NCBI GenBank assembly: GCA_050084515.1
Contig: CM114271.1
Span: 27,342,001 to 27,406,000 of the forward strand
Reading direction: 5' to 3'
DNA: 64,000 bases
Origin: Blasia pusilla
Lineage: Eukaryota
Shown: one piece after another, positions 1 through 64,000 of the stretch
Layout: each line of letters starts with the position of its first letter
How positions within the stretch are numbered: position 1 is the stretch's first letter
The notes under the pieces: generated by a model
Databases searched by the model: none
What the model was told of the DNA's origin: nothing
Seen by the model: the letters and a program-made list of their open reading frames with translations, nothing else
Position numbers and translations under genes: made by a program

Positions 1-919
1 CTCCGGTAGTAAACCTGAGGACAATGACGAATAGAAAGTCATTATTTTAGTGGCATCTTGCAAGATGTCTCCCGTGAACAATATGCGCTGTGCTATCGGA
101 TATTCTCCATCGGTGGCGACATTTATAAGTGATAATGTTAGTAAACATCCAAAATTTCCTTTCGTTATAACTCGATGAATCCAGATCAAGTTCCAACTCT
201 GGAGCCTGCAACAGTCAAGTAACGAAGGCCGTCTGGAAACTCCCACCTGATTGGCATGGTAGAGGACGCCCTGGGCAGTTCTGTCTGGACAGTCAGTAGT
301 TCGGAGCCTTGGGTTAAATGTTACACGGACCCAACAAATTTTACCCAGAACATCTTCATCTATCTAGTAGATTAGAATGTTCCAAGCAGGGTAATTACAA
401 TTGAGAAGGAAAATACATCATTTAAATAATACACTATTTCCAATCCGTCGAAGGCAAAATTTTTGCTCATTAAGTCCACTTGGTATGCTCAATTAAGTTA
501 CACAAATCACATTTTCTATCTATCTAGAAAAAATCTTTTTTCTCCTGCAATTACAATAGGCCGACAGACCATACCCTACTACTACCAGAAGACAAATGTG
601 TCTTCATTTCTCTGACCAGCTTGCAAAGTTCTTAGCTACATCACGTGACTGGAGGCAGCTTCTCGGGAGTACAATCCAGTGATGACAGACAGCAATGAAC
701 CTTTCCCCACTTAGTTACTCCTTGATAGATCAAGAAGCATCCCTTGCAGCTGTGGTGGAGTTGAAGTGCAGTTTTGCTTTGCACTAGAGAGACATGCTTC
801 AGAGGTAATGAACCCCAATTTCACATGAAATACCCGGGAAAAACTAAGTTGTGTCAATGACAGCCATACCATCCAGTCAAGTAAGCTAAAATACCAACTT
901 CACTTTAGAAGGTTGGGAC

Positions 920-3900
920 TTATGATACACTTTCAATTGCCATACCAAGAGCCCATGCAGCTTCCACAGGTGCACCATGATATTTCACCTTCTTGACCAG
1001 GGTTATATGTTCGTCACGTCCAACTCCTGAGTTGAATCAAACAGTAATGTCAGTGGAGTTAAATAACAAAGACCACTGATCTTCCAGGGTTCATTTTTAT
1101 CATAAATGTCAGTAGTAATATCCGGGAGACCAATTTCACATATACTGGAAAACTACAAATACTTCATACACAGCAAACTCAATTTCCACTTGATCTTCCA
1201 AAGATTTTCAAGAAACAAATCTGATGACTCACCGAATCCTTCAACAAGAAGAACATATTGATACAGAAGGTCCATGCAGAAGTACGGGGCATCTGCAGGT
1301 GAAATGCTGTAAGCTGTAGAAACATCGTCGATGTTTTTACTACAAACTCTTAACGCAGCCTTCTCAAAATCTACAGCTTTGATTGTAGCCTCTATGGCTG
1401 CAGCATCTTTGATGATTCCGGCCTGGCCATCAATCAAAGTAGTATTAGGTCTTGAAGCATAGGACATCACATCAACAAATAAACCCAGCAGAAGTGCAAG
1501 ACTCCACTCTGCCACTTTATACAAGTAGTTCAGGAATCAAGTAGTATCCATCACCAAATCCAACCACAACACAAAATTATGATTAATAGATCTGTTACTG
1601 TGTGAGTCTGAAACCAATACTTCTGTCAAAAGTCTTACCTCCAGGGCCCTGTCAAAAAAAAATGAGGCAACAAGGAGCTTCTTTCTTCCATCTCCACCAC
1701 CTCCACTCCAGATCCCTCCAAAAGTACACTGCATGCTTGCGCAGGCATCATCTTTCCTAAGAGCTGCCAATATAGTTGCTTTGCAGCTCTTGATATGTGC
1801 ACCATCTGGCCCAGCAACTGCTTTATGCTGATCACCACCGTAGGAGTAGTATCCTAGGTTATACGCCAGGCAAATACTCAGTCCCAACATATGAGGAAGA
1901 TGACTGACTCCCTCATCCAGACACCACTACTCTTGCACAGCGTTAGGTAATCTTGGGATCACACATGTACATTGAATCAGATTTTCCCACAACATACCAC
2001 TCGATAAGGTGTTGATCTGCTCCAACATCTCAAACCAAACATATCAAAACTACACACATATCATTTTGAGCCCATCTGAAGAAAGAAATTGAGATCCTTG
2101 GAGGATCCCAAAACCATCGTCTACATGGTGGCAGTGGTAAACATGAACATAGGTTGGGACTGGCTCTGCATACCATCAAAACCCTCATTTAAACATGGAT
2201 GGGTATTCTTCACTTGCTTTAGAATCTCCCCTCGCACAGCATAGAGTCCATATCGTAGGTAGCTGCAAAATTTGCAGGTGTGAGTCCATGCCATTGAATA
2301 CCAGGCTGATCGATCTGCAAGAAGATGGTGGGAATGGCCAACAGTTGCCTACCTATAAACGTATAGGTAGTATGTCTGACCAAGTAGCTTCAGAGTCACA
2401 ATGTAAGCTTCACTGCCCTCAACAGATTTGGGTGCTGTCTTATGAGTTTCTTCGGAGACAGCATAAGACATTTGAACTGAGCCACCTCCAAGATCCACCA
2501 CACCTACAGTTTGATCAAAAGATTTCCCCAGATTGCCAAGCAAATAATTGATAGTCACCTGCAAGATCCAAGCTAGAACTAAGAAATTCTCTCTCACACA
2601 ACAACCATTGTGCAATTGATAGACATTCACAAAAGGAAAATCCACTCAAAGTTGCAGGTATTATAGAACCCTCCTTCAAGTTTTGAAAAAATCTCCAGGT
2701 AGAGAATTCCACAAAAAAATGCTCTTACACCTCCTCACTTGATGGTACTTGCATTGCCATTCCCTCAGAGGCACAACTTCTCATCCCATCCACAAGGTTC
2801 AAGGTTACAAAACTCCATAGAGAAAACAGAATATTACCCACTGATAAGCACCCTCCTGTGATCCACCCAAGATGGTCACCCAGTCTTGTTGAAATCTGAA
2901 GCCGCTGTTTGCAAACAAATATCTGACCTGCATATTCAAAAAAGGTTAGACCCATGCTAGTTCTGTCACAATTCACGGCTAGAAACTCTGATTGCTGACC
3001 TCCTAGGGAACGCAATAGGGGCATAAGACTCTTCACTACCTGGAATTACCTCCGTATTTTATCAGCCTGGTAACACGAACGAGAATTTGCCATAGTGAGT
3101 AGTACAGAGGATTGGAAAGTACAAAAAAGGATACGGCACATTGAACTTCTCCTTGGGAATACCTGATCTAGAATTTCAGTTGCACTATCTCCAGGCAGCA
3201 ATCTCAGTCCCGCAGTAGCCTGTTTCAATGCACACGCTTATCATGACATGGCATAGCCCAATGACAGATCACTTCCTTATACTTGAGTGCTAACATACTA
3301 ACAATGCATGTGGTGATCAGAGAAGACAAGATCAGTCCCCTTTGAAGCAAACGCAGCAGGCTACAGGGCAGCAGAGCCCATCACAGGTCACTGGAAACCA
3401 CTGATTACCCCAAGGCGAACGGGCGTTGCTCCCCACAAATTGCGCGGCACAAGATCCAATGCTGGCTGAAGTAACCACTTCAAAGATTCAGCAGCTTGAA
3501 CAGGGTTGTTGCTATAGTTGCTGAGTCCTGGTTTTCTCTGCTCCAAACATCAAAACCTTAAGCAGGTTAATTAACTCTCAGAAAGACAGAACGGAAGATT
3601 TCCTAACACTCTACCATCTTCTCACTTCTCTGGCCATCCACAAGTTACCGTTTTACCTTTGCTCAGCAGTTTCTAATTCTGTCCATGGAATCTTTGGGTC
3701 TAGTCTCAAAGCTACTGAGGACAAGTTCTCCATAGTATCTTCGGTGGCAAAACATAAGGAGGTCGTTCTTTCATAAGTTGGACACCTCCCAAGGAAGATG
3801 GCCCTGAATAAATCTGAAAGACACTCTGATTCCACTTGGAATCTACACTTGGCCGTCCCTTTGCCCCTAGTCTCCACACGGAGGTTACATTCTCTCACTA

Positions 3901-4817
3901 TTTTCCTCCCAGGCTGATCATATAGCTATAGTACCCATCTCTTCCACCAGAGAGGAAAACCAGGGCTTGGAAACATGTCACACACAAGAACATGCAATCC
4001 GCGAGAAGTTGCCGGCCCTTCAGGGCAAGTGCCAGCACGGAGCTCATTACTGAGGCGGTCGGCTCGAGTCAAGCTAGACCTACAGTAAGAGAGACACCTA
4101 ATACCCTCCACAGGAGTAAGTCTCAAGGTGGCACCCTTTAGCAATTGCCGTGACAAGTAGATCTGGACTCGCACTCAGACCTGGTTGAAACAAAGTCGCT
4201 TTCACACGCCGTCCAAAAGACGTTTGGAGGCCCACACAAGCCGTGTTGTTAATGCCTCTCTCTATACGTCTCACTTCCCACCTGATATAGCCGTTTCACT
4301 AGTAGATCCAGGGAACAAATAAGCACGAATCAATATTGTATCAATTATTCGCTACCTAAAACAGTTATGAGGATGTTCTTCGGGGTATCAATAATTGAGG
4401 TACTGCCGGATTGCCATAGGCAGAAACAAGCAAGGCAATGGTCTAACCGAAAAGAAGATGTTAATAGAGAAAAGAGTCCAATACACGCGGACAATGTTGA
4501 TATACCTGCAGGAAAAGCTCCAAGCTTCCATCTTCCATAGGAATCAGCTCCGTATCCATGTCGAAGGCAAACACATGCACCCTGCTTCCCGAGCTTCCGG
4601 CGTCAAAAACGACACTGAAGCGTTTCGATGGAGTCGGCCCCGACCTGAGGGTCTGTAATTCGAAAGGATCCGCCCCCGTAGTCGCGGAATCCTCCAAACT
4701 GCGTGGCATTAGGAGTAGTACGAACGAAATGAGAACAATCGGTACTGATATTACAAATATCACGCCCCTGTAACGATATATCTTGTCCACCATGCTTTCC
4801 TGCCGCGGCCCTCTCAT
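920..4817 (-). CDS. APY: Apyrase / NTPDase (GDA1/CD39 family, APY1/APY2-like), 9 coding exons
   Basis: Exons read with GT-AG boundaries and continuous frame: 4817-4506, 3537-3409, 3219-3163, 2927-2838, 2558-2353, 2262-2174, 1853-1639, 1422-1233, 1026-920 (TAA). N-terminal TM segment ([21 protein letters not shown]). Apyrase conserved regions: [44 protein letters not shown]. The first in-frame ATG is at 4817; the ORF-track start at 4889 is GTG. Confidence 0.95.
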
Positions 4818-5069
4818 CTTCGTGTGGTGCTCACTTCTCGGACTCTGCAGCTCCTCAAGCTCTACGCTCGACGTCGAGCGGTATCGCACTTGCCCGCCCT
4901 TCCCCTCTGTGACCTCCAGCTCGCCCGCTTCCTCCTCCCAATTCTTTCAAGATCCTCGATCCCTCCCCTCCCAGTGTTTTGTCGATCAATTCCCCGAGCC
5001 CATCTGCTCCCACATTCCCTCGATTTCGTCCTCAACAACTCTTAGCCTTCTCTCCTCCTTTTCCTCCAC

Positions 5070-5560
5070 TTCTACTGTTCTTAATGACTCCGGAGATTTT
5101 CTCCTCTCCTCGTCCTCGTCCCTCCGCACCTACTGTTCTCGGCAACTCCACATCTTCTCTCTTCCTTTTCCTCCGCTTCTCTCTCCGTGTGTTCTTTGAA
5201 TCAAGTTCTCGAACTCATTTCCACGCACATTTCCTCTATTCCGTCGTCACCAGGGCCCAATCCTCGGTGACTACAGTTCTGAACAACTCCAGACCTCCAA
5301 AACTCGCTCCAAAAAACTCTCAATATGTACTCTTCTACTGTTCTCTTCAATAAATGCAGATCTCGTTTCCTCTTCCTCTGCCTCTCAGGATCTCTCCTTC
5401 AACCTTCGCCAACACTAGTCTCAAGAACTCCAGATCGTGTCTCTTATTCCTCCACCACTAATGTTGTAAATAACTCCAAATTTCGTCTCCTCCTCTTCCT
5501 CCGCTATTGCTGTTCTAAAAAACTCCACATCTCGTCTCCTCCAACAGATCTCCACTCCTC
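5070..5560. repeat. Degenerate CT-rich tandem repeat upstream of the apyrase start codon
   Basis: Recurring motif CTACTGTTCT...AACTCC(A/G)(C/G)ATCT..TCTCCTC near 5072, 5130, 5271, 5335, 5460 and 5510. Confidence 0.5.
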
Positions 5561-6114
5561 CCCTCTAATGCGCTCCAAAAACCTGTGTAGATCGTCGGTT
5601 GACCGCTGCGTATGTAGAGCAATCTGACCTCACCCTTCCCGTCCCGCGCCGTGCGCAGCCTGCGACGTGAGAAAATAATACAGCACTAGCCCGAATCACG
5701 CGCGCCGCGATGCGACAATCGATATTAAACTCACGCGCGATCACAAGAGAGTGACAAGAAATATTCTCACGGACGCGCGATCGGCGGAGGGACGGGCGAG
5801 AAAATGATCGACGAGCTCTCAAGCTTTCCTCACAAGTGCACGTCAACTCTCTCTCTCTCTCCTCTCCTCTTCTCTTGAATCGGGAAATCTTCGATGGTTC
5901 CCGTCCGTTCCTGTCACGTGCTCCGGCCGGTCGCCCACCGTTCGAGAACGTCTCCAAAAGTAGCTGAGCTTGGATGCTCACGGTACTAGGGCGTGTCAAA
6001 GATTGTGCCCGGAAGCGAATTATGGAACAAGAATGCGGCCCCGATATTGGTAAGGAGAAGGTAACGAATAGAAAAGGCTGAGAATAAGCTGTGCGTGAAT
6101 AAAAAAATTGGACA

Positions 6115-6140
6115 TCTATACTATTATGGGAGAGTCCCTT
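6115..6140 (+). mobile_element. Helitron-type 5' terminus (A|TCTATACTATTATGGGAGAGT)
   Basis: TC start preceded by A. Near-identical motifs occur at 18731 and 32855, where they pair with CTAG|T 3' ends. It may be the left end of the downstream Rep/Hel element. Confidence 0.5.
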
Positions 6141-7919
6141 TTCGCGGCGCAAACACCTCTCCTCGTGCCAGTGGCATTTCAAGCGAACCAGAGTGTTTCG
6201 CACTTAGGGTTTTGTTCATAGTCGCCCTAGCCTGTAACCGTTTTTTTTAACGAACATGGGATTTTCATGCTTCTCAAGTCGACCTAGCACGCGTGACGGA
6301 CTTAGAGTTTCATTTTAGGCCGCAACTTTTGTTTCAAGTTTTTGTCCTTTTGTCCTTGACGGTTTGGATCCCTCAAACCAGCGTCGTCCGATGAGATTGG
6401 CTTCTCATTTGTCGAGAAGTTGTGAGTGCGAGGGTTGTGAATTCAAACTTACAGTGATTTTCAACTTGCACCTTATTTATTCCCTCTTACAAATTACACA
6501 CTCCCCATTTTGCTCACAACGGAAAGGTTGAACTCATTCATTCACCACTCCCTCATTTACACGCTGAACATCATTTATTGCTAGATAGAGTCCCTAGTAT
6601 ACTTTGAGGTCTATGTACTAAAATACTGAGCTCTATGTAGCTACGGATGAACATAGCAAGCTAACCAGAAGCAGGGCTTCCAGACATTCTATTTGATCGG
6701 TACTCTCGAAGAGAGGTGTTCGATTCAGGCTCAATCTGCCCCGATTAAGCAACCCTTGATGTGATCTCAAGATGAGCTCCCGAGTTCTTGACGTGCCCCC
6801 CCTGCTCGAGATTTGCAGCAACTTCAACGGCATTTCGAGAGCTCCTCCACATTTGACGTTCGCTCCGGCACCTCCAGAGCTCCTCACATTCTAACCATCT
6901 TTCGACATCTGCAACATCCAAAAAAGCAAAGGTGCAGAACGGAAACTACCTAGAGATGGCAACAAGAATCATAGTGAAAAAGTCAACACAAGGGAAGGGA
7001 AAGAGTGTGTCCAAGGTAATGAGCTCGAAAAAACATTACGGTGTAAAGTCACCGGATCTCCAACCATTGGAGAGTACAAAATGGTCTCCAATATCTAAGG
7101 AGGAATGTATGCGCTTGAGCAAATGGAACAAGTTGCACTGTGATGGTCCTACTTGGGGAGATCCACTCACCCTCTTGCATGCTTCGGGCTTTGAGTATGC
7201 AATAAAGGACTCCATGTCTGCTGCAATCCACCTTGCAAATTCAGACAAAGGGTACGATCCAAAGCCAGTTGGAGGAGAGGGAATAGACGTTGTAGAGGAG
7301 GGAGGGACTCCTCCCATTCGCATGAGGAGGCCCGATATAGAAAGGGAACATACCGAGGAGGGAGCCTCTACTAAGAAGTGAAGAATGACCCCACACACTA
7401 ACTGAGATCAACAAAGCTCACCATCAAAGGGAAGTCCCCGGTAACTCCCAGTGTGCCTACCACACGTAGGGATGATCCATAGTGTACGAAGAAATCGCCA
7501 CATAAAGGGCAAAAGGGGAAAGAAGTTGTAGTGAATATTCAGATCCATATCTGAATTTGGGATCTAGGAGAGGGTGAGTGTGTCGATCATGAGTAGAGTA
7601 GATCAGAGAGTCATGTACTACTTACTTTTAAATGAAAGCCACTTGGAGAGTTGAGAAAATGTGAATGTCTCTGCCCGCCCCTCTCTTTGTACTCAGCTTG
7701 AGTACTCTGAACTCCATTGGACACTCTCATCTATTAGTGCTTAGCTCGAGTACTAACTGCACTCATTCTGCCCCTACCTGTCCCATGTGTACATGTGTAA
7801 TAGCACAAGTAAATCTCGAGAGAAACCAACGACAAAACCGAGAGAAAATAGCTCCGGAGACCCTAGGTGCTTCCAAAATGATCACGACAATCAACAATAC
7901 ACGAGACCCAAGTTGCTAA

Positions 7920-8370
7920 CCCAAAATTCTATACTATCAAACAAGAGCCTGGCTGTCAAAAGAGACAAAATAGCCGAACTACTAAGGATCCGTAGCCCAA
8001 CTGTCAAAAACATTCCGAGACCCTATGCGCTCTGCCGAAAGAGTGTACTATCAAACAAGATCCCAACCATCAAAAGCGACTTAGTAGCCAAACTTCTAAG
8101 GATCCGAAACCCGACTGTCAAAAAATCCCCGAGACCCGATCTGCAATGTCATGAGAGCCCGACTGTCAAAAGCACCCCAAAGTCAAACAACTAGCAAGAG
8201 AGCCTGATTGTCAAAATTTCCCCAGAGCCAAACAACTAGCGAGAGAGCCTAGCAAGATAGCCCGAGAGCCAACAAATTAAGGAAAGAACCCGACCGTCAA
8301 GAACACTCGAGAGCAGAACCGCTAGGGGATGAGCCTGACTGTCACGAAACCCCGAGAGCCCAACTGCATA
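7920..8370. repeat. Imperfect tandem repeat (about 116-bp period, then shorter GAGCC..ACTGTCAAAA units) within an unclassified TE-like segment
   Basis: TACTATCAAACAAGA...CTAAGGATCCG...ACTGTCAAAAA...CCGAGACCC occurs twice (about 7931 and 8046). Further CTGTCAA-type units continue to about 8345. Confidence 0.65.
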
Positions 8371-10639
8371 GCCAAAACTTATCGTCGATGTAAAAAATTG
8401 AGTGCAGATCGAGTCTCAAAGGCGACGAGTCGTTAGGAGATGTTTGAGCACCAAGATGGTGTTGGCTCTATACGCACCACAATGATCCGTGCGCTCGAGT
8501 GCGCACGAGCCGGGAGGGGGGGCGCGCTTGAGCGCACGAGTAGAGCAGAAACCGGGAGAGGGGGCGCCTGAGGGCTCGAGCGTGCTTGAGCACGCACGAG
8601 GATCTGAAATACAAGGATGAGGGGGGAATGGGAGAGGAAGTGAGGGAGAAGGGGTTGGACGATTGGGTAGGGGGAAGGGTGGAGGGGGGAGGGATCTGAC
8701 GGCTTAGAATTTGAGCCGTCAGATTAACCATCTTACGGCCTATTTTGCCTGGTGGTTAGATGGTAGAGTGGTTCAAATCTTACCCTAGGATTCAGAGGCG
8801 GCGCCATTAGGGTGCGGGGGATTGGTTCACGCCTAGGGTTGGGAGGGCTAGTTTTGGCCTACCAAACCTGGCTTTTTTTATTAATTTCCTTATAATTTTT
8901 TTTAATGTAAAATTCTCCCTTCTTTACCTTTTTCCCAATTTATTCCCCCTCTTCCCATCAATTTTTTCTGATTTGTTCCCACATACTTCTTTTTTTAGGA
9001 TTTTTCCCTCTTTCCACTTTAAATTAGTCCTTGTTTTTACAATTTGTATAGAAAATAAAAATAATTAATTAAAATCATCCCCCTTACTCTTCTTCCCTAG
9101 ATACTTTTCTTTCCCTAAATTTTATTTTACAGATTTCATTTTCTCTCTGTTTTTTTCATTCAATTTATAATTTTTACAGAAAATCAAATTGGAAATGAAA
9201 AATTGCCCCTACTAATTTCCCTTCTCTTCTCTCCTATTTTCGTTGTTTTTCTTTTCATTCTTTATTATTTTGGTCATCTTATTTCAATTCTCAAGTTTAA
9301 TAAATACTTCTGTTGTGTGTCATGAAGATGGTGAGTGTTGGCGGATTATCACTAAACAGGGAGAGACAGCCACTTGGTACTATTACAAATATGCCAATTT
9401 CGCAACAAATTTTGGGAAGACATATTGAAGTATTGAAAAAAACCTCCCCGATGTAAGAACCTTTGCTTAGAGTAGGGAAGTAAGCACCTTATTTACATTT
9501 CAACGATGATGCCTTAGATACCATTTTCTCGACAATATATTTTTCTCATGCAATAAACCCAATTGTTGCACAAACTTCCTCTTCCATCAAATCCTACGGA
9601 TTTGCGTGACTTCAAAAATTGATGCGTGCGAATGCACAACAGAAAAGGTGTGTCCGTCGCAAGGAAATCTTATCACAACAAACACATGTTGAAGATGAAC
9701 TCCGACCTGAAACATCTCCAACGTAAGTTTACTACATCGACGCTCATTTAGCATGTCCATTTTCCCACCTCACAAAATACTAACTTTTCTTTTAATTTCG
9801 TAAGCTTTTAACATTGATGTGTTGTTCCAGACTTCCAATCCCATTGAATCCTATCAATATACGTGACTTTCGGAAGATTCTACGTGGTGAAGCCCAAAAA
9901 TGAAAGCGTGCTATTCGAGCTAACATAATGGAAGCTCTAAAAAAAAAAGAGGAATTACTATCGAGAGTATAGAAAAAGAAGGAAAGGGCTTAATGGTCAA
10001 GTTCAACATGAGAGTATTGCACCTATTCCATTGAACAGGTACCTATATCTAACTTTTTATATTTGATTCACTTCATAACTATTTGATTTACTCCATATTT
10101 GATTTGTATTTATTCTTATCAATATTTTGACATATTTTCTCAGGCCTTCCAATGAGGATGGAATAATAGTAGAAGAAAATCAAGAAGTGAGCGAACAATC
10201 GACGGAGTATATTTATACATCGCCAAAACTCGAGTTAGTTGACCATACATTCCATGATGTTATCGAGAATACATCCACAATTGGGCCACCACAAGTTGAG
10301 TTACCTACCACTCCTCCTATTCCAAATTAAGATGAAATTGTCAACAATTCGTCGACCGCTCTTCCTATTCGAGTTCAATACGAAGTTATCGACCACTCTT
10401 CCTATTCCTGTTCAAGATGAAGTTTTCGACAATTCGTCGACTTTTTCCCAAGTTGGGGATGAATCAAGGTAAAGAGTAGATGCCATGTCTCCTAATGGAG
10501 TTTTGTTGTCTCCACAACTTTCCACAATACCAAATGCTTCTATGATTTGTGCATTGTCTACCCTTGATAGAGTTGTAAGATTAAATACATTACTCAATCT
10601 TGCAAGGAGGCCAAATTTCAACAAAGTGATATTCGGAAG

Positions 10640-13600
10640 TTGCGATTACAAAGGAGTTTGAATCGTACTAGCGGTCGTCATACACTAGGTTCTATGACAA
10701 AGATATATCCCTCATGCCGTGCTTTGCATTGGAAATGTGAAGTGGTCAAAGGTACTAAGTTTGGTTACTCACCATATGGCATGTGTTGTGGCCATGGGAG
10801 AATATACTTACCTCTCTTGAGATCATCTTCTCCATTTCTGAAATCCTTGATTTCGGGTGTTGGTCCTAGAAGCATTCATTTTCTTATACATGCTCGAGCT
10901 TATAACTCGGCACTTCAACTTGCATCTATTGGGGTACATGCAAATGAACAAATTGGTGGCATTGGACACTTTAGGGTGCAAGGCGGGATCTATCATTCCA
11001 TTGGACGTTTACATCCTGATATAGGGGGGGACATCCCCAATTTGCTCAACTATACATCCATGATACTACAAATGAATTGGAAAATCGTGCTAGAATTATG
11101 TCTACATCTTCTAATCTTAATATGGATATTTTGAAGGGTCTCCAAGACATGTTACATGAATGCAATCCATATGTGAAGATCTTTCATCATATGGAATATG
11201 AAGCAAGTGATCTTAATATGCGGATTATCCTCAAGGCAAGTAAGAGAGGTCTTGATACAAAGCGTCATAACTTACCAATTGCTTCTGAAGTTGTTGCTAT
11301 TTTTCTGGGTGATGGAAGTGAACACGTTGAGCATCGTGATATAATTTTACGACTACATGGCGGAGGAGTCAAATGTATATCCGACCTCAACGAAGCATAT
11401 ATTCCCTTACATTTTGTTTCATTATTTATCTATGGTGAAGCAGGTTGGCATCCTGGAATACCCTTTGGGCAAATCGAAGGCTGTAGAGAATCCCGACGAT
11501 TGGGCCACATTATTCATGGAGAGGAGGGACATCCTAAACCTTTAGATGATTGCATGGATGAGGACACAATTTATGATGATATTGTTGAGGAAAGAAGAAG
11601 AAAATATATTACGGCCTTGAAATTTGCATATTTTCGACTTCAAACGCGGATTGGAGGAGAAGATGACAATCGCTTATTGCGGCTTTGTCGACTTACTCAA
11701 GAATATATGGTTGAACTCTATGCCACTGTGGAAATACAACGATTATCATGGGTGCGCTTAAATAAGAAGGAGTTGAGGGCTGAATTATATCAAGGTGTAA
11801 AGGATGCCATGCATCGACAAGATGCAGATAGCCGAAGGCCTGGGAGACGCATTATATTACCTTCTTCTTTTATTGGAGGGCCAGGTCATATGCATCGGTT
11901 GTATCAGGATGTAATGGCAATTTTACAATATTTGGGGAAGCCTTACTACTTCTTAACCATGACATGCAATCCAAAGTGGGAGAAGATTACATCAGCCCTA
12001 CTACCTGGCCAATCAGGTACAAATCGACCAGATTTGGTCGTGCGGGTTTTTGAGAAGAAAAAGAAGGAGTTGTTACAACTTATCATCAAGGAGCATATAT
12101 TGGGTCGATTTGTAGGATGCATCCTTGTGGTGGAATTCCAAAAAAGAGGATTACCACATGTGCTTGTCCTTATTATTTTAGGTCGTGAGGATAAACCGTG
12201 TACCACAATTGATTATGATCGTATCATTTCAGCTGGACTCCTTGATCAATCTACCCAGCCAAGGATATATTCTACCGTTGCTAATTGCATGGTTCACGGG
12301 CCATGTGGACCATTAAATCCAAATGCTCTGTGTATGGATAAGGAAAAAAAAAAGTACAAAAGGCTATCCAAAAGCTTTTGCGGCCAACACTACCGAGACA
12401 GAAGATGGTTATCCGATATATCGTAGGTAAGGACCCTTTTATTTTTAAGGCATATGTATTAATGATTCCTTCTAATACATTCATTCATCATTAATTACGA
12501 TTGTTATTATTTTTTGTAGATTGGAGAATGGGAGGGCGATAATTAAGACTAAAAATTCATTGGATAATCGTTGGGTTGTGCCTTACAATCCGATGTTATG
12601 CACCCTATTCGATTGTCACATTAATTTGGAGATTACAAGTAGTGTTTCTGCTGTCAAGTACTTATACAAATATTTTTATAAAGGATATGATGTTGTGTCA
12701 TTTAAGTTGTCAAAGGATATGGATACATCCAATGTAATCGAAGTTATTGACGAGACAACGTCATATCTTGGTGCGAGGTCTGATTTTATGGATTGACTTC
12801 TCTGATGCATTATATTTTATTTCTCAACTTTAGGTGATTGTCCTTACTCAAATACTTGGAATTCTCATTATTCCGTATATGTATCTTCTTCGTAGGCATG
12901 TTGGCATCTCTTTAAGTTTAGTCTACATGATGAACTTCCAAGTATCGTACAATTAGCAGTCCATCTTCCGAAACAACAATTAGTCTACTTCAATGATGTT
13001 GACGCTCTTGGAGATATTTTGCAACTAAAAAGAGAGACAACATTGACCCAATGGTTTGCAACCAATCTATCTGACTCCAGTGCTCGACAATATCTATACA
13101 TAGATTTTCCTTTTTATTATTGTTGGAGTAACAAGAGATGGATTCGTAGCATACAAAAACAAAATGGTTGTGGCCATCACATTGGTCGCTTATACCTTAC
13201 TCGTCCAGGTAAATGCTCACAACTTCTTTGTATATAATTTCTTTTATTTTTCACCTCTAAAGCAATGTATCTATATGTTGGGATAAACTCATTTAGTTTA
13301 ATTCCTCATAGGTGAAGGAGAACGTCATTGATTGAGATTACTTCTCCATCATGTTCAAGGAGCAACTACGTATGAATGTTTGAGAAGTGTTAATGGGGTA
13401 TTATGTCCAACATTCAAGGAGGCTTCTATCCAATTGGTACTTCTTGAGGATGATAGGGTTTAGGGTACAGGTTCTTCATTTCGTCGCCTATTTGCAATTA
13501 TTCTAGCGTGCAACACACTTGCTCAACCTACAACAATTTGGAGTCAATTCTTCGTTCCAATGGTAGAAGATCTCTTATATGACCGGCGTCTGGTAGTAAT

Positions 13601-15683
13601 TCATTAATACCCTTGCATCATTTTTTTCATTCCTAATAATATCTTCTAGTGAGCATTCAAAAGTCTAACCAATTTTGGGTTATCATCCTATTTTGTAGAA
13701 AACTCGAATTCCTAATCTTCCCGTTAAAGATGTTATGGTTAATATTGCATTTTTAGAAGTCCATTATTATTTACAAGATCAAGGAAAAAGACTGTGTGAC
13801 TTTCCAGACATGCCCCAACGTGACTTCCAACGACTTCAATCAAATTCATATTTGGAGGAACAAGAGCTATTGTATGATACGGAAGAACTATTTGAAGAAG
13901 TGCAATTGGGAGAAGCGTGTCAAAATGAAGGACAACGTATTATTTGGGATGCTATATATGATGAGCTTGATAAAATATGCTTGGATCTCCACCATCTCCA
14001 AAAGTTGTTTTCATCGATAACCGAGGTGGAACGGGAAAAACATTTTTATATAATCTTCTTCTTGCAAGTGTAAGGAGTGCAAGAGGTATAGCTTTGGCTA
14101 TGGCGTCATATGGAATAGTTGCTCTACTGTTAGACGAAGGACGTATTGCACATTCGCGATTCAAAATCCCCATCAATCTTCATGAGAGCTCTACTTGCAA
14201 ATAAGTGTCAATTCTGGTGATGTACAAATTTCAATTTCCCCCAATTTTGGTGGCACAAGTTATAATTTACTCCCCTTTCTTATTGTAGTTTATCAGTTAA
14301 TAGTGATGGAGCGCGCTTAATCCGTGATGCAATGCTTATTATATGGGACGAAGCTCCTATGGCTCATCGTCACGCATTTGATGCTGTAAATCAAAATTTA
14401 CAAGATATTATGGGAGTTATTTATGATGAACATCGACAATTACCAATTGGTGGAAAACTTATGGTATTTGGTGATGATTTTTGTCAAGTGTTGCTTGTTG
14501 TTTGTCATGGGGATCGGCCGCAAATCATCCAAGCCACCATAAAGAGGTCATCTCTTTGGTCTAATATAAAAGTTATGAAGTTGACTACAAACGTGCGAGT
14601 TCAAAGGTTGGAAAATCACTTGCGTAGTGAACAACAAGCTTTTGCTGATTGGTTATTATAAGTGGAAGAGGGTCGTGTACCTTTGCATCCACATTTGGGA
14701 GAAGACTTTATACAATTACCATATGAAATTATTACTAGAAGTAAAAAGATATGTGATCTTATTGATTTGATATATGAAAATTTTCCATCCGAATTCAATG
14801 ACATTGATTTCTTGAGAGATACAAAAATTTTGACCCTAAGAAATAAATATGTAGATGACATAAATGCAAGCATAATGTTGCGGTTTCCATGAGAGGTAAT
14901 CCCTTTAACTTTTATAAAAGATTTATTCAATTAAAAGTTTGGATATTAATATTACCTTTTCTTACAAACTCATTATATTTTGTGTACAGGAGCAAGTTTA
15001 CCTCGGCGTTGACTTTATTCCAAACAAGGGGATGATTCATATATATCCAACTGAATTTTTGAACACATGCTTGCCTTCAGGTTTTCCTCCGCATCGATTG
15101 TGTTTGAAGATTGGGGCACCAATCATGTTGTTACGAAACATGAATGGAACACATGATGATTCTTGGATTTATGCAACATTGCATAGATGCTGAAATTATC
15201 ACATGGAAGAATATTGGAGATCAAATTTTTGTTCCACATATCTCAATGATTGCATCAGATTTCAGGTTTGCCATTTGATTTACGTAGGTTTCAATTCCCT
15301 ATTTGACCGGATTTTGCTATGACTATCAATAAGTCCCAAGGTTAAACTTTGCAAAAGGTGGACATTTACTTGCCTACTCCAGTATTTTCTCATGGCCAAT
15401 TGTATGTAGCATTATTTAGAGTAGGGAAGAGAAGTTCTATCCACATTACAATTGGAAGCGATGAACATTAAAATAAGGAAGGTGACTATACACAGAATGT
15501 AGTGTAAGTAATGCGGTCGCGCACTCGTGTTATGTCGGGCATTGTGATTCACGAGCAGGACCACTAAGAGTACAGAGTGAGAAGACCTAAGAATTTAAGT
15601 TACGTGACGTCCCCGGTGTAGAGACACTAAAGAGTATGAATATCTCATACTAATTGTAACAGGTATATAAATCGAGCTCTATG
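10640..15683 (+). pseudogene. Helitron Rep/Helicase (HUH endonuclease + Pif1 helicase), intron-containing, disrupted
   Basis: Rep motifs YFLTMTCNPKW, VVEFQKRGLPHVLV and AVKYLYKYFYKG. Pif1 motifs FIDNRGGTGKTFLY, IIWDEAPM, FGDDFCQV, KIGAPIMLLRN, FAMTINKSQG*TL and FSHGQLYVAL. Multiple stops and frameshifts; short AT-rich introns. Confidence 0.93.
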
Positions 15684-18600
15684 AAGATTTTGATCGCCGC
15701 GCAAGCACACAACATTGCATCAACGCCTCAAGCCGTTTCATTCTTATTAAGAATGGATAGGGTGTGATTGCATTTCAGTAAGGGGACACTATATTTGCGT
15801 TCTCACTGCCGCCATATTACTTGGCAGCATATGACATGCAGCCAAGGCTTGCATTGTGCAGTGTGCGAACATAGCCTGCACATGGGCAACGTCCACGGCC
15901 TATCGCTATTCTCTGCGCAAGAATTCACATAGGGCGTCTCTTTTACATAGCATAAAATCTAACATAACTTACCATCTCGAACTCAAGTTCTCCGTGACAA
16001 CAGTGCTTTATGTCTGCACTACACTTGCACCATGTGCGGGTAGTTTCACTGAATGTGTTTTGACAAGTGTGTGAGTAAAATGTGGGAACAACCCTATTGC
16101 TACCTCTTTTCCTATCAACAAGAGGATCATGTGACTTACGTGTCCAAGGCATGCTATCCACTCTTCCATCTATACAGATTATATCTAGATGACGACCTCC
16201 CTTCAATATTTAAGGCACGCTCTAGAACTTCTACAAGCAAACTAAATAGAAAAGCCATATGTTCCTAAAGCATTCCGTGGATTCATGTCTGCATTTTTTA
16301 GTGTACTTGGTAGTACCGGTATATCGAAGAACCATACCCCCTTACAGTCTCAAATGTGCCTCACTGTTTGAGGGTAATTGTTTGGACTTTTCACAATGTA
16401 CAATTGCTTACCATTACGTTGCCACCACCACATGCCATCCAGGTTAGAAGCTAAGCTCCTTATTAAGTTCCTATGATCGAAACATGCATGCGGCCATTGA
16501 TCTCTTTGCCAAGGGATGATGATACCATAGCTACAATACTTCATACCATATTGTAGTTGTATGGTCTAAGCTAGTACCATTCTACTATATCGTTTTTCAT
16601 AGCATAACCTTGTGCCAACTAGTCATCTTTGCCTTAGTTCGTTCTTGTCAACGACATCTTTTAAATAAGTATATAAATATATATGAAATATGGGGGAAAA
16701 TTGGTGCTACATCTCTTGTTGCCAACAAAGGGGACCACATGACCTGCACGCCATGAGCACATTGTCCATCCTTCCATCCATGAGAATTATGTCCATCTGA
16801 GGATCTCCTTCTCACACTTAGCCTCATGAAACAACTCGGCTTATAAAGTAGAGGCAATTGTGCACATTTCCTTGATCCGCCATCGACGAATAGTTTGACA
16901 CCCAAAGAGTAATGCTACTCTCCTGACTTTATTGTGCCTCCAACTATTTATTAATTGTTAAGCAATATTTTCTATCTTGAACCCAGTGTGCAATCAGCCG
17001 TGCCATGGTCAAAGCTACAAGAACCAAGGTGATGGAAGGTAGGAGACCTCTCAATCTATCAAGATTAAGATTCTATAGGGCATGTACAAGAGCTAGGGTA
17101 GCCATTAGCACATACTACTACAGAGACTTGTGAGCATGGTATAGCGATGTATACATGAACTACAAACACTTTGGGATAGTAAGCACATGAGATGTTGTGG
17201 ATTCTATGGAGAAGTCTTATATAATACTAGCCAATTAAGGATGGTGTTGTTAACTGCATATTTTTATCCACCTTATGTATTTTTTAATGGCTATATGCTC
17301 CAAGACATCATACCAACTCTCAAAAAGTTTTATGTCTGTTAGCATTGCACAAATATTGGTAGTAAGACTACCCATAATGTCTACATGGCCCCTGATTACA
17401 TGAGGGATCTGTTGGAACTGAGTCCACTTCATCTACAACTCGAGTCCCTTGCAGACTTCCGTATGGGCATCAAGACCAAATATAATGAGTTCCATCCGGG
17501 ATTTTTCCATGTGGACTCACTAATTGATTGTCCGCTCATAGGCTGGAATGTGCAACCCTCCTCTCTTGTGGATCCATATTACCTATACAAACAAGTAAGA
17601 AGCATGTTATTTGTAAACCTTTGTGTCAATGAACTCTACTCACACTACATGCCACTATTTGAGTTACCGAGCCCTACATGCGGAGTGGTGGTGTTACCAT
17701 CATGATATGTCGATGCTATCTTGAAGGAATCTTAGGAAAAGGGACAACTTATGCACAATATGGCAGCCAACCCTTACAGTGCAAAGCTGAATGTTATACA
17801 GGAAGAACATTATAACCTTCCTATGAAAAGAAAATTGTTCTACAATATCTTTCATAACGGAAGCATCTTCCTCAAGGATAGTACACATTGTCGAGAATGG
17901 TTTCTTAGTGATAAGAATGGTGTGCTCCTTGACACAAGGATCACTATTGAAATCGTGATATTTATTTTTCTATTCCCACACCCAAGGGGTTATTTTATTG
18001 GGAGTTCATCATTTGTTGAGCGAGTGCAAATTTGTTCCCTCGTACATAGCTACTCCATGAATCCGAGATGGAAAGGGAAAGAATCTCATATAGCTCGATT
18101 CACGCGTTGATGTAGATTACAAGGATATGATGTAGAGGAAACAATTGACTCCTCTTACACATGACAAACAACCTGCCATGGATAATAACAACCTTTCCGA
18201 TCGGGAGAGAAACACTAGCAAGCATAAAGGAAATAAAACCCATTAACAAAACACATCCTGAACGCGAATTTGCACAAGACCTAGAGCCAAAATACGGACT
18301 AGGTAACAACTAAAAAAGTCATGCCACACGAGAGATAGTGGCACAGATGTGAACCGCAGGTCTATCGGACAGTTAGAGATACCTAGTTAAGACGTCATTT
18401 GGGCGTCACGTGGATAGGTGTAGCGAGCTTAAAAAAAAGGATGCAGATTGAGTCATATGGAAGAGGGATCATAAACCGCTCCCACATACATAGGTCGTAA
18501 TAAGAATCTATCTATAATAGAAAATCAAGTTTGTTTCAGCAATGAGTAGCACGTAAGTGGAACGACCATTCGAAAAAATTCACTTAACGAATCCATGATT

Positions 18601-18730
18601 CAAGTAGTTTCTAATCGGTCCAATGTCTCACACTCTACCTGGATACTACCACTATGGATAGCCAAGTCTATGGCTCATTCATATATATACTTCTCCCACT
18701 TAAAACATACATAGCCCTACCCTTCATTCA

Positions 18731-19577
18731 TCTATACTATTATTGGAGAGTGCCTCTTCATTATGGCCACAACTTAGAGCCCGTATTTTGCGATTCCCTC
18801 TCAAAGTGCGTGTAGAACCCAATATTTTTTGCAGTCGCATCACAATGCTTAAACGGATCCATACCATGGCATGGAGAAATATTAGTGGATGAATAATCTT
18901 TAGGGTTAGGTTTTCAATGTGTTAGCCGTCACTCTATATTCGCCCTCATGTTGCACGGGTTTGTATTGATTTGTTCTTGTACCACCGACGGACATGGCGG
19001 GAGTTGGGCTTCTTGTATTGAATCATCTATATAGAAAACTCCTTTTTACTTATTGCTGAACCGTTATGTAGCCCATCGTTGCACTCTAGATCGGGTTAAC
19101 TATTATGGCATTTGTACTATTGCTTCACCGTCATTTGTATGTGGTTTATTGTATGTAAACATTGAACCCTAGTTTTGATATAACATCTGTTTGGTTGTTC
19201 AATGGCAGTAGTTGAACTCCTCTGTATTGTAGCATTTCAGTGTATTTTTTTCATCACTAGAGACGTGATAGGTCGTTCAACTATTGTTCAACCAGGATGG
19301 CCCTCAAAGGATGTTGTCACAATGTTGTATTCATCTCCTTAGTAGTATAGTGTCTCCCCGGTTTGTATTGAAGACTAGATCTGGAATTGCTAGAACATTG
19401 GAATTTTAATCTAAATCAAACTTTGTACATTTTTAAAATTTTTGTATATTATGGGGTTTATTTTGTATAGTTCGATTCTCTAACCAACCCATAAGTTTGT
19501 ATTCGTACTGTGAACTTATTCGTATTGCATTTTGCTTTTTATTAATAAGATCCCATCTTTTGGGGTTGCCATACTAG
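18731..19577 (+). mobile_element. Non-autonomous Helitron (about 850 bp)
   Basis: Starts A|TCTATACTATTATTGGAGAGT and ends CCCATCTTTTGGG-GTTGCCATA-CTAG|T (weak hairpin, CTAG, AT target, no TSD). Confidence 0.55.
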
Positions 19578-19613
19578 TTCGTTTGACACATGTCTTTTTA
19601 GTCAATATAATAG

Positions 19614-19924
19614 GGGGGTGTCAAAGATCACCTCGGATAGAATCGCCCGGGTGAGGGTGTCAGGCCCGGGACTAGCCTCTATTTTAATCCGGAAGAAGAG
19701 GGGGGCGGCAGGTTTGGAGGGAGACCCATTGAAGAGTCCGATACTGCAAACCTTCGTATTTATGACCAGGAAGTGCAAGGAAACAGAAAGAGTGGGGAAT
19801 TCTGAGTTTCCCGGGAACACCAAACGGGTAATTGAGGAGCTACCCGTTCATGAGGCGGCAAAAACTCCGGTGGGCCCATTCCGGGTGTCAAAGATCCCCC
19901 TATTGGGAGATCTTTGACACCCCC
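19614..19924. mobile_element. MITE, probably PIF/Harbinger (Tourist-like)
   Basis: Terminal inverted repeats GGGGGTGTCAAAGATC ... GATCTTTGACACCCCC. Flanks TAG / TAA. 311 bp with no credible ORF. Confidence 0.75.
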
Positions 19925-20954
19925 TAAGAACTCCAATAGGATCAATAGGATTGCTAATACTTAGTTATACATCCGTGCATGTAGTGCTTTCGTGTGTTAT
20001 ATTTGTACTTACATTTTGCACAATAGCTTTGCAACAGGCCGAAAACGTACTTACGTGTAGAAACCTACCTTTTTTATGGTGTGTTCATAATTTCACTCAA
20101 ATAACTCAATGAAAGCAGTTTTTGCTTTATAAGGTATCGGCTACCTTGCCATCTCAATTTACGGCCGTTTAGGACCCTAAATTAGGGAAATTAGACTGTC
20201 GTTGACGTATGACACATAAAACGGAGTCAGCTCTATATAGTCCCGGTATCCACTGGAGGCTTCCGGAGAGGCACGTCGCTGCGCGTCCCTACGTTCCCTC
20301 GTCTTCCGATGTGCTGCGGCTCAACAGACCGCTGCATTTAAGGCCCTGCTAGTGTCAGCAGACTAACTGTGCGAACTTAGCGGAGTTAGAGAGTGCCTAA
20401 AGGCTCCTTTGCACGCCAGACGATCGTGCCCTTTCCCGGTTGAAGTCCAGTTTAGAGGCGGCGCTCACTGCCAAATTTTGCGATGAACGGACGTCGTGTT
20501 GGCTTTAGATCTACTGTAGGATGCGCCCCTACAGTAGATCTACCGCCAACTTCGCGCATTTTGAGGCGCGTGTGACGTGCGCTGTTGCTTCGTCTGGTCT
20601 GATCGTGACTTGTAAGGCTAACGGTTCAAAACGCGATTGTTAGCCCCCACTGGAGTCATCCGATTCGCTTCATTTGACATGCGGAACTAGCTACTTCATC
20701 CTTTCCGGTCATTAGCGAAGCCCATACTTTGTCCCGGAATCGCATTCAAGGCGCGTAGGGTAGCGCCTACCTCGAGCTGGGTCGGGCCCAGGGTTCGGGT
20801 GCCCCTAGACGGGGAGGTCGCGACGGAGGATTCGTAGGTCGCGACGGACACCGTGTCCGTCGCGACACGGCGCGAAACGGACGGACGGCCCCCATCCCGT
20901 CCGTTGGAGGGACGAGACGGCGTCGACGTGGGGTTAGGGTTCTCCGTCGGTGTC

Positions 20955-22630
20955 GGAGCTCGCTCGGTCCGCTCTCTCTGCTCTCGTTCCCTTGCTCTCG
21001 TTCGGTCCGCTCTCGTTCGCTCTCGTTCTTGCTCGGTCCGCTCTCTCTGCTCTCGTTCGGTCCGCTCTCTCTGCTGTCGTTCGAACGCTCTCGTTCCCTT
21101 GCTCTCTGGTCGGATCTCCGCTCGGCTGTCGTTCGTCCGCTCTCTCTGCTCTCGTTTGCTCAGCGAACCTCGGCTCTCGTTCCCTTGCTCTCTGGTCGGA
21201 TCTCCGCTCCGCTCTCTCTGGTCGGATCTCCGCTCGGCTCTCGTTCGTCCGCTCTCTCTGCTCTCGTTCGGTCCGCTCTCGTTCGCTCTCGTTCTTGCTC
21301 GGTCCGCTCTCGTTCGGTCCGCTCTCTCTGCGATCGTTCAACGCTCTCGTTTTGCTCTCTGGTCGGATCTCCGCTGATCGTTAAATCCGCTCTCCCGCTC
21401 TTCGCGTTCGCTCAGCGAACCTCGGCTCGTTCCCTTGCTCTGGTCGGATCTCGCTCGGCTCTCGTTTCGTCCGCTCTCTCTGCTCTCGTTCGCTCAGCAA
21501 ACCTCGGCTCTCGTTCCCTTGCTCTCTGGTCGGATCTCCGCTCCGCTCTCTCTGCTCGGATCTCCGCTCGGCTCTCGTTCGTCCGCTCTCTCTGCTCTCG
21601 TTCGCTCAGCGAACCTCGGCTCTCGTTCGTCCGCTCGGGTGTCGCTCGGATCTCTCGGCTCTCTCTCGGTTCCCTTGCTCGATTGATTCTCTCCGAGTTC
21701 CTGCCACTTCCAAGCAAGCAAGCAGCTCCCAAGTTAGAAAGAATGCCACCGAGCCGAAGCTGGCGATTTCCATCGGGCTGGCGACAACCATCGGCATCCA
21801 TATAGGATTGATTCGCGAGCAGGTAAATGATCCCACCATTCCTTCCTTCCATCCATCCGTCGGTTCGTGGGCCGAGGAGTTGAGGCAAACCCCGAAAGTG
21901 GTCAAAAAGGTCCTCCATTCCGCTGGGAAATTGTTGTCATACTTTTTGATGTGTTTCCCTTTCCTTGCCTTTCCCACGGATTCCATTTAAGGGCCGTGCT
22001 CGGATCTCCGCTCTCGTGAGCTCACCTCTGCTTGGTTCTCCACTCTCTCTGCTCGGCTTCCGCTCTCTCTACTCGGCTTCGTTCCGCTCTCTCTACTAGG
22101 CTCACCTCTGCTCGCTCTCTCCGCTCTCTCTGCCCAGCTCATGCGCTCTCTCCGGTCCTGTTGATTCACCTTTCCTTGCCTTTCCCATGGATTCCAGTTA
22201 AGGGCCGTGCTCGGATCTCCGCTCTTGTGAGCTCACCCGCTCGGTTCTCCACTCTCTCGCTCGGCTTCCGCTCTCTCTGCTTGGCTTCGTTCCGCTCTCT
22301 CTGCTAGGCTCACCTCTGCTCGCTCTCTCCGCTCTCTCTGCTCAGCTCATGCGCTCTCTCCGGTCCTATTGATTCACCTTTCCTTGCCTTTCCCATGGAT
22401 TCCAGTTCAGGGCCGTGCTCGGATCTCCGCTCTTGTGAGCTCACCTCTGCTCGGTTCTCCACTCTCTCTGCTCGGCTTCCGCTCTCTCTGCTCGGCTTCG
22501 TTCCGCTCTCTCTGCTAGGCTCACCTCTGCTCGCTCTCTCCGCTCTCTCTGCTCAGCTCATGCGCTCTCTCCGGTCCTGTTGATTCACCTCTGCTCGGCT
22601 TCCGCTCTCTCTGCTCTCGTTCCCTTGCTC
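20955..22630. repeat. Subterminal C/T-rich tandem repeat array of the MULE
   Basis: Short units (GCTCTCGTTCGGTCCGCTCTCTCT, CGGATCTCCGCT) over 20955-21670. Three copies of about 210 bp start at 21958, 22169 and 22377. Confidence 0.9.
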
Positions 22631-23169
22631 GATTGATTCTCTCTCCTGCCACTTCCAAGCAAGAAAGTAGCTCCCAAGTTAGAAAGAATGCCACCGAGCT
22701 GGCGATTTCCATCGGGCTGGCGACAACCATCGGCATCCATATAGGATTGATTCGCGAGCAGGTAAATGATCCCACTTGAACTTCTTCTTTCATCAAATTA
22801 GGTCCGTTGAGGCTTACGAGGTTTTTCGCTGAATAGGGTTTACTTTTCTTTCACATCAATGTGTGCATCAATTGTCTAGGCTCATAATATTTCTGCTCCT
22901 TCGTGAATTCTGGAAACAAGCTACTAGCAATTCGGACCATCTTGGATTAGGATAAATCATATTTAGATTGTAGCAGCCCATGCACAGGAAGGATGGCCCT
23001 TCTTTAGTGTACAGGAATGCCATATCGTTGTTTGTGAGTGGTGTAGGTTACTTGCAAGTAGGAAACATCATCTCTGGGAAATTTTTTATGACATGATGCT
23101 TCTTGAATTTATTCTTATTTCGAGGGTTCTCATAAGCTTGTTGAATTCTGCTTGTTTTTGGTATTGTGT

Positions 23170-26100
23170 AGGTTTGAAGGTCATTAGTAACATTGGAAGT
23201 CTGCCATCGACAATTACGTTTTCAGAGCTAGTAGGGGAGGTAGGTTTAAAGCCACCAAGGACAAAGACATTAGGGCCATGTCAGGTCAGCCGATGTTTTT
23301 AGATGCCAAGGGCTTGCGGTTGTTGGGAATTCAGGTCAACAAACCTGAAAACGTGACAAGTCTTCTATCAGGGAACCAGGGCAATCTTCAGACATGGGTC
23401 AGCCCCATAGTACATAGCAGTTCTAGTTCAGATTTTTTTCTAGCTGATATTGTGTGCAAGCGCTTGCATCCTCACTCCAAATTGTATTTGGATGAGTGGA
23501 TTGTCTTAGGGTTTCCGTTGGAAACTTATAAGTGTCTAGAACAGGCACCGATACATGCTGGATTTAATGTTGCATTCTCACCCAAGGCCCGGTTGGTGGG
23601 GGACCATGTATGGTTAGACTCTTACTTCGAAGAAGAAGGACAAACTGAATTTCTAGTGGTGGAAAACCAGGGGAGGTAAGATGAATGTTGTCCGAATTAA
23701 GGACATTAAACATTTGATGGGGGCATCCAAACAGAACATGCTTGCCAAGATTGTTTGTACAATCCGGTTGAAGAGGAGAGTGTCCACCTCTGAGGAGAAG
23801 GACCCTGTTCCTTGGGTTATCGGAGTTACTCCTAAAAATATCTACCTTATCGACCAGACTGATGTGGATGACAAAGCACCGATTGGGAATGAGCACATTT
23901 CAGATTTGTCCGAAGTACTAAATTTCAATACCCCTTCTGAATTTATCCCGGGGTATTCCTCGGAACCTTGTTTCCTTCTGGAATTGTTTGTTTTACGGAG
24001 TTTAGCGTGATTACATTTGCGGTATTTACATGGTACACTTGAGTTCCTCATGCATGTATGTTATTCCCCGTTGGCAAGGCTAACCAATTCGAGTCTTTGT
24101 CGTCTTGTGTTTGGCAGGTAGTTGGGGCTCCTCAAGACCTTGATCACGTGGGCCATGTTAGGTTTAGGGTAGAAGTAGGTTTTCTTATGTTTGTATGCGT
24201 TCACACATTTACATATTTCGGATTCTTTGGGATGTTCATACAGATTCTTAGTGTGTAATCAGTATGAAGTAGACATTCTGTCAACTTCTCAGATATAGAT
24301 GACCGGTGACAACAGAGAAATCTGCGTTTGGCTAAAGTATTATAGCCAAAACCAGAATTTTCTGGGATGGAATTTGAGGATATGTATCCTACAAATTTTG
24401 GTAGGAGCTTGGGGTATGGATGCGAGAGGAATTATGTGTCTACATTCTAGAGACAGAATTCTAGCTTACATTTTTGCTTTCATTTTTAGAAGTAAGTGTT
24501 CAAATTCCAACTTTGCATTCCACTTTAAATTCTAGCTATGCTTGTATCTGTTGGTGTGTTTACATGTGAGTGAGAACTCGTTGTGGATACACTCAGGTTG
24601 AAGCCCAACCAGCAAACATGTTTGCTGCATTTAGGGGCAAGAGTGTAGGTCCTCCAGAGAAACCAGCCGCACAAACCTCTCTTTGGCGGGACCCGGTCGA
24701 GTGGGTTCATTATTGCTACTCAAAGGAGCATAAGCAATTCGTGTGCTTTGTGCTCCAAGTGCATCGAGTACTTTCGTGGGCGAAACTTTTAACTCGCACA
24801 TTGCATCACATTGGTTGAGGCCGGTGCCTGGAACACCGAGGGCGAGTGGTAAGAAGAAGGTGGAAGCAGACTACGACCGAGACGATGTGGAGGATGAAGA
24901 TGATGGTAAGGGTGTAGGACTTCTTCTTCTTCATACGCAGTTAGTGAGATGGTAGCAATGTTTGGTGTATGTGCTCTATGATCCTCAAGACTTCATTCAT
25001 TTATGTTCCAAAATTGTGCAGGGAACCAGGCTACCCCATCTGCAGCCAACTTGCGTCTGCGAGGCACCGTTCAGCAACGCTGGGCTCATCGCAGAAAATA
25101 GAAGAAGGCTGCTTTGTTCAGTAAAGCGAAGGAGCATTCGAAACGGGCAGCGGGCCCGTTTGTACCTATGCCCATTTTTCCAGATATTTTGATTGCTTTT
25201 GAGGGCTATAGGACAGAAGAACACGGTCATATCTCATGGGTAGGTTTAGCTAGGATACACGAGTATGAGAAGGTCCGAGAGGAGCTAGAGGGTGCCCTTG
25301 TGTGCCCTACCACCACTGTCAGGGGATGGATTGAGTCGGGCCGCCGGCTTCTCCCTACTACTATCCCTGTAGATAGATGTCAGCGTTCCACCTACTGGAG
25401 ATGCATGGCCGCTTTCCATCATCTAGCCGTAGTGTGGATCATGGACAGAGAGGAACCGTATTGATGGGATGTTGGAGCCGAAACCAGGCAACATCAGGTT
25501 GAACATTCCCTGCATGTTCTAGATGAAATGCGCCGAGCACAAAGGCATGCATGGTACATCAGTGAGGAGTACTACCTCCCACGCTTCAAGTTTAACTACA
25601 AGATCTGGAAAGAGAAGAGTAAACCTAGCATTCTTGCCAAGTTCAGGGACAAAGTCTCTCGCATGTATGTGGATGGGGTCGGCTGCTCCCTTGCTGATGC
25701 GGTTGTCGGGTATAGTCTTTGCTTCATTTCATGCAAATTTCTCAGTATGAATTGTCGAAGAGTTGTGAGTTCATGATTTCCCATTGTATCCCTTGTAATT
25801 CCGCATTGTCTCTAACAACTTGTAGATGTGCGGGGTGGCTGGATGTGGAAATCATAGATTCCAGTGACTCGACTCGGATGGTACACATCTCCCAAGTCCC
25901 CAACCCACCATGCATAGTACCGGGCGCCATGTGATACAGGAGGAGTAGGCGCCAAGCGAGGGTGGTGAGGAGGGTATTGCGGGAGATCATGTCGAGCAGA
26001 GTGAGGAGGACACTATTTTGATTCAGATGCGGAGGAGACCAGCGACGCTTCAGACACGTAACGTGCGTGGTGAGAAGGTGCGTGGCGAGGTAAGGGTGCG

Positions 26101-27357
26101 GTAGGATCTCGGAAATCCCGCCGGCTGAACCCGGAAGTTGACATGGAAGTGGGTGAATCTAGCCCGATCATTGATAGTCATGGGCCAGGTGATGATGAAG
26201 GCCCAATTGAAGACTCGCATACCCCCGATGAAGTGGTCTTGCAGGCGGATCCACAAATCATGGAAAGAGCACCCAAGGGCATGACTAAAGAAGAAAAAGC
26301 CCGAAACAGGAGGATGATGATGGCTTCACAACAGGTGTCTTGCATTCTCGCTCATTTCGCATCGATGACATTGTTTTATTGTATGTCTTGGACCATCTCC
26401 GATAATTGTGCTTGTGTTGATATGTTGTAATGTGTTGAGAACCCTGCAGATGGGACTCAAGGACCGGGGCACAAGCCATGAAGACCCTTTGGTCTTACCT
26501 TCGCAGACGGTATTGAAGGGGTTAGTCCGACGAATTTCAGGCCACACCTTTACCCGAGTTCTCAGACTCAAAGATTGCGGCCTCTAGATGGGATGTCTTC
26601 AAGTCCTTGACCACCACGGGTGATCACATTTTGGTGAGTGTGTAGATGCATCATGCGATTTTCTTGTTATGATTATCCTTTCATCTGGTGATTGGCATTT
26701 AATCTCTCCGACTGTGTGTGAACTTTCATTGCAGAGGTTCTTTGTCATACTTTTGATGTGTTTCTCGGCGATTATGACGACATACCTTTGGACCACTTGC
26801 AGGTAATGTGTCGCTTCTCTCTTTGGTCTTACTTTCCTGGTGTCAATTCTTTACAAATGTGTTGTGTATATGACGGTTGCTACTATCGAACATACTTTCA
26901 GAGCGTATGTGTGTGCAGGTGACTTTCTGCAGAAATTTTCAAGCATTTTGGCGGGAGTTCATATCATCATATTTTGCGGATGTTTAGGACTTAGTTTATG
27001 ATCAGGGCGATTCCTTAGAGTAAGTATAGGAGAGTACCTACTTGGCACGTAGGCTCTGAAGTTTTGTCTTTCTGCTTTGGACAAACCAGAAACGGGCAGA
27101 TTTTTGTTCTTAATGTATGGCCTTATGGTTCATGAATCTGAGTAAGTATAGGAGAGTACCTACCTCGCACGTAGGCTCTGAAGTTCTATCTTTCTGCAAT
27201 TCCGGGACAAACCAGAAACGGGGAGATTTCTGTTCTTAATGTATGGCCTTATGGTTCTTCTATTTTGTGCAGGTGCAATGCAGGCCGTTTGGTGTATCGC
27301 TTCTGGGGCACATTTTCCCTTACCATTTTCTGTGTTATGAAGGTCTATCCAAGAAGG
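23170..27357 (+). pseudogene. Second, multi-exon gene of unknown function carried by the MULE (disrupted)
   Basis: Long coding-like stretches joined by plausible GT-AG introns (about 23172-23914, 24596-24904, 25022-25690, 26449-26633, 26734-26802, 26919-27019, 27273-27356), with scattered in-frame stops. Opposite strand to the transposase. No family recognised. Confidence 0.5.
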
Positions 27358-28530
27358 TTAGGTTACCTTAGTTGGGCTATAGGTCATGGTCTGCTGAACT
27401 ATTGTGGATGAAATGGTATGGACCAAAAGGATACCATTGTCAATCAAATTAATCATACAACTTGCAGAGCTATTCTTGATCTTTGTCCCTAAGTTTGTAC
27501 TCTTGAATGATACCTTAACAAATTCCTCCTTACCTTATTCCGATGTGTCTTACATGTTATGAATGATCACAAGTGCCTCCACCTGTAATTGGTACTGTAC
27601 TTTGTAATCCTGTGAGGATCAATGTTTTGTCCCACGCTTGTCGATTCCTGAATTTCCAAGAAAGTGAAGCACTCATGTGTAATCACCTCATGAATAGATA
27701 GAGTCCATGACACCCTGTTCAAAAATAAAAGACAAATGGTCGAAACACTCAGAGCAAATACAAGTTTAGTGATCAGAAATGCAGTGACACGAAAAATGTA
27801 TGAAGAGCGAAATGTAGGTGTTCATTCATGAACACCTCAAAGGCTGTATTTCAAGGGCATTTGCTTCATACATCGGACAATCAATTCTAGCCTTCTTGTT
27901 GCGTATCCCCCAGTCGTCAATCCACTATGACAATCTCGGTTAGATACGATTTTAATCAAGCCCTAATTAGGGGAAGGTCACCTCACACCGATAAATGTTT
28001 ACGAAGAGGCACGACCCTCAGGGGTAGGGTTCGTGGGCCTTCTGAGGTGTTTTTTTTTAGTTACGACTACAGAAGTAGTCAGAACTATATTACAGAAGTT
28101 CTCTAAAATTGACACAAGCGCGCGGCGGTGCGGACATGCCCCTAAAGTATGCCGCACGGTGTTGCGGACGTGGTTCGGGTTCAAACATACCTCGTACGTT
28201 TACTACATCCATAGAAAACCGACTGTGGTAACCATAGTTTGGATGCATGAATATTAATTCAATTGGGTTCGAACTATTACTATACAAAACCGTGAAGACA
28301 GGTTACTATGGTTCACAATATGGCCTACACGATGGTTACTATCGTTTGGATGCTTGCGTAAAAACAGAACATGATTGCTCGCCGTACATGAAAATGGGAC
28401 ATGGTGGACATGAACATGACAAGGGAACACATTTCTCGTGCGTAAACATCCGGTACATAAAAAATACATTTTTTTTGTTGAACACCTCATTTCTTGTGTT
28501 CTGTGCTAATATGTGAAATTCGGAAATGCT

Positions 28531-31500
28531 TCATGAATCATGAATCTGGGAATCCTGTACTACATACAAATTATCGGGTCTTCTTGAGTACTCATCGGAT
28601 TGACTACCCTCCGCAACATATTGCTCTTCATCCAACAGACTATCAAGTATGACATCTGCAGTGGTTCTCTTTGTAGTAGTGCTGATTTTGTAGTTCTTAT
28701 GTGGCCTTGTATCAACCAGAGGCCATTCTGACTGTTGAGTATTCTCCTTAGTTGCCTCGCTTTCATATTGGCTCACGATAGCGTCCAAATCAAGATGATT
28801 ACATGCATCTGCTTCCAATTCCGCCTCCATGTTCTGATATTTTGATCGTTTCACTCTGGGAAAGGACTCCACCTGATTCATTGTTGCTTGGGGTTGATTC
28901 TTCCGTGTGGAACCTGTGGAATGTGAATTCCTTCTCTGATGCATCCGCTCAAACCAACCCATCCGCCCGACGCACCGGACGATCTTGAGAATTGCCTCCA
29001 ACAAAGGGTTCAGGAAGTGTTGTCCAATGTTCATTACATTTTTGGAAGTTCTGTGTTCGTCTCTATCCGCGCTTCAGGTTGAAGTGAGTCCATATCCTTC
29101 GCAAAAGTACATACAAATGTTCAAGAAGAACACTGCAGAATGGGACTCCAATGGTTGTGGCCAAGCATTTTTCCACCATCTCTCGAACATCTTTGAGTTG
29201 TTGTTTGTGATACAACCAGAGGAGTAGTAGCTTGCACCTCTTCTGGATAACCAACACCGTAAGACAAGTCTGATTCCACTGGTGTGTCTCCATGTTGCTC
29301 CTGTGCATGCCTTTGCACCATGTTTTCCAACCCATCAGCTTTGCTACCAAAACGTGTGCCAAGGAAAGACAACAACTCTACTTCAGAGTGCCCACTCAAT
29401 AGTAAGCACTTCACCTGATACAATTAAAAAAGTCTCAGAAGGCTGCATGTAAAATCCTCGTACATCTAGTGCAGGAATAAGACATACTTAATACATAGGA
29501 CTGTTTGATTTCAGGTGGGACTATAGCTTGGTCACCAAATCTGGGGTGCAAGAAACACACCTGATGTTTGCACGTGAATCCTTCATTGGCACGAGAGCAT
29601 GTACAAGCAACATCTTTCTTGTCGTAGTCAACCACATCATGCCAATAGTCGGGCTTGGAGCAACTCTTTACCATTGCGCATTTCCTCCCATCTACCAATT
29701 GAAATGTGACATGGCTCTCTGGGATATCATTTGCCCTTCTAATAGCCATGAAAATGACTTTCTGGATTGCCTTGTTCCTCACCATACCCTCTCGTTTCAA
29801 AAATCCCAAGTATCAAAAGAAATCTTCTATTTCCCCGCATAAGATCTGCACAAGCCATATGAGCTTCCTGGTGGGTTTTGTAGGCATGCTAGAAGTGAGA
29901 TGCATCTTCAGAGTGTGGTGCCACCTTTCTATCGCGGCATTTGTATCTTGGTTGGATCTTGCATGCTTACGATAGCCCTTTGCCCAAGTAACAATCTTAG
30001 GATGCCAATAGTTTAAATAGTATTTCACAAAGTGACGTTCAGTTGCAGCCCACTTGCGCATGAAACGATACGAGACATCCACAGGATCTGGGACAGGCAA
30101 CCATTGCTTAATTAATATGAACCCTACTCCCACAACGGACATAGCTGAGAAACAATGAAACGAACTAATATTATTGACTCACATAGAACATACCTCCTTC
30201 ACGTGAGTACATGATACCACCCAAGTCCCTGTTCATGTCTGCTTTTGTAATTGGACAACGGACTCGTTGGTGCAATTGCTTTAACCAATTCTTCCTGACA
30301 TGCCATAGACACAGGTCTATTGGAACATCAGGGAAGACTTCTCTGATTGCAGATTGTTCCTCTTTGGAGTCGTCAACTATGAAGCATGACGGTTTCCAAC
30401 CGGGGCTACCAACCGACGCAAAATCTCTTGTCATATATGTATATGCCCAATCCTTGATATGGGCCAATGCATCCACTAGATCCCGATGTTGATGCCTCTG
30501 TAAAATGGCCCATACTAGAGGTAATCCGTTCTGAAACTTGCTGATACTGTGAACATAGAAAAGAGTGTGTTCAGGAATCCGATTGTTCATGTACATATCT
30601 ATTAAAGTGAACACAACGTTCCAAATGTTTCCATTTCTGCCAAATCATGCAGCAATTTTCAAATGATAGCACAGAAGTAATGTAGCCTATAAACTCCTCT
30701 AAGAGAATGACATTACAGTTATGAGAATGTTTGAAATTACCTCATATGTGTTTGTGCCATGAGTGGCATCCGTGGAGATGGCTCCACCGTTACCAAGATG
30801 CAAAAGATTCTGAAGCATCCAAGGTGTAGAAATGACCAGGATGAAAGGTTGGCCTAAACTTGAAATGGCCTCCCTGTAGTGTATGACATTTTCAGGATGA
30901 GCTGCAACCCAATGTTGGATTGCAGTGGCGTCATCGGTTCCATCATACCCCCCTTCGCATCTTCGCATTGAATGCTTGATATTAAGGATGTCTTGTGGTT
31001 TTAACATAGCGTCCCTGCCCCAAGCTTGTGCCTGATTAGGATTATCGAGAATGTGTTCACGAATCCATCTCCTATGCTCCTTCATGATATTTAAGGGGCT
31101 CACGTTCACTCGCAATAACCGTTCAACAAAATCCCTACAATGAAAACTCAACTTCGGGGCAACAATAGCATTTGCAATGTCCGTAATCCTGTCTAAGTCC
31201 CCATGGCATATACAGCCCGCCTTATCGACATGCTTGGAATGCATATGCCTCAACATAGAACACCTAGGGCGGTCCTTTGAGGTTACAACGGCAAAGTGAA
31301 ATTGGCATCCACGTCCCTGAGACAGCCTAAGCTGTGTACTTTGGCTTTCTGGCCTACTACCCTTACCTCCCTTGGCAAGCGAGTTTGAATCAAAAACCTC
31401 ACTTGGCAGAGAGGTCCAGACGGTATTCCTATGATCCTGGGGTCCATATGAACACCAGTATTGAACTGTAACATGTATGTTCCCTGATTTTTCGGTATTC

Positions 31501-31694
31501 CTTTTCCTAAATGTGGTCTGGAAATGTGGTCTTTGTTCTTCACCATGAATGAAGTCTTCAACCCTATCTGAGGGAATCCATGCCTCTTTTCTATTGCCAT
31601 ACCAAATCAAATGCTCGCTCAAAAAAGGACTAGGGAGAGGGTTTTGGATGACATCGCATTCAAATGCAGCTGAATATTTCTTGAATTTCACCAT
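28531..31694 (-). CDS. MULE transposase with N-terminal Cys/His region and SWIM zinc finger (spliced; probably damaged near 30545)
   Basis: DDE triad STDATHGTN / FIVDDSKEE / TNAAIERWHHTLK; CxxH motif LCLWHV; SWIM CTCSRANEGFTCKH; N-terminal YWCSYGP...RGCQFHF...HVDKAGCICHG. Approximate exons 31694-30741, 30548-30190, 30075-29561, then about 29360-28531. Confidence 0.88.
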
Positions 31695-32854
31695 GGCTAT
31701 AAGCTGTTCAGGGATTCAAGTGCAGGCTCCAATTAAAGTGCAGACTTCAAGTGCAGGCTTAAAGTGTGAATTTTGTCCATTCGACCTGGGCAAGACCGGA
31801 CAGTACATAAATGGAACCGAACACCAAAATTATAGTGCACATAATAATAGACATGTTTTCCTGGATTACGATCTAAGCTTTTATCTATCACCATGGTTGA
31901 ATGTGTGGCACTGATAGCTACTTACGTGCAAATTGGCAAATGATACTCACGGACGCAAACAATTTCTCACATGAAAGTTACGGAGTGGACCCCATCCGCC
32001 TAATCCGGCTTGAAATCCGCGGTCCGCAGCTCGCATCAGTTCGACTTAGAACTAATCAAGCTCGTAATGAAATGCTAATACGCTGATAATCACAGCTAAT
32101 CACGGTCTCTGCTCTTCCTCGTTCCCTGTTTCTCCTCGCGCGCCCTTTGTATTCCTCGGTTCCGGGTCTATCGCTCGTAATCAAATGCTAATCTGCTCGT
32201 AATCAAATGCTAATCCCTCCGTGTTCGGTTTCTACCGCTCTTCTCCGTTCTTTCCAAAATGATCGGATCCCCTAATTCCCGCCCTAATACCCGTCGACAA
32301 ATTCTGTCATTTGAACTGGACCGAACGTAGTACGGATGGACGCCGTCCTTCCGATTAGCGCCGTCTCGTTTAGATCCGTCCGTCTCCGAATGCTGTCCTC
32401 CCTGTCCTCCGTCGCGACCTCTTTACCCTGAGTCGCGACCTCTCCATACCGGGGCTCCCGAACCTGAAACCTAGGCCCGACCCAGCTCGAGGTAGACGCT
32501 ACCCTAGGCGCCTTGAATGCGATTCCGGGACAAAGTATGGGCTTCGGTCATTAGGGTAAGTAAGTGCGACGCAGGATTTAAATTATTTTTTAAAATTTAA
32601 ATATTATTTAAAGTAAAATTTTAATAAATTGAAATACGGGTTGAAAACGAGGGAAAAAATTGCTAATGAAAGAGGATTCTAAAATAATTATAAAAAATTA
32701 ATTATTGTGATAAAATGAGGTAATAAGAGTGGAGACGTGGACTAGCTCTTGAAAATATGTGATATATATGCGTTTAAATTCCAATAAATATTATGGAAAA
32801 GTGGAATTAAAAAATTGAGGAGTGGAATTGTTTAAAGGATTGAGAGGTTACTCA

Positions 32855-33014
32855 TCTATACTATAATGTGAAGAGTGCTTTTGACCCGGTTGACACATGC
32901 GGAACATGATACGTGTCATCCTAAACCCACACATATTTTAGAAGGGCGTATAATAATAGGCGTATATGCACGGTGCGTGCATACATACGGGACTAGGCCT
33001 CTATGCACAACTAG
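32855..33014 (+). mobile_element. Miniature non-autonomous Helitron (160 bp)
   Basis: A|TCTATACTATAATGTGAAGAGT start; hairpin CGTAT-ATGCACG-gtg-CGTGCAT-ac-ATACG (32961-32989); CTAG|T end. Confidence 0.5.
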
Positions 33015-33180
33015 TTATTTAATATGTCGAAGTTGGAATTCAGAATCGATCATCCACAAATGTTTAATTATTAATTAAAGCGGGGAGGCTACCTGTCAGA
33101 TTAAATTCTTGGGAAATTGCTAAAATTGATTTTTTCCTTCTTTAAATGACTCATGTTTCCAAGGCCTCGTTATACAATTA

Positions 33181-33208
33181 CTAGCACACTGCCCGCATTA
33201 TGCAAGGG
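33181..33208 (-). mobile_element. Helitron-type 3' terminus
   Basis: The minus strand reads CCCTTGCATAATGCGGG-CAGTGTG-CTAG|T: a GC hairpin followed by CTAG and T. No matching 5' end was located. Confidence 0.45.
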
Positions 33209-34083
33209 TGAAAGACATCTTAATAGTTAACTTAACTCAAGACTTCTTAAGTTGACTGTTAGGACTTCCGGTGCTTACAATACACGTGTCAACACCAGAA
33301 GAGCAAAAAATGATTAGTTGTCAATTTCGGAGGAAGGATCTTCAAACCCCATCCTCTTTTAATTATATACATTTTTCTATTGGGATTAGAAAAACTTTTG
33401 TTGACATTGTCTTTTCTGGCCCCTCTATAATGGATGTGTGTTATTTAAAAGAAATTAAAATAAGAGGAAAACATTATCAACTATCGGAAATATACTAGGT
33501 CCTTACTAGGGAGAATGAATAGATTTTGGAAGGGGGAGAGTTAATTTTACAAGAATTCACTTTTGTTTGCACAAGGCATACTAACAAGTACATATTATTA
33601 TTGCACAACGCTTGTTTGATTTTCAAACAAACCCAAGATCATTTGAAGGTGATGTTACTTAACATTTTGAGGGCTAGTTAAATCATTACTAATTAATTTT
33701 ATATTGATTTAAAACTATAAACTTGTCCATTAGTCATTTAAATTTTTTTAATATTAATAAAATAATATATAATTTAAGCTACTCATCAGTAATCCATCGC
33801 ACCGGCATGGTGACAAAGCTACCTTTAGAAATTGAAATAAAAATCCTAAATAACGTCGAGTTTTCGGGTTTAGAGTCTATTCTCTCTCCCGCCTGAAGTG
33901 GTATTTTGAGTGTCTTTGGGTTGCGTTCGAACGGAAAGCATTCGAAATTTATTTGGGGTTTCTTTAGGGTTTATGAGGCGTTTCACTCTGTGACAGTGAC
34001 GCGATTTGGGGCTTTGTGGTTATTTATTGGGCACAGCGATGTGGACGTGATCGGACGTGGAAAATTTGAGGAGGAGATGAGAG

Positions 34084-37000
34084 ATGGGAATGGAGATGGT
34101 GCCCGATGATTCGAGCGCGGTGTTACCACGAGGGGACGTGGGATTGTCTGCAGAGGATGCGCTGCAGGACGATGGGAAGAAGCGCAAGAGAAAGCCTGTC
34201 ACTAAGAACTTGTACAGATTTGGAAATTATCATCACTACTACGGCTACAGGGTGAGTGGCTTCACTAACCTGTTCACGTTTTCAAGTGAATTGTATGGAT
34301 TGAAGACCTTGGTGGATTTCTTCTTTGAATGGTCATTATTTTGAAGGCATCGCATGAACTGTGTCCGTAATCTAAAATCCTTTTTTTTCCCCTTACCCCC
34401 CCAGAGAAGAAAAGAAGTGGAGGAAGAAGAAGTGAAAGAAGTTCTAAGTCTGTTGCCTTCTTAGGATTCGTTCAAGAGACTTGTTGTGGTCCCTGTATGC
34501 AGCTTGGGAAGACACTGGACGAGGATCCTAGGTTGAAGTTGTTCCAAAGGGAGTGGTTTGAAGAGAAGGATTGCATCGATATTGGTTGCAATGAAGGCTT
34601 CGTAACCATTTCTATAGGTACTCAATAACCCAGCTTGCATTGCACGTACACTGCCTGTGAATTGAGTTGTTTGGCAGTTGTTCTCAATTTGTTGCGCTGG
34701 GCTGCAAGAAACTTTTCTATATCATAGCCGAGTGTGAATTTATGTAAATGTCGCGAGTGTAAGGTGGACAACCCTGTTGCCTATGCTCAGGTATTCACAC
34801 ATTGTGCTATTCTGTCCAGCGCAGAAATTCTTCTGTCGGAGTGTACTTGGTCTTGACATAGATAAAGGTATGGACACTAGGCCAGAGAGATCATTCATCA
34901 TTTTTGCTGTCCTCTGGCAACCTTTCAATGAATGCCCTCTTCACTTCCCAAAATACTTAAAATACCAATTGTATAAATAAATCCTGCAATGATCCGATGA
35001 CTGATAAAAGTCTTTTGAGGAACTGGTTTCAATACTGTTGCATACCAACAGATGGGTTGGTATGCAATCGTGATGGAAGCATAGTGTGGTCGACCAATCG
35101 TTATGGATTCTCTCAGTCTCGTATTTCTTGAATAGTATAGATGCTGAAAAACTGCTCTTGGAATGGTGTGAGACTCCTTGACTGCCTCTGTTTGTTGCAA
35201 GGAATATCAACTTAAATTGGAATTATCACGTCTCCTTTCAACTTGGGTTGTGCCTCTGCAGTTCTGCTTACTTCTTGTGGGGTTGTCGGAGTCTTGTAGG
35301 TGTGTTGTCACTGTTTTCTGTCAAGGATTCCTATTTATGGTATGGGCTTTAACATTGCTGTCATAATCTATGGATTCATAATCAGTTTTAATTGAGAAGG
35401 CCAACTGCAATCTGCAAGAAGAAGCTGCTGCATTGGAACAGTGTGAAGATGGATGTTTTAAGGAAGCTGAGCTTGGAGAAATCAGGCAGGAAGATGGTGA
35501 AGCTATGTCAATGGGAGAGTCTACACCCAATTTGGCTGTGTCGGATGAATACAGCAAAGTCAAAGACAAAGAGGAGACACCAAGAATATGTGAATGTAGT
35601 ACACCTTCAGCTCGTGAGAGGTTACTGCAAACTGTTCAATTCAGGAGTGAAAACGTCATCAAGGATTTTCCTCATGGTGACTATATGAAGGATGGGCCGT
35701 TTGATACTGTGCTCTGGTAAGTGCTAGCAGAGTGTGTGTCAGTTGCCGTCATTTTCATCAACATTCTGTCTGTTGTGGATGATGCCTGAAAGAACTCATG
35801 TTGCAGATGAAAATGCTGAGTCTTTGACAGTGGGCGGGCATTTTTTGCCTGCAGATATATTCCACCTTGTTGCCTGGAGTTTTTGATGGCTTAAATGGGT
35901 GGTTTTCCAGCTTGAGCATCACAAAGTGGATACATTTGAACTGGGGAGATGACGGGCTAATTCGGTTGTTTGCAAAGATCTATCACATTCTCCGACCAGT
36001 AAGTGAAAAGTTTCCCTATCTTTCTGTGTGAGAGGATCCTCTACAGTTTTCATAACAGTGGTAAATCAGGTTGGGTTGTGTACTTGAGAGTGAGTGGTGC
36101 TTGTACCGTGCACAGGTGGAGTATAGGATGGCGGTGCATCAATCATTGGGTATTAGGATGAACATATTGCAATATGATAAAAGTAATGGGTGGATGAAGT
36201 GGGTGAGCTAATGCACATAAGAAATTTGTTTTCAGACTAGTTGCATCAACTGTTCGGATGTAATAGCCCTACTTTCAAGTCTGTTATAGAATGGCCAGAC
36301 CGTTTTCAACTTAGTTAACAGCTTTGTGATGGCTGCAGGGTGGCATTTTGATTCTAGAGCCTCAACCATGGAAGTCTTACAAGAAGAAGCATCATGTTTC
36401 AGAGGTATTGAATTCCCAGCCAAGGCTGAAGCCTGATCACGAAGTTAAATTGTGCGTGAATTTATCGAAAATGATATGTGATTATCAGTGAGTTGACACT
36501 GTAACCTATCCCTTTGGTATCCTCTGGTGTCCAAAGCTTCGGGGATAAATTTTTCAAGGTGGTCCTTGCTGGATCATCATTCTAAGGAATGAGGACAAGG
36601 TCATTGTGTAATGGGCTTGTGATATTAGGCGTCAAGAAAGATGCTGGCGTCAAGTTCTTCCATGCACCTGAATTTGGCATTGACTACTTGTGTAGGTGAC
36701 AAGACAGTACTTCAAAGAAATTCTTATCAGGCCAGCCCATTTCCCAGAAATTCTTCTTGATAAGGTGGGCCCTTTTAATATCTCTTAATGCAGAGTGATA
36801 GATTCGTTGAAGTTTTTTTGGAGATACTACAGTATACTGCCAACAAGCCCCTTGTAGACAATTAGCTTTACTTGTCTAGGCAGAGATCAGGAGTACATTA
36901 ACTATGGATCTTTGGAAGTTTGACCTTGACTGTGGGACGAGGTGGCAGATCTACCTTTTGTGGTGGGTAGATGTTATAAAATGTGCTATCTTCAGTTGCT

Positions 37001-37182
37001 AGCAGTCGTGCATGTTCTCTGTTTTTGAAGTGATCTTTGCTGGTGAAGTCAGCAAATGGTGACTCTTGGTTTCTCTTGGCTTGTGGTGGCAGATCGGATT
37101 CAAATCATTTCATCAAGTTAGTAGTGCAGTCCCGAACAGCAGTATAGGATTTGACCGCTCACTTTTTCTGTACATTAAGTAG
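34084..37182 (+). CDS. MEPCE: Bin3/MEPCE-like RNA methyltransferase (methylphosphate capping enzyme family), 8 coding exons
   Basis: Exons 34084-34251, 34503-34617, 34820-34867, 35386-35716, 35911-35998, 36339-36404, 36696-36764, 37093-37182 (TAG), all GT-AG and in frame. Motifs [58 protein letters not shown]. Basic NLS-like KKRKRK. Confidence 0.93.
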
Positions 37183-38504
37183 CTTTATGCATGCTCAGAC
37201 AGGATGTACAGGTGTTAATCTTCTTCGATCTTAGTTTTGAATGGTGGATTAATAGGACTCTACGATGGTGTGCACATACAAAAGGAGTTAATTGTGATTT
37301 TCTGCACTTACCAAGATACAAGTTTTATTGAAGCTGAATTGTGGACAATTGTATTGAAGCTCCATGTAAATGGGTGGGATTTTTTATAGCCAGTGAGAAA
37401 ATTGGCACCCTGGAAAAGCAGGTATATTGCATGAAACATACAAGCTGTGTGCTTTGTTCTCAATCAGAGCAGGGTTGTCTGTGTGAACTGCTTAATGTTA
37501 AATCTCTAGAGTACAGGGTCAGCAGAGTTGGTGTTGGGTTAACCAACTTGTTGGTTAACCTTGAGTACTACACGGGAATTGGGTCTCGGATTGATGAGAT
37601 CTGCTGGGAAGCATTGGAAAATATGCCAGCGCAAGGTGCTTTCAAATTAGGAGCTGTTCTCTGAACGAAAGACGGACAAAAGTAGCTCACTGTCCAGACA
37701 TTTGCAGCTATAGTTATCAAAACATTTTAGGCGGATAATGTACCAATCGTGTTCTCAAAAGGGATATATAACGGTTTTATGTGACAGGAAGCCAATTTGA
37801 AGGAACGTTCTGGTGGGAGGATTTAAACTAATAACGGATTCAGAGCAGGACTGTGAAGTAGCTGCCCTTGTGAAAGATGAAATATTTGGATTAGTAGCAG
37901 TGGTTTTCTGTGTCAACGGTGACGGAACGCTGTCAACGGCAATCCCTGAACGCAGCAGATCTCATTGATCTGCGGTCGCCGCACTTCTAAGATGACACAT
38001 ATTTGCCAGCTCCTGTGGAACAGAACTTGTAGTCGGGCTATTGAAAGTCCGTTTTGAAAACCTCACTAAAGATCGTTCTTGCCGTTATTGAGGACATAAC
38101 CACGGTCGAATAACTATGCTACGTTTTTTTTATTATTATTGGAAAGAGCAGTTTTATTTGCAAATTATGTTACATTTTGTAACTAAGTTTTTATTTATAT
38201 TATTATTGGAAAACATGTTCTTATCTGTAAATGTTTGGATACGTGTTTTGAGGTCAACAAGAAAAAATTGTTTCACACATTGTGTATGACAAAAAATATT
38301 TTTAATTCATATAACACCATCATTTTTTTCATTATTCCTTTCAATTATAAGAACTCTTCGAACAATTTTATACTTTTCCAAGTCCTACTACTAGTTTAAA
38401 TTAAAAGAAAAGCAACATTGACGACAGAGTCGAACAAATACTTATATAATACGACTTTGCATGACACGCATTATTTCACACCATAACTATTATACGTTAT
38501 CCTC

Positions 38505-39561
38505 CTTCCGTTGTTACCATCCACGCCCTCCGGAGGCTCCGGAGCGGTTAACATCCCAACATTTGTACGTGACACAACCTTATACCTAGATCCGTCCCTC
38601 TTTGCAAGGGCACTCGAGAGTTCCCCTAGGATAGCAACTGGAAGGTTGTCCGGTATGATGTACGGACACCTTCGTGATTGCTTTCCCCCCGAGGACTCTG
38701 CTAACGGCTTTTCCGAGTTGCTTCAGGTTGCCTCTCACCTAGCTCAGGGGAGAGTGCCAACAACAGTAGCCCAGATATTAGGGGCGGGGCAACTTTTGGC
38801 GTTGTCGAAGGAGGGTGGAGGGATCCGTCTGATCGCCATAGGGGAGGTGCTCTTGCGGTTGGTGAGACGCTCTATCGCTTTGCAATTATGTGAGGCTTTC
38901 GAGTCACATCTGAGTCCGCACTAGTTTGGAGTTGCCACGCCAGCCGGTTGTGAGGCGGTAGCCTTAGGTTTGAGGGCTTGTTTAGATATACACCCTGAGT
39001 GGGTGGTTCTCCAGTTGATGTGGAGAATGCCTTTTAACTGAGTGTCTCGGGCATCTATCTTCACGGAGCTGAGAGACGTAGGGGATCCTATAGCGAGTCT
39101 GATTCCCTTCGTGCATGATTTTTATGGGGCCCCCTCGGCCCTCTATTTTCACCACGGTAGGTTCGAGGAGGAGGTCACGGTCTTGGAGTCTGCTACCGCG
39201 ACGCGTCAGGGTGGTCCCTTGGGTGGTGTATTGTTTGCTTTGGCTCATTATCAAGCGGTTCTTTCTACGGTGGAGGCTTTCCCGGGTTGCAATTTCCCTT
39301 CGTTGGCAGATGATACTCACTTTGGTGGCCCTGGAGACCTGGTCGTTCCTGCATTTCAGCACTTTTCAGCACAATTGGCACATGTTGGCCTCGCGGTGAA
39401 GGTGGGAAAGTGCGAGGCTTGGTCTTCATTAGGCTTGTCAGCAGATGTTCATTTACCCGAAGGTTTTTTGACACCTGTTGGAGGGCTTCGCGTCTTGGAA
39501 GTCCCACTTGGGAGCCATGACTTTGTATCGAGTTTTGTGGCGACAGCTCTTACCAAGGATC
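38505..39561 (+). mobile_element. Non-LTR retrotransposon, CRE-like, segment 1 (RT domain, disrupted)
   Basis: LLALSKEGGGIRLIAIGEVLLRL, SPH*FGVATPAGCEAV, TRQGGPLGGVLFALA, SLADDTHF, GLAVKVGKCEAW, GLRVLEVPLGS. Interrupted by Copia at 39562. Confidence 0.85.
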
Positions 39562-39866
39562 TGTGGAAAACTGCTAAACAAGCATAACTGGTGGAAACGG
39601 CACACACACACACACACACACACACACCACCATGGAGAAAAAAATTTGCAATGAGAGAATGAGTGGAGGCTGGTCCTCTTCTCAATTATAGAGGGTATGT
39701 ACAAGCAACCCTAACCCTAACCATAGTCTCAAGTTAGCCTAAATGTGATTAACTAACCCTAGTTAAGATAACTGACTAACCAAGATTAAGCTTCCCTACT
39801 TCGTGTGAGTGCCAAATGTAGCAGTTCAGGTATCTCATGAGCTTGACTGTAACTCAATCTTCAATA
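39562..39866 (-). repeat. Copia 3' LTR, contains (CA)13
   Basis: Direct repeat of 44540-44841; adjacent to the PPT. Confidence 0.93.
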
Positions 39867-42800
39867 CTCCCCCTCAAGCTCATATCGATATATCTAACGC
39901 CTAAATCCTTTCTAAACATCTCAAACTTATCTCTAGACAATGCCTTTGTAAAGATGTCAACAATTTGCTGATATGTACCTATATACACAAGATCAATTTT
40001 CCTGAAAGCACTTTCTCTCTGATAAAATGATAGTGCACCTCAACATGCTTTGTACGAGCATGAAACACAAGGTTATTAGCAAGCTTGATGCTACTAATAT
40101 TGTATGCATATATTACACTAGGTCCTAAGTTACTAACACCAATCTCAACAAGTAATCGATGAAGCCACACCGCCTCACATACTGCATTAGTTGCTCCTCT
40201 GTACTCAACCTCTGTTGAAGATAAAACAACTGTAGGTTTTATCTTTGAAGGCCAACTTATAGCTGCGCTTCCCAAAGTAAATGAATAACTAGATGTGGAG
40301 TGTCGATCAGACACGCTTCGTGCCCAATCAGCATCTGTGAATCCCTGTAATTGAAAACTCGGAGAAGGTTCAAATTGAAGCCCGAATTGAATAGAGAATT
40401 TCACATATCGTATAATCCTCCTCACAGCATCAAGGTGAGGTTTTCGAGGTGCTTGCATAAACTGGCTCACGAGGCCAACAACATAGCTCAAATCTGGTCT
40501 AGTTATAGTTAGATAGATCAAACTTCCAACCTTGCGCCTGTACACATTAGAATCTGCAAGCAGCTCTCCTTCATCCACTCTTAGCTTCACGCTCTGATCC
40601 AACAATATAGAGATTGGCTTACAAGCCGTCATATCATATTTTGAAAGCATATGAAGAGCATATTGTCGTTGTAGTAACCACATGCTGTCTCCAACCTTGA
40701 TAAACTCAATACCAAGGAAGTACTTGAGTTCTCCCAAGTCCTTCATATCAAATTCTGCTTGTAACTTAAGCTTGACTTGTTGTACCATTTCTTCAGTATT
40801 CCCAGTAATCAAGAGATTGTCAACATACAACACAATGAGAACTGTATGATCTTGTCCTCTCAACATATATAACGAGGAGTCAGAATCACATACCCTAAAA
40901 CCCAACTCTTGTAGGACGTATGCAATCTTGTTATACCAAGCTCTTGGAGCTTGTTTGAGCCCGTATAGAGCTTTCTTCAATCTACATACGCAAAATGGAA
41001 ACTAGGGATGCTCGTATCTAGGTGGTTGAGTCATATATACCTCCTTGTATAGATCTCCATTCAAGAAGGTATTCTTGACGTCCATGTGATGTAATCTTCA
41101 CTTCTTACTTACTGCAACTTCAACCACCGTTCTCGTAGTCGCCATCTTTGCAACAGGGCTAAATGTTTCCTCATAATCAATACCATATTGTTGTGCATAG
41201 CCCTTAGCCACCAATCTTGCTTTGTATCTATTCATTGTACCATCTTGATCGCGCTTGATTTTGTAAACCCATTTGCAATCAATAGCTTCCTTATCGGAAG
41301 GTATATCAACCAGCTCCCATGTTTGTTGATGTCTTAATGCAGCAAGCTCTTCCTCCATAACTTCAATCCATTCGGCTTTACTCGCAGCTTCTTCAAAACA
41401 ACTCGACTCCTACTCTTGAAGGGTAGTCATCATTTATGCATGATGTGTCGCAAGGAATGTGTAACTCTACTTGATGTATTGTAGAATGTGTAACTCTACT
41501 TGATCTGCGAAGTTGTTGTTAAGAGGTAGATGCCTTTGACACATGACTCGAGCTTTGACTAATGTTAACAGACTGAATATGTACTCTTTCCGTCCATGGA
41601 CTCACAGATTTAACGGATGAATCTAGGACCTCTCCTAATCCTGCACTAGTACTTGGGGAAGTTGAAGATAATGTCTATTGGTTTATAGTCATATTTTCCC
41701 CCTCAACAGAAAAGTTTAGAGGTGGAATAGGCTCAGATGGAGCATATCATGACTTTAGCTCATCAAAGACAACATCACAACTAATAATAAGCTGCCTAGA
41801 GGATGGAATGTAGCACTTATACCCTTAGTTCCATCAGCATAGTCAATGAAGATACATCTTTCAGACTTGGAGTCTAATTTCTGACGTCTCTCAGAAGGAG
41901 CATGAGCATGACAGATACAACCAAATACTTTCAAAAAGGAAAAATCAAGTTTACTTCCTGTGAAGACTTTGAATGGAGTTTTATCATGAACTCCTCTTGT
42001 TGGAGTTCGGTTGATTAAGAAGATTGTACATGCTATAACCTCCGCCCAATACACCTTAGGCATGTTCTTCTCATTCAACATAGCTCGTGTCGCTTTAGCA
42101 ATATGTCGATTTTTCCTCTCAACCACTCCATTTTGTTGTGGAGTGTAACGGCAAGTCACTTAACGTTGGATGCCATTCTGACGTAAATAGTCATGAAAAT
42201 CTATTGAAAGATACTCACCTCCTCGATCACAACGCAATTTCAAAATGCGTTGTCCAGTCTGCTTTTCTACTAGAACTCTGAATGTTTGAAACACTGAGAA
42301 TACCTTTGATTTGGCTTACAAAAATTATACCCATATATACCTAGAGAAGTCATCAATAAATGAAACATAGTACTGACAACCACTAAGGCTATGTTGTGAT
42401 ACTGTCCACACATCACTGTGGATCAACTCCAATATCTTGGATGCTCTTCTACCTTGCTTTGGAAAATGAAATCTAGCTTGTTTTCCAAATTGGCAAGCAA
42501 GGCATACCTCTAACGTAGCAAGACTTGCTAATTTAGGGACTCCTATTACTATATTAGATGATGAAAGACTATGTAATCTTTGAAGATTCCGATATGCAAT
42601 TCTTTTATGCCACACATTTAGATCTGTGACTTGTTGGCCAGTTTGACCATACATTGCTTCTTGAATCTTTGACATAGAAACATCTAATTTGAACATTCTG
42701 CCAGATCTAGTTCCTTTGACTATCGTAGTGTGGTCATCCATTGTTTCAATGAAATAACCATTTGGGTTAAACTTCACTTGATAATCCTGTTCAACTATTT

Positions 42801-44539
42801 GTCCTACAGAGATCAGATTTCTTACAATGGTAGGAACATAGAGAACATTTCCAAGAGCACAAAGATCGTGTGATGCTATTGGAACTTTACGGGTATGCGC
42901 GATATGATGTTGAGTGTCATCTCCTATGAGCACAATTGTAGGATCTTTCACCGGCTCCAAACTACTGAACCATTTTGCTTGTGAGGTCATGTGATTTGAT
43001 GCTTAGGAGTCAATGTACCAATCTGATGGCGAGTCTTTTTTGACCATTGCTCCCATATGATGAGTCATGACCAAGAGATGCTCCGTTTGTGAATGTTGCT
43101 ATTCTTGGTACTGCTCTTGGTGTTGTTGCTCCACATAGTTTTGTTATTGTAAGGCTCATGTTCTCATATCTGCCTTCTTCTTGAAGTAAAACTTTGCATA
43201 GTGACCCTTGATCCCAAAGTAATTGCAAGATCCAAGGACCCTCTGCTGATGACCTCGACCCCAACCGTTTCCACCATCACCACCATGTGATTGTGCCTGG
43301 TATTGGTTCGTAGTTGATTGAGTGCCTCTTCCTCCATATGCTTGATATTCACCACGACCACGTAAGTTTCTGCCACGACCCCTGCCTTTGTTTGATCCAT
43401 AACCTGCAAATAGCGCACTCTCTTGCAGACTAGATGAGCTACCGCTGTCTACTAGGCGCATCTCTTCACTGATCAACATAGGAACTAACTCTTGAAAGGT
43501 TGGATCCTTCTCTCTCACAAAGATAGAGGTCTCAAATGACTTGTAATCCTTTGGAAGGCCTTGAAGAGTGAATAAGATCAGATCATCATCTTCTACTGTC
43601 ACTCCAATGCTATTCAACTGATCAAAAATATGTCTGATACTCAAAATATAATCATTGATGCTCTACGATCATTTCCTCACTTCGTTCAATTGCTGTTTCA
43701 ATTGAAGCTTTCTGACCTTTGTAGATGTCTAGAATAGCTTTTCCAATGCATCCCAGGCCTCCTTCGGAATATCAACATCTTGGATGTGACGTATCATTGG
43801 CGAACTGATCGTTATTGAATTGTAGTGGATTACTTGCCTTGTGTGTTTGTTCCAAGCGCGAGCATTCAAGTCCATTGAGTCACCTTCTGGCTTGGCCTCA
43901 TCACCTATGACAAACTCCCCTAGTTCTTGACCCATGAGAAATTTTTTCATGCAAAACTTCCAGACAATGTTATTTTGCTTATCTAGCTTCTCGCCTGTGA
44001 TTGCTGTTAGGGAATACTCCATGATAAACAATTTCACTCACAAAAAATGTAATTTCACGCTTTCTACTGCTCCAATTGAAGCATAGACCACTCCAACACA
44101 GAAATCGACATGAAATTTTCCAAAATTGATCAACTGTATGAAAGAACTAGTCAAAATTGGCCTGAAGAGAGCAAACTACAGAACTTTTCTTCACTAATTG
44201 CAGTTTCCTACACTGAAATTGTTGTTGCAGGAGCTCAGAGTGTCAGAATCGAGCGATTTTGGGTACGATGGAAAGCTCTTGATAAGCTCTACAAGACGGC
44301 TAGAACTAGCCTTTGGTGGCTTTCTAGTCAAAGCGGACCCTGACGGCTGAATCGACCGGGAAAGCCCTAAAAAATGCCTCCAAAGTTTTATCACCATCAA
44401 AGCTCCACCTGAAATCTGCACCCACTGAGCTCTGAATAAAATTTCCTTCTCCCAAACTAAAATGGTTCCTTCTCTTGCGTGTCTTCTCTCTTCAAACACC
44501 AAGAATTTCAAGTGATGTTCTCCTCCCGCTCTGATATCA

Positions 44540-44841
44540 TGTGGAAAACTGCTAAACAAGCATAACTGGTGGAAAACGACTTTCACACACACACACCACC
44601 ATGGAGAATGAAATTTGCAATGAGAGAATGAGCGGAGGCTGGTCCTCTTCTCAATTATATAGGGTATGTACAAGCACCCCTAATCCTACCCTTAACCATA
44701 GTCTCGAGTTAGTCTAACTGTGATTAACTAACCCTAGTTAAGATAACTGACTAACCAAGATTAAGCTTCCCTACTTCGTGTGAGTGCCAAATATAGCAGT
44801 TCAGGTGTCTCATGAGTTTGACTGTAACTCAATCTTCAATA
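44540..44841 (-). repeat. Copia 5' LTR, contains (CA)6
   Basis: Direct repeat of 39562-39866; adjacent to the PBS. Confidence 0.93.
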
Positions 44842-45300
44842 AGATCTTCTCCATGTCGACAATCTCACGAGGATTGGTGACCCTCAAGTAGCTTATGGAA
44901 TCCTCTTGTCATGTTTTTCTGGTAGACTTGGTTATCTGTGTAGAACCGTGTGGACGTCTTGCCATATTTCTTCCTTGTATAGATCTTTTGATAGAAAGAT
45001 CATGCAGGCGTTTGGGGATCTTCTAGGACCCGACTCATTAGAGTGCCCCGCTAGGGAGTTAGCTCGTAGACAGGATTTTTGGCGGATTGCCTTTGGTGGA
45101 GTAGGTCTCATTGCGACTGAGTTAGTGGCATCTTCAGCTTTTAAGGGAGTTGGGCCACTGTAGCACCCCTCCTTTGCTCCCGATTTTTGGTTAGGGATAG
45201 ACCGCTACTTTTACAGTACGTTTCCCACGTTGAGGATGGTCTTTTCCCACTTCAGTCTTCACTCACAGCTTGTTGAGATTCCCTTCTTGTTGAGGCTAGA
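44842..45300 (+). mobile_element. Non-LTR retrotransposon, CRE-like, segment 2
   Basis: Removing Copia and one TSD restores the frame: ...ALTKD-LLHVDNLTRIGDPQVAYGILLSCFSGRLGYLCRTV...IAFGGVGL. Confidence 0.8.
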
Positions 45301-45884
45301 TGTCGTGCGAATCCACATCGTCATACAACATACATCGCTGACATACCATACGCACATACATACATAACATAGATGAGAGTATCCACAAACGCAAGTGTAC
45401 CACAACTGAAATCCGTGAAAGACCTACTGTTATAAAACACGTTTACAATCACATAAAATCGAGCCAAACCCACTCCACGATGGGAGAATCTAGGTCGAAG
45501 CTTGCGGGAAACGCCATAGCCAAGAGCTCTACTCACTACCAAGGCTAACTCCCAACGCATAGCAGGCTCAACTCAAAGAACGACGTTCTTTGAGGAAAGC
45601 CACCTTATATCCTCCAACCTAAGAGCGGGCCCTACTAGGAAAGTCACCCCCAAGTGAGTAACCCCCAACCCTATGTATGGAACCACATCTCTACCAAGCC
45701 ACTACGGTCCTACATAAGGAATGGCCTCTACCAGCACACCATACTCTACGACATAATCCGTATGGTCATGACAACGGTGTCGTCGTGCGAATCCACATCG
45801 TCATACAACATACATCATTGACATACCATACGCACATACATACATAACATAGACGAGAGTATCCACAAACGCAAGTGTACCACA
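45301..45884 (-). repeat. Gypsy 3' LTR region (LTR probably 45407-45884, plus a second partial copy of its first about 105 bp)
   Basis: 45302-45407 and 45782-45887 are direct repeats (106 bp, 3 mismatches). 45884 to 45407 reads TGTGG...TTTCA on the minus strand. Confidence 0.75.
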
Positions 45885-46059
45885 ACTCGCCCCCCTAACT
45901 GGCGGTTAGGTCCCTCTAACTCCCAGGTAGCCCTATACATCTACTACATGCTATACACCTTCTTGGGTGCCCGAATCAGAAGGCCGGGTGCTAGGTTGCC
46001 CCATCGTTAGTCGCACATCTGTAATCCATATCATGCAAAGATCAAGTCATCTACCTCTC

Positions 46060-46200
46060 CTAAGTACATCGAGGACAAACCCACCTTCCAGTAGGAACAA
46101 CATCCAAACGTGGAGTCAAACACATCATGTGCCAACCCCTAGAACACCGATCACACACCAACATACGGGCTGCGTTACCAGCAGACCCACACAACATGCA
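46060..46200 (-). other. PHD finger domain (C4HC3) at the C-terminus of the Gypsy integrase
   Basis: CMLC-x11-CDRC-x4-H-x2-C-x14-CPRC with the conserved W (GRWVCPRC). All eight ligands are present; stop at 46060. Confidence 0.9.
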
Positions 46201-49200
46201 CCTCAAGCTAGCACGTATCATGGCTAAGCTTGGGTCAACAGTACCATCCACATTTGGAAGATGACATGGCGCACAATTACGCACATGGTCCTTCCAAACA
46301 ACTCCATCACGACCCTCCAACATGAGAACTCCAGAAGCTAACACCTCACGCACTCGTAAAATAGTGCGGCCTGCCGTCACATCCAACGTTGTCGGGAAAT
46401 CTTCTGCAAATAGACATAGTCCCCACATGGAACCTCGAATCGATGGTCGATAACCTCCACCCGAATGGTTGCATACCGCAACGTATCCCTGTGTTGAGCA
46501 ATGGCAAGATTCTCAAAGGTCGTTGGCATAACTCTCCGAAAGAGCTCCGCCCCCGAGAACCCACCCTCATCCACATCTCTGGGTCATCAAGGTTCACCAC
46601 CTCACTAGACTCTGACAATTTTTCTTTGGCAAGTCCGGATCTCGCCGTATAACAGTAAAAAATAAGGTGAGAAGGAAGCCAAGGATGCTTGGCGATCGAA
46701 CCTATACCCCATGGCTAACCATGGCGACTAAATATCCAGTCTCCAAGATGCCCCTTCAGAGGCCATACTTGCGCAATGCCCTCTTCACCGTCTGAACCAC
46801 ACGCTCAGCCAAACCATCCGCCTCTGGATGATCTCGAGGCGTGGTCCGATGATCAATCAACGCCTTGTCACACAAGACACGAAACTCACCACGAAACTCA
46901 GACTGGTCGGTCAAGACGGTGGTGCACCAAAATGACTAAGCACTCTATCCGAAACGCATATGCCGTTCCTCACTTGCCTTGTCCGGTAATGCCACCAACT
47001 CAATCCACTTGGAGAAGTTCTCCACCATCACCAACACATATCGATGATGTCGCATACCAACGGTAACGGTCCCCATAAAGTCCACACTCCAACGGTAACC
47101 CAACCCCATAATAGGCAAGGGGTGTAATTGTGGTGTAGGGGCATTAAATGATGCCCTCACCCGGTCACAAACCATACAACGTGACACCAATCGCTGCACT
47201 GAGTATGCATGCCACGCCACCAATATTGGCCAAGGAGTAAGTTATACGACGCTTTACCCCAAAATGTCCCAACTCCTCATGGGCATGTCGCACAATGCGC
47301 TCTCTCGAGCCAAATGTGGCACTACTCGTACTCTACCATCCTCCCACACGCGGAGAATATGTGTTCCCTCCAATCGATACCTCTTAGCACGTTGAAGAAC
47401 ACGGTCTCGCTCCTTGGCACTCACTATGCCTGGCACCCTACTAGTCAGAGGAACTCCAACACCAACGCATCATCATGAATATCACGCTGATCCGTGCCAC
47501 CATCTCCAACCTTAGGATCTCAAGGTGGCCATCTACCCCTCGACTAGAGTAAGATATCATGTGGTCCTCCATACTAGAGTCCACCTAACCAACATAAAAG
47601 GCGGATGCATGCCAAACTGGCACCATCTCCTCATCAACCTCGCCATGCCATCTAGCCCCAGATTGTATCCTCTTGGCTAGTACATGGGTTCCTACTCAAC
47701 CCATCAAAGCATCAAGGTTGGCAACTCCAGGTCTATGTACCACCCGGAAGTAATACTCTGTAAGATAAGAGCCCACCGTGCAAGCTTCCCCGTAAGCTTG
47801 TCCGACTCCATCAACCACTTGAGCGGTGGTGATCAGTAACAAGGGTAAATGGTGCCAAACAAGTAACACCTAAAGTGTGCCCACACCCACACTCTTGCCA
47901 AGCACTCTCCCTCATATGAACTATAACGCGACTCCGCTGCATTATTCGAACAACTTGCATAGGCCACCACAAACTCCATGTGCTCATCATCATGTTGTGC
48001 CAACACCGCTCCAAGTCCCAACCTACTCCAATCAGTGTGTAATTGAAATGGACGCCCTCTGATAGGTCTCCTCAAGATAGGCGCCGCCACCAACTGGGCC
48101 TTAAGCTCCACAAAAGCTCTCTCCTGATCATCTCCCCATTGCCACTCTTGATCTGATTTCAGAAATTGGTTCAAAGGCTTTGCCATAGCACTAAATCCCT
48201 TCACATACCTCCGATAGTAGTTCGCCAATCCCATGAATGCTTGAACTCTACTCACATCTATCGGACGCGGAATAAGTGCAATAGCCTCCACCTTTGCTTG
48301 CTGAACTCCCAAACCACATGGATAGATCACATGACCCAAGTACTCAACATCCTCATGGAAGAACTTACACTTTCCTGGATGCAAACGTAGACCATGAGCT
48401 TTCAACCGCTCAAACACCATCTGCAAATGTATCTGATGCTCCTCCACCGTGTTATTGAACACCAAGATATCATCAATGTAACACCGAACAAAATCCAACC
48501 CGCTAGGATCTCGTCCATCACTCTTTGAAACTCGGCGGTGCATTCTTCAACCCAAAGGGTAAGAATTTCCACAGTACAAACAATCCTTGCCATGAGAGTT
48601 GACACCCCAAAATCTTTGTCTTGGCCTTGTCACTCTCCCGAATCGGCAATTGATGGTATCTGCCGAAGATCCAAAATCTGAAAATCTTTGCCTGTCCCAC
48701 CACATCAAAGATCTCTCAGGTGTAGGCATGGCATACTTATCGGCCTTGGTTTGCCGATTGATAGACGGTAATCTCCACACATCCGCCTATCCGTGTAGTT
48801 GCCATGCATATCCTTTTAGCGAGCATGACAGTGGGCGATGCATACTCTCCATGCGACAACTCCACTAATCCAGCCTCCAAAAGGTCCAACGTCCTACTCA
48901 ATCAAGTCCTCTCCATATCACTATATCGATAGGGACGACGGAAGATTGGCGTATCACTAGCCAAATCAATTAGTATACCGGGTCCAACCAGAGAACCCAA
49001 CTCCTTCATGCTAAAGGCAAAACAACTCCTATAAGCACGAGGAGGCTGTGTCAGCGTTGTTTCTCACCTCCCGTAAGCTTGGGCCCAAGTCATGGCTCCC
49101 AAGTCTCCTCCTTTGGCATACTAGAGGGAGAGGACGATGCCATTGGCTGCTACGCAACCCCCTCACAAGATGATACACCCTTAGCTACACCATCATCTGA

Positions 49201-49384
49201 GCAAATAACTCCTCCACCAGCAAGAGCAACCAACTCCACATGCCCAGCCATTACATCCCATCTACTCCAAGGATGCAAAATACTACTCTCCTCGCTTCAC
49301 CGATGCCTCTACCGCCCCGGTAGCCATCGAGCTCATTACAAGGGGTGGAAGACCCACGACATAGTCCAAGTCGCTGCTCGGCCA

Positions 49385-50325
49385 TACCAAGACTCAAAAT
49401 CCAAGTCAAACAATTCAGGTCCATGGCCTGACCCAACACATGACGTCGTGAAGCCTCGAAATAGAAGCAACCCATTTGTCACACGAAGAGCAAATCCCAT
49501 CGCACGCTCTCTCTCATCAGCGTTAGGCTCCACCAACTGTCGCACATGAGAATCCATACAAGCCCCGGACCACCTTCCCTGTAGGCATGTGACGAGGGAA
49601 AACTCACAAATGTGGGTAGTGCCATCCTAGGCTGGCCCACACGGTTCACCGATCAATAACCTTCACCACTTGGGAAAGTGGCCCAGTATCCAAGATACTA
49701 TCCACTGTAAGGCGAGGATCCCGCTGCACTGCATCATATGCTCGACGTAGAACCTCCCTAGGCAACAAGTTTGTCCACCACAAGCGTGGACGATGTGCAC
49801 GCAAGCCAAATCGCATTGCATCCAACAACACCGCTGGTCCAATCCAAGAGCGCACCTCATGAACACTCGCCATCATCCGGGTCCGAGTGTCACCCAACAA
49901 TGGAACATTCTCTAGAATCTAAGCTAGAGCACGTGCCTGATGAACCTGGAGATGTCGTAACACCCGTAACATCTCCCAAAACAATCGAGACCTAGGGTCA
50001 TGTAATCCCTCACCACGACCAGCACGTGTATGACCCTGACATGGCCATCCAGCAATCACCAAATCCACAGGACCAATTCTCTCAAGGTCTTGCGCCCCCA
50101 ACAATGCAATGTGTGATGGTAAAGCACGCTGGTACCCACGAATAGCTGATGGCGGCAACAACTCAGGATACCTCCGCATCAACTGACCAATATGTCGGGA
50201 TGAGACTCTCTGGGCCGTCTCATCTCGCTCCACATACACGTATCTCCAAGACAGAATACCGGCTTGCAACATCGCAACCAAACCAAAGTGCTAATCCCAC
50301 CAAAGAGATCTAACACACAAATGCC
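49385..50325 (-). pseudogene. C5 cytosine DNA methyltransferase domain (DNMT3-like) within Gypsy pol
   Basis: Motif I VLDLFGGIST; motif II-like YVYVERD; IV DLVIAGWPCQG; V-like RSRLFWEM; VI ILENVP; VIII AHRPRLWWTNL; IX ERERAMGF; X RRHVLGQAM. Frameshift near 50285, stop at 49919-49921, further lesions near 49645 and 49460. Confidence 0.92.
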
Positions 50326-53300
50326 CTCCGGCGGATATCGCCATACAATGGGTGTAGTATCCAAAGGGATAACCCAATCGGGCAGAAGTAGGAGTCCGTG
50401 GGGCCTCCTCTTCCTCGTGAGGTATAACAGACCTCACACCAAGCCTCTGCACTAGGCGATCGCCTCTGCCGTAGTGCACCGCTTGAACTCCAAAGTGGCA
50501 CATCCAACGATGAGGATGCCACTGCTGCAAAAATAGGGACCTCCTCTTCCTCCTCATGCGCAGGAGAATCCATAGAAGAAACAGTACCCTCCAAAAAGTC
50601 TCCTGGCCAAGTGACTACTCCACTAAAACCAGCCACGATGCTAACTTTGTTGGGAAGACCCTCTGGTCGAGCCCCGTAAATAAATCTCACAGAACTTGGC
50701 TCATACGTCCATCCGGACGCCAACCTGGTCTATAAGACGCTGTCTCGATCCAATAATCCATTTGAAAACCCATCGGGTACAATCGCTCCTCCAACTAGTA
50801 CATCATACGACTCGGCTGATGTGACTACCGCAGATACTCCCAATCGGGAGCTATCAGTCGCATGATCTGGTCTCAACTGTACAGAAAAATTCTCCCGTGT
50901 CATGAATTGAGACCTATCATTGGCTCCTCCAAGTGATGTTTGAATGTGGAATGGGCAAGGCTCAAGCTCTGACCTCCGAATACCCAAACCAATACATGCC
51001 GCCTTTCCCAACATCAAAGGTTGGGCACCAGAGTCTAACAAGACTCTATCTGGTCTATACACATGTCTTGTAGGACTCACCAATCGGAAGATCCCACTCC
51101 GGTTGTCCAACGTACATACACCAGGTGTAAGCCTCTCACGATCAATGGCTGGCCAGCCTGGTAATGCATCCATCTTCGCCGCGCCGCCTGGCAAGTAGCA
51201 CCGGTACTCAATGCTACTCGACATAGAGGGTCGCTCCACCGCAACGCCTCATCCACCTCAACACGTGCAAGAATAACACCCCCACGTTCACACAACGTGG
51301 TCGCTAATCAAATACTGAGAGCTAAGTCAATTCCTAAAGCCATCACTCCGTGGCGAAAACAATGGGAATCCCAACATGAAGTTGCCATCGCAATCTTGCA
51401 TTGATCTTTGCATCCGTGTCTACTACACGCGATGTAGATGCCTCGATCCCCACTGCCGGCTCAATAGGTGCGTGAGGAACCATGGATGGAGTCATAAGCA
51501 CCTCGGACAACAAGAATGATGGGAAGCCTAGCTCGCCTCCCGGCCTCACCCCTCTGTGGGTCCAACTCCACAAAGAGCACCACGTGGCTCGACGCTCGAG
51601 TGGCTCCTCTCAGAATCGCTGCCGGGTGATGCCTCAACCTGTCTTTGCACTCGCCATATAAGAGAGATCATCCCCTCCGTAAGAGGTGGAAGCCCTTGCT
51701 CCCGAACTGATCTATCTTTGGATACCTAGTAGCCAATTCTGCTCCGGCTCAATCCTGGTAGCCATAGCGAGCTCAGTAGTGGTAGGGGTAGCCACCGTGA
51801 GGCTCTCCAACCACTGGTCCACCTCTACCACCCCTACCACCCCTACCACCTCTACCACCTCGGCCTCCGGAGCTACTCCACCACGGCCACGGCCTGATCT
51901 CAACTCGGATGAAGATCAAAGCAACGCTCTCGAGGATGACCTAGTCTCCCAATGATCACACTGAGTTGGGGCCGACGAGGCCCATCCTCCAAAGTCCGTC
52001 TCCCATCCTCTTGGGGACAAAACTTCCTAACATGATCACCTCCACATGTCCAACATGACTGTCCCTTCTTTGTGGGGCAGCAAATGAAGGCAATGGTCTC
52101 TACACAAATGTCCCTCTAGGACTTGTGAGGTCGCATGTACCCCCACGACTCCCCTACTACTACCACCACCACTACTATGAGGGCGTGAGGTGGGCGGCTG
52201 AACACGAGAAGTAGTAGTTGTATCCCTCTTGAATGCGGATGTCACCACTCTCTCCTTCACCATGTTAAGCTCAATCTTCTCAGATAGAGCAAACACATGG
52301 GTCAATGTGGGTGAATCATCACTCATAAGAGTAGCATCACGCACCCTACGGCGCAAATCTCTCCAAGATCCCATACCAAAACTGGATTGCCTGATCCTCG
52401 TCACACCCAGGTAATTGAAATCAAGCGCGTGATACGCGTGTATGCCTCACAAAGACTCTCACCAGTCTTTCGCTCAAAGTCTTGAAGATTCCTCAACTTC
52501 TCCGTCTTCACTCCTTGATAGTTCTTCTTCAACCTCTTGAAGAACTCTGCAACCGGGCTAAACGATGGTGGGGCACTAGTACCTCCACTAGTACCCCCAC
52601 TAGTACCTCCACTGGTACCCCCACTCCGGCTCGCACTACCACCACCGGGCTCGGGTCATTTGGGTGGCATAGTAGGAGCACTACTACCAATACCACCATG
52701 GGTGATAGACACATAGCCTGGAGACCAATATTGTCTCCATGCCTCAATCTCAGCAACATGGTCCTTCCTAAACTCATGGTAATCATCCATGGGTGGTCCT
52801 TCCAAGTGCTGAAACAACCCCTTCCAAGCCAAGAAGGGTGTAAACAACGTGGCGTTCCGCAACATCTGCATATCACACCACGTATCAAACTCCTGCATGA
52901 AGTCCTCCAACTCAATGGTACCCACTGCACCCGAGTATCGTCGTGGGCCCTTCATGGCCCCATATCCACCGTCCATGTCCCAAATCAATGGAGCTGCAAC
53001 ACTCGATAACAACGTAGAAGACTCGGTGTTTGGAACACCCTCGTCCTCCTCTTCATCAACCGTCGGAAGTGGAAAAGGTAGCCGATACCTAAATCCACTC
53101 CGTGTGAAACCACCACCCTAAACCACGGTCCCCAACCAGACCACCCGACAGCTCCGTGATGACCAACGCCGATGCCGCACCACCACCAAATTACCAAGTG
53201 ACGTCGATGTCGCTATACTATTCTAGCTCTACTAGCTATGGGTGTAGGCAACCTAACTTGTCATCACCACAAGAAGTCTCCCACAATCTACTCGTCATCC

Positions 53301-53884
53301 CTCTAGCCTCACTACCGGTAGCACACAGGAGTAACACTACTCGAAATCAGCGTCAACCCTAACAATGGGCGCAAGCAAAAGCACGATGGAGGGATCCAAA
53401 CACAGAAATCCAACGACAACCCTCCAATCGCAAATGGAAATCAAGGTAACACAATCCACCAAACGTGGTGCCCTCTGAATCCACAAAACCCACCACACAA
53501 TTCTAACGCAATAGCTACTCCGCGCTGGTCGATGACGTGCTAGTAACGAGCAAAGACCTGAAAATATCACATGCATGGAGAGGCTACACCGTACTATGCG
53601 CTAGAGGTACATCAACCAAAAACCTGAGATGCATAAAGCGCCTAACACATCTCCAAACATAACCAAATGAGCTACAACAGTCTGTACACTGGCATAGTTA
53701 AGAACTCGGCAGTTAAGAGTCCTCCAGGCAGAATAGCCCCAAGATGGGTGACCAGTTATGCAAAACTAAAATCCCAAATCCTGCAAAAATTGCCTCTCGC
53801 CCAAGCAAGCAAGCTTGCTTGCTTGCTTCTTGCTCCGCCTCTCACGCCCACTCGTCCCGAGCTACCACGAGTTGCCTCGAAGAT

Positions 53885-54240
53885 TGCTACAAGGAGCAGC
53901 GGAGGCAGTCAAGAAGACCTACATTTATAGTGGACTTCATGACGGACATCGATTTATCCCCCTAGCCATTGAGATGTACGGGGCTATGGGGGAGAGGTTT
54001 GACTCGTTCTTTACGGATTGCGCCCATGATCTCTAGTCTAGAAATGGGTTGTCCTTAGCCACTGCGATCCTTTATTGTAGGCAACGGGTCTCCATAGCTT
54101 TGCAGCGTGCCCAGGAAAATGGGCTTTTGCGGTGGGCTCAGGCGGTTGGAGATGCCAATGCTAAAAGCCCTCTTAGTAGTAGTCATAGTTCTCTAGGTGT
54201 TGCTGATATTCTCTCTGCTGTCGATGATTTAAATCGTTAA
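53885..54240 (+). mobile_element. Non-LTR retrotransposon, CRE-like, segment 3 (C-terminal half of the restriction-like endonuclease region)
   Basis: AAEAVKKTYIYSG...RFIPLAIEMYGAMG...YCRQRVSIALQRAQ...; TAA at 54238-54240, followed by a GGGCC/GGCCC hairpin and a T-rich tail. Confidence 0.75.
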
Positions 54241-55379
54241 GGGGCCGGTTTTGGCCCTTTGAGGTCTTTTTTTTTGGCTCTCTTTGCTCCCTCATTTGTA
54301 TCCTGATGGGTTTCCCATCATATTTGGGGTTCCCATCATATTTTCTATTTATTATTACATTTCTTCACGAGGGAGCCCTGTAGCGCGGACCATACCGCAG
54401 TTCGCGCTCATGATCATCAGAATCCCGACTCGAGAAACCCGCACAGGCCATGCACAGAATACGCAAGGAGTAAATATATAAATAAAATAATAAGTAAAAC
54501 GCACACTCTGAGTGCTGTGCTTATGATCGTTCTGTACAGACGGCTCTGCCTTAATCCATGTGAACTGGACGGACGAACGGAGGGATGGATGACATCGATG
54601 CGCTTACACTGGCAATTCCGTGGAATTGCTGCTGAGTCCTTCTGTTCGTCGCCGTTTGAGTCGACAGACAGACAGTAAGTAGGCTGTGACAGCCTACCTG
54701 TTTGACACACACACGGAGCTGATAGATGGCAGAGACGAGACAAATGGAAATATAGGCTCCCAACGTACGCCAGGTTTTAGAGTCTGGCGAGAAGCACGAC
54801 TGAAGAAATGAAGGGAGGGATGGTGGGAGCTAATGTCACCTAATTCCCTTATTTCATGGAAGAGTGCTAGGTCCTGTCTGTCTCCGTGCCGAGACAAGGC
54901 ATCCTCATTGACTCTGTTTGGGTGGTAGGTACCATATCTACAAGCAATCTCCATGCCAGCGTATGGAGTATGCCACATCTATTCTCTACAAGCAAGCGCT
55001 ATGCCAAGATTTGAAGGGGCGTGTTCGACTCTATTCGGGTCATGTCTACTCTGTACAAGCCGTTGTTGTTTGCTGCTGCTGCTACCTAGCTTCTTCTTCC
55101 TCTTCTTCTCCATGGATTTGGCCTATAGATCTTATATCCATGCTCAGATGCCCAAACACATGTCCCATATACTGCAAAACATGTGAGGAAGACCCGAAGC
55201 ACAAACGCCGGAAAGTGTGCTGCAAATGCTCTACATGTGGAGAAACCCTACTTGAGAAATGGGTGAGGGTGGACTGGAAGGTGCCTCACGTCTTAAGAGA
55301 CTCTAAGAAAGCAGAAATGAATGCCGAAAATGTCTGCTGCCACAAACTCTGTAACATCTGGAGCAATCCTATTGCAGAA

Positions 55380-55910
55380 ATGCCCAACGGTCTGGTCTGT
55401 CTGGTCCACATTGTGCAGCGACTGCAGCACCCGAGAGCAGAAACGTCGGAAGGGTACGTCGACGTAGTCCAACAGCTGCAGAAGCCGTAGCGCACAGATG
55501 CCAGAAGGTCTTGTCCACCATCTGCGGAAACCACACAGCAGAATATGGCGAAGGGTTTGCTCCACATCCTCCGACAATGGCAAAAACCATAGAGCCAAAA
55601 ATGCCGACAGGTCTTGTCCAAATTGTCCAACATCTGCAGAAACCCACCCCAGTACAGAAAAGCTGAAGGGCCTTGTCCACCTTGTCCAACATCTGCCAAA
55701 ACCCGAGAACAAAAATGCCGAAAGGGCTTGCTGCTTGGTCGACATCATCCAACATCGTCCACCATCTGCAGAAACCATGGAGTAAAATACCTTATGCTCT
55801 GCTCCACATTCTCTTATGTCTGCAGAAACCCTATGGTCCAGAAAGGTCTGGTCCAACAACTGCCCAAACCTTCGAGCAGGAATGCCGAAAGGGGCCTGCT
55901 CCAAATTCTC
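55380..55910. repeat. Degenerate tandem repeat (TTGTCCAACATCTGCAGAAACC...AATGCCGAAAGGG units)
   Basis: GTCCA(A/C)CA(T/G)CTGC..AA.CC and AATGCCGA recur roughly 8-10 times. Confidence 0.7.
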
Positions 55911-56100
55911 TAAAGTCTTAAGGCAAAAAGCAATAAAGTCGAAGGTGCTGCTTCAAATTCTCCCAACCCCATCGCTGAAATGCCCAAAGTTAAGCTCTCT
56001 TTTCTTGGGAATCCGAGAAAGCTTTGTGAAGCTTTGTCTCCCTTCTCGCTTTGCATTGGAGTGAGGAATTGAGGCTACCCTCAACCTCAAGAGCCACCCA

Positions 56101-59100
56101 TTAGTTTTGAGCGGCTTTGTTTTGGAGCTTGATGAGTGAGAAGTAAGCCCCGCCCTCTCCCTTGGACAGCAACTCATTGTGTGTTCCTTGCTCGAGGATG
56201 CATCCACTTTGAATGACTGCAATTGTATCGCAGTGCTGGATCGTGGAGAGACGATGAGCTACAACAATTGTAGTCCGTCCCACCATGATTCTGTCGAGTG
56301 CATCTTGCACAACCTTCTCCGAGTGGGCATCCAAAGCGCTGGTTGCTTCGTCTAGTAGAAGTATAGCAGGGTTCTTCAAAATCGCTCGGGCAATGGCAAT
56401 TCTCTGCTTCTGCCCTCCGGACAGCTGCACCCCCCTCTCTCCCGTGTTGGTCTGGAACCCATCCTTCAACGAGCTGCAAGCGAGTCATTCAATCCTCCGA
56501 TGGTCAATTGCAGTTGATCGTCAGCAATGCAACGAGCCTCAGAGTGGCCATGGTGACTACGAGAGAGAGACTGACTAACTCTTCCACTCCATTCTTTGAA
56601 CCCTTAAGGTGGCAGAAGCTAATCACCAGAGGAGCTCTGGTGAATCTGAACAAAGAACGATTCAAGCTCAAGAATCCACAGGACTGCAGAAGTGGAAGAT
56701 GTGTTTTGTGGTGCAAAATGAGAGACCTGATGAAGGAGAACGCGTTGGCTGCTTTGGCAGCTTCCACAATCTCGGTCTCGGTGGCGTTGTCCCTGCCATA
56801 TGCAATGTTGTCCCTAATGGTTCCAGAAAACAACGTGGGCTCCTGACCAACCAGAGCTATGTGCGATCTCAGCGTTTGCAGATTCCAGTCTCGAATGTCC
56901 ACATTATCCACCTTTATCTTTCCCTTGAGAGGGTCGTAAAATCTGCCACCCATCACCCAGAGACAGATTCAAAACTACTTAGTAGTTTCATCAGATGAGC
57001 TACACATGTCTATGTTCCGCTCAGCAGAACCAAAATCTGGCTGCCTCAGCTGATGATTTTATGGAAAATGTGCCTTTCGCTGGGTTGTGTCAAATCTTCT
57101 TCTTCATCGATGAAAAGACCTCGATCTCGACAGCGAAAAGGCGAAAATAAAGAAAGAAATAAAGAAAGAAAGAAAAGGCGAAAACAAAGAAGAAAACGAA
57201 AAGAAAGTAGTAATCAGACAATGCTACACAGGTCAGTTGATAAAGCTGGTTCCATCAGCAGCTGATGATGATTTGTGTGAAATACACTTCATCGTCGATG
57301 TCTAGATGCGATGTGGAGGGTAATCACCTCTCGATCAAACCGATGATGGTGGATTTCCCAGAGCCACTCTGGCCAACGAGAGCAACGTTCTTGCCAGCTT
57401 TGACTTTGAGGTCGAAGTCTTTGAAGACGAGGATGTCAGGGCGAGCAGGGTAAGCAAAACTGACATCTTTGAGCTCCACATGACCTTGGACAGAGTCAGG
57501 CTTGTGGCTATTTTCATCGTCAGGTTCGATCTTGGTCTTCCTGTCGAGGATTCCAAAGAGTGTAATGATCGAGTTAGCTCCCTTGGCCAGATCTGATGTC
57601 ATGCTCCCTGCCTCTGCAATCATCCTTCCCGATGCCACCAGGATGAAGAAACACTTGAACAGATTCCCGAAGCTCAGCTCGCCCTTCTTCACGAGCTGGC
57701 CTCCCCACCAGAAGTCCAGAGCCCAAGTACAGTAGGTGCACATGGTGGCCGCCCCCAGGCCGATCCCCGCTATGGTGGCCCTCTTTGCAGCTTCTTTCTC
57801 AGGGGAAGCTTGCATGTTTCGGAACATGGCCATGACCTTTGCCTGGGCAGAGTAGGCAGTGATTGTTCGATGGTGGATCACTGCTTCGCTTGCAACCTGG
57901 TTCACTTCCTCCTGAGCTTCCAGCGTTAGATGGTACATGCTTTTCAGAAGGACCTTCTTGGCGTAGTAGCAAGTGATCACCAGAGGTTGGACGGCGATCA
58001 TCACGATTGCCAGCCTCCAGGAAATGATCAGCCCACCGATGCAGCCCAAAAGAATCGCTGCAGAGGTCTGGATGAGTAGAGAGATCCGGTCTCCCACCAG
58101 AGATCGCACCTGCACACATTCATCCAGCCATTGAGTCATCCAGTCAGTGATTGAAGGAATGAATCAGTCAGTCAGTCATTCTACCTGGTCGATTCGATCC
58201 ACTGTACTTCTTCTAGTGGATTGCACTAGCTCTCGTCTTGTTCTCCCAACCGATTGTACACGTTACGTGATTCTTATTCTTCCCATGGATTTTTCATGTT
58301 TTTCTTTTTCTTCTTCTTTTCCTCATGGATTGTAGTGTGATTCTTCCACGTCCCATACAGTGTATAACCTCTCTGATTCTTCTTCCTCTTCTCACCATGG
58401 AGTGTAATTCTTTTGTGATTCTTCTTCTTCTTCCTCCCATACATGGATTGTACTAGCGCTGTGATTTCTCTGCTTCCCATACAGTGTATAAGCCCTCTAA
58501 TTCTTCTTCTCATTGACTGCAGTGCAGTATCTCTCTGATTCTCCTCCTCCTTCTTCTTCTCCCCATGATTGTACATTTTATGTGTTTCTTCTTCTTCTTC
58601 TTTTTACTAAGGATTGTACTAGCACCTGCGATTCTTCGACTTCTCAAACTGTCCATAACCCCTCTGGTTCCTCTTCTCATAGATTGCACTAGCTCCGTGA
58701 TTCCTCAACTTTCCATACGGTGCATCTGCTCTCTAATTCTTATCCTCCTACTCCTCATAGATTGCACTACCTCTCCCTTTCTTCTCCCCATAGATTATTC
58801 TAGTTTCTTTATTTTACTTTTCCCTTCCGTTCTAGCTGTTCCTCTCCCCATAGATCGTGCAAACTTTTCCACCCTTCTTCATCTTCTCCTCCTCAAAGTT
58901 CTGCTGACTCCACTTCTCCCAACAGATTGCACATCTCTGAATGTTTCACTGCTGTAGACAGGCTCAAGGTTTAACAACGACGATAGCAGATCATTGATCT
59001 CGAGAGATCTGAAATAAGAAGAGGAGCATAATGATGTGGTAGAGAGTACTCACGACAGTAGCCTCAGTGGCGAGGCGTCCACAGATAGCACCGCTTGAAT

Positions 59101-62100
59101 TCTCCTCGCGATCGAACCATCCCACCTCAAAAGTGAGGACTTTGGCCAACATCCGCTCCCGGATTCTCTTGGTGAGCAGCTCCCCCATGGCTGCGAAGTT
59201 GTAATGCTGCAGATAGTTGACGATGAAGCAGGCCACAGCCAGACCCTCGAAAATCAACGCATAAGTTGTCACCTCTCTTCTCAGCTTGTGATGGTCCGTT
59301 ATATACAATGTCGATATCATACTCCCCAGAATAAAAGCGTAAGTGGGCTGCACCACTCCGAACCCTATCGCCCCCAGCGATCCCACCACTCCCTGCTTCC
59401 ATTCAGGTCTGTTCATGGCCAGCAATCTCCTGAACGATGGGGGCTTGGGATGCACCGGGTCCACATCGGGAAGGCCAGGGAGATTTAGGGAGAGAGAGGG
59501 ACGAGGAGAAGAGATTGAGGGTCGAGGAGATGAAGAAGAGAATCGGATTCTTTGGGAAGCTCCTCCCGAACTGGCTCTCCAGCTGCCTGTGCCCTTCTCG
59601 AACTCCAGGCTGATTTTTGGGGTTCGGCCGTCTGGTTCGTGCTCGTCAGTCCTGCTACGACTCTGCTGGAGATTCACCAATGCTGCGTATGCTCCCCCTT
59701 CGATCCTCGAAAGACTGTCGTGCGAGCCCTGCTCCACCACCTGCCCACCTGCAATGGGTCCAATTCCATTCATTCCCCACTCTCATACACTCTAGCATCT
59801 ACATTCTTCTTCTACTCTCCAATTCGCCATTGGATCCCATTCTTTTCCATTCCACATAACCGTTGACTGTCTTGAAAGGGATTCAGACGATTCAGCACTG
59901 TCACACGTTTTCATCCAGATTTTTCTTCTTATTTTCTTTCATTCTCTTCTCCCATTCGCTCATGTATCCCGCTCAATTCATTGCACACACACTCAGTGAC
60001 TTTATTAACGGCTCTGCACACACTCTTTCATGTAGATTTCTGCTTCTTCTTGCCCATGCATCCCATGCCACGTACTTCTTTCTTTCTATGGAAAGCGATT
60101 CAAAAAAGGCTCTGCACAAACTCTTTCAATCTAGATTCTTCTTTTTCAACTTCAGGTGCACATGCCCAGATGTTCGTTCATATAATATATGCAAGAGTTC
60201 ACTGGTTCATGTTAATGCCCATGGGGCCGTCTGAACCCTATGGAAAAGATGCCAGCAACTGAACCGGTGCAGTAGCTTCCCTGACCATATTCTCTTCTCA
60301 CGTAATTCATGTTCTATATGTATATGGAAGCTGGGCACCAACACACTCCGTAGACACAGTCATCATATGATACTTTCTCACTTTTCCCCCCCTCTGCCCC
60401 CATCACAGGTTTCCAGCCCAGTCCAGCCTGACGTCTATGGTGGCAAGGCCACAACAGGGGACTGCTTCCTGACTTGTGTGTGCATTTATGTAGAGTGATA
60501 AGAGGAATGGAAAAAGCTGTGGACCCGGATGTACACATGTGTAGGTATGTAGATAAAGCTGGAGGTTGAGATTTAAGCGAGATTGCACTAAATCAGATGA
60601 ACAGGTGAAGAATCGATGGTAATTGTGATGTGAGATATGTACCTGAGACGACAGCAATTATGTTGGCGTTTTGAATGGTGGAGAGGCGATGGGCGACGAT
60701 GACTGTCGTTCGTCCCACTGAAGCAGCATCCAGAGCTTCTTGGACCACTTTCTCTGATTCCGAATCCAGTGCACTGGTCGCCTCGTCCAGCAGAAGAATT
60801 GGTGGATTCTTCAGCAGTGATCGAGCTATGGCGATTCTCTGCTTCTGCCCACCAGACATCTGCACTCCTCGCTCTCCCACCTGTGTACGAAAACATGTCA
60901 CAGTTCAGTTTCTCCCATATGCTGTAAGCTGTAGCAGCGCGTTCAACAAACTCTTCCGAATCTGATGGCCGAAATGATATCCATGGAGATGTGCCTTTGA
61001 ATCGTTGCCACGAAAGACCGGCACGATGAATCTCCTTTCAGATCTGCTGATGAATCCTCAAACAAAGAAGAAGGTATATCTGGATGGAGCAAGAATAAAC
61101 TTTTCGAAAGAGTCTGTTCAGGAGGAAATTCGACTAGACCTTCGTCCGAATATGATGAATTGAACGATCATCCAACCCACCTGAGTATCGTAGGTCTCGG
61201 GAAGCATGGAAATGAAGTTGTGGGCATTGGCAGCTTTGGCAGCAGCGATGATTTCCTCCATGGAAGCACCGTCCTTGCCGAACAAGATGTTCTCCTTGAT
61301 GGAGGTGGCAAAGAGTGCAGGCTCTTGGCTCACGAGCCCGATTTGGGTGCGCAGCCACTTCAGCTGAAAATCCTTGATGTTGATGTCGTCGATCAGCACT
61401 TGGCCTGCCAGAGGATCATAGAATCGCTCCAACAGAGCTATCACGGTCGATTTTCCAGACCCACTTCCTCCGACCAACGCCAGTGTCGATCCTGCACTCC
61501 CACATATCCAACTTCACTTCACTTACTTTCATTCATGCACTCACTCACTTGACTTCCATTCATGAATGAGCCCTTCCTTACATCTAACAGTTTCTGCTTT
61601 GAACGAGTCTTATCTATGTGTTTGTCTATGGAGATCACGTTTGGTTACATTTTGTTTTTCTCTCTCTCCATCAGGTGTTGTTCGTTCGACTTGAGTGCGA
61701 TTTATGTTCAAGTCCACATCGAGAAGTGAATCATGTTCACTTCGTATGTATGAAGATTACTCTCAGTGTTGTGTTTTTCTTTTGTTTTGTTTTTTTCTTT
61801 TCCCCTTTTCATCATCAAGAGTTCACTGGTTCATATCAATCCTCTTGTGGCTGTCTCGACCCTATGGAAAGAATCTCTCCTGCCCAGCTAGAGACACGAA
61901 GATCGTGTGTTTACGTGTGTGATTTGACTCCATTTCCAAAATTAAATGACGTATTCGAAAAACATCCAAATGTCGGAATGAAACAAATACCTCATTAAAA
62001 AGCTCAAGAAAATGATATTCGACTTAGAGGAATGCCACTAAAACACACCCATTGATTAGGTTCCTTGCAAGAGGGGAAAAAATAAATCTCTCTTTAAGTT

Positions 62101-64000
62101 TAGATGATCTCATGCACACTATTTATTGTCCAGATCTTGTAGTAATATTATAGTATATAGAATTAGACCAATCGCACCCATAATCACATAACTTACGATT
62201 GTATTATTATGATATCGGGTTTCATACTAATAAAGAACAATAATATTCCACCAGAGTTTCTCAAATAAATCTTGCAACTCTATCATCATAACATAGATAG
62301 AGTTAGGCGTATCGGTATCTAGATTCAGACTTGGAAACACTAAATAAATGCTAATCCATTGCAAACATTACATGATTCTCGCAGTTCTATTATTATTATA
62401 ACGGAGAGTTTGGCATATTCATCCCTGATTTCACACTCCAAAAGAAGAAAGAGTAGTCCCATGGCACATAGAGTTCCATCCATCGATCGATCCCCTTGGA
62501 GATCCACGTTCTTACTTACTTACCAGCGGGAATGGTGAGGCACAAGTCCTTGAAGATTTGGGAGTCGGGGCGCGAAGGGTAGCAGAAGTCCACGTTTCGG
62601 AACTCCATTCGTCCTTCCAACTTCGCCAGAGTTTGCCCACTCATATTGTCGCAATCGATCTCTGGTATTCGGTCGATCATAGCAAAGATGCGCATGGCGG
62701 CTGACCGTCCCTCTGAAAAGTACTTCAGGTTGGGGAGGGCAGTCCCCAAAGCTCTGCACAAGCAACCCCAAAGTTGCCATGTCATCCTTCTCTCTCTCAT
62801 CAACTTCTCGCCCAAAGTTGCCATGTCATCCTTCTCTCTCTCATCAACTTCTCACCAAAAGTTGCCATGTCATTCTCCTCTCATCAACTTCTCACCCAAT
62901 TCATCAACAGCTTCGTCCCATTTGAGATGAGTTGGCAGAAGCTTGTGCGGTCATGGTGGCTCTAGAGAATCATGGTCTTAGGGAAGTGGGCAGAAATGGA
63001 CTCTAATGGCGAAATGGGCCTTGGGGAGTGGAAAAAAATCCTCGTAGCAATTGAAGAATTTGAGGGAGGGAGAATATGATAAAGAGGAATGCCATGATAT
63101 GAGGATACATTGAGGACAACGTGATGCAGTGGAATGGCAATTGTGTGCAAGGAAACTAAATTTGGTCAAGAGACCAAAAATAAATAAAGATTCTTTTCGA
63201 GTCAATATAATGATAACAATAAAGCCGAAGGTTTTCGAACTTAAATTTCTAGACTCACCACATGGAAAGTAAAATTCTCGCAAATTCAAACAACCTAAAT
63301 CAGTACCTTTATCACTATAATCATAATAAATTGAAACTCATATGGAAGACTTTTAACTTCTAAGGATGGTAAAGTAGTGAAACAAAAGAGTTGAATCAGA
63401 TTAGAAGCCATAAAATAAAAGGAGACGAAAAAAGACTCTCGTAATAAAAAGAAGGAAGAAAAAAATCTTAGAAAGAAAATGAAAAGAACACTCTGAAAAT
63501 AGAAAGGAAGGACGTCCCTGAAAAGAAAAGAAACCGGTAGAACGAAAAGAAAAGAAGAAACTGACGAAATAAAAGAAAATGAAAGGAAGGAAACTGAAAG
63601 AAAGTAAAATCCTAAAACAGCAAAACAGAAAAGAAAAGAAAGGAGGGAGGGAGGGAGTCGCTGGCTCACAATCCGCCCGTCAACATGCCGAGGCCGGACG
63701 TGATGATTCTCCCGCCGTTGATTCCCTCGTTGATGACGAGCTTGCTCCCGTACCAGGACATGAATCCCCACAGCGCGAAGTTGACGCCGTTGAGGCCCAC
63801 CGCGAATCCCTTCGCCATCCCCATCTTCTTCCCCAGCTCAACCGTGCTCTCCAGGCTCCTGGAGAAGCGCGCGCGTGTCTTCTCCTCGCCCACGAACGAG
63901 TACACGGTCCGGATCGACGATATCGCCTGCTCCGCGATGGATCCGGCCTCCAAGTACGTCACTTGCATCTTCCGCGCCAGGCTCGTCAGCGTCCTCCCGT
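56101..64000 (-). CDS. ABCB: ABC transporter B family (MDR/PGP), ABCB15-clade-like; 5' part lies outside the window
   Basis: Exons >64000-63670, 62753-62524, 61491-61181, 60880-60643, 59748-59054, 58109-57328, 56942-56727, 56473-56101 (TAA), GT-AG and in frame. Two NBDs ([55 protein letters not shown]). TMD2 [16 protein letters not shown]...[21 protein letters not shown]. Confidence 0.95.
58180..58935. repeat. Degenerate intronic tandem repeat in ABCB (TTCTCCCATAGATTGCACTAGC..GTGATTCTTC units)
   Basis: GATTG(C/T)ACTA and CTCCCAT recur at roughly 40-60 bp spacing across the intron. Confidence 0.6.
62768..62897. repeat. 44-bp tandem repeat x3 in an ABCB intron
   Basis: CCAAAGTTGCCATGTCATCCTTCTCTCTCTCATCAACTTCTC(G/A)C at 62768, 62812 and about 62855. 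Confidence 0.9.

What the first reader, a model, noticed from the sequence alone, without database searches (positions are those of the whole stretch)
46060..46428. PHD finger in place of a chromodomain at the Gypsy integrase C-terminus
Seen: a C4HC3 PHD with all eight ligands ends the pol region, preceded by an SH3-like tail of integrase. Established: chromoviruses use a chromodomain at this position for integration targeting; PHD fingers read H3 tails, and cellular DNMT3 relies on a PHD-like ADD domain that reads unmethylated H3K4. Inference: it steers integration to a histone state, and possibly the co-encoded DNMT as well.
Basis: partly seen in the sequence, partly recalled or inferred. 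Interest (0 to 1): 0.7.

Follow-up and report, generated by a model that had tools for sequence, protein, structure and literature searches.

The report
PHD finger on retrotransposon integrase
A broken copy of an abundant plant jumping gene ends its integrase in a genuine histone-reader (PHD) finger; this is the normal tail of an old green-plant retrotransposon lineage that also carries a DNA methylase, and it probably helps new copies avoid active gene starts.

Summary
The PHD is real (PF00628, E 5e-11; eight ligands, 46068-46200, minus strand). This copy is dead, with many frame breaks, but 12 sibling copies picked for long frames (of 150) join integrase and PHD in one frame. The element is of the KnitGypsy-Dnmt3 kind: DNMT3-like domain before RT, A..B-A-B repeats, 4-bp target duplications (6 of 7). 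'In place of a chromodomain' holds for position only: the PHD elements form their own RT clade, from Chlamydomonas to liverworts, not nested in chromoviruses. The finger belongs to the unmethylated-H3K4 reader class (0 of 211 have the cage tryptophan; nearest folds ATXR5, DPF2, ORC1b), but this branch lacks the acidic wall and is basic. Best reading: it tethers integrase to K4-unmethylated nucleosomes (about 0.5; binding and targeting not shown). Steering the DNMT is unlikely here: relatives lose either domain alone. PHDs in algal Gypsy polyproteins are in print, and the scan noted this feature three times before in other genomes. I found no paper stating the clade-wide PHD plus DNMT3 pattern, including chlorophytes.

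The parts
46066..46200 (-). PHD finger (C4HC3), last domain of pol; stop at 46060-46062
   Evidence: PF00628 E 4.8e-11; ligand positions
46201..46255 (-). Linker between barrel and PHD; length fixed across the clade
   Evidence: 20 residues from the end-of-barrel motif to the first Cys in 170 of 191 proteins matched
46254..46435 (-). SH3/Tudor-type barrel of the integrase C-terminus; first strand scrambled by frame breaks in this copy
   Evidence: AF2 and VIA-align on sibling L031; frame map; limits approximate
46461..47305 (-). Integrase HHCC zinc finger, DDE core and following helices, broken into several frames
   Evidence: tblastn of L031 frame; PF17921 and PF00665 in L031/L032
47750..48900 (-). 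Reverse transcriptase and RNase H, frameshifted
   Evidence: PF00078, PF17917, PF17919; frame map; limits approximate
49380..50331 (-). DNMT3-like C5 cytosine methyltransferase, between protease and RT, broken
   Evidence: PF00145 E 7.7e-08; sibling L042 best PDB matches DNMT3B/3A E 2e-09, ahead of DRM and bacterial enzymes; frame map
50700..51100 (-). Aspartic protease
   Evidence: tblastn to residues 669-783 of P0125, whose 663-711 is PF13650
51900..53000 (-). Gag region (inferred from position and weak match to the N-terminus of P0125)
   Evidence: no Pfam match
45782..45887 (-). Repeat B1 (about 107 bp)
   Evidence: 97% identical to B2
45408..45773 (-). Repeat A2 (about 370 bp, starts TG); its twin A1 opens full-length copies
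45301..45407 (-). Repeat B2, 3' end of the element (ends CA)
   Evidence: common end point of sibling alignments
45301..53882 (-). Whole element as present here; A1 and part of the 5' leader are missing
   Evidence: siblings align to 53882 and continue into shared leader and A1 that the window lacks

Best explanation
The PHD is the chromatin-docking tail of the integrase of an old green-lineage Ty3/Gypsy clade. SHOWN: one frame RNase H - HHCC - DDE core - SH3 barrel - 20-residue linker - PHD; DDE-type insertion (TG..CA ends, 4-bp target duplications); clade-wide conservation of the finger; residue pattern of readers of the free H3 N-terminus. INFERRED: after polyprotein processing the PHD stays on integrase; it binds H3 A1 and R2 when K4 is unmethylated and is repelled by K4me3, so the integration complex lands on nucleosomes away from active promoters, i.e. 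in intergenic and repeat-rich chromatin. In this land-plant branch the grip is probably weak and unselective among K4-unmethylated states, and may be helped by the finger's basic surface contacting DNA. The DNMT3-like domain works separately (most likely on the element's own new DNA; inference). The copy in the window is a dead, 5'-truncated relic.
For: In-frame fusion. 114 of the best 120 and 117 of the best 120 longer homologues list PF00628 and none PF00385 (query included the PHD). Of 263 proteins with this clade's barrel profile 245 have a PHD directly behind it, 0 a chromodomain, 18 neither. 0 of 211 distinct fingers have Trp two residues before the His (the methyl-K4 cage position, recalled; the cage Trp as hallmark is stated in PMC5415848 passages), 202 of 211 keep Asp after the third Cys. 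Top structural matches: ATXR5 PHD-H3 Z 9.3, rmsd 1.5, 52 aligned; DPF2 9.2; ORC1b with unmodified H3 8.6; sequence matches likewise KMT2C/D, CHD4, DPF2/3, ATXR5, KDM5 PHD1, BHC80, BAZ2, UHRF1, with no ING, BPTF or TAF3 among the 60 shown of 80. By spacing from the third Cys (my mapping), ATXR5 D41 (R2), P60 and G62 (A1 pocket) (PMC5499861 passages) have the same residues here. Complex prediction with the host H3 tail: score 0.37, best of 3 controls 0.02, runs agree 97%, partner pLDDT 53; the tool calls this weak (at 0.60 or under: 5 of 78 solved complexes and all 4 of 180 mismatches that passed), peptides are untested and like complexes are solved, so it may be likeness only. Exact 4-bp duplications in 6 of 7 assessable copies, 10 examined. 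A PHD-bearing Chlamydomonas Gypsy inserts intergenically 2.6 times more than chance (PMC9940879 passages; authors leave targeting versus selection open).
Against: No binding or insertion-versus-chromatin data. The window's finger has net charge +5, Ser where ATXR5 has the second R2-binding Asp (D44), and no acidic wall; 0 of 17 nearest relatives have the wall whereas 84 of 114 in the chlorophyte-type group do; loss of that patch weakens BAZ2A binding up to 17-fold (PMC5415848 passages). Flanks of copies are not significantly more repetitive than evenly spaced control sites: 15 of 31 against 18 of 60, Fisher p=0.11. A subclade of 8 rows including Closterium persists without a PHD (6 reach past the barrel with no finger), so it is dispensable. 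Within-genome pairwise dN/dS is no lower for the PHD (0.79, 42 copies) than for the core (0.60, 28 copies), though the copies were picked by similarity to the PHD region and are decaying. ATXR5's own PHD contributes little to nucleosome binding and acts on cofactor binding (PMC5499861 passages), so a reader fold need not be a tether.
Confidence: 0.5

Rival explanations
1. In this land-plant branch the finger has drifted from histone reading to a basic, non-specific DNA or nucleosome contact that raises integrase affinity without choosing a chromatin state.
For: Net charge +5 here, -1 to +4 in 17 nearest relatives, none with the acidic wall, against a median of -5 in the chlorophyte-type group; second R2 Asp lost. 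No significant flank bias.
Against: The A1 pocket spacing and the Asp after the third Cys are kept; weak predicted H3 complex above controls.
Confidence: 0.2
2. The PHD is a structural or protein-interaction module of the integrase or particle (packs on the barrel, oligomerises, or binds a non-histone host factor) and does not touch histones.
For: Linker length fixed at 20 in 170 of 191, with conserved Ala-Pro-Cys-His before it, suggests a set geometry; the ATXR5 PHD binds its own catalytic domain (PMC5499861 passages).
Against: Surface residues that matter for H3 binding rather than for the fold are conserved (202 of 211); pTM 0.58 gives no firm barrel-PHD packing.
Confidence: 0.15
3. The PHD serves the co-encoded DNMT3, like the ADD domain of animal DNMT3, directing or licensing methylation on K4-unmethylated chromatin at the insertion site.
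For: Both domains are clade-wide; in 88 of 120 long homologues the DNMT sits directly before integrase, where it could stay on one protein with the PHD; catalytic Cys kept in 23 of 23 and 107 of 115 DNMT domains of the two layouts.
Against: In this family DNMT and PHD are separated by RT and RNase H. Independent loss: DNMT without PHD (P0278, P0279, P0282, P0300, P0258) and PHD without DNMT (P0156, P0178, P0216). The finger is a C4HC3 PHD, not an all-Cys ADD (recalled definition).
Confidence: 0.1
4. The finger reads methylated H3K4 and steers insertion toward genes.
For: Some matches are to PHDs reported with K4me1 (EHD3 9vno).
Against: 0 of 211 have the cage Trp; top structural neighbours are complexes with unmodified H3.
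Confidence: 0.05

Closest known systems
KnitGypsy-Dnmt3 of Klebsormidium nitens (de Mendoza et al. 2018, PMC5890265; passages and text of 3 supplement files searched; figures not seen); 'streptophyte Gypsy-DNMT3' in bioRxiv 10.64898/2026.05.21.726589 (passages, section 7)
   Same: Gypsy pol with an intronless DNMT3-like domain; DIRS-like A-coding-B-A-B repeats; two Klebsormidium proteins (KFL_015960010, KFL_005000010) are integrase-PHD homologues.
   Different: The paper's text and held supplements never use the word PHD (Fig. 4c may draw it) and calls the capture specific to the K. nitens lineage; here it is a land-plant family at about 5% of a 200-kb sample, and relatives with the same DNMT occur in chlorophytes in a second position.
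Gypsy-7a_cRei of Chlamydomonas reinhardtii (PMC9940879 passages)
   Same: Gypsy Gag-Pol with a PHD; authors propose it limits harmful insertions; intergenic bias.
   Different: 15.4 kb with near-normal LTRs; position of its PHD is only in a figure I could not see; no DNMT named in the legend; I did not test whether it belongs to this clade.
REM1 of C. reinhardtii (Perez-Alegre et al. 2005; not held; seen only as a citation in PMC6673714 and PMC8557442; details recalled)
   Same: Gypsy-related element with a PHD proposed for target choice.
   Different: As recalled, PHD and chromodomain lie in a separate antisense ORF, not on integrase.
Chromoviruses (Tcn1, Chlamyvir, Tekay; Gao et al. 2008 as cited in PMC6673714; PMC3350952 and PMC6317226 passages)
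   Same: A histone-reader domain after the SH3-like integrase tail: works like one.
   Different: Different reader (PHD, no methyl cage), separate RT clade, divergent barrel without the Gly-Pro-Tyr/Phe motif seen in this genome's own chromoviruses, split repeats instead of paired LTRs.
ATXR5, DPF2/3 PHD2, ORC1b, BAZ2A/B, KDM5 PHD1, UHRF1 fingers
   Same: Fold and A1/R2 pocket pattern.
   Different: This finger lacks the second R2 Asp and the acidic wall and is basic.

Membership tests
PHD finger | C4HC3 ligands with PHD spacing and Trp before the last pair | tested here: met
PHD finger | Cross-braced fold | tested here: met
   predicted model, pLDDT 86-95 over the finger; Z 9.3 to 5vab
H3K4me3-reading PHDs | Cage Trp before the His ligand | tested here: not met
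   Gly here; 0 of 211 in the clade
H3K4me0-reading PHDs (ATXR5/BAZ2/KDM5-PHD1 type) | A1 pocket (Pro-x-Gly-x-Trp) and Asp after third Cys | tested here: met
   sequence mapped by spacing on PMC5499861 residues; 202 of 211
H3K4me0-reading PHDs (ATXR5/BAZ2/KDM5-PHD1 type) | Second R2 Asp and acidic wall | tested here: not met
   absent here and wall absent in 17 of 17 nearest relatives
H3K4me0-reading PHDs (ATXR5/BAZ2/KDM5-PHD1 type) | Measured H3 binding blocked by K4 methylation | not testable with these tools
   only a weak prediction, 0.37 against 0.02; methylation cannot be modelled
KnitGypsy-Dnmt3 kind | DNMT3-like domain inside Gypsy pol | tested here: met
   L042 frame runs from the protease side through the DNMT, L035 has DNMT and RT in one frame with one stop between
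KnitGypsy-Dnmt3 kind | A-coding-B-A-B repeat layout | tested here: met
   A1 found at the 5' end in 9 of 10 copies checked (8 of 9 extensions, one of them partial, plus L042); the window copy has lost A1
KnitGypsy-Dnmt3 kind | RT groups with Klebsormidium elements | tested here: inconclusive
   KFL_013780010 lies in the same large clade, but which Klebsormidium proteins are the published elements was not established
Chromoviruses | Chromodomain after integrase | tested here: not met
   0 of 263 proteins with this barrel have one behind it; frame ends after the PHD
Chromoviruses | RT nested in the chromovirus clade | tested here: not met
   nesting rejected AU p=0.02, sister position not rejected p=0.54; no named Tcn1/CRM/Reina references in the tree
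Phygy/Selgy non-chromoviruses (PMC6317226) | Paired LTRs, NCGN 4-bp target (Phygy), RT clade | tested here: inconclusive
   4-bp duplication shared, but 0 of 6 exact duplications are NCGN and the repeats are split; no Phygy or Selgy sequence was available for the tree
DIRS/PAT tyrosine-recombinase elements | Tyrosine recombinase, no target duplication | tested here: not met
   DDE integrase and 4-bp duplications; only the repeat layout is shared

The most novel reading that the evidence does not exclude
An unclassified Ty3/Gypsy lineage older than the chlorophyte-streptophyte split whose hallmark is integrase-SH3-PHD plus a DNMT3-like writer (moved once between two pol positions), forming a second chromatin-targeting system parallel to chromoviruses: it reads unmethylated H3K4, inserts with a DDE integrase from DIRS-like split repeats whose internal B-A junction is a palindromic end-to-end site, and in algae adds a Tudor barrel and an amino-methyltransferase-like domain behind the PHD.
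Probability: 0.3. Interest if true: 0.7.

Novelty: new member of a known kind. Interest (0 to 1): 0.4.

Why it matters
Chromodomains are the only well-tested histone readers that aim LTR retrotransposons. A whole sister-level lineage using a PHD of the unmethylated-K4 class would be a convergent, negative targeting rule (avoid active promoters rather than seek a silent mark), testable with a 50-residue domain and existing ChIP maps. The family is large (9,333 of 200,000 sampled bases, 10 of 20 windows) and has split repeats that paired-LTR finders would be expected to miss (inference). The homologues also extend DNMT3-carrying Gypsy elements beyond Klebsormidium to liverworts, Closterium and chlorophytes. 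The single window feature, though, is one dead copy of a described kind.

Tried and rejected
Single-sequence AF2 of barrel plus PHD failed (pLDDT 36); repeated with an alignment. Pfam SH3_Tf2-1 did not hit this family's barrel (one relative, P0197, lists it), so the barrel rests on the model. Within-genome dN/dS (0.52-0.79) was set aside as uninformative: copies chosen by similarity and decaying; 34 of 42 keep all eight ligands. Flank repetitiveness 15 of 31 against 18 of 60, p=0.11: underpowered, small library, controls three per window, cannot separate targeting from selection. Bases at insertion sites show only an A/T lean at positions 1 and 7 in 31 flanks; not pursued. No RNA holder listed among 21 runs; no conclusion on expression. 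Laying four runs gave contigs from many copies and could not tell whether this copy's frame breaks are real or assembly errors; the many small indels at about 6-10% divergence leave that open. RT-only homologue search as a control for query bias: all chromodomain-bearing hits fell outside the PHD clade in the tree. Trees: FastTree, 224 RTs; a hand-picked 69 rows (75 named, 6 dropped for lacking contiguous RT+RNase H), LG+G4 quick search; this genome's family is only. Literature: searches and word look-ups in PMC5890265, PMC6317226, PMC3350952, PMC6338049, PMC7466625, PMC8226300, PMC11982613, PMC12344493 (passages only) found no statement of a PHD at the integrase end as a clade mark or of DNMT3 in chlorophyte Gypsy elements; REM1 paper, Craig's thesis, Repbase, figures, bioRxiv supplements and REXdb sequence files could not be seen and may hold it.

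Full report
Observation. The minus strand holds a 150-aa open frame at 46063-46512 whose last 45 residues match Pfam PHD (E 4.8e-11). All eight ligands are present and the frame stops one residue later; the pattern is found once in the window and never in 60 shuffles. The preceding 60 residues fold as an SH3/Tudor-type barrel in a sibling copy.

The element. It runs from 53882 to 45301: gag region, protease, DNMT3-like methylase (PF00145; best solved relatives DNMT3B/3A), RT, RNase H, integrase, barrel, PHD. The own genome (390 Mb, 26 contigs) gave 12,644 candidates, of which 150 were scored and all matched; the family covers 9,333 of 200,000 bases in 20 evenly spaced windows. Twelve copies picked for long frames all join integrase sequence and PHD in one frame, two with the whole core. 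There are no paired LTRs: copies begin with a 370-bp repeat A and end B-A-B, with TG..CA termini and exact 4-bp target duplications in 6 of 7 assessable copies (10 examined). This is the repeat layout reported for KnitGypsy-Dnmt3 (PMC5890265, passages). The window copy has lost its 5' A. The nearest named proteins are from liverworts (Calypogeia 82%; Marchantia RT 83%).

How wide it is. Of the best 120 homologues of the integrase-PHD region 114 list PF00628, and 117 of the best 120 longer ones; none lists a chromodomain. Named hosts are Calypogeia, Marchantia, Klebsormidium, Chlamydomonas reinhardtii and C. eustigma, Haematococcus, Tetrabaena, Pleodorina and Scenedesmus. Local profiles show 88 of the 120 long proteins as RT-RH-DNMT-INT-SH3-PHD and 12 as DNMT-RT-RH-INT-SH3-PHD; all named chlorophyte members have the first layout, this family and named streptophytes the second. 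The DNMT domains of both layouts align and mostly keep the catalytic Cys (23 of 23 and 107 of 115); the first layout forms one side of a branch (99) apart from one long-branch row, as in the RT tree. One old capture and one move is the simplest account, but the trees are unrooted and lack host DNMTs, so two captures are not excluded.

Not a chromovirus with a swap. An RT-only search supplied outgroups. In a 224-row RT tree, 163 rows including all PHD-tailed elements are split from 61 others, this genome's chromoviruses among them, at support 98. In a 69-row RT+RNase H tree the PHD group has 99 and the chromovirus-type group 100. Nesting with algal chromoviruses is rejected (AU p 0.02); a sister relation to all chromoviruses is not (p 0.54). 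Of 263 proteins with this barrel, 245 are followed by a PHD, none by a chromodomain. The resemblance is positional and functional.

What it reads. Sequence and fold neighbours are readers of the unmodified H3 N-terminus (best ATXR5, Z 9.3). None of 211 distinct fingers has the cage Trp; 202 keep the Asp after the third Cys. Mapped by spacing on the ATXR5 contacts (PMC5499861, passages), the A1 pocket and one R2 Asp are present, the second Asp is not. Against a strong grip: net charge +5, no acidic wall here or in 17 of 17 nearest relatives, whereas 84 of 114 chlorophyte-layout fingers have it (its role from PMC5415848, passages). A complex prediction with the host's H3 tail scored 0.37 against 0.02 for the best control, which the tool rates weak and possibly from likeness to solved complexes. 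Flanks lean repetitive without significance (15 of 31, 18 of 60, p 0.11). I put tethering to K4-unmethylated nucleosomes at about 0.5, a basic non-specific anchor at 0.2, a structural role at 0.15.

The DNMT link. Here DNMT and PHD are separated by RT and RNase H. A subclade with Closterium keeps the DNMT and has no PHD, and P0156, P0178 and P0216 keep the PHD with no DNMT. Neither needs the other; I give 0.1 to the PHD serving the DNMT in this family, more in the chlorophyte layout, where DNMT adjoins integrase.

What is known. PHDs in retrotransposons are called widespread and proposed as integration guides (PMC6673714); Gypsy-7a_cRei has one in Gag-Pol and favours intergenic sites (PMC9940879); PHD-retrotransposon fusions were surveyed (10.1101/2021.11.30.470311); DNMT3-Gypsy is described for Klebsormidium and cited as streptophyte. 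All were seen as passages, plus one section of the 2026 preprint. My searches found no text naming this clade, its integrase PHD or its chlorophyte DNMT, but figures, Repbase, a thesis and the REM1 paper were not visible. Three earlier scan notes from other genomes reach the same filing; I had that reading before looking and do not count them as support.

Verdict. Real and correctly seen; a new land-plant member of a described kind; mechanism plausible and narrowed to the unmethylated-K4 class but unshown. Interest 0.4, carried mainly by the clade-wide picture.

Noticed in passing
window 45774-45781 and L002-L041 (B1/A2 junction): The internal junction joins the element's 3' end motif to its 5' start motif. 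In 23 of 26 copies matched the spacer is 2 bases, mostly GC, which makes a palindrome like an end-to-end circle junction; the window copy has a longer variant. It may template or be cut to give the integrase ends; how a DDE element replicates from split repeats is unexplained.
   Followed up: partly
P0180, P0153, P0176, P0057 and other chlorophyte-layout proteins, after the PHD: Of 248 PHD proteins, 135 have a Tudor-like barrel after the PHD and 94 a domain resembling an amino (N6A/N4C) methyltransferase (DP-F/W-x-G-x-G in 32 of 94; SPWF/SPFF/SPPF-like motif in some; PF02086 E 0.0035 below cut-off in P0180). These would be dual-methylase elements distinct from the chromodomain EpiLTRs of the 2026 preprint.
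   Followed up: partly
P0254 (Haematococcus), residues 1461-1583: A chromovirus-type polyprotein with a chromodomain directly followed by a PHD: apparently a separate PHD gain; could be a gene-model artefact.
   Followed up: no
P0010, P0033, P0248, P0286 (Marchantia Mp7g09570, MARPO_0060s0038, Mp2g26090, MARPO_0091s0058): Annotated Marchantia genes are pieces of this element family (DNMT, RT, integrase, PHD) and could inflate counts of host PHD or DNMT3 genes.
   Followed up: no
P0158 (C. reinhardtii CHLRE_09g398141), residues 1244-1533: Holds a DNMT3-like domain that Pfam misses, with degenerate catalytic motifs; P0127 likewise.
   Followed up: no
window 39615-44841: Copia element with LTRs 93-94% alike, apparently inserted in a LINE-like RT remnant whose pieces lie at 38487-39587 and 44843-45163 (read by eye).
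   Followed up: no
G000 whole genome: Chromodomain search gave 1,636 candidates, 150 scored; 8 fetched were chromovirus integrase tails, so both reader strategies coexist in one host.
   Followed up: partly
window 20935-22775, 55375-55831, 58336-58880: Degenerate tandem or short repeat arrays, and a 90-nt inverted pair at 20711-20800 and 32462-32551.
   Followed up: no

What the first reader, a model, noticed from the sequence alone, without database searches (positions are those of the whole stretch)
49385..50325. Gypsy retrotransposon encoding its own DNMT3-like cytosine methyltransferase (PR-DNMT-RT-RH-INT-PHD)
Seen: an intronless C5-MTase domain lies between protease and RT on the same strand, with motifs in canonical order: VLDLFGGIST, GPVDLVIAGWPCQG (catalytic Cys intact), ILENVP, AHRPRLWWTNL, ERERAMGF, RRHVLGQAM. 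These parallel DNMT3 (VLSLFDGIAT, GPFDLVIGGSPC, FENV, AHRARYFWGNL, EMERVFGF, RLLGRSW) and are not permuted as in DRM. Established (from memory): DNMT-bearing retrotransposons have been reported in Symbiodinium dinoflagellates and in Gypsy elements of the charophyte Klebsormidium. I know of no well-characterised land-plant example, nor one paired with a PHD finger. Inference: the enzyme is packaged with pol and methylates the new cDNA or the insertion site, giving a self-contained writer-plus-reader system. This copy is disrupted by stops and frameshifts.
Basis: partly seen in the sequence, partly recalled or inferred. Interest (0 to 1): 0.93.

Follow-up and report, generated by a model that had tools for sequence, protein, structure and literature searches.

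The report
Dead Gypsy retrotransposon carrying DNMT3-like methyltransferase
This is a decayed copy of a jumping gene, in what looks like a liverwort genome, that carries its own DNA-methylating enzyme; such elements were described in print only from an alga, so they also occur in land plants.

Summary
All six C5-methyltransferase motifs lie on the minus strand in canonical order (I 50316-50287 to X 49448-49422), between a protease and a reverse transcriptase. They are spread over three reading frames and interrupted by a premature TAG.

The domain is a family feature, not a one-off insertion. The order gag-PR-MTase-RT-RH-INT-PHD recurs with the same spacing in every one of 38 related metagenome loci long enough to show it. 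It also appears in 14 Marchantia polymorpha and one Sphagnum fallax gene models. Sequence and predicted fold match only DNMT3A/B/C among solved structures.

- A conserved in-frame stop (window TAG 49152-49150, followed by CAG CCA) separates gag-PR-MTase from RT-RH-INT-PHD, so there is no single pol ORF.
- The termini are split-direct-repeat-like, not canonical LTRs.

The MTase shows purifying selection on the deep branch (dN/dS 0.22) but none among the moss-like copies. The flanking host gene is liverwort-like. Sister copies are high-copy and transcribed in sense.

The kind is known (streptophyte Gypsy-DNMT3, Klebsormidium, 2018). Land-plant members were not found described in the papers I searched. 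Enzymatic function and the writer-plus-reader idea remain untested.

The parts
52656..53164 (-). gag N-terminal region; detectable homology to family copies begins at 53164
   Evidence: tblastn to 14 loci at 62-77% and to M. polymorpha models at about 79%; the nucleotide alignment starts at 53164
52017..52055 (-). Cys/His knuckle-like motif in gag (C-x2-C-x3-H-x4-C)
   Evidence: UniRef names the M. polymorpha relative P0164 a CCHC-type domain protein; no Pfam hit in the window itself
50730..51248 (-). aspartic protease region (DSG at 51041-51018)
   Evidence: 61-83% to PR pieces of the loci; Asp_protease_2 Pfam hit in relative P0034; no Pfam hit for the window piece itself
49422..50433 (-). 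DNMT3-like C5 cytosine methyltransferase domain, motifs I to X, broken by at least three frame changes and a premature TAG at 49916-49918
   Evidence: Pfam PF00145; motif coordinates; frame changes; PDB matches are DNMT3A/B/C only
49150..49152 (-). family-conserved in-frame stop codon (TAG, followed by CAG CCA) ending the gag-PR-MTase ORF
   Evidence: sequence, position; the same site is TAG or TAA in 22 locus rows, 303 nt in frame after motif X, with the RT leader in the same frame in 20 of 20 rows
47833..48955 (-). reverse transcriptase (N-terminal motif 48955-48920, YIDD 48480-48460) and RNase H-like domain (about 48138-47854)
   Evidence: RVT_1 5.2e-14, RT_RNaseH_2 1.8e-27, RT_RNaseH 1.5e-17
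46945..47241 (-). integrase core (rve), weak match
   Evidence: PF00665 E 1.4e-4, 22.5 bits, below the curated cut-off of 32.6; 0.0015 in the frame scan; clear rve and Integrase_H2C2 hits in relatives
46066..46200 (-). PHD finger (C4HC3, all eight ligands present) at the C-terminal end of ORF2
   Evidence: PF00628 E 4.8e-11; nearest solved PHDs are CHD4, KMT2C/D, ATXR5, DPF2/3, KDM5A/B, PHF21A
45890..45896 (-). purine run AGGGGGG directly upstream of repeat Y1 (polypurine-tract-like)
   Evidence: the same run sits before Y1 in L020 and L006
45302..45887 (-). 3' terminal repeats in split-direct-repeat layout: Y1 45887-45782, X2 45781-45408, Y2 45407-45302
   Evidence: Y1 and Y2 are 97% identical; colinear with Y-X-Y of L020 and L006

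Best explanation
The stretch is the decayed methyltransferase domain of a dead copy of a bryophyte Ty3/Gypsy-type retrotransposon of the 'Gypsy-DNMT3' kind. It lies on the minus strand from about 53164 to 45302. Shown here. The family encodes gag, protease and a non-permuted DNMT3-like C5-MTase in a first ORF. That ORF ends at a conserved stop codon in the same frame as a second ORF (RT, RNase H, integrase, PHD finger). The termini are X ... Y-X-Y rather than two equal LTRs. Relatives occur in Marchantia polymorpha and Sphagnum fallax. The window's host gene is liverwort-like. Sister copies are many and are transcribed in sense. Inferred for live family members (my odds about 0.35). ORF2 is made by stop-codon readthrough, so the MTase is produced with Gag-PR in excess over RT and integrase. 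It is then built into the particle, released by the protease, and methylates the element's own new cDNA before or at integration. The PHD on the integrase steers integration by reading a histone H3 tail state, as chromodomains do in chromoviruses. The window copy itself can do none of this.
For: Anatomy of the window copy. The domain is a family feature: the same order and spacing are seen in every related locus long enough to show it (L004, L006, L009, L010, L020, L021, L022, L025, L027, L035). The window is colinear at 76-77% nucleotide identity over about 7.4 kb with L020 and L006. DNMT3 likeness: 29 of 29 PDB sequence matches at E<=0.01 are DNMT3A/3B/3C. A model of the close relative P0166 (MTase blocks at pLDDT 80-96) has DNMT3A/B/C as every listed Foldseek match, with E down to 7.9e-17 and target-normalised TM 0.40-0.81 (0.70-0.81 against isolated methyltransferase-domain chains). 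Selection: for the window against 29 copies, MTase dN/dS is 0.22 (dS 0.84) versus 0.63 and 1.21 in the two shifted frames. This is comparable to PR (0.25) and weaker than RT (0.12) and gag (0.15). Open-looking copies: M. polymorpha model P0164 (1278 aa, 18 member sequences in its 90% cluster) keeps all six motifs and is colinear with gag-PR-MTase. Conserved stop. The window context TAG CAG CCA fits the UAG CAR YYA readthrough motif (passage read in PMC3542737). Termini; the A1-B1-A2-B2 definition comes from a passage read in PMC4157794; the Fig. 4c legend of PMC5890265 says the KnitGypsy-Dnmt3 repeats are DIRS-like. Copy number and RNA: in DNA run X1 the summed word depth is 10^4-10^5 over the element against 4-10 over the neighbouring gene. 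In stranded RNA run X24, reads cover the element with the same polarity as the minus-strand ABCB gene (for example 121.8 versus 3.5). Host: the best named matches of the flanking ABCB piece are Marchantia paleacea 79%, Calypogeia fissa 73% and Riccia sorocarpa 72%. Tree: the window groups with the M. polymorpha, S. fallax and moss-like sequences at SH-aLRT 100.
Against: No complete intact element was seen. All 38 metagenome loci are broken over the MTase, with the longest overlapping ORF at 56-467 aa. The one open MTase ORF (L020) has PWQ where PCQ is expected. For M. polymorpha I saw protein models only, no DNA, and nothing on whether ORF2 is intact. Among the 30 moss-like copies the MTase shows no purifying-selection signal (0.65 versus 0.44 and 0.61 in shifted frames), nor do PR and PHD, whereas RT (0.34 versus 0.59/0.94) and gag (0.41 versus 0.55/0.84) do. 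The window-versus-copies comparisons all share one branch and are therefore not independent. Readthrough is not shown. The loci have CAA CCC after the stop, which matches five of the six motif positions. The RNA reads are mostly 95-99% alike and carry other letters at all listed variable sites, so they come from sister copies of unknown integrity. No Gypsy-DNMT3 MTase has shown activity; the Klebsormidium domain gave none in yeast, reported as inconclusive. CpG observed/expected in the element (0.69) equals the window background. Kinship with the Klebsormidium elements could not be tested by sequence.
Confidence: 0.85

Rival explanations
1. Self-limiting or host-serving mark. The MTase methylates new copies so that they are silenced at once, which keeps copy number tolerable. 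This is the same enzyme chemistry with the opposite pay-off.
For: The Discussion of PMC5890265 raises this possibility (section read). All 38 moss-like copies and the window copy are dead.
Against: The family is high-copy and its RNA is present in the window's organism. Decay of old copies is expected for any transposon. Nothing here tests the effect of the mark.
Confidence: 0.15
2. RNA-directed enzyme. The domain methylates the element's genomic RNA or its primer rather than DNA.
For: It sits on the Gag-PR side of the conserved stop, next to an RNA-packaging protein. The Klebsormidium domain gave no DNA methylation in yeast, and PMC5890265 raises RNA methylation for another TE-borne DNMT.
Against: Among solved structures, sequence and predicted fold match only the DNA enzymes DNMT3A/B/C, across about 330 aligned columns. 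No match to DNMT2-type chains appeared at E<=0.01.
Confidence: 0.1
3. Coupled writer-plus-reader. The PHD reads a histone mark and directs or activates the MTase at the insertion site.
For: MTase and PHD co-occur in two different layouts: PR-MT...INT-PHD here, and RT-RH-MT-INT-PHD in 16 complete plus 6 partial rows, giving 22 of 43 with PHD. The nearest solved PHDs include readers I recall as binding unmethylated H3K4, the state that animal DNMT3 ADD domains read (for the list; the binding specificities are recalled, not tested).
Against: The two domains lie at opposite ends of the coding region and on either side of a conserved stop, so only the rare readthrough product would hold both, and the protease would be expected to separate them. 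The PHD sits where chromoviruses carry an integrase-linked chromodomain, which points to integration targeting. The PHD shows the weakest constraint (0.44).
Confidence: 0.1
4. Chance juxtaposition or one-off capture: a host DNMT3 pseudogene that happens to lie inside or beside a Gypsy element.
For: Only one copy lies in the window, and it is full of frame breaks.
Against: The same order and spacing recur in 10 loci that span the whole coding region and in parts of all 38. The domain lies colinear with gag and PR in M. polymorpha protein models. Of 43 long relatives, 41 carry retroelement domains. No PWWP, ADD or other host DNMT3 companion domain was found.
Confidence: 0.02
5. Neutral passenger: the domain is carried along but has had no function anywhere in the family.
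For: There is no selection signal among the moss-like copies, and no activity has been shown for any Gypsy-DNMT3.
Against: dN/dS is 0.22 on the deep branch, with shifted-frame controls at 0.63 and 1.21. All six motifs are kept in M. polymorpha models P0164, P0168 and P0172 and in P0166. The domain is retained across liverwort-like, Marchantia and Sphagnum-like lineages.
Confidence: 0.03

Closest known systems
KnitGypsy-Dnmt3 of Klebsormidium nitens ('streptophyte Gypsy-DNMT3'; de Mendoza et al. 2018, PMC5890265; sections 9-11 and the Fig. 4 legend read)
   Same: An intronless, non-permuted DNMT3-type MTase inside the coding region of a Gypsy-type element. The repeats are described there as DIRS-like, and here they are split-direct-repeat-like. 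Evidence of purifying selection on the MTase is reported there (Ka/Ks < 0.2) and found here on the deep branch (0.22).
   Different: The host here is liverwort-like, with relatives in Marchantia and Sphagnum, whereas the paper frames the acquisition as in the K. nitens lineage. Here the MTase lies upstream of a conserved stop, together with gag-PR; the paper's text says 'Pol polyprotein ORF'. The word PHD occurs 0 times in that paper's text. I could see neither its figures nor its supplements. No K. nitens sequence was available for comparison.
SymbioDIRS-Dnmt3 of Symbiodinium (same paper)
   Same: A retrotransposon-borne DNMT3-like domain, and terminal repeats of the DIRS kind.
   Different: Those elements use a tyrosine recombinase. 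This family has a DDE (rve) integrase and the Gypsy domain order. De novo CG methylation was shown in yeast for those enzymes but for no Gypsy-DNMT3.
Metagenomic RT-RH-MTase-INT-PHD elements (unnamed; 34 of 43 long relatives)
   Same: A related MTase (30-45% identity), a Gypsy-type pol and a C-terminal PHD after the integrase.
   Different: In those elements the MTase sits between RNase H and integrase. Their MTases form a separate group of 37 rows (SH-aLRT 97). Their hosts are unknown.
Chromoviruses (Ty3/Gypsy elements with an integrase-linked chromodomain)
   Same: A chromatin-reader domain at the C-terminal end of the integrase, which suggests integration targeting.
Animal DNMT3A/3B/3C catalytic domains
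   Same: They are the only solved structures matched, by sequence and, in every listed row, by predicted fold. The motif order is the same.
   Different: Identity is about 20-23%. No PWWP or ADD companion domains are present. The domain is embedded in a retroelement polyprotein.
Leaky-stop expression of pol (gammaretrovirus gag-UAG-pol, recalled; tobamovirus UAG CAR YYA motif, PMC3542737)
   Same: A single zero-frame stop between an upstream structural ORF and the downstream RT ORF. The window context is TAG CAG CCA.
   Different: Here protease and MTase lie upstream of the stop. Readthrough is inferred and not shown, and the loci have CAA CCC after the stop.

Membership tests
Ty3/Gypsy-type LTR retrotransposons | pol domain order PR - RT - RNase H - INT (integrase after RT) | tested here: met
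   Window coordinates descend on the minus strand: PR 51248-50730, RT/RH 48955-47833, rve 47241-46945. The same order is seen in the loci.
Ty3/Gypsy-type LTR retrotransposons | RT-linked RNase H of the Ty3/Gypsy kind, and a DDE integrase | tested here: met
   PF17919 at 1.8e-27 and PF17917 at 1.5e-17. The rve match is weak in the window (22.5 bits, below the cut-off) but clear, together with Integrase_H2C2, in relatives.
Ty3/Gypsy-type LTR retrotransposons | two equal long terminal repeats flanking the element | tested here: inconclusive
   No LTR pair is present in the window. The family layout is X ... Y-X-Y (L006, L020, L022 and the window 3' end) or X ... Y (7 loci). Y never precedes the 5' X, in 14 distinct 5' ends. 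The 3' Y-X unit follows a purine run, starts TG and ends CA, like an LTR.
Streptophyte Gypsy-DNMT3 (KnitGypsy-Dnmt3) | non-permuted DNMT3-type MTase within the coding region of a Gypsy-type element, without introns | tested here: met
   ORF1 length in L020 (gag to stop, 3984 nt) matches the 1278-aa M. polymorpha model plus its 47-residue offset.
Streptophyte Gypsy-DNMT3 (KnitGypsy-Dnmt3) | DIRS-like repeat structure (legend of Fig. 4c, PMC5890265) | tested here: met
   The split-direct-repeat-like X ... Y-X-Y layout. The figure itself was not seen.
Streptophyte Gypsy-DNMT3 (KnitGypsy-Dnmt3) | sequence kinship of the MTase and RT with the K. nitens elements | not testable with these tools
   No K. 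nitens protein was named among the hits. No eukaryote genome collection is on hand, and supplements are closed.
DNMT3 family | motif order I-IV-VI-VIII-IX-X with the catalytic Pro-Cys | tested here: met
   GWPCQG is present in the window, although the domain is frame-broken.
DNMT3 family | closest to DNMT3 rather than to other C5-MTases | tested here: met
   29 of 29 PDB sequence matches are DNMT3, and so is every listed Foldseek row. A tree with named DNMT1, DRM, DNMT5 and bacterial enzymes was not made.
DNMT3 family | host-type companion domains (PWWP or ADD in animals, a DUF in land plants per PMC12344493) | tested here: not met
   No such Pfam family was found in the window frames or in P0164, P0166, P0169 and P0171. 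It is therefore a DNMT3-like catalytic domain, not a host DNMT3 orthologue.
DRM (domains rearranged methyltransferases) | circularly permuted motif order | tested here: not met
   The order is canonical.
DIRS / PAT / Ngaro tyrosine-recombinase retrotransposons | tyrosine recombinase | tested here: not met
   The three-frame Pfam scan of 44600-54400 gives rve and no recombinase. Only the repeat layout resembles this group.
Chromoviruses | chromodomain at the integrase C-terminus | tested here: not met
   A PHD (PF00628) occupies that place and there is no chromodomain hit.

The most novel reading that the evidence does not exclude
Gypsy-DNMT3 elements may not be a Klebsormidium oddity. They may be an old lineage of land-plant (bryophyte) retroelements that is still transcribed, with a hybrid life style. 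In this reading they combine a DDE integrase carrying a PHD reader with DIRS-like split direct repeats, and the DNMT3-like enzyme sits on the Gag-PR side of a programmed UAG readthrough site. The enzyme would then be made in excess, packed into the particle, and would pre-methylate the new cDNA so that each insertion enters chromatin already marked. If that is so, Marchantia polymorpha, which holds open-looking copies, becomes a genetic system for asking what transposon-borne DNA methyltransferases are for.
Probability: 0.25. Interest if true: 0.8.

Novelty: new member of a known kind. Interest (0 to 1): 0.58.

Why it matters
Cytosine methylation is the main way plants silence transposons, so a transposon that carries its own de novo methyltransferase is a paradox. 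What such enzymes do is unresolved, and the one Gypsy-borne enzyme tested so far gave an inconclusive result.

This finding places the kind in land plants: a liverwort-like genome, Marchantia polymorpha and Sphagnum. It also shows that the family is high-copy and transcribed in one of these hosts. Three testable features are added:
- a conserved leaky-stop-like site that puts the enzyme with Gag-PR;
- split-direct-repeat termini combined with a DDE integrase;
- a PHD finger on the integrase.

Marchantia is genetically tractable, so the open question becomes approachable there. The window copy itself is only a fossil.

Tried and rejected
- Whole-genome search: no genome is held for this window.
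- LTR search: the repeat finder and two self-BLAST runs found no terminal pair in the window. A local alignment of the 3' X repeat against 53165-55200 scored 22, equal to the shuffle mean of 21.9. The window copy therefore has no detectable 5' repeat.
- The first attempt at search for related loci, with an 8-sequence alignment, failed for lack of a conserved stretch. A 5-sequence alignment worked.
- CpG and CWG observed/expected do not set the element apart from the rest of the window, so they say nothing on past methylation.
- The look-up of sequencing runs listed no RNA holder. Air-metagenome rows had small shares that I did not lay. Organisms were coded.
- The ESM Atlas gave only what is probably the protein's own Streptophyta cluster plus generic methylase clusters.
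- Klebsormidium was not among the named hits of two protein searches. The word index may have missed it.
- Paper searches found no text on a DNMT-bearing Gypsy element in Marchantia, Sphagnum or bryophytes. Figures and supplements were not visible and may hold such data.
- dN/dS among the moss-like copies gave no signal for the MTase. This is reported in full as evidence against.
- A host DNMT3 pseudogene and a bacterial dcm-like origin were both considered and rejected.
Full report
1. What is in the window.
On the minus strand, between about 53164 and 45302, lies one retroelement copy. A stop-masked Pfam scan of all three minus-strand frames of 44600-54400 gives, in order, DNA_methylase (E 1e-08), RVT_1 (1.3e-12), RT_RNaseH_2 and RT_RNaseH (7.4e-26, 1.5e-21), rve (0.0015, weak) and PHD (2.8e-09). 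It gives nothing else: no tyrosine recombinase and no chromodomain (single ORFs).

They lie in three different frames, and a TAG interrupts the core at 49916-49918. Upstream are a protease region (DSG at 51041-51018), a Cys/His knuckle-like motif (52055-52017) and a gag-like region. Downstream are RT (YIDD at 48480-48460), RNase H, an integrase core and a PHD finger with all eight zinc ligands (46200-46066). Only one copy is present in the window.

2. It is a family feature, not a one-off.
The 214-residue core (stop read as X) finds 2720 proteins at E<=1e-3 among 1.84 billion representatives. A scan of metagenome contigs returned 38 loci whose MTase is 57-76% identical to the window's. Local tblastn of the window's pieces shows the same order, gag-PR-MTase-RT-RH-INT-PHD, with the same spacing in every locus long enough to show it: L004, L006, L009, L010, L020, L021, L022, L025, L027 and L035. 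L011 and L037/L038 carry an internal deletion from the MTase to the PHD.

The window copy aligns colinearly at 76-77% nucleotide identity over about 7.4 kb with L020 and L006. Eight loci are near-identical duplicates of others and were dropped from the counts that follow: L003, L008, L013, L017, L027, L028, L032 and L038. All 38 loci are broken over the MTase, with the longest overlapping ORF at 56-467 aa. The one open MTase ORF (L020:9524-10924, P0162) has PWQ in place of PCQ.

3. Named relatives and the host.
A search for longer proteins with P0162 returned 27 proteins at E<=1e-10. Of these, 14 are Marchantia polymorpha gene models (53-65% identity, 949-1333 aa), one is from Sphagnum fallax (62%), and 12 are unnamed. 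The window's pieces match the Marchantia models at about 79% (gag), 46-74% (PR), 56-74% (MTase core) and 78-80% (RT/RH).

Model P0164 (1278 aa; 18 member sequences in its 90% cluster) is colinear with gag-PR-MTase and keeps all six motifs. So do P0168, P0172 and the unnamed P0166. The flanking host gene is an ABCB transporter on the minus strand whose introns 56474-56726 and 56943-57327 are confirmed by RNA joints. Its best named matches are liverworts: Marchantia paleacea 79%, Calypogeia fissa 73% and Riccia sorocarpa 72%. Sphagnum reaches 59-60% and most listed seed plants 51-58%. The window's host is therefore a liverwort-like land plant, and I did not try to name it further.

In a tree of 66 MTase domains, the window groups with the Marchantia, Sphagnum and moss-like sequences (SH-aLRT 100). 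The L020 ORF pairs with the Sphagnum fallax model (95). The window is separate from both that pair and the Marchantia group.

4. DNMT3 likeness.
With P0162 as query, all 29 PDB sequences matched at E<=0.01 are DNMT3A, 3B or 3C (best 4e-08). An AlphaFold model of P0166 built on a 20-row alignment has mean pLDDT 63, but 80-96 over most of the MTase. Every listed Foldseek match in the PDB is a DNMT3A/B/C entry. E-values reach 7.9e-17, with about 320-370 aligned columns and TM normalised by target of 0.40-0.81 (0.70-0.81 against isolated methyltransferase-domain chains).

No PWWP, ADD or other host companion domain is present. I did not make a tree with named DNMT1, DRM, DNMT5 or bacterial enzymes, so placement inside the DNMT3 clade rests on these nearest-match results.

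5. A conserved stop between the MTase and RT.
Five relatives (P0163, P0164, P0166, P0170, P0172) end 72-77 residues after the last MTase piece. In the loci the same position holds a stop in 22 locus rows (17 distinct copies): TAG in 15 and TAA in 7, followed by CAA CCC in most. It lies exactly 303 nt, in frame, after motif X in 15 rows and 302 nt in one. The sequence leading into RT follows in the same frame in 20 of 20 locus rows. My pattern did not apply in L007/L008 and L024, where the local frame is shifted. L035 is rearranged there, and L005, L011 and L012 lack or truncate the region.

The window has the site as well: TAG at 49152-49150, followed by CAG CCA. That fits the UAG CAR YYA motif which stimulates readthrough in tobamoviruses and other plant viruses (passage read in PMC3542737). 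The coding layout is therefore ORF1 gag-PR-MTase, one zero-frame stop, then ORF2 RT-RH-INT-PHD. Readthrough itself is an inference; splicing or reinitiation is not excluded.

In the tree, the bryophyte group sits with eight unnamed gag-PR-MTase-only proteins (SH-aLRT 92). Single-ORF PR-MTase-RT-RH-INT proteins such as P0034 lie in another group.

6. Termini.
The window has no LTR pair. In the family, a repeat X of about 337 nt lies roughly 1 kb upstream of gag. After the PHD comes a purine run, then Y (115 nt), X, Y. This full Y-X-Y layout is seen in L006, L020, L022 and the window (Y1 45887-45782, X2 45781-45408, Y2 45407-45302; Y1 and Y2 are 97% alike). Seven loci have Y alone at the 3' end (L009, L010, L011, L021, L025, L027, L037), which Y-Y recombination could explain. 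Y never precedes the 5' X in 14 distinct 5' ends.

This is the A1 ... B1-A2-B2 layout called split direct repeats in PAT and Ngaro elements (passage read in PMC4157794). It agrees with the legend of Fig. 4c in PMC5890265, which says the KnitGypsy-Dnmt3 repeats are like those of a DIRS element while the domains are those of Gypsy. The window copy has no detectable 5' X, and its homology to relatives stops at 53164.

7. Selection.
The two shifted frames of the same alignments served as the neutral control.

Window against the other copies (dS about 0.4-1.0):
- MTase 0.22, versus 0.63 and 1.21 in shifted frames (29 copies).
- PR 0.25, versus 1.03 and 1.11.
- RT/RH 0.12, versus 1.25 and 1.65.
- gag 0.15, versus 1.14 and 1.77.
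- PHD 0.44, versus 0.80 and 0.91.
These pairs all share the window branch and are not independent.

Among the 30 moss-like copies (median nucleotide identity 0.85):
- MTase 0.65, versus 0.44 and 0.61: no signal.
- PR 0.60, versus 0.43 and 0.54: no signal.
- PHD 0.80, versus 0.52 and 0.68: no signal.
- RT/RH 0.34, versus 0.59 and 0.94: signal.
- gag 0.41, versus 0.55 and 0.84: signal.
The MTase was therefore conserved as a protein while the lineages diverged. Within the moss-like set, its divergence looks like decay after insertion, or like weaker constraint than on RT and gag.

8. Copy number and RNA.
Reads and contigs of four coded runs were laid on 44000-58500. In DNA run X1, summed word depth is 10^4-10^5 across the element and 4-10 across the ABCB gene, with 156,941 short contigs laid. 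This points to many near-identical sister copies, although the figure is not a copy number. In stranded RNA run X24, first mates lie on the + strand both for the minus-strand ABCB gene (for example 30.5 versus 0.98) and for the element (5-122 versus 0-7 between 45452 and 53679). The RNA is therefore sense to the element.

Of the 2722 reads laid, 1955 are 95-99% alike, and at the listed variable sites all or most carry the other letter. The RNA thus comes from sister copies, not necessarily from this one. Many molecules begin at 45612, inside X2, which would fit a transcript end there; I did not follow this up.

9. Wider relatives.
Of the 150 best representatives, 43 have 1000 or more residues. 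Of those 43, 41 carry retroelement domains next to the MTase. In 34 the MTase lies between RNase H and integrase, and 22 of these have a C-terminal PHD. In 7 it lies between PR and RT, as here (Pfam confirmation for five). The MTases of the first layout form one group of 37 rows (SH-aLRT 97). The pairing of MTase and PHD is therefore common in unnamed environmental sequence and not peculiar to this element.

10. What is known.
De Mendoza et al. 2018 (PMC5890265; abstract, sections 9-11 and legends read) described DNMT3 domains in Symbiodinium DIRS and LINE elements and in a Gypsy element of Klebsormidium nitens. They framed the latter as an acquisition in the K. nitens lineage. Their text holds no 'Marchantia', 'Sphagnum', 'Physcomitrella' or 'PHD'. 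The KnitGypsy-Dnmt3 domain gave no methylation in yeast, which the authors called inconclusive.

A 2025 paper (PMC12344493, passages read) and a 2026 preprint (10.64898/2026.05.21.726589, passages read) refer to DNMT3 in retrotransposons of 'streptophytes', citing the 2018 work. PMC6673714 (passage read) notes that many retrotransposons encode PHD fingers. Searches for Marchantia with DNMT3 and Gypsy, for five Marchantia gene identifiers, and for bryophyte retrotransposons with a DNA methyltransferase domain found no description of land-plant members. Figures and supplements were not visible and may bear on this point.

11. Verdict.
The element is a dead member of a known kind, and that kind is now placed in land plants. 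The added detail is the conserved stop that puts the MTase with Gag-PR, the split-direct-repeat-like ends, and the PHD on the integrase.

My preferred mechanism for live members is as follows. The MTase is made in excess with Gag-PR, packed into the particle, and methylates the element's own cDNA. The PHD guides integration. This is inference from the anatomy and from the discussion in the 2018 paper, at about 0.35. The last fits the anatomy poorly, because the two domains lie on opposite sides of the stop.

Noticed in passing
window 39559-44841 (minus strand): A Copia-type element lies directly 3' of the Gypsy-DNMT3 copy. It has an RVT_2 ORF at 39979-41001, Pol_BBD and gag_pre-integrs at 42325-43002, and a gag-like ORF at 43729-44037. 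Its flanking direct repeats 39559-39866 and 44536-44841 are 90% identical and are probably its LTRs.
   Followed up: partly
window 11020-12426 (+): A 468-aa open frame carries a Helitron_like_N domain (E 1.7e-49), so the neighbourhood is rich in transposons.
   Followed up: no
window 54520-59782 (minus strand) and 60672-60878: The host ABCB transporter gene has RNA-confirmed introns at 56474-56726 and 56943-57327, and its last exon or 3' UTR reaches about 54520. The stretch 56237-56443 resembles 60672-60878 at 74%, which could be the gene's two nucleotide-binding halves or a tandem paralogue.
   Followed up: partly
window 20001-24000: This stretch has unusually high G+C (0.56) and a strong AT skew (-0.31). 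Overlapping open frames on both strands (for example 20759-21805) have no Pfam match.
   Followed up: no
proteins P0016, P0048, P0055, P0079 and others (unnamed metagenome sequences): There is a large unnamed group of Gypsy-type polyproteins with the MTase between RNase H and integrase and a C-terminal PHD (34 of 43 long relatives). Many have ECQ instead of PCQ at the catalytic motif.
   Followed up: partly
window element versus loci L001-L038: The liverwort-like window copy and the Sphagnum-like copies share 71-84% of residues across most of the RT/RH piece (a few partial matches run lower). The window's ABCB piece reaches only 59-60% against its best Sphagnum match. This could reflect strong constraint, paralogy of the host gene, or transfer between bryophytes.
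   Followed up: no
window 45356-45934 and 45612: RNA reads and one contig join 45356 to 45934, skipping 577 nt across the Y-X-Y repeats. Many RNA molecules also begin at 45612, inside X2. These may be a deletion variant in sister copies and a transcript end.
   Followed up: no
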